From NCBI GenBank assembly GCA_964016885.1, contig OZ024741.1, positions 319,114,001-319,178,000 on the forward strand: a stretch of DNA of 64,000 nucleotides. Direction: 5' to 3'. Made by a program: the position numbers and the translations under genes. The DNA is from Eledone cirrhosa (lineage: Eukaryota). This document shows positions 1 to 64,000 of the stretch, piece by piece (position 1 is the stretch's first letter; each line of letters opens with the position of its first letter). The notes under the pieces were generated by a model. The model made no database searches and was not told the DNA's origin. It saw only the letters and a list, made by a program, of their open reading frames with translations.

Positions 1-351
1 CATCCGGGAGGTTACTAGTTCAGTTTGAGTATTGACTCAGTCTGTGCCATCTGTCCAGCCTTTGTTAGCAGAGAAGGGGGGGGGGGGGGGGCATCAAATG
101 TTGATGAGTCTTTTACTCTTTTACTGCTTTTAGTCATACATAAACATAAACATACACACATGTGGGGGTTTATGTAGTGAAATAAAGTGTTTCGTTCCAG
201 GACACAACTCACCACCAGGAATGGAACTCCAGACTTTACAATCATGAGCCAAACATCTTAACCATTAAACGATGCCAATTCTCCCTCCCAAACTAAGCAG
301 TAAAACAGCACCCCCTCCTTATTTCTCATTATATTTTTCTGTTTCTATCAG

Positions 352-505
352 ATCCATGAGAAGAAACATATGAAGATTGAAGATGACATCTACAAGTTGA
401 AGACAACCATTAAAATGAAAAAGAAGGACAATGAAAGATTGACCAAACAGATCAAATACATCAATGTCCAAGTCAATGACCGAAGACATATCGCTGATGT
501 CTGCC
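352..505 (+). CDS. CFAP43: CFAP43 (WDR96) penultimate coding exon
   Basis: Pyrimidine tract + CAG ending at 351; reads IHEKKHMKIEDDIYKLKTTIKMKKKDNERLTKQIKYINVQVNDRRHIADVC; donor GTAAGT at 506; phase 1 joins the 4475 exon in frame. Confidence 0.8.
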
Positions 506-784
506 GTAAGTTGGCGCCATTCACACTCTTAGTTCTCTGCAAATGGGAACATTTAAAAATGATTTTAGTGTAGAATACCATTTGTGTTATGTATGTGTTT
601 TTACCAGTAACACGGTATGTATGTGTGCATGTATGTATATATGTAGGTGTGCATGTATGTGTGTTTATGTATATATGTGTGTGTATTCATATATGTATAT
701 ATATCAATTAAAAAGTTATTTGTCTTTAAGTCTCAATCAAAGGATAAAATATACAGATAAATTATCAACTCAGAGAAGTAACTA

Positions 785-892
785 ACATATTAAACTTAAG
801 CTAAAATCTCAATTTGGTGGGATATAAGCTAGATTGACTAAAATAAGTCAGTTTTACTCATATATCAAGATTTTGGCTTAAGTTTAATATGT
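785..892. repeat. Small MITE-like element with about 25-bp imperfect terminal inverted repeats
   Basis: ACATATTAAACTTAAGCTAAAATCT ... AGATTTTGGCTTAAGTTTAATATGT; related partial copy at about 1100-1240. Confidence 0.45.
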
Positions 893-1639
893 CTATATAT
901 GTCATCATCATCATCATTTTACGTCCGCTTGCATTTGCATATATGTGTGTGTGTGTGTATATATATATAACTCTACAAAGTAAACTGTCTCTCACACAGT
1001 TTATTTCATATACATACATACAGATTGTTCCACATATGCATATATATATATATACACACCTTAATTTACAACTTTATAAAGTAATTGTCTCTTAAGATGT
1101 AGGCATCTCAATGACAGGATAAGATATATCAATAAATTAATAAACCAATAATCCACTCAGAGGAGTATTAAAAATATTAAATTTAAGCCAAAATCACACT
1201 TCAGAGGAAATATGTCAAGTTGGCTAAAAGAAGCCAATTTTAAATATATTGCCCCAACCATTGTTTCAAATACTCAAAGAAACAACATTTGGAATTTCAA
1301 GACATTGAAATAACCAATGCTGGAGGAATTGAAGTTTTATTATCAGGAGGCGAATTCTTCATAGGAATATGGGACAAGTAGAAAAATGATCATACATACC
1401 AATTCACTGCTAGATCATATATGTGAACAATGTGTTGTATTGAATTGTCGTATGAATATATCTACCCAAAAGGACTAGCTGAATATATATCATATAACCA
1501 TACCACTTATAAATCACAAGGGACAGCAACATGATGCAACTTTAAAATACTGTTAGGAAATTACCTACTTGGTGTATTAGGACAATATGACGAGCTTATA
1601 TTGATGGTAGAAATAGCAGCCAAAGAATATATATATATA

Positions 1640-3373
1640 TGGGAGAGAGAGAAATTACCCTCAGTAGATCCAACAGAGGGACCAGCTATTGAGATTGACA
1701 AATATAGGGTCCAAGAAGCGATTAAGGAAATGAAAAATGGTAAGGCCGCTGGACCGTCGGGGATAGTTGCTGAGATGCTGAAGGCATCAGAGGACGTAGG
1801 CACTAAACTGGTTGCACGCATCATCAATCAGGCTATATATGGCGGTGTCATACCCAAAGACTGGTGCAGCAGTATTCTCATAAATTGCTACAAAGGTAAA
1901 GGGGATGCTCTGGAGAGGAGCAATTATAGGGGTATAAAACTGATGGATCAGGTTATGAAAGTGGCAGAAAGGATATTAGCACAACTAATTAGAGAAAGGG
2001 TCAAACTAGATGAGATGCAGTTTGGTTTTGTGCCTGGGAAAAGTACAACAGATGCCTTCTTCTTGGTGAGACAATTACAAGAGAGGTTCTTAGAGAAGAA
2101 TTATCCACTATACTTAGCTTTTGTTAAGCTAGATAAGGTCTTTGATAGGATACCCCGATCTGTCATCTGGTGGTCCCTAAGGAAACTAGGTGTTGAGGAA
2201 TGGCTTGTGAGGACAGTTCAAACTTTGTACAGAGGTGCTGTCAGTAAAGTGAGGGTAGAAATGGAGTTTAATGTGGAATTCCAGATACAAGTAGGAGTAC
2301 ATCAAGGTTCGGTCCTCAGCCTGCTCTTGTTCATTATTGTCCTCCAAGCCATAACAGAGGAGTTTAAGACTGGCTGTCCATGGGAACTTCTCTATGCTGA
2401 CGATCTGGTTCTTATAGCAGAATCAGTAGAGGAGATAGAGAATAAATTCTGGCTATGGAAACAGCATTGGAATCAAGAGGACTGAGAGTGAACCTAGCTC
2501 AGACAAAAGTGTTGATGAGTAGAAAAGAGGACAAAACTCTGATTCCATCAGGGAAATGGCCATGTTTGATATGCAGAAAAGGAACTGGCATAAATTCTAT
2601 AAAATGCACACAATGCAGATCTTGGGTACACAAGAGATGTAGTGGGATAGCAGGCAAACTAACAGGTAGGGAGAAATACATATGCAGTAGATGTACGGGG
2701 AAATTAAACAGTAGAAGTCGCATTGATAGACACATTTTTCAAATGCAGGTGGGTGCTATAGAAGTGGTTGATAGAATTGGAAGGGGGGGGGGGGGTCTTC
2801 CGAGGCCATAGTATCTAGAATAAGGACGGGTTGGAAGAAGTTTAGGGAGCTGCTTCCTCTGCTGATGAAGAAGGGTTTCTCCCTGCATACGAAAGCCTGG
2901 TTATATGATGCCTGTGTGAGGAGCGCGATGCTGCATGGTAGTGAGACATGGGCAGCAACTGCAGAGGATATGCGACGACTGGAGAGAAATGTGGCAAACA
3001 TGCTCCGTTGGATGTGCAGTGTCAATGTGCATGATCGACCCAGCATGAATGTGTTGAAAGAGAAACTGTGTCTGAGAGGGATAAGTTGTGGTGTGCAGGA
3101 GAGGAGACTTCAACGGTATGGACATGTGATGCGCATGGAGGATGACCGATGGATGAAGAAGTGCCAAGAAATGCCAGTTGAAGGAAAAGGTAATAGAGGA
3201 AGACCACGAAAAGCATGGGTGGAGATGGTGACAGCAGACCTCAGATTGCTGAAGCTCATGGTGGAGATGACAAAGGACCGTGACAAGTGGAGAGATGCTG
3301 TGCTGAATAGGATCCGTCCCACCCTTGCAAGCAGGGAAAAGCGGACGTAAAATGATGATGATGATGATGATGA
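1640..3373 (+). mobile_element. 5'-truncated, frameshifted RTE-clade LINE (RT + PHD-like finger + C-terminus)
   Basis: ORFs 1601-2485, 2455-2811 and 2865-3350 with RT motifs (QFGF, QGSVLS, YADD); (TGA)n tail; begins in (TA)n; lies in a CFAP43 intron. Confidence 0.92.
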
Positions 3374-3639
3374 TATATATAGTGAAAAAAGTGTGGACAT
3401 TGGAAAACGCGCTATACAGATCGCATTATATAAGGAAAATGATAACAAAAAAAAGGGTTTGAAAAACGCACCTGGTATATATATATATATAAAGATCTTT
3501 ATTTCATGTACAAGAATTGTTGTTAAAAATTGATGTTTAGCAAAGACTGTTTTCTCTGTATTGGATTATCAAAACATTTGTTATTAGGTTAAATTGTTTT
3601 TTCTTGTTAAAACTGCTGCATGCTGATTCTCAACCACTT

Positions 3640-4077
3640 TGACCCAACTTCCCACGGGCACAGACTGATGCTGAAGCATATACACACTATGCTCCACCCC
3701 ACCCTCCCATAGATTCTCCACGAGGACAGACCGAAGTAAATGCATCCAATGAAGCACCCAGCTCACACTGTAAAGTGGTTGTGTAGGTGTAACGACAAAA
3801 AGCACCTAGTTCACACTGTAAAATGGTTGTATAGGTGTCACGACAAAAAGCACCTAGTGCACACTGTAAAGTGGTTGTGTAGGCATCATGAGAAAAGGCA
3901 CCCAGTACTCACTGTAAATGTGGTTGGCATTAGGAAGGGCATCCAGCTGTAGAAATCAAGCCAAAATTAGTTCTGTATGAGCAAGACATGGTCATTTGAC
4001 CTAGCATTGCCCACAACAGGACAACTCATCTAACCCATGCTAGTGTGGAAGAATGGATGTAAAATGGTGATGATGAT
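3640..4077 (+). mobile_element. SINE-like element family A (internal tandem units of about 45 bp, RTE-type 3' tail)
   Basis: AAAAAGCACCYAGTNCACACTGTAAAGTGG units, then GTTGGCATTAGGAAGGGCATCCAGCTGTAGAAA...CCCATGCTAG...(TGA)n. Other copies at about 5077-5226, 14877-15220, 20360-20700(-), 32395-32684, 38117-38445, 38776-39112(-) and 55545-55715(-). Confidence 0.75.
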
Positions 4078-4474
4078 TGGTTTGAATCGCTTCTGTCCTT
4101 GCTAAAGTAATATAAAAATGTTTAATAGATTATCTTCTTTTACATATGTTTATGCCACCAATATATTGTTGCCATTTTAATATTTACCAGAATAATGTGG
4201 CAATGTAAACATTCACATGAAGAGTGTCCAAAAAGACACAGAAGTACTTATGAAATGACATGTAACAATACAGCTGTGCTGAAATTTGATTGACTAATAC
4301 ACACATACATAGTCACACATATGTCATCATCATCATCATCGTTTAACGTCCATCTTCCACGCTAGCATGGGTTTGTATACATATATGTGTGTGTTGAATA
4401 TTCTATCTTAACATTATAAATATCATTTTCACCATAATGTACATCTTTATATACTTACATCTATTTCTGTACAG

Positions 4475-4629
4475 ATGACTCCCCTAGTACATCAAGCAGA
4501 GTAAAGTACTACAGCATATGTCATCGCAAGAAGCTTGTCAACAAAGCCAAGAAACAAGCAGCAGAGTTGACCATCTTACGCAAGGAAATTGAACGTTTAC
4601 GAAGGAAAACGTTTCCAGCTTTGATTTGA
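4475..4629 (+). CDS. CFAP43: CFAP43 terminal coding exon
   Basis: TTTCTGTACAG acceptor; reads (H)DSPSTSSRVKYYSICHRKKLVNKAKKQAAELTILRKEIERLRRKTFPALI*, matching the CFAP43 C-terminal motif (Q..EI.IL..EVERLR.KTFPAL) as recalled; AATAAA at 4771-4776. Confidence 0.85.
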
Positions 4630-4644
4630 GATTCAAAAACTGCC

Positions 4645-5050
4645 CTTAACTCATAGCATCCTGTGATGACTAAGTAGAAAATATCTAAACTTCAGTATAT
4701 AGAAGCTTTACTTTTGGACAAATTGGGAATTTTTGCAGTATTAACTCATAACATCCTGTAATGACTGAACAATAAATATCTAAAAAGGGGTTTCTTAATT
4801 CAATTGTTTATAGTATCTTTACTATTGGAGAGACTTGTGAAAATTTGCCGTATTATATCTTAACATTCTGTAATGATTTAGCAAACAATATCTAAAAATA
4901 GGTTTCTTAGTTCAAATATTTATAGAATCTTTACAAATGAATAGATTGTTATGAACATTTGTAAAGACTTCAGTTTTTAAAGTATCGCAAACATTTTAGT
5001 TTTGTATTTTGAAGAATATGTTTATAGTATGGTACAAGACATTAAGGTTT
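4645..5050 (+). repeat. Degenerate tandem repeat of about 100 bp in the CFAP43 3' UTR region
   Basis: Three units starting TTAACTCATA(G/A)CATCCTGT-like at about 4646, 4741 and 4854; related copies at about 10450-10620 (+) and 21870-22060 (-). Confidence 0.55.
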
Positions 5051-5244
5051 AAAGATAATATATATGTATATATATATTGGTGTTAGGAAGGGCATCCAGC
5101 TGTAGAAAACCTGCCAGATACAGTCCTATACAAGTGAGACATGGTCACCCGATCAATCTTGCCTAAAGTGGGACAATTCCCGTCTAACCCATGCTAGCGT
5201 GGAAGATAGATATTAAACGATGATGATATATATATTATATTATT

Positions 5245-6200
5245 TATTCATGTTCATACATGTAACAAAAGTGCTACCTAAGGTTTCAAGGACTAACATT
5301 AACCATATCTCCAGATTGTAAGAAAGATGAAATTTGTGGCCTAGTTTTCAGGCACTTAGATGAGTATAAAGATACCATTAAAAATATAGCGCATTAAACG
5401 CGTGTTTACAAAACATAGTATAACAAAGGGAAAATAACTCAAAGATGTAAATTTGAAATGGCAAAGTAGGTGTAATCGTATTACTGTGTGTGCAGTATAG
5501 CAGTTGTATGGTATTATGTGGAGGTATGTAATATAGAGATTTATTTCTTAAGCTATGCAGTTGAGTATATAGAAGGTGTACTGTATTTTTTAAGAGTGGA
5601 AAAAGAAAAGATTTTAAGAAATTATATAAATCAATATTAAGGTGATTGAAAATCAGTTGAATTTGTTGAGTGTTTCCACTTAGCAAGGCCTTTAAGATGT
5701 AGACATCCTTTAAAAATTTTGTTCTTTTAGTTCAAATTATTGTTTGAAGACCTTGTAATATTCTAAATTTTTCACTGAGGCAGAGACAACATCCTTTGGT
5801 GTCATTGGTATAATTACCTTCCAAGTAATCTTATGTGGAACCCCTTTCTCCTTTAATTACCAGATTATTTCTGCTAGGGTCATGCTGGTTCTCATATTAA
5901 GATTCCTGAAGGAATAGAGATGTGAGTAAAAACGTTATTTAAAATGATCTTGCATCATACCAACATATCTTTCGCTAACTTCAGAATTTTCTGTGGTGTT
6001 GTGTGTAATCTCTGCCTAATTCACAATGGATTTGATATTATATTTCTGTTGGAGAGGGCAGTTCTCTTTAATCCTACAAAAGCAACCTGGATTTATTATT
6101 ATTATTGTTATCCATCCATTGAAGGTGAAGTATTCATTTTGTTTTTTCTAATGGCTAGAATATATGCAGCTCACCACACTGCATACTCATAGATTTTGTC
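5245..6200 (-). mobile_element. Decayed Penelope-like element (GIY-YIG endonuclease relic + pseudo-LTR)
   Basis: Minus strand about 5690-6090 reads YVGMMQDHFK*RFYSHLYSFRNLNMRTSMTLAEIIW*LKEKGVPHKITW...CCLCLSEKFRIL, colinear with the 36740-37543 ORF; followed by a hammerhead-type motif at 5269-5357. Confidence 0.7.
5269..5357 (-). ncRNA. Type I hammerhead ribozyme motif, probably inactive (core CUGAAAA)
   Basis: AAGUGC-CUGAAAA-stem II-GAAA-CCUUAGG-UA-GCACUU; the conserved G8 is changed to A. Confidence 0.55.
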
Positions 6201-6524
6201 ACTAACTGAAGCAGTTATGTCAACCCTTTGTTGAATTAATAGTCGATCATCTGCGAACTTACTGGTGTTCATGATGCCGAGGTCATCTAATTAAACTGAT
6301 GATCATTGCATGAGCTACTGCTTACTATGAGACAAATAGTCTACCCAACAGCTACATAGCAAACATGCGTGCATGCATACACACGTCTGACACTTGGACC
6401 AATTAAGGAAGAACACATCATTCGTTTTTATTTTGCATTTAAAAAGAGGGTATTAACCCCGAAATATTTTGAAATATCCTGGGTAAGGAAAACATTACTT
6501 TGTTTTATTTTATTTGCCATCCTT

Positions 6525-9058
6525 TCATCATCATCATCATTTTACGTCCGCTTTTCCCTGCTTGCAAGGGTTGGACAGGGTCCTATTCAGCACAGTATCT
6601 CTCCACCCGTCACGGTCCTTCGTCATCTCGTCCGTGAGTTTCAGCGATCCGAGGTCTGCTCCCACCACCTCCGCCCATGTTTTTCGTGGTCTACCTCTAC
6701 TGCGTCTTCCCTCCACTGGGACTTCCTGGCACTTCTTCACCCATTGGTCATCCACCATGCACATCACACGTCCATACCATCTCAGCCTTCTCTCCTGCAC
6801 ACCACAACTTATCCCTCTTATACCCAGTTTCTTTCTGAACTCGTCTATGCTTGGTCATTCATGCACATTGACATTGCACATCCAACGCATCTCTTCTGCA
6901 GTTGCTGCCCATGTCTCACTACCATGCAGCATCGCGCATCTCACACAGGCATTATATAACCGTCCTTTCGTATGCAGGGAGAAACCCTTCTTTGTCAACA
7001 GAGGAAGCAGCTCCCTAAACTTCTTCCAACTCATCTTTATTCTAGATACTATGGCCTCGGAACACCCCCCTCCCATGCTAATCTAATCACCTAGGTACCG
7101 GAAGCTATCAACCACTTCTATAGAACCTACCATTGGAAAAATAAGTCTATTACATCGATTACTACTGCCAACTTTCCCTGTACATCTACTGCATATGTAG
7201 TTTTCCCTACTATCCCACTACATCTCTTGTGTACCCAAGATCTGCATTGCGTACATTTTATGGAATTTATGACAGTTCCTTTCCTACATATCGGACATGG
7301 CCATTTCCCTGATGGAATCAGAGTATTGTCCCCCTCCTCTACTTATCAACGCCTTTGTTTTAGCTATGTTCACTCTCAGTCCTCTTGATTCCAACTGCTG
7401 TTTCCATAGCCAGAATTTATTCTCTAGCTCCTTTACTGATTCTGCTATAAGAACCAGATCATCAGCATAAAGAAGTTCCCATGGTCATCCAGTCTTAAAC
7501 TCCTCTGTTATGGCTTGGAGGACTATAATGAACAAGAGCGGGCTGAGGACAGAACCTTGATGTACACCTACTTGTATCTGGAATTCCTCACTAAACTCCA
7601 TTCCTATTCTCATTTTACTGACAGCACTGTCCTCACAAGCCATTCCTCTACCCCTAGTTTCCTTAGGGACTACCAGATGACAGATTGGGGTACCCTATCA
7701 AAGGCCTTCTCTAGGTCAACAAAAGCGAAGTATAGTGGCTTATTCTCCTCTAAGAACCTCTCTTGTAATTGTCTCACCAAGAAGAGGGCATCTGTTGTAC
7801 TTTTCCCATGCACAAAACCAAACTGCATCTCATCTAATTTGACCCTTTCTCTAATCAGTTGCACTAATATTCTCTCTGCCACTTTCATAACCTGATCCAT
7901 CAGCTTTATGCCCCTATAATTGCTCCTCTCTAGAGCATCACCTTTACCTTTGTCACAATTTATGAGAATACTGCTGCACCAGTCTTTGGGTATGACACCA
8001 CCATATATAGCTTGATTAATGATGCGTGCAACTAGTTTAGTGCTTACTTCTCCTGAAGCCTTTAAGCATCTCAGCAACTATCCCCGATGGTCCAGTAGCC
8101 TTACCATTCTTCATTTCCTTAATTGCCTCTTGTACCCTATATTTGTCAATCTCAATAGTTGGTCCCTCTGTCGGATCTACTGAGGGTAATTTCTCTCTCT
8201 CCCATTCGTTCTCCACATTCATCAGTCTCTCATAATGACATTTCCAGGCCTCCTTCTTTTGATCATTCATGACACTAAGTACACCAACATCATTCCGGAC
8301 ACACTTATCTCCAACATCCTGATTTGCACTGACACTGCCTTGCAATGCGGAACACCGCACGTCTCTGATCTTCCCGCCGCAGAACATTGGCAAACCTCCT
8401 ACTCTCAGCCTCCCTGCGTGCTAAGTACACCTGACGTTTAGCTTCTCTCTTAGCAGCTGTGTATCCGTCTCTACTCCCACCATTTTTTCCAAGCTTTCCA
8501 TACCAGTCTTTTGTCTCTAATGGCCCTATCTAATGTGCTGTTCCACCACCAGGTCACTCTTTGTCTGGTGGAAGCTCTGCCCCAACCACAAGTTTCTTCA
8601 GTAGCCTGCAGTAAGTTGTCACGCAAGAAATTTCAGTTATCATCTAGGTCATACAACTCCAAATCGTCTTCTTTTTCGTCGTACGCATCTTGAAGGGCTT
8701 TGCTAAATTTATATTTTAATGAAAGGTCTTTTAGCTTCAAGACCTTTCTTTTCCACACCTTCCTGTATGTCTCATTCTTTCTCTTGCTTACTGAGATGTC
8801 ACTAACGACTAACTTATGCTGTGGGGTACATTCTTCCCCAGGGTAAGCCTTAGTATTTGACACCATCCGTCTGTCTCACTGTCTAATTAGCAGGAAGTCA
8901 ATCTGGCTTATGTGCTCGCCTGATTTGTAGGTTATTCGGTGGTTGATAGGCTTCTGGAAGTTAGTGTTGCAAATGGTTAGTGTATTTGCATCACAAAATT
9001 CAAGAAGCCTCACTCCTTCTTCATTTCTTGAGCCGTAACCGTGCCCACCATGTACCTT
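6525..9058 (-). mobile_element. 5'-truncated degenerate RTE-clade LINE
   Basis: ORF pieces 8633-8866, 8037-8393, 7670-8077 (FVDLEKAFD), 6855-7076 and 6537-6800; (TCA)n at 6525 is the 3' tail. Confidence 0.92.
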
Positions 9059-9185
9059 TATATATCTCTACCACAAGTAGAAATATATAAGTACCAGCTT
9101 TCTGAAATACTTATCAATCATTTATTACATAACTCAAAATGCTTCATATTAACTATACTAATATACATAATCATCATTATTGTTT

Positions 9186-9370
9186 CGGTGAATTGGCAGT
9201 ATCGGTAGAGGGTTGGACGCCATGCTTTCTAGCATAGTTACGTCCCTTTACGGTTTGAGTTCAAATCCCACCGAGGTTAACTTTGCCTTTCATCCTTACG
9301 GGGTCGATAAAATAAAGTACCAGTAATGTACTGGGTAATTGCTGGCCTTGTGCCTAAAGTAGAAACAATT
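9186..9370 (+). mobile_element. tRNA-derived SINE family B
   Basis: A-box-like TGGCAGTATCGG, B-box GAGTTCAAATCC, core GCCTTTCATCCTTACGGGGTCGATAAAATAAAGTACCAG, (ATT)n tail. Further copies at about 18225-18410(-), 18965-19165(-), 22255-22760(-, several), 33150-33345, 33833-34025, 39780-40680(-, four), 61020-61145, 61297-61490 and 61958-62140. Confidence 0.8.
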
Positions 9371-9374
9371 ATTG

Positions 9375-9720
9375 TTTTTATGTCCGTTTTCCATGCTTTT
9401 CAGTACAGCATCTCTAATAGGTGCTTTTCAGTACAGCATCTCTCTACTCACCACATTTTTTCATCATTTCCTCTTGTGAGTTTCAGTAATTTGAGGTCAG
9501 CTCTCACCTCCTACGCCAAGCTCTTCCTTGGTCTACCTCAACTGCGGCTTCCCTCCACTGGGATTTCCTGGCACTTCTTCACCCAGTGATCATTATCCAT
9601 GCATATCACATGTCCAAACCAATGCAATCTTCTCTCTTGTATACAACTTCTCATTCATCTTAAATCTAGCTTCAGTCTATTTAATCTCTGTCTTTCTCTC
9701 ACATTGCACATCCAACGAAA
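9375..9720 (-). mobile_element. Degenerate RTE LINE 3' fragment
   Basis: Similar to 6540-6890 (CCCTCCACTGGGATTTCCTGGCACTTCTTCACCCA). Confidence 0.7.
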
Positions 9721-9943
9721 TACATATATAGTTAAAAAATAACAAGATGAACATTGAGATTCAAAAACACATTCTTAATAATCTCATGCTTGGGAATGAA
9801 GATAAAGAAATGTAACAACATACTGGACTTTAGTCCTTTATCATTATACTTTTCCTGTTTTTATTTGATACTGTTTTCAGATCAGTATCTTTCTGAAATA
9901 TGTCAATACATATAAAGTTTGTATAAAAACTGCTGCTTCACAC

Positions 9944-10157
9944 TTAACCCTTTAGCATTTAAACCAGCCATATCCAGCCAGAATTCTCTCACCTCTTTCT
10001 GTTCAAACTGGCTGTAACTGGCCACTCATACTGATGTTAAGGTATTGTTCTCAAAATAAATAATTACAAAATCTCATAGATTCAATATTATGCAAGGTAA
10101 AGCCTTTACTGAAAATTCTATAGTAAATATAGAGTAATGTAAATGCTAAACGGTTAA
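9944..10157 (+). mobile_element. piggyBac-type MITE (TTAA flanks, CCCTTTAGCATTTA termini)
   Basis: TTAA-CCCTTTAGCATTTA ... TAAATGCTAAACGG-TTAA. Other copies at 15782-16204 (nested pair), 32243-32713 (split by a SINE) and 56304-56518. Confidence 0.75.
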
Positions 10158-10995
10158 TCCTGTTTGGGACTATACAATTATTGAGGCTTTGTGTTTGGGT
10201 GAAAAATTACTTGGTGAAAATTCAAAATATGGGAGGGATTAAGGAAACTTGAGAAATGTAACATGGGTCTCTGAGAACCACTGGACTATACAATTATTGA
10301 AGTTTGAAAAGCTTGTTCATTTTAGTATGGTGCTTGGGTGAAAAATTACTAGATGACAATTGTAGAAACCTTGGATTGCAAAGGTAGGAATTGAGGAAAC
10401 TTGAAATTACAGGGAGAGGAATGTAACTTGGGTCACTGAGAATCACTGATGTAACGATTCAATAGAAAATATCTAAAAACAAGGTATCTTAATTCAAATG
10501 GATATAGTATTTTTATTAGTGGACATATTGTGAAAATTTACTGTAGTAGAGTGATGTTTTATCATTTTCAAGAATATGTTACTAATACAGTTTCATGTGG
10601 TACAAGACATCAAGAGTTAAAGTTACTGTTTTGTACAATGACAGCTGATCTAGAATTAGACACAATCCCTTCATGACCATTCAGTCTTTTCTACCTCAAA
10701 TATAGTTTATCTACAACTATCATATCCAATGTGTCAGGCCTTCATTTAAGATTGTAGGATGATATTTGAAGGGGATTTGGCCATTGACATTCAGGCTCCT
10801 TTTGCTGCCAGTGTGTCAATATGTATATGAGAGGATATGTGAACAAATCAATCTCCATCTTTGGCTTTGTATGCGTCTGCAAATGTATTTCTGTCTGAAC
10901 TAGATGGTAGGTAGTAGTAGTGATAGCAGTAGTAGCAGTAGTAGTAGAAATAGTGGCAGTGGTAGCAGCAGCAGCTAAAAAGCAGCTAGGCAAGA

Positions 10996-11065
10996 TCAGG
11001 CATCCACAGGTTTACTGCAAACATCCAAGTGATTAGAAACACCGAGTTCTTTCAAATTGATCAAT
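10996..11065 (-). CDS. Laminin alpha-like chain, apparent terminal coding exon (end of LG3)
   Basis: Strong poly-T + TTTTCAG acceptor; phase-2 join gives (I)LINLKELGVSNHLDVCSKPVDA*; TGA at 10998-10996; AATAAA on - at 10517-10512. Confidence 0.72.
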
Positions 11066-11189
11066 CTGAAAAGCAAAAAAAAAAAAAAAAAATTATATTA
11101 TATACATACAGACACGTATATGTTTATATATATATATATATATATAGGGTGAACCTGCAGTAACTCCTAGTTACACCCCCTGGATATAT

Positions 11190-14100
11190 ATATATATATA
11201 TATGTATGATCTTGTATTTTAAAATCCCATTATTCGCTTATTACTGTTATATGCTTGTCCAATTATGCCCAAAATTCGAAGATTTTATTTAAACCCTCTC
11301 GCTAACTACCCCATACTCCTCCCACTCTCCACCATTATTATTTGGACCAATCATAAGTCAGCGGCCTATGCTACCACTTCTCCTGGTTGCTTTTCGATAT
11401 GATGAATGGACTAAGGAATTCTGGAGAGTCTGAAAAATCTGGACACTCAGTGATAATGCCAAAGATAAAGTCAAATTCACCTCATGGTGCCGGACGAAAA
11501 GGCAGGGACTTCTCTTTGTTTCGGCCGTGGATGGCCAACATAACCCCAACCCCCTCACCGCACCCCACCGTTGCCACCCACCAAATGCAATACAAAACTT
11601 CAGAGTTGGTACCATGAATGTAGGCACCTTAAAAGGTCGCTCTAATGAGGTTGTAGAAATGTTTGAACGTAAGGAGGTTGATGTTTGCTGTATCCAAGAG
11701 ACCAGGCGGAGGGGTGGGTCTGCTAGATTCATCGTGGGTAAAGAACGATGCTATAAGCTTTTCTGGGTGGGAAATGACAATGGGCTGGGTAGAGTAAGAA
11801 TCATGGTAGCAGAAAAGTGGGCAGATAAGATAATAGACGTAAATAGAGTGAACGACAAAATAATTAAAATAAGACTTGTCCTAAATAGAACTACTGTGAC
11901 AGTAATATCTGCGTATGCACCCCAATCCGGACTGCCTGGCGCTCTAAAAGACAGATTCTATGAGACATTGATGCTCACTACCTCCCAAATAACTGACAGT
12001 GACTACATAATTATTGCTGGCGACCTAAATGGTCACGTTGGACAACATTGTGAGGCTATGACGGAATCCATGGAGGCTATGGATTTGGTACTAGAAATGA
12101 GGAAGGCTCCAGAATCCTGGAATTCTGTGACGCAAATAACCTAACTATCTGTAACACTAACTTCAAAAAACGAGACAATCACTTGATCACCTATAGATCA
12201 GGGGAACACGCCAGTCAGATAGATTATATCCTTACCAGAAGACGTGATAGAGTGTCTGTTGTAAACACTAAATCCCTCTCCCATGAAGAATGCACCTCCC
12301 AACATAGACTCATAGTCAGCGACCTCATAGTCAGGACAAGACGTACTCGACAACAGAGGAGGACTATCCTCAGGAGAAAAATATGGAAGCTAAAGGACAC
12401 CAGAGCCAGTAATAAATTTAAAAGCATATTACTTGATGCTTTCGACAGTAAGGAAGAGCAATTAGAGTCGTACAATATAGAGGAACAGTGGGAATTCCTG
12501 AAAGCTAACCTGCTGAAGGCGACAGATGAAGTCTGTGGCTGGAGCAGGCCTATAGGCAGGCTTGGAAAGTATGGCGGGATGGGGGAAGTAGAGAAGACTA
12601 TCAAGTGGCCAGGAGGGAAGCTAGGAGACAAGTGTATTTCGCAAGAAGGGAAGCAGAGGAAAGAAAGTTCAAGCATGTTCTAAAACGCGAGGACCATAAA
12701 CGTGAGGTGTTCAGGATTGCTAGGCAATGTGTCAAGGAAAACCGTGATATTGTCGGGGAGAAGTGTGTCCTTAATGATGATGGTGTACTTGCCATCACTG
12801 ACGCTGATAAGAAGGTAGCTTGGAAGTGTCACTACGAAAGGCTACTAAATGAGGAGAATAAATGGGAGAAAGACAGTCTCCCCCATATCGATCCAATAGA
12901 GAGACCAGCAGTGCTAGTTGAAGGTAGTATAATATGTAAGGCAATCAAAGATATGAAGACGGGTAAGGCGGCTGGGCCTTCGGAAATAGTTGCTGAAATG
13001 CTGAAAGCATCTGGAACGGTGGGACACACTATGGTCACCCGGATAGTAAACCAAGTCATACAGAATGGGGCCGTTACGAAGGACTGGCATAGCAGCATCA
13101 TCATTAACTGCTACAATGGTAAAGGAGATGCCCTAGATAGGGGTAACTATAGAAGCATTAAATTAATCGACCAGGTCATGAAGGTCACAGAAAAAGTAAT
13201 AGCGCAACTAATCAGAGAACGAATTGATCTAGATGAAATGCAGTTCGGGTTTGTGTCAGGTAAAAGTACCACAGACGCTCTTTTCATTGTACGACAACTA
13301 CAGGAGAAGTACCTAGCTAAAAGTAAACCCCTATACTTAGCTTTTGTTGACTTGGAGAAAGCCTTTGACAGAGTCCCCCGCTCCATTATCTGGTGGGCTC
13401 TTAGAAAACTAGGTGTTGATGAATGGCTTGTGAGAGCTATACAAGCCATGTATAAAGAAACAGTCAGCAAGGTTAGAATTAACAACAAATATAGTGAAGA
13501 GTTTAGCGTAAAAGTTGGTGTTCATCAGGGCTCCGTTCTTAGCCCCCTACTATTTATTATTGCCCTTCAGGCTATAAGAGAGGAGTTCAAGACCGGCTGC
13601 CCATGGGAACTCTTATACGCAGATGATCAAACGCTCATAGCTGAATCAATGGCTGAACTAGAGAAGAAATTCCAAACATGGAAGCATGGCCTAGAATCAA
13701 AAGGCCTTAAAGTTAACTTGTCTAAGACTAAAGTTCTAGTTTGTAGGAAGGAAAATAGGGCAGCGGTCCCATCTGGGAAATGGCCATGCTCAGTTTGTAG
13801 GAAAGGAGTAGGCAGAAACTCCATTTTATGTCCCAAATGCAAATTATGGGTGCACAAAAGATGTAGTGGGATCACAGGTAAGCTAACTAAGAATATAGAT
13901 TTTATATGTGGCCGGTGTTCTGGTGCAATAAGTAGCAGCAAGTGCCCACAGAATACTAGCTCATTCCATTGCACAGATGGTTCTATAGAAATAGTGGACA
14001 CCTTCCGTTACCTGGGTGACAAAATCAGCAGTGGGGGAGGGTGCTCTGAAAGTACAGTAGCTAGAGTCAGAACCGCTAAAGGGTTCTGTCTAAAAATGAA

Positions 14101-14865
14101 AGGCAGGCTGTATGATGCTTGCATACAAACAGCAATGTTACATGGCAGTGAGACCTGGGCATTGTGTGCAGAGGATATACGCAGATGTGTAATAGTAATA
14201 TATGTGAACGGCAAAGCATAAACGAACTAAGGGAGAAATTAGGAATAAGAGGGATCAGATTTTGTTTACTCAAGAGACGACTACGTTGGTACGGTCACGT
14301 GATGTGCATGAAAGATGACAGCTGTATAAAAAAGTGCAGGGCGATAAAAATAGACGGTAGCCACGGAGTAGGCAGACCCAGAAAAACCTGGGACGACTTG
14401 ATAAATTCCGACCTCATACACCTCTCCAAGACAATGTCACTGGACCGAGATCTTTGGCGCTACACAGTAATACAGAAGACCCGCCTTGCCTAAGTACAAA
14501 GCGAAACCTACAGTCAGTAGGCACCTCTAACAAAAATACACCCCTGCCCCAGTAACCCCCCCCCCCCCCCATGTGAAGTTATGTTGGTACCACAATATCC
14601 AGTCCGAAACAAATGAGGTCGTGTAGGTATCACGACAAAAAAACACACAGTCCACGCTGTAATGTGGCCGTGTAGGTAACACGGTAAAAACCTCCCAGTC
14701 CACACTGTCAATGTAGTTGGTGTTAGGAACAGCATCCAGCTGTAGAAAACCCGCCAGACAGTCCTATACGAGCAGGACAACCATTCTTGCCTCAAGACGG
14801 AAAACTCCCGTCCAAACCCATGCAAGCGTGGAAGATGGACGTTAAACGATGATGATGATGATGAT
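11190..14865 (+). mobile_element. Near full-length, frameshifted RTE-clade LINE (APE endonuclease + RT + PHD-like finger), second subfamily
   Basis: 11527-12144 APE motifs (GTMNVGTL, IQETR, AYAPQ, AGDLNGHVG); 12183 SQIDYIL; 12605-14221 RT (FVDLEKAFD, QGSVLSPLLF, YADD); 3' UTR and (GAT)n tail to about 14865; 5' end in (TA)n. Confidence 0.93.
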
Positions 14866-15342
14866 ATATATATATAATACAGAGTAACCGACCTCCCATG
14901 GGTACAAGCTGAAGGATATAGACAATATGCCTCGACACCCTCCCACTACAAAGTGGTCGTGGAGGTGCCACGGCAAAAAAGCACCCAGCCCACTCTGTAA
15001 AGTGGACGTGTAGGCGCCACGGAAAAAAGCACCCAGCACTCACTGTAAATGAGTTTGGTGTTAGGAAGGGCATCCAGCTGTAGAAATCAAGCCAAAATCA
15101 GTTCCTGTATGAGCAAGGCATGGTCAGCCGACCAGACACTGCCCACAACAGGACAACCCGTCTAACCCATGCTAGCATGGAAGAACGGACGTACAACGGT
15201 GATGATGATGATGATGATGATATTTGTGTGTGTGTGTGTCTGTTTGTGTGCATACATATATATAGTAAAAATAAATACAAAGACCAAAATCCAAAATGCT
15301 GGAACTCCTTTACACCAATGAATGAATCTTAAACAAAAAATC

Positions 15343-15408
15343 TGAGGCAATTTCGGCTTGTATGCATAATATATATATATATTATGCTTACAAGCCGAAA
15401 TTGCCTCA
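15343..15408. repeat. 66-bp near-perfect palindrome centred on (TA)n
   Basis: TGAGGCAATTTCGGCTTGTATGCATAA-(TA)n-TTATGCTTACAAGCCGAAATTGCCTCA, one mismatch. Confidence 0.9.
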
Positions 15409-15781
15409 CTACAGGACTAGAACTGTTTCATTCGAAGGAAATCATGTATGTGTGTTTGCAATCATGTGTATGTGTGTGTATATGTGTATATGTTGTCTGC
15501 AGTCATTTTCCAGGATAGACTTAGAAACTCCAGCTTCTAAAGAATAATTAACCCTTTCATAACTGTATTTTTAATGAAATATACACTATTTCAATTAATT
15601 AATGAAGAATTGTGGGGGTTTTATTAAAATTATTGATTATTTCATTATTAAGATAGTCTAATATATGCCACTTATATAAAATTATGCTGGAAGATTTTAA
15701 TTATATGTAGGAACTCTTTAATCTTTTTATTGTGATGTATCTAACGAAGTACACTGTATTTCAACTAATTACTGAAGAAGT

Positions 15782-16204
15782 TTAACCCTTTAACATTTAA
15801 ACTGGCCATATCCAGCCCGAATTCACTCACCTCTTTCTGTTCACACTGGTTGTAACCAGCCATTCATACTGATGTTAAGGTATTCTTCCCAAAATAAATA
15901 ATATCAAAATCTCATAGATTCGATATTATGTGAGATTTTTAACCCTTTAGCATTCACATTACTCTATATTTTCTATCATATTTTCACGGTGAAGGCTTTA
16001 TCTCACATAATATCGAATCTATGTGATTTTGATGATATTTATTTTGAGAACAATACCTTAACATCAGTATGAATGGCTAGTTACAGCCAGTTTGAACAGA
16101 AAGAGTTGAGAGAATTTTGGCCAGATATGGCTGGTTTAAATGCTAAACCTTTACCATGAAAATACAATAGTAAATATAGAGTAATGTTAATGCTAAAGTG
16201 TTAA
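15782..16204. mobile_element. TTAA MITE containing a second copy nested in opposite orientation
   Basis: + copy 15782-about 15935, - copy about 15939-16147, remainder of the + copy 16148-16204. Confidence 0.7.
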
Positions 16205-16338
16205 GGTATGTACTAAAGTTACATGAACATGAGTGGTTTTGTTACATAGAACTAAGCCATTTTTGGCTGGGTTGGTTTTAAAAAGGTTAACGATCGGAAT
16301 AGTTTCAGAATTGGTTGTTAAATTGTAATTAAACTTAC

Positions 16339-16530
16339 ATGTTTTCAACAAGAACACTGGATATACTCCCATCTAATGTTTCTGGTATTTCCTTGGCAGT
16401 TTGGTACTTTTCTGGTACACCTCCAATAGTGATGCTCATGGAGAAATCATTAGCATCATTACTAAACCAGCCAGACTTTTCTTTATATTTCATGTCCACA
16501 CTTCTTTGACCATCCAAACTGATATGAAGG
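16339..16530 (-). CDS. Laminin alpha-like exon (LG3)
   Basis: TTTAG / GTAAGT; LHISLDG...ITIGGVPEKYQTAKEIPETLDGSISSVLVEN, LG-type IGG.P motif; phases 2/2. Confidence 0.85.
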
Positions 16531-16604
16531 CTAAATATTAAAAACAAATACTTACATAGTTATCTTGATTAATTAAAATAATACTGAGAATTGTCTGGTG
16601 GAGA

Positions 16605-16870
16605 GAGAGGAATAGAGCCAGTGATGAATGGGGTAAAGAGACATAGAATGGAATGATATAATTGGGTTATGTTGAGAAAGGATGAAAGTGACTGGGTCAT
16701 GGAAATAGAGCTAGTGATGAATGTTGTTTAGAGAAATGGAATGAAATGGTTGGGTCATTTGTTGAAAAAGAATGAAAAGAACTGGGTGAGAGGAATAGAG
16801 CCAGAGGTGAAAGTTTTGAAGAGAAATGAAATCAGATGGTTGGCTCATGTATTGAGAAAGGATGAAAAAA
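16605..16870 (+). repeat. About 3 degenerate tandem units of about 88 bp resembling a LINE C-terminal coding piece
   Basis: Units translate to KWLGHLLKKNEKNWV and RWLAHVLRKDE, similar to RWYGHVMRMEDDRW in the RTE copies. Confidence 0.5.
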
Positions 16871-17136
16871 ATAAAAATAAATGGAATATGATGTTTGCAG
16901 TGAATGGCGCTCTTACTGCATAGAAATTGTTCTACTGAAATTGGTTGTTGATGGATTAAAGAAAAATCTTTACTGAAAAACATATGCAGAAAAGGAATTC
17001 CAGAGGGATGACATTCTGTGGGAGGAAGGACTGGGTACATCAGATAGAGTGAAGAAGGATGGGGGTGGTAGTATGTGGAAAAAGCGAACTGAGTTTTAAA
17101 ACTGGCTTGGGCATCCAGGTTACACCAACTAACATG

Positions 17137-17460
17137 ACTGCTGAGAGCCAGAGGTATGTTTTCACTGCTCAGCTAAGCTGACACTGATTAACAGACAGCT
17201 GAGGGTCAAAGGTGTGTTTTCACTGCTCAGTTAAGCTGACACTAACTAACAGACAGATGAGGATCAGAAATATATTTTTACTGTTCAGCTAAGCTGACAC
17301 TGACTAACAGACTGCTGAAGACCAGTAGTCTGTTTTAACTCCTCAGCTAAGCTGACACTGACTGCTGAGGATCAGAAGTGTGTTTTCATTGCTCAGCTAG
17401 GCTGACACTGACTAACAGACCACTGAGGATGTCAGAGTTGTGTTTTCACTGCTCAGTTTA
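17137..17460. repeat. Degenerate minisatellite of about 59 bp, 5-6 units
   Basis: Recurring TGTTTTCACTGCTCAGCTAAGCTGACACTGACTAACAGAC. Confidence 0.8.
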
Positions 17461-17634
17461 GGTGTGCTGCATTTTCATTTTAATCTTTCTGTAGTGGCTA
17501 TGAGATTTTCAGCTGTTTTTTTAACCCACTCCAGGGATCCACCAAACATTGCCCAAATGACCTTATGGTCAGTCCACCTTTGGTATGAGGACACAATATG
17601 GGTGTTGAGAGGTGGAGAGAGACAAGTGAGTCAA

Positions 17635-18005
17635 GAGTGGCTAGCATGAGACTAACCAGATATAAGGAACTGAGGGTACTCACGTAGATGTAGGTGTGGC
17701 TTGCATGAGAACAGCTAAATATAAAGAGTAGAGGGTATCATAGTAGTTGTAGATGTGGCTGGCATGAGGGTAGCTATATATAAGGAACAGAGGGTATTGT
17801 AGCAACTGTAGATGTAGCTGGCATGAGAACAGCTAGATATAAGGTGTAGAAGGTATTGTAGTAACTGTAAATGTGGCTGGCATGAGAGCAGCTAGATATG
17901 AGGCTATGTAACCATGGTAGTTGTTATACTACTTACTTTCCCCACAGTTATTACATTCCAGAATGGAGGTGATGTGGGTTGAGACCAGCCATATATAAGG
18001 AACAA
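17635..18005. repeat. Degenerate minisatellite of about 60 bp, about 5 units
   Basis: Recurring GTGGCTGGCATGAGAACAGCTAGATATAAGG. Confidence 0.75.
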
Positions 18006-18025
18006 AAGCCACAGTAGATACTTAC

Positions 18026-18162
18026 TTGCCCATTTCATCATCAACAGTTATTATATTCCAAAGTGCATTGCTTGAATTTCTGGATATCTTAGAGCTGTCA
18101 TCTGTCTCATGGTTCATAATCTCCACTAGAGAATCTTGTAGCTTTACCTCAATGGCAAATTT
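18026..18162 (-). CDS. Laminin alpha-like exon (LG3)
   Basis: TTTTGCAG / GTAAGT; KFAIEVKLQDSLVEIMNH...NALWNIITVDDEMG; phases 0/2. Confidence 0.82.
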
Positions 18163-19208
18163 CTGCAAAACAATTATAATGATGGTAATGGCATTATTTA
18201 ACTGTTTAAAAAAACAGTTACTAATGGTTTCTGATTTAGGCACAAGGCCAACAATTTTGGGGAAGGGGAAAGTCAATTAAATCGATTCCAGTGTATTACT
18301 GGTACTTTATTTTATTGACCTTGGCGGGATTTGAACTCAGAATGCAAAGGGTCATAACTCTATGTCACTAAGCATGTTGTCCGACGCTCTACCGATTTTG
18401 CCAATCCACAGTTAATAATGTTCTTTAATGATGAATGTAACCCTTTAATGATGAATGTAACCCTTTTGATATCAAGACACCTGAAACCACACCTGTTTCT
18501 ACAATACAAAAGTGTTTATATTAAAGTGTTCATGTTTATCTAAAACCATACCATTATAATTTTAGAACCTACATAAAACTATGTTCAAAAACACTAACTT
18601 AATAATGAGAAAGTTAGTTATATTACTAAATCCTTCCAAATTTTTGATTGGTTTTACAATTATTTTAAACTTTCCTCATGAAATACATTGACAGGTTCAA
18701 TTAATTTTGAAAATAATCAAGAATTTGGAAGGTTTCAGTAAAAGAACGTTTTCATTAAGTTGATGTTAACAACCTGACAACAAAGTTCTTTCTAAAACTT
18801 TATAATGGAAGGATTAATTTAGATATGAACACCTTAAAATGAACAGTTTTATCACAAAACCAGAGGTGGTTTCAAGTGGATGAGTATAGAAATATAATAA
18901 TGAAAGGATTAACTGTCTGTTAAGATCAAGCATAATCCTCTTTACAATTAGCTGATTAATAATGTGTTCTAGTATAGGCACAAGGCCAGTAATTTGGGGA
19001 GAGGGGAAAGTGATTAAATTGAACCCAGTACGTTACTGGTGCTTTATTTTATCGACCCTGTAAAGTTAACTTTCGTGGGATTTGAACTCAGAACGTAAAG
19101 GACTGTAACTCTATACTGCAAAGCATGGTGTCCAACTCTATCGATACTGCCAATTCACTGCTCTAATTAGCTGATTAATATTAAAAATAAATAAAAAAAA
19201 TGACTCAC

Positions 19209-19343
19209 ACTTTTTCTTTTAAAGAACAATGCCACACCATTGGCTTGATGGCTGACCTTCACTGATATTGACTTTACAGATGCAAAGTCAGGAAGATTGA
19301 TTGGCTTGGAGTTTTTGGTGAATTGAGAACATGATATCCACAA
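19209..19343 (-). CDS. Laminin alpha-like exon (start of LG3)
   Basis: TTCAG / GTGAGT; LWISCSQFTKNSKPINLPDFASVKSISVKVSHQANGVALFFKRKS; phases 0/0. Confidence 0.8.
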
Positions 19344-19991
19344 CTGAATGAACAGACAGATATATAATTAGAGATTAAATGATGAGGCTCATGATGATGA
19401 TGATATATATATAAGATAATATCTCCAACTGAATAAACAGATAGAGATATAAACTGACGTTAAATGAAAAGATAATATATATATATTCCCCATATTTATA
19501 ATTTGATAAACAGCTCTGATTAACTGGTTATTTCAATTTTTTTGATTATTTAAACTCTTTCAGTCAGTGAGCAAAACTGGTCAAGGTGGGCGCCGTACAC
19601 ACATATACCTGTGTATCTGTGTGTATATCTCATTACTATTTTGTCCAAAACTCCCTTATGGTTGACTTAACCAGGTGGGTGCTAATTGCTTTTTGCAAAT
19701 ACGGTACTCGTTAAATGTCCAGCCTTCACCCTGCTTCTGTGTTAATTTCTCCCTCTGCCTCCCAAGAATTATTTACTTGTAACGGTCGGGTCAAGAAACA
19801 GTCCACTAAACTGAGGGGTCTCTTGATAGGCCCTTTAACCTTACAGCAATGGTGCACTTCTATAGTGCAGGATTGCTGCAAGACAATTTGGCGAAACTGT
19901 AGTTGAGACTTTTTATCAATTATTTCCTCGCATTTATAATTTGATATTAATATATATATATATATATATATATAGTTCATACATGCAACAA

Positions 19992-20080
19992 AAGTGCTAC
20001 CTAAGGTTTCAAAGTCCAATATTGACCATATCTCCAGAATGTAAGAGGGATCAAAATTGTCACCTAATCTTCAGGCACTT
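19992..20080 (-). ncRNA. Type I hammerhead ribozyme motif in a Penelope pseudo-LTR fragment (about 19970-20320)
   Basis: AAGUGC-CUGAAGA-long imperfect stem II-GAAA-CCUUAGG-UA-GCACUU; 6-bp stem I and GUA cleavage triplet; paralogous to 5245-5620. Confidence 0.7.
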
Positions 20081-21144
20081 AGACGAGTTTATAAGATACC
20101 ATTACAAGTGTGCTTCAATGCTAGTTTACAAAAAATGTATTATAACAAAGGGAAATAACTCCAAAAGGTAAATTTGAAATAGTGAAGTCATACACACTTT
20201 AGTATTCATGGGCTATAGTAGATGTATGGTATTATGTGGGTGTGTATAATATAGAGATGGTGATATCTATTAAGGTATGGAGTAGAGTAGTATAGAAAGT
20301 GTACTGTTTATGTGTGGTAAAAGAAAGAGAAGAAAAAGATATTCGTTTATTGTTGAGTCGCTAACACAGCCACCTTACACAGCAGACTGGGTGCTCTTTC
20401 TTATGTCACCAGTCCAACCACTCCACAGGGGAGACTGGGTGACTTATGTTGTGCCATCAACATGACCACTTTACAGGTTGGGCTAGACGCCTCCTGTTGT
20501 GTCACCAACATGACCACCGCACATGGTGGATTAGGTGCTTATTTATCATGTCACCAGTATGACCACCTTGCAGGGAGAACCAGGTGCTCTTTTGTCATGG
20601 CACCAACATGAGCACATTCATGGTGGACTAGGGGCTTTTGTTGTGTCATTAGTATAATTACCTGACAGGGTGGACCGAGAGCTTTTAGTCATTTCAGCAG
20701 CATTGTAGGAGAGCATGTTCATCTTTTCATACTTGTATACATCAATTGGTCAAAAGAGTTGCATGTATGTAGGGTAGAGATTGGAGAGGTAGGTTTATGA
20801 TGGGGTACTTAGCTAGTGAAGGGTGCAGTGTTAAGACATGGTGTATGCATGGGAGGCGGGGAAGTGGTGTATACTAGAGACTACTAATCGTTGCTTCATC
20901 CCATGTACATGGGATATATATATTTGGAGATAGGATGAGAGAGAGAGAGGATGAGAAGGAGAGAGAGAGATAGATCATCATCATTTAATATGTTCTTTTT
21001 TTTCCTTGCTAGCAATGGGTAGATGTGTCATCACAATCCATATCCAGTACTTAATCGAAGACACTGATCTCTCCAAATTTGAGATATTTTCTACTAAGAA
21101 TTAATAAGAACAACAATGATGACAGGCAAAAATAATTTACCTAC

Positions 21145-21250
21145 ATTATTTTCACAGTTTCCAAGATGTACATGTCGTGTATCTTCAAGCTGTAAGAGAG
21201 ATACTTCTTTATGGTTTAGCCAGATATTGGACAGACATCCTGTTAGTGAT
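21145..21250 (-). CDS. Laminin alpha-like exon (end of LG2)
   Basis: CTGCAG / GTAGGT; SLTGCLSNIWLNHKEVSLLQLEDTRHVHLGNCENN with the LG GC...C pair; phases 2/0. Confidence 0.85.
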
Positions 21251-21309
21251 CTGCAGCAGAGAAATAAATTGAAATATATATATATAAAATAAATTACTAT
21301 ATTTATTAG

Positions 21310-21480
21310 GTTCAGGCAAGGCTGCATGGTAAAGGAATTTGTTTTGCAGCCATGTGGTTCAGGGTTCTGACTCACTGGGCAGTAATTTGGGTAAGTGTTT
21401 TCTACTATAGCTTCAGGTTGGTCAATGTCTTGTGAGTGGAGTTTTGTATACAGATGCTGCTGAAGCTCATTGTGTGTGTG
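21310..21480 (+). mobile_element. Degenerate CORE-like tRNA SINE
   Basis: GGCTGCATGGTAAAG...GGGTTCTGACTC...TTGGGTAAGTGTTTTCTACTATAGC; related heads at about 38117, 40947 and 57190-57370(-). Confidence 0.5.
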
Positions 21481-22077
21481 TGCATGTGGGTGATGTATGT
21501 CTCTGTTTATGTTCTGTAGGCTTAAAAAAAAGATCCATAAAATAAGCACCAATATAATTGCCCAAATCAAGGCGGTGCTCCAGCATATTCATAGTATAAT
21601 GTCTGAAACCATTAAAAGAATAAAAATATTTAACAGCAACTGAGTGAGAATGTGGAAAATTTGAGTTAGGTGAGGTTTTATATTATAATCAAAACCATCG
21701 AAAATGTTTTAATTCATGACCTTCTACTTCTTTATTCTTCAAGAATAATTACCATTTTAAAGTCAACCCTGCTGAAGCAGGGGTTGGCCTTACAGGCCCC
21801 ATGAAAAGCTTCTCCATTTTACCGTATCATCATCTTTAACCATCAAAATTAAACACTAAAAAAATTTAAATTAACATGTCTGTTTTTAGATGTTTTCTAT
21901 TAAATCATTATAGAATGTTAAGAGATAATATTGAAAATGTTGACAATGATCTGTCCACAAGTAAAGACTCTATAAACATTTAAATTCACAAACTTGTTTT
22001 TAAATATTTTTACTAAATCATTGCAGGATGATAAGAGTTAATACTGCAAATTTTGTCACATTATAATTTCTACTCAC

Positions 22078-22235
22078 CTGTATTGAGAGGTAGTGTTGTT
22101 TTGATAATGTGGTGATAAACCTCCAAGTAAAAAGCCAGTCTCCACCTCACTATTTACAGATCTATACACTGCATCAGTAAATTTCAACTTCTCATCAATC
22201 ATCCCAGCACTAAATTTTCCATTCTTGAAAGAAAT
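22078..22235 (-). CDS. Laminin alpha-like exon (LG2)
   Basis: TTTAG / GTGAGT; ISFKNGKFSAGMIDEK...GFLLGGLSPHY; phases 0/2. Confidence 0.85.
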
Positions 22236-23279
22236 CTAAAATGTATAAATAATTGTTTCTTTCTAACATTGACAAATGCCAGCAATTAGGGGAAGGGAAA
22301 AGTTGATTAAATCATTTTATTTTATCAACTCTGGAAGGATAAAAGGTAAAAGTGATCTTGGTGCAATTTGAACTCAGGAAGTAAAGAGCTAAGATAAATA
22401 ATGCAAAGCATTTGTCTGACACTAACAATTCTGCCAATCCTCAACAATTTGAAAGAGAGGGGCATATTGAATAAATCGATCCCAGTGCATTACTGGTACT
22501 TTATTTTATCGATCCCATAAGGATAAAAGGCAAAGTTAACCTCAGCGAGAATTGAACTCGGAACGTAAAGCACCGTAACTATATGCCACAAAGCATATGT
22601 CTGATGCTCTACTGATATTGCCAATCCACCACCCAATAATGATAATAATTGTCTCTACTTTTGGCACAAGGCCAGCAATTACCCAGTATATTACTGGTAC
22701 TTTATTTTATCGACCCCATTAGTATGAAAGGCAAAGTTAACCTCGGTGGGATTTGAACCCAATAATGATAATAATAAATATTTATGCATGACACAGTGTA
22801 TATTAGAAAATTCAAGATAAATTTAATGGAGGTGTAAATATGATTTTAAAATTTTAATCCAATTGTAAGCTATAAATTTCTTCTCTCTCCACACACATAC
22901 ATACACACAAATAGATGTTAAATGATGATGATATGTATATAGTTCACCTATATACACACATACAAAAAAGAAAACCACACACACACACATAGTGTTTACA
23001 TACATACATATAGTTTACATATAAAAATAAATTCTCACACATAACAAACCATCATCATTTAACGTCCATTTTTTCATGCTGAAATGGGTTGGGTGAGTCA
23101 TAACAGATCAAGTAAGTACTTAATTGAAGTTACTGCCCACCCAGATGGGCCAGAAGCTATGTCTTGCCTACATACATTCTGGTTTTGGCTTGGGTGTCCC
23201 TCCAGCATGTTTATAAGTATGAATATAAGCAGTAACATTTCTAATTGTTATTAAAAACTTACAGAAGTAGCAAACTAAC

Positions 23280-23405
23280 CTGAAGTTTATGTAAAATTCC
23301 ATTGGAGAGTTTCTTAACTCCACTTAACTTCGCTGTCTGTGTATCCTCTAATTCATACTGGATATGGATGTTGCCAGATTCCATTGTGACGACCAGTAGA
23401 AAATT
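23280..23405 (-). CDS. Laminin alpha-like exon (LG2)
   Basis: TTCTAG / GTTAGT; NFLLVVTMESGNIHIQYELEDTQTAKLSGVKKLSNGILHKLQ; phases 0/0. Confidence 0.85.
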
Positions 23406-23453
23406 CTAGAAAATAACATTGAAGAAAATGCATCTTAATACCCTGTGTACTTT

Positions 23454-26400
23454 GATGGTCAACCACAATGGTATGTCAATACCATAAGAGACTGGACCAC
23501 AGACCAAATGATGGTTAGACAAAGAGGTATGTCAATACCATAAGAGACTGGACCACAGACCAAATGATGGTTAGACACTGTGGTATGTCAATACCATAAG
23601 AGACTGGACCACAGACCAAATGATGGTTAGACACTGTGCTATGTCAATACCATAAGAGACTGGACCACAGACCAAATGATGGTTAGACACAGAGGTATGT
23701 CAATACCATAAGAGACTGGACCACAGACCAAATGATGGTTAGACACTGTGGTATGTCAACACCATAAGAGACTGGACCACAGACCAAATGATGGTTAGAC
23801 ACAGAGGTATGTCAATACCATAAGAGACTGGACCACAGACCAAATGATGGTTAGTCAAAGAGGTATGTCAATACCATAAGAGACTGGACCACAGACCAAA
23901 TGATGGTTAGTCAAAGAGGTATGTCAATACCATAAGAGACTGGACCACAGATCAAATGATGGTTAGTCAAAGAGGTATGTCAATACCATAAGAGACTGGA
24001 CCACAGACCAAATGATGGTTAGTCAAAGAAGTATGTCAATACCATAAGAGACTGGACCACAGACCAAATGATGGTTAGTCAAAGAGGTATGTCAATACCA
24101 TAAGAGACTGGACCACAGACTAAATGATGGTTAGACACTGTGGTATGTTAATACCATAAGAGACTGGACCACAGACTAAATGATGGTTAGACACTGTGGT
24201 ATGTTAATACCATAAGAGACTGGACCACAGACCAAATGATGGTTAGACACTGTGGTATGTCAATACCATAAGAGGCTGGACCGCAGACCAAATGATGGTT
24301 AGACACTGTGGTATGTCAATACCATAAGAGACTGGACCACAGACCAAATGATGGTTAGTCAAAGAGGTATGTCAATACCATAAGAGACTGGACCACAGAC
24401 CAAATGATGGTTAGACACTGTGGTATGTCAATACCATAAGAGACTGGACCACAGACCAAATGATGGTTAGACACAGAGATAAGTCAACACCATAAGAGAC
24501 TGGACCACAGACCAAATGATGGTTAGACACTGTGCTATGTCAATACCATAAGAGACTGGACCACAGACCAAATGATGGTTAGACACAGAGATAAGTCAAC
24601 ACCATAAGAGACTGGACCACAGACCAAATGATGGTTAGACACTGTGCTATGTCAACACCATAAGAGACTGAACCACAGATCAAATGATGGTTAGATACTG
24701 TGCTATGTCAATACCATAAGAGACTGAACCACAGACCAAATGATGGTTGGACACAGAGGTATGTCAATACCATAAGAGACTGGACCACAGACCAAATGAT
24801 GGTTAGACACAGAGGTATGTCAACACCATAAGAGACTGGACCACAGACCAAATGATGGTTAGACACAGAGGTATGTCAACACCATAAGAGACTGGACCAC
24901 AGATCAAATGATGGTTAGACACTGTGCTATGTCAATACCATAAGAGACTGGACCACAGACCAAATGATGGTTGGACACAGAGGTATGTCAATACCATAAG
25001 AGACTGGACCACAGACCAAATGATGGTTAGACACTGTGGTATGTCAATACCATAAGATACTGGACCACAGACCAAATGATGGTTAGACACTGTGGTATGT
25101 CAATACCATAAGAGACTGGACCACAGACCAAATGATGGTTAGACACAGAGGTAAGTCAACACCATAAGAGACTGGGCCACAGACCAAATGATGGTTAGAC
25201 ACAGAGGTATGTCAACACCATAAGAGACTGGACCACAGACCAAATGATGGTTAGACACTGTGGTATGTCAATACCATAAGATACTGGACCACAGACCAAA
25301 TGATGGTTAGACACTGTGGTATGTCAATACCATAAGAGGCTGGACCACAGACCAAATGATGGTTAGACACTGTGGTATGTCAATACCATAAGAGACTGGA
25401 CCACAGACCAAATGATGGTTAGTCAAAGAGGTATGTCAATACCATAAGAGACTGGACGACAGACCAAATGATGGTTAGACACAGAGGTATGTCAATAACA
25501 TAAGAGACTGGACCACAGACCAAATGATGGTTAGACACAGAGGTATGTCAATACCATAAGAGACTGGACCACAGACCAAATGATGGTTGGACACAGAGGT
25601 ATGTCAATACCATAAGAGACTGGACCACAGACCAAATGATGGTTGGACACTGAGGTATGTCAATACCATAAGAGACTGCACCACAGACCAAATGATGGTT
25701 AGACACAGAGGTATGTCAACACCATAAGAGACTGGACCACAGACCAAATGATGGTTAGACACAGAGGTATGTCAACACCATAAGAGACTGGACCACAGAC
25801 CAAATGATGGTTAGACACAGAGGTATGTCAATACCATAAGAGACTGGACCACAGACCAAATGATGGTTAGACACTGTGGTATGTCAATACCATAAGAGAC
25901 TGGACCACAGACCAAATGATGGTTAGACACAGAGATAAGTCAACACCATAAGAGACTGGACCACAGACCAAATGATGGTTAGACACTGTGCTATGTCAAT
26001 ACCATAAGAGACTGGACCACAGACCAAATGATGGTTAGACACAGAGATAAGTCAACACCATAAGAGACTGGACCACAGACCAAATGATGGTTAGACACTG
26101 TGCTATGTCAACACCATAAGAGACTGAATCACAGATCAAATGATGGTTAGATACTGTGCTATGTCAATACCATAAGAGACTGAACCACAGACCAAATGAT
26201 GGTTGGACACAGAGGTATGTCAATACCATAAGAGACTGGACCACAGACCAAATGATGGTTAGATACAGAGGTATGTCAACACCATAAGAGACTGGACCAC
26301 AGACCAAATGATGGTTAGACACAGAGGTATGTCAACACCATAAGAGACTGGACCACAGATCAAATGATGGTTAGACACTGTGCTATGTCAATACCATAAG

Positions 26401-29400
26401 AGACTGGACCACAGACCAAATGATGGTTAGACACTGTGGTATGTCAATACCATAAGATACTGGACCACAGACCAAATGATGGTTAGACACTGTGGTATGT
26501 CAATACCATAAGAGACTGGACCACAGACCAAATGATGGTTAGACACAGAGGTAAGTCAACACCATAAGAGACTGGACCACAGACCAAATGATGGTTAGAC
26601 ACAGAGGTATGTCAACACCATAAGAGACTGGACCACAGACCAAATGATGGTTAGACACTGTGGTATGTCAATACCATAAGATACTGGACCACAGACCAAA
26701 TGATGGTTAGACACTGTGGTATGTCAATACCATAAGATACTGGACCACAGACCAAATGATGGTTAGACACTGTGCTATGTCAATACCATAAGAGACTGGA
26801 CCACAGACCAAATGATGGTTGGACACAGAGGTATGTCAACACCATAAGAGACTGGACCACAGACCAAATGATGGTTAGGCACTGTGGTATGTCAATACCA
26901 TAAGAGACTGGACCACAGACCAAATGATGGTTAGACACAGAGGTATGTCAACACCATAAGAGACTGGACCACAGACCAAATGATGGTTAGACACAGAGGT
27001 ATGTCAACACCATAAGAGACTGGATCACAGATCAAATGATGGTTAGACACTGTGGTATGTCAACACCATAAGAGACTGGACCACAGACCAAATGATGGTT
27101 AGACACTGTGGTATGTGAATACCATAAGATACTGGACCACAGACCAAATGATGGTTAGACACTGTGGTATGTCAATACCATAAGAGACTGGACCACAGAC
27201 CAAATGATGGTTAGACACAGAGGTAAGTCAACACCATAAGAGACTGGACCACAGACCAAATGATGGTTAGACACAGAGGTATGTCAACACCATAAGAGAC
27301 TGGACCACAGACCAAATGATGGTTAGACACTGTGGTATGTCAATACCATAAGATACTGGACCACAGACCAAATGATGGTTAGACACTGTGGTATGTCAAT
27401 ACCATAAGATACTGGACCACAGACCAAATGATGGTTAGACACTGCGGTATGTCAATACCATAAGATACTGGACCACAGACCAAATGATGGTTAGCCACAG
27501 AGGTATGTCAATACCATAAGAGACTGGACCACAGACCAAATGATGGTTGGACACAGAGGTATGTCAATACCATAAGAGACTGGACCACAGACCAAATGAT
27601 GGTTAGACACAGAGGTATGTCAATACCATAAGAGACTGGACCACAGACCAAATGATGGTTAGACACAGAGGTATGTCAATACCATAAGAGACTGGACCAC
27701 AGACCAAATGATGGTTAGACACTGTGGTATGTCAATACCATAAGATACTGGACCACAGACCAAATGATGGTTAGACACTGTGGTATGTCAATACCATAAG
27801 AGACTGGACCACAGACCAAATGATGGTTAGACAAAGAGGTATGTCAATACCATAAGAGACTGGACCACAGACCAAATGATGGTTAGACACTGTGGTATGT
27901 CAATACCATAAGATACTGGACCACAGACCAAATGATGGTTAGACACTGTGCTATGTCAATACCATAAGAGACTGGACCACAGACCAAATGATGGTTGGAC
28001 ACAGAGGTATGTCAACACCATAAGAGACTGGACCACAGACCAAATGATGGTTAGGCACTGTGGTATGTCAATACCATAAGAGACTGGACCACAGACCAAA
28101 TGATGGTTAGACACAGAGGTATGTCAACACCATAAGAGACTGGACCACAGACCAAATGATGGTTAGACACAGAGGTATGTCAACACCATAAGAGACTGGA
28201 TCACAGATCAAATGATGGTTAGACACTGTGGTATGTCAACACCATAAGAGACTGGACCACAGACCAAATGATGGTTAGACACAGAGGTAAGTCAACACCA
28301 TAAGAGACTGGACCACAGACCAAATGATGGTTAGACACAGAGGTATGTCAACACCATAAGAGACTGGACCACAGACCAAATGATGGTTAGACACTGTGGT
28401 ATGTCAATACCATAAGATACTGGACCACAGACCAAATGATGGTTAGACACTGTGGTATGTCAATACCATAAGATACTGGACCACAGACCAAATGATGGTT
28501 AGACACTGCGGTATGTCAATACCATAAGATACTGGACCACAGACCAAATGATGGTTAGCCACAGAGGTATGTCAATACCATAAGAGACTGGACCACAGAC
28601 CAAATGATGGTTGGACACAGAGGTATGTCAATACCATAAGAGACTGGACCACAGACCAAATGATGGTTAGACACAGAGGTATGTCAATACCATAAGAGAC
28701 TGGACCACAGACCAAATGATGGTTAGACACAGAGGTATGTCAATACCATAAGAGACTGGACCACAGACCAAATGATGGTTAGACACTGTGGTATGTCAAT
28801 ACCATAAGATACTGGACCACAGACCAAATGATGGTTAGACACTGTGGTATGTCAATACCATAAGAGACTGGACCACAGACCAAATGATGGTTAGCCACTG
28901 TGGTATGTCAATACCATAAGATACTGGACCACAGACCAAATGATGGTTAGACACTGTGGTATGTCAATACCATAAGATACTGGACCACAGACCAAATGAT
29001 GGTTAGACACTGTGCTATGTCAATACCATAAGAGACTGGACCACAGACCAAATGATGGTTGGACACAGAGGTATGTCAACACCATAAGAGACTGGACCAC
29101 AGACCAAATGATGGTTAGGCACTGTGGTATGTCAATACCATAAGAGACTGGACCACAGACCAAATGATGGTTAGACACAGAGGTATGTCAACACCATAAG
29201 AGACTGGACCACAGACCAAATGATGGTTAGACACAGAGGTATGTCAACACCATAAGAGACTGGATCACAGATCAAATGATGGTTAGACACTGTGGTATGT
29301 CAACACCATAAGAGACTGGACCACAGACCAAATGATGGTTAGACACTGTGGTATGTGAATACCATAAGATACTGGACCACAGACCAAATGATGGTTAGAC

Positions 29401-31085
29401 ACTGTGGTATGTCAATACCATAAGAGACTGGACCACAGACCAAATGATGGTTAGACACAGAGGTAAGTCAACACCATAAGAGACTGGACCACAGACCAAA
29501 TGATGGTTAGACACAGAGGTATGTCAACACCATAAGAGACTGGACCACAGACCAAATGATGGTTAGACACTGTGGTATGTCAATACCATAAGATACTGGA
29601 CCACAGACCAAATGATGGTTAGACACTGTGGTATGTCAATACCATAAGATACTGGACCACAGACCAAATGATGGTTAGACACTCCGGTATGTCAATACCA
29701 TAAGATACTGGACCACAGACCAAATGATGGTTAGCCACAGAGGTATGTCAATACCATAAGAGACTGGACCACAGACCAAATGATAGTTGGACACAGAGGT
29801 ATGTCAATACCATAAGAGACTGGACCACAGACCAAATGATGGTTAGACACAGAGGTATGTCAATACCATAAGAGACTGGACCACAGACCAAATGATGGTT
29901 AGACACAGAGGTATGTCAATACCATAAGAGACTGGACCACAGACCAAATGATGGTTAGACACTGTGGTATGTCAATACCATAAGATACTGGACCACAGAC
30001 CAAATGATGGTTAGACACTGTGGTATGTCAATACCATAAGAGACTGGACCACAGACCAAATGATGGTTAGCCACTGTGGTATGTCAATACCATAAGAGAC
30101 TGGACCACAGACCAAATGATGGTTAGTCAAAGACGTATGTCAATACCATAAGAGACTGGACCACAGACCAAATGATGGTTAGACACTGTGGTATGTCAAT
30201 ACCATAAGAGATTGGACCACAGACCAAATGATGGTTAGACTCAGAGGTATGTCAATACCATAAGAGACTGGACCACAAACCAAATGATGGTTAGCCACTG
30301 AGGTATGTCAACACCATAAGAGACTGGACCACAGACCAAATGATGGTTAGACACAGAGGTATGTCAATACCATAAGAGACTGGACCACAGACCAAATGAT
30401 GGTTAGACACTGAGGTATGTCAATACCATAAGAGACTGGACCACAGATCAAATGATGGTTAGACACTGTGGTATGTCAATACCATAAGAGACTGGACCAC
30501 AGACCAAATGATGGTTAGACACTGTGGTATGTCAAAACCATAAGAGACTGGACCACAGACCAAATGATGGTTAAACACAGGTATGTCAATACCATAAGAT
30601 ACTGGACCACAGACCAAATGATGGTTAGACACTGTGCTATTTCAATACCATAAGAGACTGGACCATAGACCAAATGATGGTTAGACACTGTGGTATGTCA
30701 ACACCATAAGAGACTGGACCACAGACCAGATGATGGTTAGTCAAAGAGGTATGTCAATACTTAAGAGACTGGACCACAGACCAAATGATGGTTAGCCACT
30801 GTGCTATGTCAATACCATAAGAGACTGGACCACAGACCAAATGATGGTTAGCCACTGAGGTATGTCAATGCCATAAGAGACTGGACCACAGACCAAATGA
30901 TGGTTAGACACAGAGGTATGTCAACACCATAAGAGATTGGACCACAGACCAAATGATGGTTAGACACAGAGGTATGTCAATACCATAAGAGACTGGACCA
31001 CAGACCAAATGATGGTTAGACATTGTGGTATGTCAATACCATAAGAGACTGGACCACAGACCAAATGATGGTTAGTCAAAGAGGT
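23454..31085. repeat. 56-bp minisatellite, about 136 units, filling one laminin intron
   Basis: Unit GTATGTCAATACCATAAGAGACTGGACCACAGACCAAATGATGGTTAGACAC(AGAG/TGTG); period 56 (23471 to 23527). Confidence 0.98.
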
Positions 31086-31155
31086 TCATCCAAACCCAAA
31101 GAAAAAAAAACAATCAATTACACAGACCAATAAACACAGACATAACAAAACTTAC

Positions 31156-31300
31156 TGTATTTTTCAGAAATAAAAGCAAGACATCTGTCTGATGTGTTTT
31201 GAAGCTAAATTGAATTGATGTTAAACCATTCTTCAAGAGATTAGCAACTTGGAATTCTGCAAAACCATTACCTTCAAAGACCATTGAAGAGCTGTCACTA
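31156..31300 (-). CDS. Laminin alpha-like exon (start of LG2)
   Basis: TTCTACAG / GTAAGT; SDSSSMVFEGNGFAEFQV...IQFSFKTHQTDVLLLFLKNT, the classic LG F.G.GF...F.F.T...LL pattern; phases 2/0. Confidence 0.9.
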
Positions 31301-32830
31301 CTGTAGAACAAGAAACGACACATAATACAGTTTGAATTATTAATTATTATATATCTAATTATCAATACTGAAGTAGCATCTTAATATTCATTTATAATAA
31401 GGCTAAAAAAATGAGTCTTGTTACTCTGGAGTTTTGCCTGTTTATTCCACGGTCATCAGACAAGAACAAACATTTCAATGCAGTCACAGTATAAATAAGG
31501 AAGACTTGGGGTGGGGGGAGGAGGATTTAATTGAGAAGGGGTAATTATGATAAAATGGGCAGGGTGGTGGTGGCAGTGTGTGTGTGGGGGGGGGGGGGGG
31601 GAGATTATAAAGGCCATAGAAATTTAACTGGCCAGTGGAAGGCAGGTGGTGGATGTATAGGAGTAAGTGAAAAATGTTGGTGGGATTGGCAGAGAATTAA
31701 AAGAATTGAATAATTAAAGAATTCGGTACAGTGAAGATTATGGGAATATAATCTATGCTGGATTGATGATCAAGTGTTGGCCTGGTTAGTATTGATGTTA
31801 AATAGATACGTGTAATGTATCTGATGGAGATATAACTACCATGGAGATTAAGGATATTATGGGATTATATATATGATGATGATAGTTGTGGTGGCGGGGT
31901 TGTTTGTATGTGTGCATGTGTGTTAGGTGTATATAAGGTATGAGGAATAAAAGAGGTAAAGAAAAATGAAAAGTTAAATAATTGACAATGGCAAAAGTGG
32001 AAGAAATAAAAAATAGAGGAAAATTAGAAAAAATATTAGAAGAAAATAATAAATTTTTTAGAATACACCTTTTAATTTTTTTTTACCTCTTTTATTCCTC
32101 ATATATTATGTGCACCTAACATGGGATGGTTTCTGGCGGTTTAGTATTAAAAGAGTTCAGCTGGTGTGTTTAAAGCAAAACTTAATAAAACGTTCTTACA
32201 TAAAATTATGATGGAATGTTTTTAGATATATATAAACACTTTTAACCCTTTAGCATTTAAACCGGCCATATCCAGCCAGAATTCTCTTAACATTTTCTGT
32301 TCAAACCAGCTATAACTGGCCACTCATTTGATATTATTTGAGTTAATTATGTGAGATAAAGCCTTTACCATGAAAATACAATAGTATATATAAATATGCC
32401 CCCACCCCTCCCTCTGCAAAGTGGTCATGGAGGTGTCACAACAAAAAAGCACCCAGTCCACACTGTAAAGTGGTCGTGTAAGCGCCACGTTAAAAAAGCA
32501 CCCAGTACTCACTGTAAATGAGGTTGGTGTTAGGAAGGGCATCCAGCTGTAGAAATCAAGCCAAAATCAGTTCCCCTATGAGTAAGACAAGGTCACCCGA
32601 CCTGGCATTGCTCACAACAAGACATCCCGTCTAACCCATGCTAGCATGGAAGAATGGACATAAAACGGTGATGATGATGATGATATAAAGTAATGTAAAT
32701 GCTAAAGGGTTAAGTTTTGTATCATAGAACAATTTGGTATAACAATGTTTAATAGTTTTACAATGGCCGCAGATATTTGGCTGGCATCAGTAAAAGGGTA
32801 AAAGAATCTATGTATATCTAAACAACTTAC

Positions 32831-32949
32831 CATCCATGTGGGCAAGGTGTAGGTTGGGAAGCATCTGACAATGGCTGCATCAGAGATAGGGAATGTCCAT
32901 CAATATCAACTGATCCAACACAACCTTCCAGCTGTTTTAATTTGTTTTT
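32831..32949 (-). CDS. Laminin alpha-like exon (end of LG1)
   Basis: TATAG / GTAAGT; KNKLKQLEGCVGSVDIDGHSLSLMQPLSDASQPTPCPHG; phases 0/2. Confidence 0.87.
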
Positions 32950-33362
32950 CTATACAGGAAATAAAAGATAAATATATAAGGCAAATAGGAAGTAACTATA
33001 TGGTTTTATCAAATGCACATAAACACAAACATGCATGTAGATTTATATGGATCTTTACTTACACCGATTTTTAATCTTCTGAGGAGATACAAACCTATTT
33101 CAACATATACTAGTGTAATGTATAAGTATTCTTCCCCATGCTGCTATTATTTCAGTAGAGCGTTGGACACCCTGCTTCGCACCATAAAGTTACATTCTGA
33201 GTTCAAATCCCACCGAGGTTAGCTTTGCCTTTAATCCTTACGAGGTTGATAAAATAAAGTACCAGTCATGCACTGGGATCGATTTAGTCGACTTTTCCCT
33301 CTCCCAAAATTGCTGGCCTTGTGCCTATATAAGAAACCATTATTATTATCATCATCATCATC

Positions 33363-33785
33363 CTGTAATGCAGTGCAGATGGATAATGCACCAGGGTATC
33401 TAGTCATCTGTCAAGTCCCAACAAGGAACTCAGAGAGATAATACTTTCCTTAAAATGTGCGAAGTGCCTAGCAAGGCTGATTTTTGTATGATGCCAACCA
33501 TGCATAGTATTCTCAACTACTTTAAGAAGTGTTGGAGTTTTAATGGTATTGGCCCTAATGCCCTGATCACAACTGGTATCACTTTCACATTACCCTCTTG
33601 CATTCTAAATAGTCTTGCCAAATCCACTTTCAATTTAGAGTACTTGGTGATTTTTTTCAATCTCCTTACTTGCAATATTCATATCATTTGCTATGGCCAC
33701 ATCAATGATTTGGCAGTATTTTTCTTTTTTGTTCAACAAGACAATGTCCGGTCGGCAATGCTTAATTATTCTATCAGCTTGATTA
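33363..33785 (-). mobile_element. R4/Dong-type non-LTR retrotransposon 3' fragment (restriction-like endonuclease)
   Basis: Reads RPDIVLLNKKEKYCQIIDVAIANDMNIASKEIEK/ITKYSKL...VKVIPVVIRALG...QKSALLGTSHILRKVL* with one frameshift and one internal stop; flanked by (TTA)n/(TCA)n. Confidence 0.75.
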
Positions 33786-34169
33786 TCGTTATAATTATTA
33801 TTATTGTCATTACTATTATTATTATTATGGAAGGGCGGTGGATTGGCAGTATCGGTAGAGGGTCGGACGTCATGCTTTGACGCATAGAGTTACGGCCCTT
33901 TCCATTCTGAGTTCAAATCCCGCCAAGGTCAACTTTACCTTTCATCCTTACGGGGTCGATAAAATAAAGTACCAGTAATGTACTGGGTAATTGCTGGCCT
34001 TGTGCCAAAAGTAGAAACAACTATTATTATTATGGATGACATATTGCCTAGTTATGTGCTTAATGAAAACTCAGTATCAAAACAATTGTAAAGATTAAAT
34101 GATTGAAGTACTTCTAGTGTGGAAGATGGACGTTAAATGATGATGATGATATCTGACATCTTGATTTGT

Positions 34170-34201
<32 letters not shown>

Positions 34202-34307
34202 GTAATAATAATAAATTTGAAGACAAAAATCCAAAGAGTTTCAGAAGATCCCGTTAAGGGTGAAAGCAGCGATTCTTTGCTTAAACTTTAATCTGTTATT
34301 TTAATAA

Positions 34308-34338
<31 letters not shown>

Positions 34339-35236
34339 TATAAATAAAATAAATTAACAGGAGGCTGGACTGGTGTAAATCCTTGAAAGGTTTATTATAC
34401 TATGACCAGGCTCCATATGAATCCGGTGATATCATCAGGTATTGGAATAGAACAAAGGAATATGTAAAAAACCATGGGTCCGAAAAATCAGAGGCAGAGA
34501 CAAAGAGGACGACTGACCAACTAGCTGCCTTCACCTCAGCCAGTTGCCCTCAAAGTGATGGCAACTGAATCTACTAATGACCATCTGGAGAGGGGGCGAA
34601 GGCTTATAATGCACTACCACCTCTCAGTCAAAGAAAAAGGGGAAGAAAGAAAGGAAGAAAGAAGTCAGCGTAAGGGTCACACTACATTCATGCTAGAAAA
34701 TGCCGCGAAAAATGCTATTCCAAAGAATCTATATGGTCTAATGTGTGAACCGAAAATTGGAACGTTAAACTTGTTGCTAGTTATAGGATGAAATTAAAAA
34801 TATTAAATTGCAAAATGATAAATTGAAAAATAAATTATTAGAAAATTAAAGGTTAAGGTAGTGAGATTTATTTAATGAACTTACGGAGAGAGTCTTATAT
34901 GAAAAAATTTATCTCGATAAGATAAATCGGATATAGAGTAAAGATTTTGATTGCGAGTCCCAGTCAGCACCCCCCAACCATGAGTCAGCCAGTTTCAAGT
35001 GGTATCGTCCAGCGAAAGAAATGGAAATTAATTTTTCCGAGTACTCTAGGAACGTAGCTACCAAAGGCCCCGGGAGTGCTGGCGGGAAGTCTACAATTTC
35101 GACAGGCCATCGTCTATACCAAATGAATATTATTAAATCACACATGAAGGGTTTATTTACCAACAAACCTAAAGAAATATATATATATATATATACAATA
35201 TTAAATAAATGGAAACTATATTTATAAAACCATATT

Positions 35237-35302
35237 TATTTCATTATATATATTTCAGGGATATCATATTAAAAATATGGTATGTCTTCTTCAGACAAAA
35301 TA
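35237..35302 (-). ncRNA. Minimal type I hammerhead ribozyme motif (Penelope pLTR)
   Basis: UAUUUUGU-CUGAAGA-imperfect stem II-GAAA-UAUAUAUA-AUGAAAUA. Confidence 0.6.
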
Positions 35303-35454
35303 CAATATAAACAGTCTTATAAATAGATAGATTTGACATACCTTACAACTTCAACTTCCATTTAAAAAGTTGATTTGGTAGTGAAAAATGTTAGGGACAG
35401 TTATAAAAAGAAAGAAAAAAAAGCGAAGAAAAAGAAGAAATGCATGCAACTAAA

Positions 35455-36145
35455 TAGAGAGAGATAGATATAGAGAGATAGATAGAGAGAAGAAATTCAT
35501 GTAAAGAAACAGAGAGAGATAGATAGAGAGAGAAAAAACACAGAGGGAGATAGATAGAGAGAGAGAAGAGAGAGAGAGAAAAAATAGAGAGAGATAGATA
35601 TAGATAGAGATAGAGTGAAAGAAAATAGGTAGTTGGGCACCAGTTGAATGACGTATCAATGATATATTTATTTATTTATTTATTTAGTTCTAGTATTAAG
35701 GTAGAGAGAGATATATGTGGTTAGGAGAGAAAACAGCCGTTACATAGAGAGAAAAGAAAAATATCCAGACATAAACGAGGCAGATTTAAAACATTATGTT
35801 TCATCAATGTAAAAATATCAATTCGTATGAATTAGGTATTATAATGTAAATATCAGTATTCATGAATGAGACACGTATCAATAATGTGTGAAAAATAATG
35901 ATCATATGTCTAGTTTAAAATTCCTAGGTTTATATCAGAGTTGAGTTAAAAACTGAGATAAAAAAACTGAGATAAAAAAAAACTGAGATAAAAAACTGAG
36001 ATAAAAAAACTTCAAAAAAAATTGAAATACATAAGTATATATGCACTTTCATGAAAAAAGAAAAAAAGAAAAAAAGAAAAAAGAAAAAAGAAAAAAGAAA
36101 AAAGAAAAAAGAAAAAAGAAAAAAGAAAAAAGAAAAAGAAAATAG
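35455..36145. repeat. Low-complexity tracts: (GA/GATA)n, AAAAACTGAGATA units, (AAAAAAG)n
   Basis: Visible at about 35455-35615, 35947-36010 and 36053-36145. Confidence 0.9.
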
Positions 36146-36739
36146 AAGGTTATCCCAGATTCGATACTATAGACTTCCATGTGAATTTACGTGATCAACT
36201 CTGCAAATTCCTATTTCACATGAAAACATTCTCATTGTGCTATAAAAATTCTAGTATACATATATGTGTACATACACACAAATATATATAGAATCTACAT
36301 TAATTTTAACAATACTATTCTTGTCTTTACTCTACATGATTATCGTTCAAGCATAAATAGACAACAGATATCAATATATCAAAAAATTAAAAAATATTAA
36401 AAATAAAACACAGTATGCCCCGCAAATCAACCCTTCAAAATTAATTGACAATATATTGCCAAGTTCATTATAAGCATCAGAATCAAAAGCAAACAAAACC
36501 AAAATTATTTACCAAATCCTGTCTAGCAGAAATCATTCCAAAAGTTTAGGATACCCATTTGATCTACAGATGGTCTTATATTTATTATAGAAGTTTATCT
36601 AGTGTAAAATTTATTCGATATATTTGGAGCATCAGCTTTTAGGGTAGTTTAATTATTCATGAAGAATGTTTAAAAAAAAAGAGAAATCGAAAGATTTATC
36701 GGCGAGTTTCATAAATAATTATACATCAAAGTAAATATA

Positions 36740-37543
36740 CTACATTTTAAATTTATATTTAAAAGTTGAGTTCAATCTATGTCTGCAGCAACTGAATAAA
36801 TTTGTCCGTAAATTAAGGGAATTTTTAGATTTTAGTATAAAGAATATCTCCTCCGCGCAGAGGTCACATGTCTCAGAGGATGAATTAAAAGGAATCCCTC
36901 TTGAGACTATATTCCAAGCCGTCGAATATCCAACGTTATCATGCTTAAGTTGCCAGAGTAAGCCTGATAGTGATGTTGAAGATTTTTTGCTTGGATCTGT
37001 GAAAGAATTCTTGTGGTTATTATAGCGAAGTTTAAATTCTGTCGAGGTGGAACCAACATAGTTAAAAGAATTTAAGTCCGTTTTAACATTACAGTTGTAT
37101 ATTATATTTTTAACTAAGCAATTGTTATTTAACGGACATTTAGATCTATCTCTACAGTTACATTTGTTTACTTGGATATTATTTATGCTATTATCGGTAT
37201 TTTGGCTAGGTTTTAAATTCCTATTATTTATTCTATTAATATTTTGTGCTAAATTTTTGGTGGATGAGTAAGTTAATTTTATAGTATGTCTATTGAAAAT
37301 TGAGTGATACCTATGTGTTCTAGGGAAGCGATTATCAAGAGCATTAAAAAATAGTTTAGCGATGTGGGTTTTAATGTTTAGTGAGAAAGGGGGGGGGGGG
37401 GCACACCATATTATATTCCTAGTTCTATTTCTTTTTTGGCTTTTGGAATTATTGTAATGCTTTCTATTATAGTTGTTAAAGTTGTTGCCGTAATTAAAAT
37501 TGTTGTTATTTTGGTTAGTTTGTCTATTATTATCTATGTACAT
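36740..37543 (-). CDS. Penelope-like GIY-YIG endonuclease region (truncated element)
   Basis: CNCRDRSKCPLNNNCLVKNIIY...YVGSTSTEFKLRYNNHKNSF...LSGLLWQLK...CDLCAEEIFFI...CCRH. Confidence 0.85.
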   Translation of the reverse strand: MYIDNNRQTNQNNNNFNYGNNFNNYNRKHYNNSKSQKRNRTRNIIWCAPPPPFSLNIKTHIAKLFFNALDNRFPRTHRYHSIFNRHTIKLTYSSTKNLAQNINRINNRNLKPSQNTDNSINNIQVNKCNCRDRSKCPLNNNCLVKNIIYNCNVKTDLNSFNYVGSTSTEFKLRYNNHKNSFTDPSKKSSTSLSGLLWQLKHDNVGYSTAWNIVSRGIPFNSSSETCDLCAEEIFFILKSKNSLNLRTNLFSCCRHRLNSTFKYKFKM

Positions 37544-37767
37544 AATTTTATCACTATATCCTGCTCTAGATAACGCTTCATTGTAATACTGGGCTTTTTC
37601 GTCGAAAATCTTTTTATTAGATGAGATTCTAGAGATTCTCTATTTAGTTGCATGCATTTCTTTTTATAACTGTCCCTAACATTTTTCACTACCAAATCAA
37701 CTTTTTAAATAGAAGTTGAAGTTGTAAGGTATGTCAAATCTATCTATTTATAAGACTGTTTATATTG

Positions 37768-37833
37768 TATTTTGTCTGAAGAAGACATACCATATTTTTA
37801 ATATGATATCCCTGAAATATATATAATGAAATA
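37768..37833 (+). ncRNA. Second, inverted copy of the minimal hammerhead motif
   Basis: Reverse complement of 35237-35302. Confidence 0.6.
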
Positions 37834-38083
37834 AATATGGTTTTATAAATATAGTTTCCATTTATTTAATATCGTAAATATACTCCAAATACTTGTTGAG
37901 TGCTTTTATATCAGTTATAAATATTTACTCGTTGTAACCCAACAATTTAAATAAAACTTTGCATATATATATATATATATTTTTTTTTTTCTTTAGGTTT
38001 GTTGGTTCACCACTGGATAGAATTGGTCATTCCGTATGGTCAATCTTGGTGTAATATTGTGGAGAGTACTCAACGTAGTGCAG

Positions 38084-38118
<35 letters not shown>

Positions 38119-39595
38119 GCGCATGGCTTAGTGGTTAGAGCATTGGCTTTGCAATCAAAAGGAGTTCAATTCTCAGACCGGGTGATGTGTTGTTTCCTTG
38201 AGCAAGACACTTTATGTCACATTGCTCCAGTTTACTCAGCTGTAGAAATGAGATGATAGGACTGGAGTCCCTATCATTCCACTGCAAAGTGGTCGTGGAG
38301 GTGCCGCAGCAAAAAAGCACCCAGCACTCACTGTAAATGAGGTTGGTGTTAGGAAGGGCATCCAGCTGTAGAAATCAAGCCAGAATCAGTTCCTGTCCCA
38401 CCCTTGCAAGCAGGGAAAAGCAGACATAAAATGATGATGATGATATATATATATGTATATTTTTGAAAGATGGACAAACTTACCTCAACACTTAATTTTT
38501 AATTCTTTTTAATTGTAATACTCAACATTTGATAAGAAGGTTTTCACTAATACATCCAAACCGGTTATATTTTATGTATTTTATATACATTATAAAACTC
38601 TTTTTTAAAAGAATTGTCCCTCTCATTTTTTCAATAATGTCACTTTGACGAATCAAAGAAAGGATAAAAAAGAAAAACAGATCCTTAAATATATTTTCTG
38701 TGCTATTTCCAATTTCACCTTTTCTCTATAACCACTGTTTTGTATAGAACCTTACTCCCTTTTCAAATATATATATCATCATCATCATCATCACCGTTTT
38801 ACGTCCGTTCTTCCACGCTAGCATGGGTTAGACGGGTTGTCCTGTTGTGGGCAGTGTCTGGTCGGCTGACCATGCCTTGCTCATACAGGAACTGATTTGG
38901 CTTGATTTCTACAGCTGGATGCCCTTCCTAACACCAACCTCATTTACAGTGAGTGCTGGGCGCTTTTTCGTGGTGCCTACATGTCCACTTTACAGTGTGG
39001 GCTGGGTGCTTTTTTGCCGTGGCGCCTCCACGACCACTTTGCAGTGGGAGGGTGTGGGGGCATATTGTTTATATGCTTCAGCTTGTACCCATGGGAGGTT
39101 GGGTACTCTGTATTACTGCGTGACGCTAGTGGTCACGGTTGTGTGTCATCGCCTTTGAGAGGTGTAATATATAGATAGATATATACACACACAGACACCA
39201 GTGTAATAAATTGAGAAAATTGCTTGACTTCACTTCAGAGGAGATGAAAATATAATTTGAATAAGGTGTTGTGGCATTCATACTTTCTCTCGAGATATTG
39301 GTGACAAATGTAGAGTGAAAAATAATTAGAAGTATGAGCTGAAATAATCTGGGTTGTAAATTGTTGAAAGGTTATCAAGCACAATATCATGTAAAACCAG
39401 CCTCTCTGGCACATGACAGAATGTAAATATTTATAAATAGCATAGAATGTATCAACTAGAAATTATTTATAGATATGTTATATTAATACAACAACAATAG
39501 CAACAGTACATGGCACTGTTATTATATTTGGCATCTACAATGTGAAAATATTTCCAGTGGCCATGGCTGCTATTGTAAAGTACAAGTTAACTTAC

Positions 39596-39743
39596 CCATA
39601 ATTCCTCAGGATAACCACCAATATAAGCAACTGAAGGAGATACATGCTCAGCATTAATCTTTGGTAGAAATAATTTAACAACTTCTTTTTTCTTTTCTTC
39701 TACTGAAATGGGATTGACCATCATACTGAAGTTTCGACCAATT
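39596..39743 (-). CDS. Laminin alpha-like exon (LG1)
   Basis: TTCTAG / GTAAGT; IGRNFSMMVNPIS...AYIGGYPEELW, LG YIGG.P motif; phases 2/0. Confidence 0.88.
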
Positions 39744-39779
39744 CTAGAAATTGAAGAAATATATTAATAATAATAATTA

Positions 39780-40680
39780 TTATTTCTACTTTAGGCACAA
39801 GGCCAGCAATTTGGGGAAAGGGGAAAGTCAATTAAATCAATCACAGTGCATTACTGGTGCTTTATTTTATCAACCCCATAAGGGTTAAAGAAAAAGGTAA
39901 CCTTGGTGGGATTTGAACTCAGAATGTAAAGGGCCGTAACTCAATGCTGTAAAGCATGTTGTCCAACACTCTACTGATTCTGCCAATCCACCACCCTAGG
40001 AAATATATAATAATAATAATAATGATTCTTACTATAGGCACAAGGCCAGCAATTTTGGGGGAGGGGAAAGTCGATTAAATCGAACCCAGTGCATTACTGG
40101 TATTTTATTTTATCGACCCCATAAGGATGAAAGACAAAGCTAACCTCGACGGGATTTGAACACAGAACGTAAAGGAACATAACTCTCTGCTGCAAAGCAG
40201 GTTGTCCGACGCCCCACCGATACTGCCACTCTGCTGCCCAATAATAATAATAATTGTTTCTATTTTAGGCACAAGGCCAGCAATTACCCAGTACATTACT
40301 GGTACTTTATTTTATCGACTCTGTAAGGATGAAAGGCAAAGTTAACCTCGGCGAGATTTGAACTCAGATCATAAAGGGACGTAACTCTATGCGTGCAAAG
40401 CTTGGTGGCCGACTCTCTACCGATACTGCCAATACACCGCCCAATAATAATAATAATAATAATGGTTTCTTATATAGGCACAAGGTCAGCAATTTTGGGG
40501 GAGGGGAAAGTCGATTAAATCGACCCCAGTGCATGACTGGTACTTTATTTTATCAGTCCTGTAAAGATGAAAGGCAAAGTTAACCTCGGCAGGATTTGAA
40601 CTCGGAACGCAAAGAGAGATAACTCTATGCTACAAAGCATGGTCTGACGCTCTACCAATACTGCCAATCCAATAATAAAA
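39780..40680 (-). mobile_element. Four head-to-tail copies of SINE family B separated by (AAT)n
   Basis: Copies at about 39780-40000, 40020-40240, 40255-40442 and 40460-40670. Confidence 0.85.
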
Positions 40681-41200
40681 AAATCAGTCTTACACATGTT
40701 TTTATAAATGAAATAAAGAGTAAAGGTAGAGTTAGATGTCCATATATGGAAGTAAATCCATATATTAGTTATCAGGCTAATATGAGAATCTTCCTCTATC
40801 TTTACACTTTATTTCATTTGTAGAAATGCTCATAAAACTTATAAAGTGTTGTAAATTTCCTCTGAACCTTTGGATTTATTAGTAGTTATGCTTTATGACC
40901 TTACACATACACAATATTTTGGATTAATTTATCCTATGGATTGAAGGCACGTGGCTTAGTTGTTAGAGAGTTGGATTCACAATCGTGAAGTTGCGAGTTC
41001 AATTCTCAGACAGGGTGATGCATTTGGTCCTTGAGCAAGACACTTTATTTCACATTGCTCCTTCTGCCAGGAGTTGCAACTGGAAGAGAGTATCAGCAAC
41101 GGAAAAACCAATGGAAACATTGTTTCCTTGGTCCGATTTGATGAGGTCCACCCTACTTGGCAAGCGAATAAGGTCTGGGATCTTGACTATTAGGGCCAGT

Positions 41201-42748
41201 CATCATCATCATTATTTTACGTCCGCTCTTCCCTGCTTGCAAAGGTGGGACGGGTCTTATTCAGCACAGCATCTCCCCACCGTGAGCTTCAGTGATCTGA
41301 GGTCTGTCCTCATCACCTCCGCCCATGTTTTTCGTGGTCTACCTCTACCACGTCTTCCTTCAACTGGCATTTCCTGGCACTTCTTCACCCATCGGACATC
41401 CTCCATGCGTATCACATGTCCATACCACCTCAGTCTCCTCTCCCGTACACTACATTCTATCCCTCTTAGACACAGTTTCTCTCTCAACACATTCATGTTG
41501 GGTCGTTCACACACATTGACACTGCACATCCAATGGAGCATGCTTGCCTCATTTCTCTCCAGCCGTTGCATATCCTCTGCAGTTGCTGCCCATGTCTCAC
41601 TACCATGCAGCATCATGCTCCTCACACAGGCATCATATAATCAGCCTTTCGTACGCAGGGAGAAACCCTTCTTCATAAGCAGAGGAAGCAGCTCCCTAAA
41701 CTTCTTCCAACCCATCCTTATTCTAGATACTATGGCCTCGGAACCCCCCCCCCCATGCTAATCTGATCTCCTAGGTATCAGAAGCTATCCACCACTTCTA
41801 CTGTTTAATTTCCCTGTACATCTACTGCATATGTATTTCTCCCTACCTGTTAGTTTGCCTGCTATCCCACTACACCTCTTGTGTACCATATCAAACATGG
41901 CCATTTCCCTGATGGAATCAGAGTTTTGTCCTCTTTTCTACTCATCAACACTTTTGTCTTAGCTAGGTTCACTCTCAGTCCTCTTGATTCCAATGCTGTT
42001 TCCATAGCCAGAATTTATTCTCTATCTCCTCTACTGATTCTGCTATAAGAACCAGATCGTCAGCATAGAGAAGTTCCCATGGACAGCCAGTCTTAAACTC
42101 CTCTGTTATGGCTTGGAGGACTATAATGAACAAGAGCAGGCTGAGGACCGAACCCTGATATACTCCTACTTGTATCTGGAATTCCTCATTAAACTCCATT
42201 CCTACCCTGACTTTACTGACAGCACCTCTGTACAAAGTTTGCACTGTCCTCACAAGCCATTCCTCAACACCTAGTTTCCTTGGGGACCACCAGATGACAG
42301 ATCGGGGAACCCTATCAAAGACCTTATCTAGCTTAACAAAAGCTAAGTATAGTGGCTTATTCGTCTCTAAGAACCTCTCTTGTAATTGTCTCACCAAGAA
42401 GAGGGCATCTATTGTACTTTTCCCAGGCATAAAACCAAACTGCATCTCATCTAGTTTGACCCTTTCTCTAATTAGTTGTGCTAATATCCTTTCTGCCACT
42501 TTCATAACCTGATCCATCAGTTTTATACCCCTATAATTGCTCCTCTCCAGAGCATCCCCTTTACCTTTGTAGCAATTTATGAGAATACTGCTGCACCAGT
42601 CTTTGGGTATGACACCACCATATATAGCCTGATTGATGATGCGTGCAACCAGTATAGTGCCTACGTCCCCTGATGCCTTCAGCATCTCAGCAACTATTCC
42701 CGATGGTCCAGCAGCCTTACCATTTTTCATTTCCTTAATCGCCTCTTA
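41201..42748 (-). mobile_element. 5'-truncated RTE LINE closely related to 1640-3373
   Basis: ORFs 41975-42730 (RT) and 41257-41625; (TCA)n tail; internal deletions in the PHD-like region. Confidence 0.92.
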
Positions 42749-42949
42749 AAAATATGTAATCTAATGAAAACTGGTGAATTGAGTCATAAATACATTGTGA
42801 ATACATTTTTAAACAATAAAGACAAATAAAATATAATTTAGTTTTATTAATGTGAGACTTGGTATTTGGTATAGGTCAACTAACAGAAAATTGTATTACA
42901 GTTCCCGAATAAATTCTAAATAACCCTACAAGGTAAAAATTAAAAATGG

Positions 42950-43020
42950 TCATTTCGGGCCACTCTGATTGGTCTGGCTGGCCAGATTGTGGCCCGTGGG
43001 CCACCTGTCGCACGCCCCTG
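42950..43020. mobile_element. Probable hAT-type DNA transposon terminus
   Basis: GGCCCGTGGGCCACCTGTCGCACGCCCCTG resembles hAT/Charlie-type ends; no partner end found. Confidence 0.4.
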
Positions 43021-43221
43021 CCTTAGATGAACAGGTTCATTCAATTTGCAGACTGTAGAAACACTTTGAACTTCAAGGAAGTGGGAAAGGAAATGAGAAA
43101 CGGAGAAGGAGTGAGAAAATGAGACAGTAAAGAAGAAAAGGAAAGAATTGATATTATTGAATAATTAGAGATATAAGAGTCTTAGAAAAGTTTAGAAAGA
43201 ACAAATATTACAAAATATTAC

Positions 43222-43355
43222 CTTTGAATACCAAACATGTACCAAATATTTGGTTTTGTTTTAAATTTAGATTCAATTTTCTTCAGTTGATTTCCATCTT
43301 TATCGTAGACTGTTAAAAACACGGCACTATTCTGTAGGCCGAGAATGTAGCTTAC
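43222..43355 (-). CDS. Laminin alpha-like exon (LG1)
   Basis: TTCAG / GTAAT; VSYILGLQNSAVFLTVYDKDGNQLKKIESKFKTKPNIWYMFGIQ(R); phases 0/2. Confidence 0.85.
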
Positions 43356-43479
43356 CTGAAGTAATGAAATATATACAGTGAGAGAGAGAAAAAGAGTTAC
43401 GAGGCAAGTATTGGTTAATCAAAATTTGTACAGAGACTATGAAAAGGAGATTTACCTACTTTATTTCTGCATATCAAGC

Positions 43480-46400
43480 ATGGCCATTCCTCTGATGACA
43501 GCAGAGCCATCCGTAATCACAATGTCATTTGTTCAACGAAAACAGTTCAGTCTCTTCATGAAAACAGTCATTTTCTTAATGACCACAGGCAATTCTCCTT
43601 ATGATAACAAGATAATTCCCTAATGACAATACGGTCATTCCACTAACGACAACATAGTCATTTCACTAATGACAATTTGAACATACCCTATTAACAAGGT
43701 CATCCCCCAATCACAATGTCATGTCATTTCTCTAATGACAACATGGCTATTCCCTAATATCATTTTCCTAATGATAGCAAGGTCATTCCCTATTCACAAT
43801 GTCTTTTTTCTAATGACAACATGGCCATTCCACTGATGGCAACATGGTCATTCCCTAATGACAACTTAGTCATTCCACTAATGACAACTTAGTCATTCCA
43901 CTAATGACAGCAAGGTCATTCCTCTAATGACAACATGGTCATTCCACTAATGACAACATGGTCATTCCTCTAATGACAACATGGTAATTCCTCTAATGAC
44001 AACATGGTAATTCCGCTAATGACAACATGGTAATTCCGCTAATGACAACATGGTCATTCCTCTAATGACAACATGGTAATTCCACTAATGACAACATGGT
44101 CATTCCTCTAATGACAACATGGTCATTCCACTAATGGCAACATGGTCATTCCTCTAATGACAACAAAGCCATTACCCAATGACAACATGGTCATTTCATT
44201 AATGACAACATGGTCATTCCGCTAATGACAACATGGTCATTCCTCTAATGACAACATGGTAATTCCACTAATGACAACATGGTCATTCCGCTAATGACAA
44301 CAAAGCCATTACCCAATGACAACATGGTCATTCCTCTAATGACAACATGGTCATTCCTCTAATGACAACATGGTCATTCCACTAATGACAACATGGTCAT
44401 TCCTCTAATGACAACATGGTCATTCCTCTAATGACAACATGGTCATTCCTCTAATGACAACATGGTAATTCCTCTAATGACAACATGGTCATTCCACTAA
44501 TGACAACATGGTCATTCCTCTAATGACAACATGGTCATTCCTCTAATGACAACATGGTCATTCCTCTAATGACAACATGGTCATTCCTCTAATGACAACA
44601 TGGTAATTCCTCTAATGACAACATGGTCATTCCACTAATGACAACATGGTCATTCCTCTAATGACAACATGGTCATTCCTCTAATGACAACATGGTCATT
44701 CCTCTAATGACAACATGGTCATTCCTCTAATGACAACATGGTAATTCCTCTAATGACAACATGGTCATTCCACTAATGACAACATGGTCATTCCACTAAT
44801 GACAACATGGTCATTCCTCTAATGACAACATGGTCATTCCTCTAATGACAACATGGTCATTCCTCTAATGACAACATGGTCATTCCTCTAATGACAACAT
44901 GGTAATTCCTCTAATGACAACATGGTCATTCCACTAATGACAACATGGTCATTCCTCTAATGACAACATGGTCATTCCGCTAATGACAACAAAGCCATTA
45001 CCCAATGACAACATGGTCATTCCTCTAATGACAACATGGTCATTCCTCTAATGACAACATGGTAATTCCACTAATGACAACATGGTCATTCCTCTAATGA
45101 CAACATGGTCATTCCTCTAATGACAACATGGTCATTCCTCTAATGACAACATGGTCATTCCTCTAATGACAACATGGTAATTCCTCTAATGACAACATGG
45201 TCATTCCACTAATGACAACATGGTCATTCCTCTAATGACAACATGGTCATTCCTCTAATGACAACATGGTCATTCCGCTAATGACAACAAAGCCATTACC
45301 CAATGACAACATGGTCATTCCTCTAATGACAACATGGTCATTCCTCTAATGACAACATGGTCGTTCCACTAATGACAACATGGTCATTCCTCTAATGACA
45401 ACATGGTCATTCCTCTAATGACAACATGGTCATTCCTCTAATGACAACATGGTCATTCCTCTAATGACAACATGGTAATTCCTCTAATGACAACATGGTC
45501 ATTCCACTAATGACAACATGGTCATTCCTCTAATGACAACATGGTCATTCCGCTAATGACAACAAAGCCATTACCCAATGACAACATGGTCATTCCTCTA
45601 ATGACAACATGGTCATTCCTCTAATGACAACATGGTCATTCCACTAATGACAACATGGTCATTCCACTAATGACAACATGTTCATTCCTCTAATGACAAC
45701 ATGGTCATTCCTCTAATGACAACATGGTCATTCCTCTAATGACAACATGGTCATTCCTCTAATGACAACATGGTCATTCCACTAATGACAACATGGTCAT
45801 TCCGCTAATGACAACATGGTCATTCCTCTAATGACAACATGGTCATTCCTCTAATGACAACATGGTCGTTCCACTAATGACAACATGGTCATTCCTCTAA
45901 TGACAACATGGTCATTCCTCTAATGACAACATGGTCATTCCTCTAATGACAACATGGTCATTCCTCTAATGACAACATGGTCATTCCTCTAATGACAACA
46001 TGGTAATTCCTCTAATGACAACATGGTCATTCCACTAATGACAACATGGTCATTCCTCTAATGAAAACATGGTCATTCCTCTAATGACAACATGGTCATT
46101 CCGCTAATGACAACAAAGCCATTACCCAATGACAACATGGTCATTCCTCTAATGACAACATGGTCATTCCTCTAATGACAACATGGTAATTCCTCTAATG
46201 ACAACATGGTCATTCCTCTAATGACAACATGGTCATTCCTCTAATGACAACATGGTCATTCCTCTAATGACAACAAAGCCATTACCCAATGACAACATGG
46301 TCATTCCTCTAATGACAACAAAGCCATTACCCAATGACAACATGGTCATTCCTCTAATGACAATAAAGCCATTACCCAATGACAACATGGTCATTCCTCT

Positions 46401-49400
46401 AATGACAACAAAGCCATTACCCAATGACAACATGGTCATTCCTCTAATGACAACATGGTAATTCCTCTAATGACAACATGGTCATTCCTCTAATGACAAC
46501 ATGGTAATTCCTCTAATGACAACATGGTCATTCCACTAATGACAACATGGTCATTCCTCTAATGACAACATGGTCATTCCTCTAATGGCAACATGGTCAT
46601 TCCGCTAATGACAACAAAGCCATTACCCAATGACAACATGGTCATTCCTCTAATGACAACATGGTCATTCCTCTAATGACAACATGGTCATTCCGCTAAT
46701 GACAACAAAGCCATTACCCAATGACAACATGGTCATTCCTCTAATGACAACATGGTCATTCCACTAATGACAACATGGTCATTCCTCTAATGACAACATG
46801 GTCATTCCTCTAATGACAACATGGTAATTCCTCTAATGACAACATGGTCATTCCACTAATGACAACATGGTCATTCCACTAATGACAACATGGTCATTCC
46901 TCTAATGACAACATGGTCATTCCGCTAATGACAACAAAGCCATTACCCAATGACAACATGGTCATTCCTCTAATGACAACATGGTCATTCCTCTAATGAC
47001 AACATGGTAATTCCTCTAATGACAACATGGTCATTCCACTAATGACAACATGGTCATTCCTCTAATGACAACATGGTCATTCCTCTAATGACAACATGGT
47101 CATTCCGCTAATGACAACAAAGCCATTACCCAATGACAACATGGTCATTCCTCTAATGACAACATGGTCATTCCTCTAATGACAACATGGTCATTCCACT
47201 AATGACAACATGGTCATTCCTCTAATGACAACATGGTCATTCCTCTAATGACAACATGGTCATTCCTCTAATGACAACATGGTAATTCCTCTAATGACAA
47301 CATGGTCATTCCACTAATGACAACATGGTCATTCCTCTAATGACAACATGGTCATTCCGCTAATGACAACAAAGCCATTACCCAATGACAACATGGTCAT
47401 TCCTCTAATGACAACATGGTCATTCCTCTAATGACAACATGGTCATTCCACTAATGACAACATGGTCATTCCTCTAATGACAACATGGTCATTCCTCTAA
47501 TGACAACATGGTCATTCCTCTAATGACAACATGGTCATTCCTCTAATGACAACATGGTCATTCCGCTAATGACAACATGGTCATTCCGCTAATGACAACA
47601 TGGTCATTCCTCTAATGACAACATGGTAATTCCTCTAATGACAACATGGTCATTCCACTAATGACAACATGGTCATTCCTCTAATGACAACATGGTCATT
47701 CCGCTAATGACAACAAAGCCATTACCCAATGACAACATGGTCATTCCTCTAATGACAACATGGTCATTCCTCTAATGACAACATGGTAATTCCTCTAATG
47801 ACAACAAAGCCATTACCCAATGACAACATGGTCATTCCTCTAATGACAACATGGTCATTCCTCTAATGACAACATGGTCATTCCACTAATGACAACATGG
47901 TCATTCCTCTAATGACAACATGGTCATTCCTCTAATGACAACATGGTCATTCCTCTAATGACAACATGGTCATTCCTCTAATGACAACATGGTCATTCCT
48001 CTAATGACAACATGGTAATTCCTCTAATGACAACATGGTCATTCCACTAATGACAACATGGTCATTCCTCTAATGACAACATGGTCATTCCTCTAATGAC
48101 AACATGGTCATTCCGCTAATGAGAACAAAGCCATTACCCAATGACAACATGGTCATTCCTCTAATGACAACATGGTCATTCCTCTAATGACAACATGGTA
48201 ATTCCTCTAATGACAACATGGTCATTCCTCTAATGACAACATGGTCATTCCTCTAATGACAACAAAGCCATTACCCAATGACAACATGGTCATTCCTCTA
48301 ATGACAACAAAGCCATTACCCAATGACAACATGGTCATTCCTCTAATGACAACATGGTCATTCCTCTAATGACAATATGGTCATTCCACTAATGGCAACA
48401 TGGTCATTCCACTAATGACAACAAAGCCATTACCCAATGACAACATGGTCATTCCTCTAATGACAACATGGTCATTCCTCTAATGACAACATGGTCATTC
48501 CACTAATGACAACATGGTCATTCCACTAATGGCAACAAGGTCATTCCTCTAATGACAACATGGTAATTCCACTAATGACAACATGGTAATTCCACTAATG
48601 ACAACATGGTCATTCCTCTAATGACAACATGGTCATTCCTCTAATGACAACATGGTCATTCCTCTAATGACAACATGGTCATGCCGCTAATGACAACAAA
48701 GCCATTACCCAATGACAACATGGTCATTCCTCTAATGACAACATGGTCATTCCTCTAATGACAACAAAGCCATTACCCAATGACAACATGGTCATTCCTC
48801 TAATGACAACATGGTCATTCCTCTAATGACAACATGGTCATTCCACTAATGGCAACATGGTCATTCCACTAATGACAACAAAGCCACTACCCAATGACAA
48901 CATGGTCATTTATTAATGACAACATGGTCATTCCGCTAATGACAACATGGTCATTCCTCTAATGACAACATGGTAATTCCTCTAATGACAACATGGTCAT
49001 TCCACTAATGACAACATGGTCATTCCTCTAATGGCAACATGGTCATTCCTCTAATGACAACATGGTCATTCCACTAACGACAACATGGTCATTCCTCTAA
49101 TGACAACATGGTCATTCCTCTAATGACAACATGGTCATTCCTCTAATGACAACATGGTCATTCCACTAATGACAACATGGTCATTCCTCTAATGACAACA
49201 TGGTCATTCCTCTAATGACAACATGGTCATTCCGCTAATGACAACAAAGCCATTACCCAATGACAACATGGTCATTCCTCTAATGACAACATGGTCATTC
49301 CTCTAATGACAACATGGTCATTCCTCTAATGACAACATGGTCATTCCACTAATGACAACATGGTCATTCCACTAATGACAACATGGTCATTCCTCTAATG

Positions 49401-52400
49401 ACAACATGGTCATTCCGCTAATGACAACAAAGCCATTACCCAATGACAACATGGTCATTCCTCTAATGACAACATGGTCATTCCTCTAATGACAACATGG
49501 TCATTCCACTAATGACAACATGGTCATTCCTCTAATGACAACATGGTCATTCCTCTAATGACAACATGGTCATTCCTCTAATGACAACATGGTCATTCCT
49601 CTAATGACAACATGGTCATTCCTCTAATGACAACATGGTAATTCCTCTAATGACAACATGGTCATTCCACTAATGACAACATGGTCATTCCTCTAATGAC
49701 AACATGGTCATTCCGCTAATGACAACAAAGCCATTACCCAATGACAACATGGTCATTCCTCTAATGACAACATGGTCATTCCTCTAATGACAACATGGTT
49801 ATTCCTCTAATGACAACATGGTCATTCCTCTAATGACAACATGGTCATTCCTCTAATGACAACAAAGCCATTACCGAATGACAACATGGTCATTCCTCTA
49901 ATGACAACAAAGCCATTACCCAATGACAACATGGTCATTCCTCTAATGACAACATGGTCATTCCTCTAATGACAATATGGTCATTCCACTAATGTCAACA
50001 TGGTCATTCCACTAATGGCAACATGGTCATTCCACTAATGGCAACATGGTCATTCCTCTAATGACAACAAAGCCATTACCCAATGACAACATGGTCATTC
50101 CTCTAATGACAACATGGTCATTCCTCTAATGACAACATGGTCATTCCACTAATGACAGCATGGTCATTCCACTAATGGCAACATGGTCATTCCACTAATG
50201 ACAACATGGTCATTCCTCTAATGACAACATGGTCATTCCTCTAATGACAACATAGTCATTCCGCTAATGACAACAAAGCCATTACCCAATGACAACATGG
50301 TCATTCCTCTAATGACAACATGGTCATTCCTCTAATGACAACAAAGCCATTACCCAATGACAACATGGTCATTCCTCTAATGACAACATGGTCATTCCTC
50401 TAATGACAACATGGTCATTCCACTAATGGCAACATGGTCATTCCACTAATGACAACAAAGCCATTACCCAATGACAACATGGTCATTTCATTAATGACAA
50501 CATGGTCATTCCGCTAATGACAACATGGTCATTCCACTAATGACAACAAAGCCATTACCCAATGACAACATGGTCATTTCATTAATGACAACATGGTCAT
50601 TCCTCTAATGACAACATGGTCATTCCTCTAATGACAACATGGTAATTCCTCTAATGACAACATGGTCATTCCACTAATGACAACATGGTCATTCCTCTAA
50701 TGACAACATGGTCATTCCACTAATGGCAACATGGTCATTCCACTAATGACAACAAAGCCATTACCCAATGACAACATGGTCATTTCATTAATGACAACAT
50801 GGTCATTCCTCTAATGACAACATGGTCATTCCTCTAATGACAACATGGTAATTCCTCTAATGACAACATGGTCATTCCACTAATGACAACATGGTCATTC
50901 CTCTAATGACAACATGGTCATTCCACTAATGGCAACATGGTCATTCCACTAATGACAACAAAGCCATTACCCAATGACAACATGGTCATTTCATTAATGA
51001 CAACATGGTCATTCCGCTAATGACAACATGGTCATTCCACTAATGGCAACATGGTCATTCCACTAATGACAACAAAGCCATTACCCAATGACAACATGGT
51101 CATTTCATTAATGACAACATGGTCATTCCGCTAATGACAACATGGTCATTCCTCTAATGACAACATGGTAATTCCGTTAATGACAACATGGTCATTCCGC
51201 TAATGACAACATGGTCATTCCTCTAATGACAACATGGTAATTCCACTAATGACAACATGGTCATTCCTGTAATGACAACATGGTCATTCCTCTAATGACA
51301 ACAAAGCCATTACCCAATGACAACATGGTCATTCCTCTAATGACAAAATGGTCATTCCACTAATGGCAACATGGTCATTCCTCTAATGACAACAAAACCA
51401 TTACCCAATGACAACATGGTCATTTCATTAATGACAACATGGTCATTCCGCTAATGACAACATGGTCATTCCTCTAATGACAACATGGTAATTCCACTAA
51501 TGACAACATGGTCATTCTGCTAATGAAAACAAAGCCATTACCCAATGACAACATGGTCATTCCTCTAATGACAACATGGTCATTCCTCTAATGACAACAT
51601 GGTCATTCCACTAATGTCAACATGGTCATTCCTCTAATGACAACAAAGCCATTACCCAATGGCAACATGGTCATTTCATTAATGACAACATGGTCATTCT
51701 GCTAATGACAACATGGTCATTCCACTAATGACAACATGGTCATTCCACTAATGGCAACATGGTCATTCCACTAATGACAACATGGTCATTCCACTAATGG
51801 CAACATGGTAATTCCACTAATGACAACATGGTCATTCCTCTAATGACAACATGGTCATTCCTCTAATGACAACATGGTCATTCCTCTAATGACAACAAAG
51901 CCATTACCCAATGACAACATGGTCATTTCATTAATGACAACATGGTCATTCCTCTAATGACAACATGGTCATTCCTCTAATGACAACATGGTCATTCCTC
52001 TAATGACAATATGGTCATTCCACTAATGTCAACATGGTCATTCCACTAATGGCAACATGGTCATTCCACTAATGGCAACATGGTCATTCCACTAATGGCA
52101 ACATGGTCATTCCTCTAATGACAACAAAGCCATTACCCAATGACAACATGGTCATTTCATTAATGACAACACGGTCATTCCGCTAATGACAACATGGTCA
52201 TTCCACTAATGACAACATGGCCATTCCACTAATGGCAACATGGTCATTCCTCTAATGACAACATGGTCATTCCACTAATGACAACATGGTCATTCCATTA
52301 ATGACAACATGGTCATTCCACTAATGGCAACATGGTCATTCCTCTAATGACAACATGGTAATTCCACTAATGACAACATGGTAATTCCTCTAATGACAAC

Positions 52401-55310
52401 ATGGTCATTCCTCTAATGACAACATGGTCATTCCTCTAATGACAACATGGTCATTCCGCTAATGACAACAAAGCCATTACCCAATGACAACATGGTCATT
52501 CCTCTAATGACAACATGGTCATTCCTCTAATGACAACATGGTCATTCCTCTAATAACAACAAAGCCATTACCCAATGACAACATGGTCATTCCTCTAATG
52601 ACAACATGGTCATTCCTCTAATGACAACATGGTAATTCCGTTAATGACAACATGGTCATTCCTCTAATGACAACATGATCATTCCTCTAATGACAACATG
52701 GTAATTCCACTAATGACAACATGGTCATTCCTCTAATGACAACATGGTCATTCCTCTAATGACAACATGATCATTCCTCTAATGACAACATGGTAATTCC
52801 ACTAATGACAACATGGTCATTCCTCTAATGACAACATGGTCATTCCTCTAATGACAACATGGTCATTCCTCTAATGACAACAAAGCCATTACCCAATGAC
52901 AACATGGTCATTCCTCTAATGACAAAATGGTCATTCCACTAATGGCAACATGGTCATTCCTCTAATGACAACAAAGCCATTACCCAATGACAACATGGTC
53001 ATTTCATTAATGACAACATGGTCATTCCGCTAATGACAACATGGTCATTCCTCTAATGACAACATGGTCATTCCACTAATGGCAACATGGTCATTCCACT
53101 AATGGCAACATGTTCATTCCACTAATGGCAACATGGTCATTCCTCTAATGACAACAAAGCCATTACCCAATGACAACACGGTCATTCCACTAATGACAAC
53201 ATGGTCATTCCACTAATGGCAACATGGTCATTCCTCTAATGACAACAAAGCCATTACCCAATGACAACATGGTCATTTCATTAATGACAACATGGTCATT
53301 CCGCTAATGACAACATGGTCATTCCACTAATGGCAACATGGTCATTCCACTAATGGCAACATGGTCATTCCACTAATGACAACATGGTCATTCCTCTAAT
53401 GACAACAAAGCCATTACCCAATGACAACACGGTCATTCCGCTAATGACAACATGGTCATTCCACTAATGACAACATGGTCATTCCACTAATGGCAACATG
53501 GTCATTCCTCTAATGACAACATGGTCATTCCTCTAATGACAACATGGTCATTCCACTAATGACAACATGGTCATTCCACTAATGACAACATGGTCATTCC
53601 ACTAATGGCAACATGGTCATTCCTCTAATGACAACATGGTAATTCCACTAATGACAACATGGTCATTCCTCTAATGACAACATGGTCATTCCTCTAATGA
53701 CAACATGGTCATTCCGCTAATGACAACAAAGCCATTACCCAATGACAACATGGTCATTCCTCTAATGACAACATGGTCATTCCTCTAATGACAACATGGT
53801 CATTCCTCTAATGACAACATGGTCATTCCTCTAATGACAACAAAGCCATTACCCAATGACAACATGGTAATTCCACTAATGACAACAAAGCCATTACCCA
53901 ATGACAACATGGTCGTTTCATTAATGACAACATGGTAATTCCGCTAATGACAAAATGGTCATTCCACTAATGACAACATGGTCATTCCGCTAATGACAAA
54001 ATGGTCATTCCACTAATGACAACATGGTCATTCCTCTAATGACAACATGGTCATTCCTCTAATGACAACAAAGCCATTACCCAATGACAACATGGTCATT
54101 CCTCTAATGACAAAATGGTCATTCCACTAATGGCAACATGGTCATTCCTCTAATGACAACAAAGCCATTACCCAATGACAACATGGTCATTTCATTAATG
54201 ACAACATGGTCATTTCATTAATGACAACATGGTCATTCCTCTAATGACAACATGGTCATTTCATTAATGACAACATGGTCATTCCGCTAATGACAACATG
54301 GTCATTCCTCTAATGACAACATGGTCATTCCACTAATGGCAACATGGTCATTCCACTAATGGCAACATGGTCATTCCACTAATGGCAACATGTTCATTCC
54401 ACTAATGGCAACATGGTCATTCCTCTAATGACAACAAAGCCATTACCCAATGACAACATGGTCATTTCATTAATGACAACATGGTCATTCCTCTAATGAC
54501 AACATGGTCATTTCATTAATGACAACATGGTCATTCCGCTAATGACAACATGGTCATTCCTCTAATGACAACATGGTCATTCCACTAATGACAACATGGT
54601 CATTCCACTAATGGCAACATGGTCATTCCACTAATGGCAACATGGTCATTCCTCTAATGACAACATGGTCATTCCACTAATGACAACAAAGCCATTACCC
54701 AATGACAACATGGTCATTTCATTAATGACAACATGGTCATTCCGCTAATGACAACATGGTCATTCCACTAATGACAACATGGTCATTCCACTAATGGCAA
54801 CATGGTCATTCCTCTAATGACATCATGGTCATTCCTCTAATGACAACATGGTTATTCCACTAATGGCAACATGGTCATTCCACTAATGGCAACATGGTCA
54901 TTCCTCTAATGGCAACATGGTCATTCCACTAATGACAACATGGTCATTCCTCTAATGACAACATGGTCATTCCTCTAATGACAACATGGTTATTCCACTA
55001 ATGGCAACATGGTCATTCCACTAATGGCAACATGGTCATTCCTCTAATGGCAACATGGTCATTCCACTAATGACAACATGGTCATTCCTCTAATGACAAC
55101 ATGGTCATTCCTCTAATGACAACATGGTTATTCCACTAATGGCAACATGGTCATTCCACTAATGGCAACATGGTCATTCCACTAATGGCAACATGGTCAT
55201 TCCACTAATGACAACATGGTCATTCCTCTAATGACAAAAAAGCCATTACCCAATGACAACATGGTCCTTCATCTAATGACAACATGGTTGTTCTCCAATG
55301 GTAACATGGT
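43480..55310. repeat. 23-bp quasi-palindromic minisatellite, about 500 units, with an interspersed 22-bp variant
   Basis: Unit ATGGTCATTCC(T/A/G)CTAATGACAAC; variant AAAGCCATTACCCAATGACAAC; decays gradually at 43480-43860 and at the right edge. Confidence 0.98.
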
Positions 55311-56012
55311 ATTGTATTCTTTCATTTTTTTTAAAATTTCATTTTGAAAGGTTGCTGAATGTGAAGAATGTGTGGGAGGAAGATGAACTACTCCCTAATT
55401 TACTCCAAAAGAGGGACCAGTCAATGGTTATATATTCAAAGGGCCCATTAAGGATATGATGAAGAGATAAACTGTTAGACCATCAGACAGTGGAAATATC
55501 CAGTGATATGGAACTGAAGTTAGTCATTAACATAGCCAACCAAGTCATCATCATCATCAAACATCCATTTTCTCATGCTAGTATGAGTTAGACGACTTAT
55601 CCTGTTGTAAGCAATGCCAGGTCAGGGGACCATAGCTTGCTCATACAGAACCGATTTTGGCTTGGTTTCTACAGCTGGATGCCCTTCCTAGTGCTAACCT
55701 CATTTACAGTGAGTAATGTGTGATGATATCTTACCCAATGTTATAACAAGGAATCGATATCCAGTAATGGTGGGGATGTTCTGTGTGTGTATTCACTGGT
55801 GTGAATATACTGTGGTATTTATGTCCAGAAGGGATGCTATATAATAAGGCAAACCTCCCTATTTATTAAATAGTGTAATACCAAGCTAACTAGTTGATTA
55901 GATATATAATTGGCTAAAACCCTTTAAGGTGGTGAACCAGTATGGCCACAGTCCGTTGAACGAAGCCAATAAAAAAAAGTAAAAGAATAAAATATTTGTA
56001 GTTATAACTTAC

Positions 56013-56159
56013 AGAGTTATTGGCCTTTACTGCAAGGATGGCACCACTGTTCATTTTTGGTTTAACACAAACATCCATTGCTGACTGGATTTTTCTAGAA
56101 TCCAATCTGGGATGTAGAGGCACTATTAGATGATCCTTGCCTGTTAACTTTACAGGGAT
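56013..56159 (-). CDS. Laminin alpha-like exon (start of LG1)
   Basis: TTTCAG / GTAAGT; IPVKLTGKDHLIVPLHPRLDSRKIQSAMDVCVKPKMNSGAILAVKANNS; phases 0/0. Confidence 0.85.
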
Positions 56160-56996
56160 CTGAAAGAAATAAAATTAGAAAATGTGTGAGTCCCAAATGC
56201 AGGAAATAACTAATAACAATTGATCACTATAGATAATAACTGAGAAAATTGGGTAAAGAGACAAAAATGTGGCCAAAGGCATTTCTGTCTACATTTTTCC
56301 ACCTTAAACCCTTTAGCATTTAAACCAACCGTATCCTGCCAGAATTCTCTCACCTCTTTCTGTTTAAACTGGCTGTAATCAGCCGTTCATAATGATGTTA
56401 AAAGTATTGTTCTCAAAATAAATATCAAAATCTTATAGATTCGATATTATGTGAGGTAAAGCCTTTACCATGAAAATATAATAGTTAATATAGAGTACTG
56501 TAAATGCTAAAGAGTTAAGGCTTATTTACCCAATTTTCTCAATTATTATTTATAGTGATCGACTGTTATTTTCTGTGTTTGAGTTCTCACATTTTCAAAT
56601 TTCAAACACTCACAGCACTTTGGTAATTCATAAGGTGAAATTAAATGAGAAAATATATTTGCTTTTTGAAAAGCTGCTACAATGCAGACAACCTATAAAT
56701 AATAGTCTTACAAGTCAGATAAATTACACCTGGGGATAGAAAAAAAATGGATAGAGTGGACTGCAGGAAACAAACCATGCACCTGCATTATCTATTACAC
56801 CAAAATGTCTCTGGCTCTTTCCCACCATCTTTTAGAAGCCTTAAATAGCAAATTAGAAATGTCTTTACAAAGCTCTGAGCAAATTTGAAATTAAATTTGC
56901 CTTTTACAAAGCTGCCATAGGGGTACTTTACCCAACTTGTTTAACTGTTATTTATAGTAGTAGTTGTGGTAGTTGTAGTAGCAGTAGTAGTAGTAC

Positions 56997-57160
56997 CTTC
57001 ATTGCAGATAACAATGTGCGTGCCAAGTGTATTTTATGTTGGATCTGTGAAATGTTCAGCCGTAACTGTTGCACATTATTGAGAACTGATTTGTGTAAAT
57101 CTTTTGGCAGTTCCTGTAGCGTCTTGTTCATGGTGGTCATCTCCTGCTTACTTTTGGCAA
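56997..57160 (-). CDS. Laminin alpha-like exon (C-terminal end of the coiled coil)
   Basis: TTTTTAG / GTACTA; ...NNVQQLRLNISQIQHKIHLARTLLSAMK then IPVKLTG, comparable to the alpha3/alpha5 junction NI.RIRELI.QAR.AASKV.VPMKFNG as recalled; phases 1/0. Confidence 0.85.
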
Positions 57161-57379
57161 CTAAAAACATATAAATAGATATACATACATGATGCATGTA
57201 CCCTTAAATTAGTTCTCAAGGAAATTCAGTGTGACAAAGCTATCCTTTTGAATCACAGGTACAACTTATTTTTTCCAGTTAAGTGAACTGAAGGAATGTG
57301 AAATAGGACACAATGTGTCAGCATGAATCGAATTCACGACTTTAAGATTGTGAGCTGAGTAACCCAACTACTCAAATTA

Positions 57380-57925
57380 TAAACCATTTCATTACTAAGA
57401 TAGTAACTAAATGATTCTTATACAAAATTATGTTAGAAGATTTTAACATATAGAAAACCTTTCCTGACTATTTTTGTAATAAAATATGTCCTATTTCAAT
57501 TAATCAATGAAGAATTTGAGGGGTTTACTAAAACTATCAATTATTTTATTACTAAGATTGTAACTTAACATATGGTTCTTATATAAAATTATGTTGGAAG
57601 ATTTTAATTTAAATAGAAACCTTTCAAAATTTGGGATGGTTTGTTTCTTGGAACCAGAGCTAGTTTTAACTGAGTTGATAAGAAAAGAGTTAAGGGATTT
57701 GTAATAAAAGGTTCTTATATCAAATTAAAGTGGGATTCGTAACAAAAGGTTCTTATATCAAATTATGTTGGAAGATTTTAATCTAAAATGGGTGGGTTTG
57801 TTTCATAGAACCAGAGCCGGTTTTGGCCAAATTTATCAAATTATGTTGGAATATTTTAACTTAATAGAAACCTTGTTTCATAGAATCAGAGCTGGTTTGG
57901 GCCAGGTTGGTATAAAAAAGTTTTA
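57380..57925. repeat. Degenerate units of an AT-rich interspersed, MITE-like repeat
   Basis: Recurring AAATTATGTTGGAAGATTTTAA and TTTCATAGAACCAGAGC; related pieces at about 15550-15780, 16205-16290, 18460-18910, 32140-32240 and 61617-61805. Confidence 0.55.
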
Positions 57926-57949
57926 AAAATATAAAATATGCTCATTTAC

Positions 57950-59815
57950 CATCAATTTCAATTTGCTTAGTTGTTTTGACAAAAAATTTAATTACGGCCT
58001 CATCATCATCTGCTTTATCTGACTGCCATGTTGCATTTGTTTGACCTCTTTTATGTAATTTCAGTTTTCTTTTCCTTTTCATCTGTCTTCTTCTCCTCCT
58101 AGCATCTCTCTTTCTATTCAAAGAGTTGTTGCTATTCTGACTGTTTCGTAAATCTCTTCTGTAACGTTTCAGTCTTTTAATTTTCAATTTTAATTTATTC
58201 TTTTTTGATTCTTTGCCTTCTTTCGTAGAATTTTTAACATTTCTCTGCAACTGTATATTTGTTACATTATAAACATTCTTACTATTCTTCAACCCAATAT
58301 CTTTTTCTTGCTCCTTTTCATAATTATTTTCATCTTTTTTAAATAATGAAACCATTTCTTCAACATCTTCTACCACACTTTGATCATTTTGAAATTTACT
58401 TTTTTCATTTAGAGTTATATCTTCACTTCCTGCTTCATATTTTCTGCTTTTCTTCAACAGCTCTTCAGATTCTACTAAATTTTCCCAGAAATCTAACCAA
58501 TTTGTTTTCTTTGATGTTTCACTGCCACTCTTCCTCTCACTTTCCCCATCATTCTTGCTTTTAATTTTTTTAATTTTAAAACCCTTGTTCCTTCCATCTT
58601 TGCCCTTGCCAGGTTTCTTCTCATTTCTGTTATCACCTTTTTTCTCATTTCTTTTATCATCTTTTTCCTTGCCAAGTTTCTTATTTTTTTTATCACCCTT
58701 TTCCTTGCCAAGTTTCTTATATTTTTTATCACCCTTTTCCTTGCCAAGTTTTTTATATTTTTTATCACCCTTTTCCTTGCCAAGTTTCTTCCTATTTGTT
58801 TCATCCCCTTTTTCCTTACCACTTTTCTTCTCATTGTTCCTTTCACCTAACATGTTTCTTCTACCACCATTCTCTTTTGGTGTAGCCTTTCCATCATGTT
58901 CAAATCCATTGTATTTATGTCCACTGATTCCATCCCCATTTGTCTGTTCTTGGTTTCCTTTTTCTTGGATTGAATTTTCAAAAGTCATCAAACCTTCCCA
59001 GACATCCAACCAATTTTCTTTCTTTGTCTCATCTCTCCCACTTAACCTGATGGTTTCCTTATCTTTATTTCCTTCTTTCTTCTTTTTCTTTTCCTCCTCC
59101 ACATTTTTATTTTTTGTCATCCATGCCTGCTTGTTCTTCACATTAATTTTCCTCTTTCTTTCTTTCTTTCTTTTCTTTACCTTTCTATCCTCTTCTTCAA
59201 CCACATCACTGTTTCCTCTATTTCTTTGTCCATCTATCTTCTTATTTTGTCTATTTCCAGCTGTTGTATGTTTGTTACTGTGGGAATGTTTATCAGTTTT
59301 CGTCCTCATTCCACTGCTACTCAAACTCTCACCGTCTCCAAGACTTATGTCACTTTCAGATTGATTTTTCATTTTTCTTCTTCCTTTTTCATTCCTGCTC
59401 GTTTCCTTTTTATTTTTCCTTTGAAATATTATTTTATCAATGTCACCATTGGTTACATCATTCTTTGATTTAGATTTTCCATCCAATGCCTCAGGTGTAT
59501 CTCGCTGTCTTTTCTTCTTTTTTTTTAGTACTTTCTTCTTTTCCTTAGCCTTCTTCTCTAGTTCTTTCTTTCTTTCTTCCAGTAGCTTCCTTAGATTGTC
59601 CTCATCTGCAAGAACTTTCTCTGCCAATGCATTCATGGTGTCAACTTTGGTCAGAATCAGATCCAGCTCAGCAGTGGTTTCTTTCAGTTCTGCTAAGTAT
59701 CTAGTTCTGTTAGACAGAAATTCCATAACATGATTTTGGAGGTGACTGGTACTACCTGATAGTTTCTCAGTTCTGGATAGCGACGAGGAAATATGAACCA
59801 AATCAGGTTTCAAAT
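57950..59815 (-). CDS. Laminin alpha-like giant exon: coiled-coil segment plus about 500-aa Lys/Glu-rich insert
   Basis: TTTTCTTCCAG acceptor (59817-59816) and G|GTAAAT donor (57949); one stop-free frame over 1866 bp; phase 1/1, in frame with both neighbouring exons. Confidence 0.8.
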
Positions 59816-59861
59816 CTGGAAGAAAATAGATAGAAAAAACACTTCAAATTATTATTATTAC

Positions 59862-61022
59862 ACTAGCTGAATTACCCGTCATTGCCCAGGTTACTGATGT
59901 TCTTATTCAGAGTAGTAAATAATAAATATGAAGATGTTTTTTTTTTTTCATAATTATTTCAAAATATCTATATTTTATTAAAAAAGTATTAAAATTGTAA
60001 TAATAATAGGATTTAGAAATGAAAATCTGTCAATCTTGAATCCCCTTAGGGTAAACAATATTCATTGTCATTTTTTGTTGGTGTCCAAATGAATAAATTG
60101 TTGCTACACACTCACACTCTCACATATATATACCAAAACACACACACACACAGACATGCATTCACGCAGACACACGCATGGTTTTTCACCTCATTTTTTT
60201 GTCAGTCACTACATATGTATATGTATGTGTAGATGTGTGTGTGTATTTAATAATGTACCTAATGAATGCATACACACACACTCACAGACACATACATATT
60301 CATATACAAAATGTGACATCGTTGTGTTGTTTTCTACTGTTTAATCCAATTGAAAATAAAAATTATCACACATACACACACATACATTCACACACACTCT
60401 CACATACATATACTAAAACAGACACACACAGACATTCATTCACGCACACCTATTACTTGTCTGTGAACACATATGTATCTATATGTGTAGATGTGTTTGT
60501 GTGTGAAGATAATGTGTATGCAACTTACTAAGGCTATATGTATGTGTCGATGTGTGTGTGTTTAATTCTGAGGCCTAACGTTAAAATAAAAATTAGCACA
60601 CATACACTCACACACACATATACTAAGACAGACAAACACAGACAAACATACATTCATGCACACCTATTACTCGTCTGTCAACACATATGTATGTGTAGAT
60701 GTGTGTGTGTTTAATTCTCTGAGGCTTAACATATGTAACAAACTCGCAAATACACACGCACACACTCACAGACACACACATATACAAAATGTGACTTCGT
60801 CGTCATCATGGTATAAAATGTCCTTTACTATTGTTGACTACTATATAAAGATTATTTTAGATAAAATGTTATATTGTTTTAATCGAAATGAAAATAACAA
60901 TTACATGTTGACACTCCTGGGGTCTAATACCTTGTAAAATTTGATTTGATTTGGTGAAGCTGTTGGAGAATACATAGGAACAGACAGACAGAGAGACAAA
61001 GAATTTTATATATATATAGAGA
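59862..61022 (+). mobile_element. Possible non-autonomous Helitron/Helentron-like element with internal CA-rich degenerate repeats
   Basis: 5' ACTAGCTGAATTACCCGTCATTGCCCAGG; 3' (ACAG)n then TTTTATATATATATAGA; internal degenerate units 60100-60800. Confidence 0.45.
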
Positions 61023-62410
61023 TTGAGTTCAAATTCCGCGAAGGTTAACTTTGCCTTTCATCCTTATGGGGGGGGGGGGTCAATAAAATAAAGCACCAGT
61101 AATGCACTGGGGTATTTGCTGGCCTTGTGCCAAAAGTAGAAACTTTATTATTATTCTTAGTCTTTTTTATAAATTTTATTTTACACAAAGAAAAACCCAC
61201 ACTGTATTATCCTGTATTGTCTTTAATGTTTCCTTAATGGCAGCTCTGTGTGGCTAATAAAGAAATCATTATTATTATTATTGAAGATAATAGAAAGGGC
61301 GGTAAATTGACAGTTTTGGTAGAGGATCGGACATGCTTTCCAGCATAGTTACTTCCCTTTACGATTTGATTTCAAATCCCGCCAAGGTTAACTTTGCCTT
61401 TCATCTTTACGAGGTCGATAAAATAAAGTACCAGTAATGCACTGGGTATTTGCTGGCCTTGTGCCAAAAGTAGAAACAATTATTATTATTGGAGATGAGG
61501 GTGCATTTATTGATGAAGTCACAAAAATAATGCTTATGGAAGATTACAGTGATCCTCAGGATATATATAATGTATGGTGGTGGGTGGGACAAAAATGTGG
61601 TGTGTTCTGACACGACTTAACCTTTTTGATACAACTTGTCCAAAACATTTTAAAGGGTTCCTACATACATTAACACTTTGCAACATAATTTTATATAAGA
61701 AGATTTTGTTATGTGACAAATTCCCTCTTACTGAAATTACGATTGTAAATTCTTCCCAAACTCTTCATTAATTAATTAAAATACAAAGTATTTCATTAGG
61801 GTTAACTAGCTGGTTCCCACCTGTGTGGATAGGTAATCATAAATGTTTGTGATATTTTATACCATATCTTGTGGTCTTACACAATATACTTTCTTCACCC
61901 CTTCTCTCTCCCAAATCATCAATTGAAACTCAACATTAAGCCTGTCACCCAACATCTCTGGTGAATTGGCAGTATCGGTAGAGGGTCGGGCGCCATGCTT
62001 TCCAGCATAGTTACGTCCCTTTACGGTCTGAGTTCAAATCTCGTTAAGGTTAACTTTGCCTTTCATCATTACGGGGTCGATAAAATAAAGTACCAGTAAT
62101 GTACTGGGTAATTGCTGGCCTTGTGCCAAAATTAGAAACAATTATATACTTATAATCCTTCTTATCTCCTCTATCCTATTCCAACCCTACAACACCCTCT
62201 CTTCTTTTTCAGCAAAGAGGACTCTTTAGTCGAACCTATGACCAGGAACCTCCCTAGTAGAGTACAAGAACATATATAAATAGAATGTGGACACCAAGCC
62301 CATCTGAATACTTGCCAGAGTACAGAAATATATGTAAGAATGTCTTCTGAAAGCAGTTTGATGATGTAGAGATAGGTACAGGTTAACTGTAAAGAAAAGG
62401 GTTTATCTAC

Positions 62411-62500
62411 CTTGGATGTCTTGGTGGACATCCTTACTACGGCTCTTCATGTTGTCTCTGAAATCAGTGATGTGCTTTAGGTAAGGTCCCAGCAATCTCT
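62411..62500 (-). CDS. Laminin alpha-like exon (coiled coil); most 5' exon found in the window
   Basis: TTTCTACTTGACAG / AAG|GTAGAT; RLLGPYLKHITDFRDNMKSRSKDVHQDIQ(D); phase 1/1, joins the giant exon in frame. Confidence 0.65.
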
Positions 62501-62519
62501 CTGTCAAGTAGAAATTATT

Positions 62520-63690
62520 CTTACAAACTTACACAGACTGTAGTAAATATATATATATATACAAACTTACATGGACTGAGGTAAATATATATACAAACTT
62601 ACATGGACTGAGGTAAATACATATACAAACTTAGATGGACTGAGGTAAATATATATACAAACTTAGATGGACTAAGGTAAATATATATACAAACTTACAT
62701 GGACTGAGGTAAATATATATACAAACTTAGATGGACTGAGGTAAATATATATACAAACTTAGATGGACTAAGGTAAATATATATACAAACTTACATGGAC
62801 TGAGGTAAATATATATACAAACTTAGATGGGGCTGAGGTAAATATATATACAAACTTACATGGACTGAGGTAAATATATATACAAACTTACATGGACTGA
62901 GGTAAATATATATACAAACTTACATGGACTGAGGTAAATATATATACAAACTTACATGGACTGAGGTAAATATATATACAAACTTAGATGGACTGAGGTA
63001 AATATATATACAAACTTACATGGGGCTGAGGTAAATATATATACAAACTTACATGGACTGAGGTAAATATATATACAAACTTAGATGGACTAAGGTAAAT
63101 ATATATACAAACTTACATGGGGCTGAGGTAAATATATATATATATAAATATATACATACTTATATGGGATGAGGTAAATACATATACATACTTACATGGA
63201 CTGAGGTAAATATATATATACATACTTACATGAGCTGAAGTAAATATATATATACAAACTTGCATGGACTGAGGTAGATATATATATATATTTACATGGG
63301 CGGAGGTAAATCCATATATATATATACACATACTTACATGGGCTGAGGTTTTATATATATATACACATACTTACATGGGCTGAGGTAAATATATATATAT
63401 ACAGGCTTACAAGGACTGATGTAAATATATATACAAACTTACATGGACTGAGGTAGATATATATATACATACTTACATGGGCTGAGGTAAATATATATAT
63501 ATACATACTTACATGGCCTGATATAAATATATATACAAACTTACATGGGCTAAAGTAAAAATATATATACATACTTACATGGACTGATGTAAATATATAT
63601 ATATATATATATATATACATACTTACATGGGCTGAAGTAAATATATATACATACTTACATGGACTGATGTAAATATATATACATACTTAT
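62520..63690. repeat. 32-bp minisatellite, homogeneous to about 63130 then degenerate with (TA)n expansions
   Basis: Unit TACAAACTTACATGGACTGAGGTAAATATATA; period 32 (62881 to 62913). Confidence 0.95.
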
Positions 63691-63719
63691 ATATATATAT
63701 ATATATATATATACATACA

Positions 63720-64000
63720 TTTTATTTCTATCAAAATCAAGTGCGCTAAACCTATATTGTTTACATTCTGTGTTTTTCTACGGATGGGCAGAAATAACAA
63801 AATTGCCATGGTGATATCCATGGATGAAGTATGCGACAAAACTGGTCGCTGTTCCAAAATAGAACATTGACCAGAAAATCACATCTGCCATATCTGTACG
63901 GAACCTGAAAACTCGTTCCGTAATCGTTGGGTCGAATGTGAAACCTGTCGCATCTCTGCCTGCCTTCAATGCGCCACAGGCTTCCGGAAGATCCTAGGCC
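63720..64000 (+). mobile_element. Probable 5' end of a retroelement encoding a PHD-like finger (runs off the window)
   Basis: Frame from ATG 63808 reads MVISMDEVCDKTGRCSKIEH*PENHICHICTEPENSFRNRWVECETCRISACLQCATG; starts after (TA)n. Confidence 0.45.

Follow-up and report, generated by a model that had tools for sequence, protein, structure and literature searches.

Laminin alpha chains are named by type, alpha1/2 for the Wing blister/LAM-3 type and alpha3/5 for the LanA/EPI-1 type. A review states that polymerisation is restricted to laminins with all three LN domains, that dystroglycan and heparin bind mainly at LG4, and that invertebrates have only two laminin isoforms; it presents the role of laminins without the full short-arm set as an open question (PMC6744579). 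Mature laminin alpha3A of laminin-332 is described as having LG4-5 removed and a short arm that can be removed by proteolysis, which leaves the coil and LG1-3 (PMC3544776). Here we describe a gene in a 64,000-nucleotide stretch of the Eledone cirrhosa genome (the window) that encodes a coil and LG1-3 with a long basic insert near the end of the coil.

Gene model

We mapped Octopus proteins onto the window together with 200 kb of neighbouring genome (a 264-kb region). The gene lies on the minus strand and has 25 exons, running from 137881 (extended window) to 10996 (Table 1). All 24 introns are GT-AG, the first of them 51 kb long, and a single terminal stop ends a 1953-aa protein that is 55-56% identical end to end to the proteins of O. 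vulgaris and O. sinensis. A hydrophobic leader, a putative signal peptide, follows the first Met here and in most relatives. Only nine Cys residues precede LG1. A search of this genome with one family member as query, at the stricter threshold of a first look, found this gene as the sole locus.

Table 1 Positions of the encoded features in the window, except where extended window coordinates are given
Feature	Position	Strand	Basis or remark
Exons 1-10, leader, N-terminal coil, hinge 1	68157-137881 (extended window coordinates, beyond window)	minus	Octopus mapping
Exon 11, aa 709-738, coil	62411..62500	minus	Octopus mapping
Exon 12 of 25, aa 739-1360: helix before the insert, the insert itself, beginning of terminal helix	57950..59815	minus	AG/GT, phase 1/1, stop-free; in Octopus models
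Pre-insert coiled-coil helix, aa 739-822	59565..59815	minus	Predicted helix, pLDDT 65-89 over residues 21-100; 75% identical to O. sinensis
Polybasic low-complexity insert, 518 aa, aa 823-1340	58011..59564	minus	Composition; unmatched by non-cephalopod family profile
36-bp (12-aa) in-frame tandem repeat, 5.2 copies	58641..58829	minus	Absent from Octopus proteins
Furin-type motif RYRR↓DL (putative cleavage), near the insert's end	58155..58166	minus	Identical in three Octopus proteins
Exon 13, aa 1361-1415, terminal coil helix, Laminin II-like	56997..57160	minus	Matched through the O. sinensis protein to the laminin alpha1 coil end of 5mc9
Exon 14, LG1	56013..56159	minus	Octopus mapping
Exon 15, LG1	43222..43355	minus	Octopus mapping
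Exon 16, LG1	39596..39743	minus	Octopus mapping
Exon 17, LG1 end and linker	32831..32949	minus	Met/Pro at alpha1 Trp2293/Tyr2295 columns
Exon 18, LG2	31156..31300	minus	Octopus mapping
Exon 19, LG2	23280..23405	minus	Octopus mapping
Exon 20, LG2	22078..22235	minus	Octopus mapping
Exon 21, LG2 end	21145..21250	minus	Octopus mapping
Exon 22, LG3	19209..19343	minus	Octopus mapping
Exon 23, LG3	18026..18162	minus	Octopus mapping
Exon 24, LG3	16339..16530	minus	Octopus mapping
Exon 25 coding part, LG3 end and stop codon, no LG4-5 after	10996..11065	minus	Orthologues stop at same point

The introns in the window contain three tandem arrays (23470-31075, 56 bp, 136 copies; 43809-55288, 23 bp, 502 copies; 62553-63601, 32 bp, 31 copies). 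Fragmented retroelement-like frames that look like reverse transcriptase by eye occur at ~6500-9100 and ~41000-42750, and a 299-aa frame at 36740-37639 resembles the nuclease region of a mobile element.

Coding status of exon 12

Exon 12 was originally predicted to be a coding exon with canonical splice sites, in frame with its neighbours, and this is borne out. Read on the minus strand from 59815 to 57950, it comprises 1866 bp with an AG acceptor behind a pyrimidine tract, a GT donor and phase 1 on both sides. Its three frames hold 39, 95 and 0 stops. Across 2000 base shuffles of the exon the best frame always contained at least 26 stops, so A/G-rich composition does not by itself explain the open frame. 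The coding frame starts at 59813; translation of the interval from its first base, as initially listed, is out of frame. Both proposed junctions, 62411>59815 and 57950>57160, are matched gap-free by the Octopus sinensis model. The expected succession of about 85 helical residues and K/E/R/N/G-rich, Cys-free sequence was also recovered, as ~84 helix-like residues followed by a low-complexity stretch with K 23%, E 10%, N 10%, R 8% and G 8% and no Cys.

The exon-encoded protein is present in gene models of three Octopus species. Searched against longer proteins, the exon gave two matches, from Octopus vulgaris and O. bimaculoides, and their clusters add a second O. bimaculoides model and two O. 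sinensis isoforms, X1 and X2. The basic stretch is present in all five, each of them a gene model. In one O. bimaculoides model the first exon of LG1 is missing, and six LG1 residues are missing from that of O. vulgaris, probably through model errors. Pfam applied to the exon alone returned only FliT, below cut-off.

It is very improbable that the K-rich interior is spliced out or that the exon is an annotation artefact. The exon does contain four internal GTRAG donors, but it has no internal pyrimidine-tract acceptor, and its interior is stop-free in one frame only. Furthermore, a distant relative that is sister to octopods and has a 41% identical LG part encodes, in a single frame, a basic stretch of 550 residues together with the coil end and LG1-3. 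Its contigs measure 4.9-5.1 kb, and the same span takes 47 kb with 13 introns here; the contigs thus likely represent spliced transcript.

Laminin-alpha identity and short plan

The encoded protein is an armless laminin-alpha-like chain, with an alpha-type coiled coil and LG1-3 and without LN, LE, L4 and LG4-5. We hold this architecture with high confidence. Downstream of exon 12 the exons supply the end of the coil and three LG domains, and LG1-3 follows directly after the coil.

Three results argue for a laminin-alpha origin, as was foreseen for the flanks of the exon. With the O. sinensis protein as query, the coil end and LG1-2 match 5mc9 (E 1e-10). A fold search with the predicted structure of a 41%-identical relative (mean pLDDT 81) returned 5mc9 and 5xau as top folds, and neurexin ranked under laminin E8. 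The helical region of the family is collinear with the alpha1/2 coil (profile-profile probability 97%, E 9e-11, template columns 68-559 of 597), against 3-21% for reversed controls and 0.1% or less for each of three shuffles. The C-terminal half of the coil alone aligns weakly to canonical alpha (8-20% vs 2-6% reversed). Pfam Laminin_II was hit in 4 of 20 family members, below cut-off only, and Laminin_I in none of the 20. An atlas search with the C-terminal part retrieved laminin alpha clusters at 0.95 as well as a 55-member LG cluster, and the N-terminal half gave no usable match. We rejected an LG protein of the neurexin/agrin/perlecan type: no LG is interleaved with EGF or Ig domains and the alpha coil is present.

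The original prediction, which took alpha chains normally to run an essentially continuous coil into LG1, had assigned the exon to a laminin alpha chain with an insert; the host is not an ordinary chain of this kind. Low-complexity segments interrupt the coil at three places throughout the family. A canonical full-length alpha chain carrying a single insert is scarcely credible, despite an O. bimaculoides model auto-named 'laminin subunit alpha-2-like' and a first intron large enough that it could conceal exons. Pfam LN, LE and L4 were absent from the orthologues and from all 20 family proteins scanned, with EGF_laminin detected in five of five canonical controls, and no LN match was found near the gene. 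Canonical alpha chains used as queries had no match in the 264-kb region; the gene's own divergent LG exons were missed as well, so this negative is informative for conserved LN/LE and less so for LG4-5. The stop codon after LG3, where the relatives end too, leaves three LG domains rather than five. The same short plan is common to all full-length relatives, in gastropods and bivalves, and canonical alpha genes occupy other loci of this genome.

A family found across molluscs

With the C-terminal 613 aa as query, a sensitive search found 68 proteins. The top ranks go to proteins in which the match ends near the C-terminus and which, where complete, mostly measure 1190-1860 aa; canonical alpha chains come next. 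Nine of ten family proteins that we looked up are named molluscan predictions, from Haliotis, Pinctada, Pecten, Lottia, Plakobranchus, Mytilus, Patella, Babylonia and Mercenaria. They stand in databases as uncharacterised or alpha-2-like predictions. Full-text searches of main texts found no description of the armless family or its insert; proteomic or transcriptomic tables may list these accessions.

In a quick tree of the coil end and LG1-3 (P0031, P0058 and P0075 excluded), one branch separates 18 family rows from 30 canonical rows with an SH-aLRT of 100. The family divides into cephalopod, pteriomorph and gastropod subgroups and its stem branch is long. Canonical alpha1/2-type chains also occur in Lottia, Haliotis, Pecten, Mytilus, Mercenaria, Babylonia and Plakobranchus. 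These seven genera thus hold both kinds of chain, which marks the family as an extra lineage and not a worn-down alpha1/2. We likewise rejected the family as the molluscan alpha1/2 orthologue, as it is not nested among alpha1/2. Judged from the well-supported branch and the canonical alpha1/2 chains in the same genera, the armless chains are a third alpha-type lineage in molluscs. As to the parent alpha type, the tree gives AU p values of 0.25 for alpha1/2 and 0.14 for alpha3/5, with long branches meeting.

Family members vary at two further sites. The first is an N-terminal low-complexity stretch of 32-529 aa, which reaches 480-530 aa in four members; that of the Babylonia member spans 490 aa with 29% K+R. 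The second, hinge 1, is marked by acidic GSG motifs and a pair of Cys residues. In the Mytilus and Pecten members (P0083, P0019) hinge 1 is a mucin-like S/T/P-rich segment of 360-396 aa. Exon 10 (68373-68157, extended window) encodes a Cys pair around an acidic EGSG motif that is found in most family members and is a candidate glycosaminoglycan attachment site by the consensus for such sites.

This genome has two canonical alpha loci (G000:C2:70.50-70.70 Mb and G000:C27:6.85-7.01 Mb; L025, L026), whose LN exons score best against the alpha3/5 type. The first LN exons of the C27 locus are present twice, through duplication or an assembly artefact. Two queries of this genome with alpha1/2-type LN found no further locus among the best-scoring candidates, and no named cephalopod is among the best 120 of 2672 matches to Lottia alpha1/2. 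A loss of alpha1/2 in octopods is plausible from these searches.

The polybasic insert

The insert of 518 aa contains 31% K+R and 17% D+E and has a pI of 10.1. It lies in the distal coil, in line with the original prediction: all 15 of 15 non-cephalopod members lack it and have a polar linker of 20-42 aa at this site. Positions 438-683 of a family profile built from 16 non-cephalopod members match aa 612-852 of the encoded protein, and the match resumes near 700 past the insert. In the coil, the matches of the encoded protein to the family profile have E values of 1e-9 and 2e-4. The insert alone has no match to this profile. The pre-insert helix matches profile positions 566-679 weakly (8-11 bits vs 5 reversed), and order and anchor motifs weigh more than the score in its placement. 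About 75 helical residues stand between insert and LG1.

The expectation of disorder holds for much of the insert but not for all of it. AlphaFold2, run on the exon product with four Octopus rows, yields a confident N-terminal helix and places 364 of 621 residues below pLDDT 50, but it also predicts two basic helices (pLDDT 76-91).

The insert is the least conserved part of the protein, with 51% identity to O. sinensis vs 60-75% elsewhere. Its length ranges from 460 to 550+ aa, it contains a young 36-bp tandem repeat, it occupies a site where a polar linker already interrupts the coil in other molluscs, and part of it is flanked by furin-type sites, a class to which we assign RYRR↓DL by the furin consensus. 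These features would suit a tolerated, nearly neutral linker expansion, or a segment removed by furin-type proteases, with no binding role whether or not the chain pairs with beta/gamma. We consider this improbable, because the open frame and the net positive charge are retained in the window, in three Octopus species and in the distant relative, and because conserved islands, two NWLD-W motifs, also occur in Octopus. The charge stays at +0.10 to +0.14 per residue across three compared inserts despite their sequence divergence. The insert likely binds polyanions such as heparan sulfate; condensation, also raised in the original prediction, is a further candidate role. Counting against this reading, the inserts are polyampholytic (17-24% acidic) and have only 3-4 BBXB motifs.

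The two copies of the amphipathic NWLD-W-E-L motif lie at 58502 and 59015 on the minus strand. They are kept in Octopus and unseen in the distant relative, and may form short binding helices.

Possible assembly with beta and gamma chains

This genome contains beta and gamma genes, whose C-terminal exons encode the terminal Cys, and these chains would be the partners of the armless chain. The alpha coil is mostly retained in order and length, which suggests partners of matching length. In the mini-E8, ~50 coil residues are reported to be enough for a stable integrin-binding trimer (PMC5343747). By analogy, the ~75-aa helix between insert and LG1 may suffice to organise LG1-3.

LG1 gives a different signal. 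An aromatic pair at the coil interface (alpha1 Trp2293/Tyr2295) seats the gamma tail and is said to occur in all alpha chains (PMC5343747). Both residues are kept in 31 of 40 canonical rows and in none of the 18 family rows, in an alignment where some rows may be one residue off in the loop. The loss of this pair makes pairing with beta/gamma uncertain and casts doubt on an integrin-binding heterotrimer.

The same armless protein could instead act independently of beta/gamma, as a secreted rod, built as a homo-oligomer or with other partners, that bears LG heads and exchangeable low-complexity cassettes and works in matrix, mucus, cuticle or adhesive. Besides the lost aromatic pair, this is suggested by the long stem branch, by the extra Cys in the terminal helix and the Cys pair at hinge 1 of many non-octopod members, and by the lineage-specific cassettes, S/T/P-rich in Mytilus and Pecten and N-terminal in the four members with the longest stretches. 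The retained coil speaks against it, as does the report that a trimeric coil is required for alpha LG1-3 to close their triangle (PMC5343747). We regard such a rod as possible but doubtful.

A coil-opening CxxC occurs within the first 200 aa of 8 of 13 non-cephalopod members; neither the protein encoded here nor its O. sinensis counterpart has one. A complex prediction of the O. sinensis coil end and LG1-3 with the beta/gamma tails of this genome scored 0.09 vs a mark of 0.34, in a run whose controls did not fold and which weighs neither for nor against pairing. A PF23219 search for short beta-like partners matched nothing anywhere and is uninformative. The last exon of a laminin gamma gene (L029:5272-5535, G000:C1) places a Glu fourth from the C-terminal end; the integrin-binding Glu of mouse gamma1 is third from the end (PMC5343747).

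A proposed role for the armless chain

Our preferred reading is that the armless chain is likely secreted and likely assembles with ordinary beta/gamma into a non-polymerising laminin, and that the basic insert, likely a binder of polyanions, is predicted to protrude from the coil as a loop. Taken as a whole, we judge this evenly balanced between right and wrong. A trimer with this chain would not polymerise, since without an alpha LN there are no three-arm polymer nodes, and with LG4-5 the main dystroglycan and heparin site is gone. The basic loop outside the coil may substitute for LG4-5 as an electrostatic anchor. Cleavage at two furin-type sites (aa ~608 and ~1289) could cut the loops and leave the pieces held on the coil. 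The armless chain would then be a gene-encoded counterpart of a trimmed alpha chain such as mature alpha3A.

More speculatively, molluscs may have a third, undescribed laminin alpha lineage that ends at LG3 and carries swappable disordered cassettes. Octopods would have lost canonical alpha1/2, kept the armless chain and added a 500-residue polycation that anchors to or condenses with polyanionic matrix. A basement membrane or adhesive matrix built in this way would involve neither LN polymerisation nor binding of dystroglycan by the armless chain. We consider this extended scenario rather unlikely in full and offer it tentatively.

The gene itself has lost the short arm and LG4-5 in this third alpha-type lineage, which gastropods, bivalves and cephalopods have kept. 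Such a lineage is a natural test of how laminins with incomplete short arms function. It also shows that the coil of the long arm can accommodate insertions hundreds of residues long beside the integrin-binding end. If alpha1/2 is truly absent in octopods, their basement membranes have a different alpha set from those of other molluscs.

Comparison with known systems

Pif-like/LamG3 shell matrix proteins are secreted by molluscs and, like the armless chains, contain a laminin G-type domain (bioRxiv 10.1101/2021.07.10.451900). They have chitin-binding/vWA domains, one LamG3 and no coil, and do not belong to the armless family. With laminin alpha chains the family has in common an alpha-type coiled coil that runs into LG1-3; it differs in being without LN, LE, L4/LF and LG4-5, in the three low-complexity breaks of the coil and in the loss of the LG1 aromatic pair. 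Processed laminin alpha3A, beside which laminin alpha4 is placed for comparison, resembles the armless chain in that proteolysis can leave it as coil and LG1-3. In the armless chain, however, it is the gene that encodes the truncation, LE repeats are entirely gone, the origin is separate and lies in molluscs, and large inserts occur. Laminin E8 and mini-E8 (PDB 5MC9, 5XAU) correspond to the part after the insert, the ~75-aa helix and LG1-3, in extent and predicted fold. Unlike the armless chain, whose trimer is putative, E8 is an artificial or proteolytic heterotrimeric fragment.
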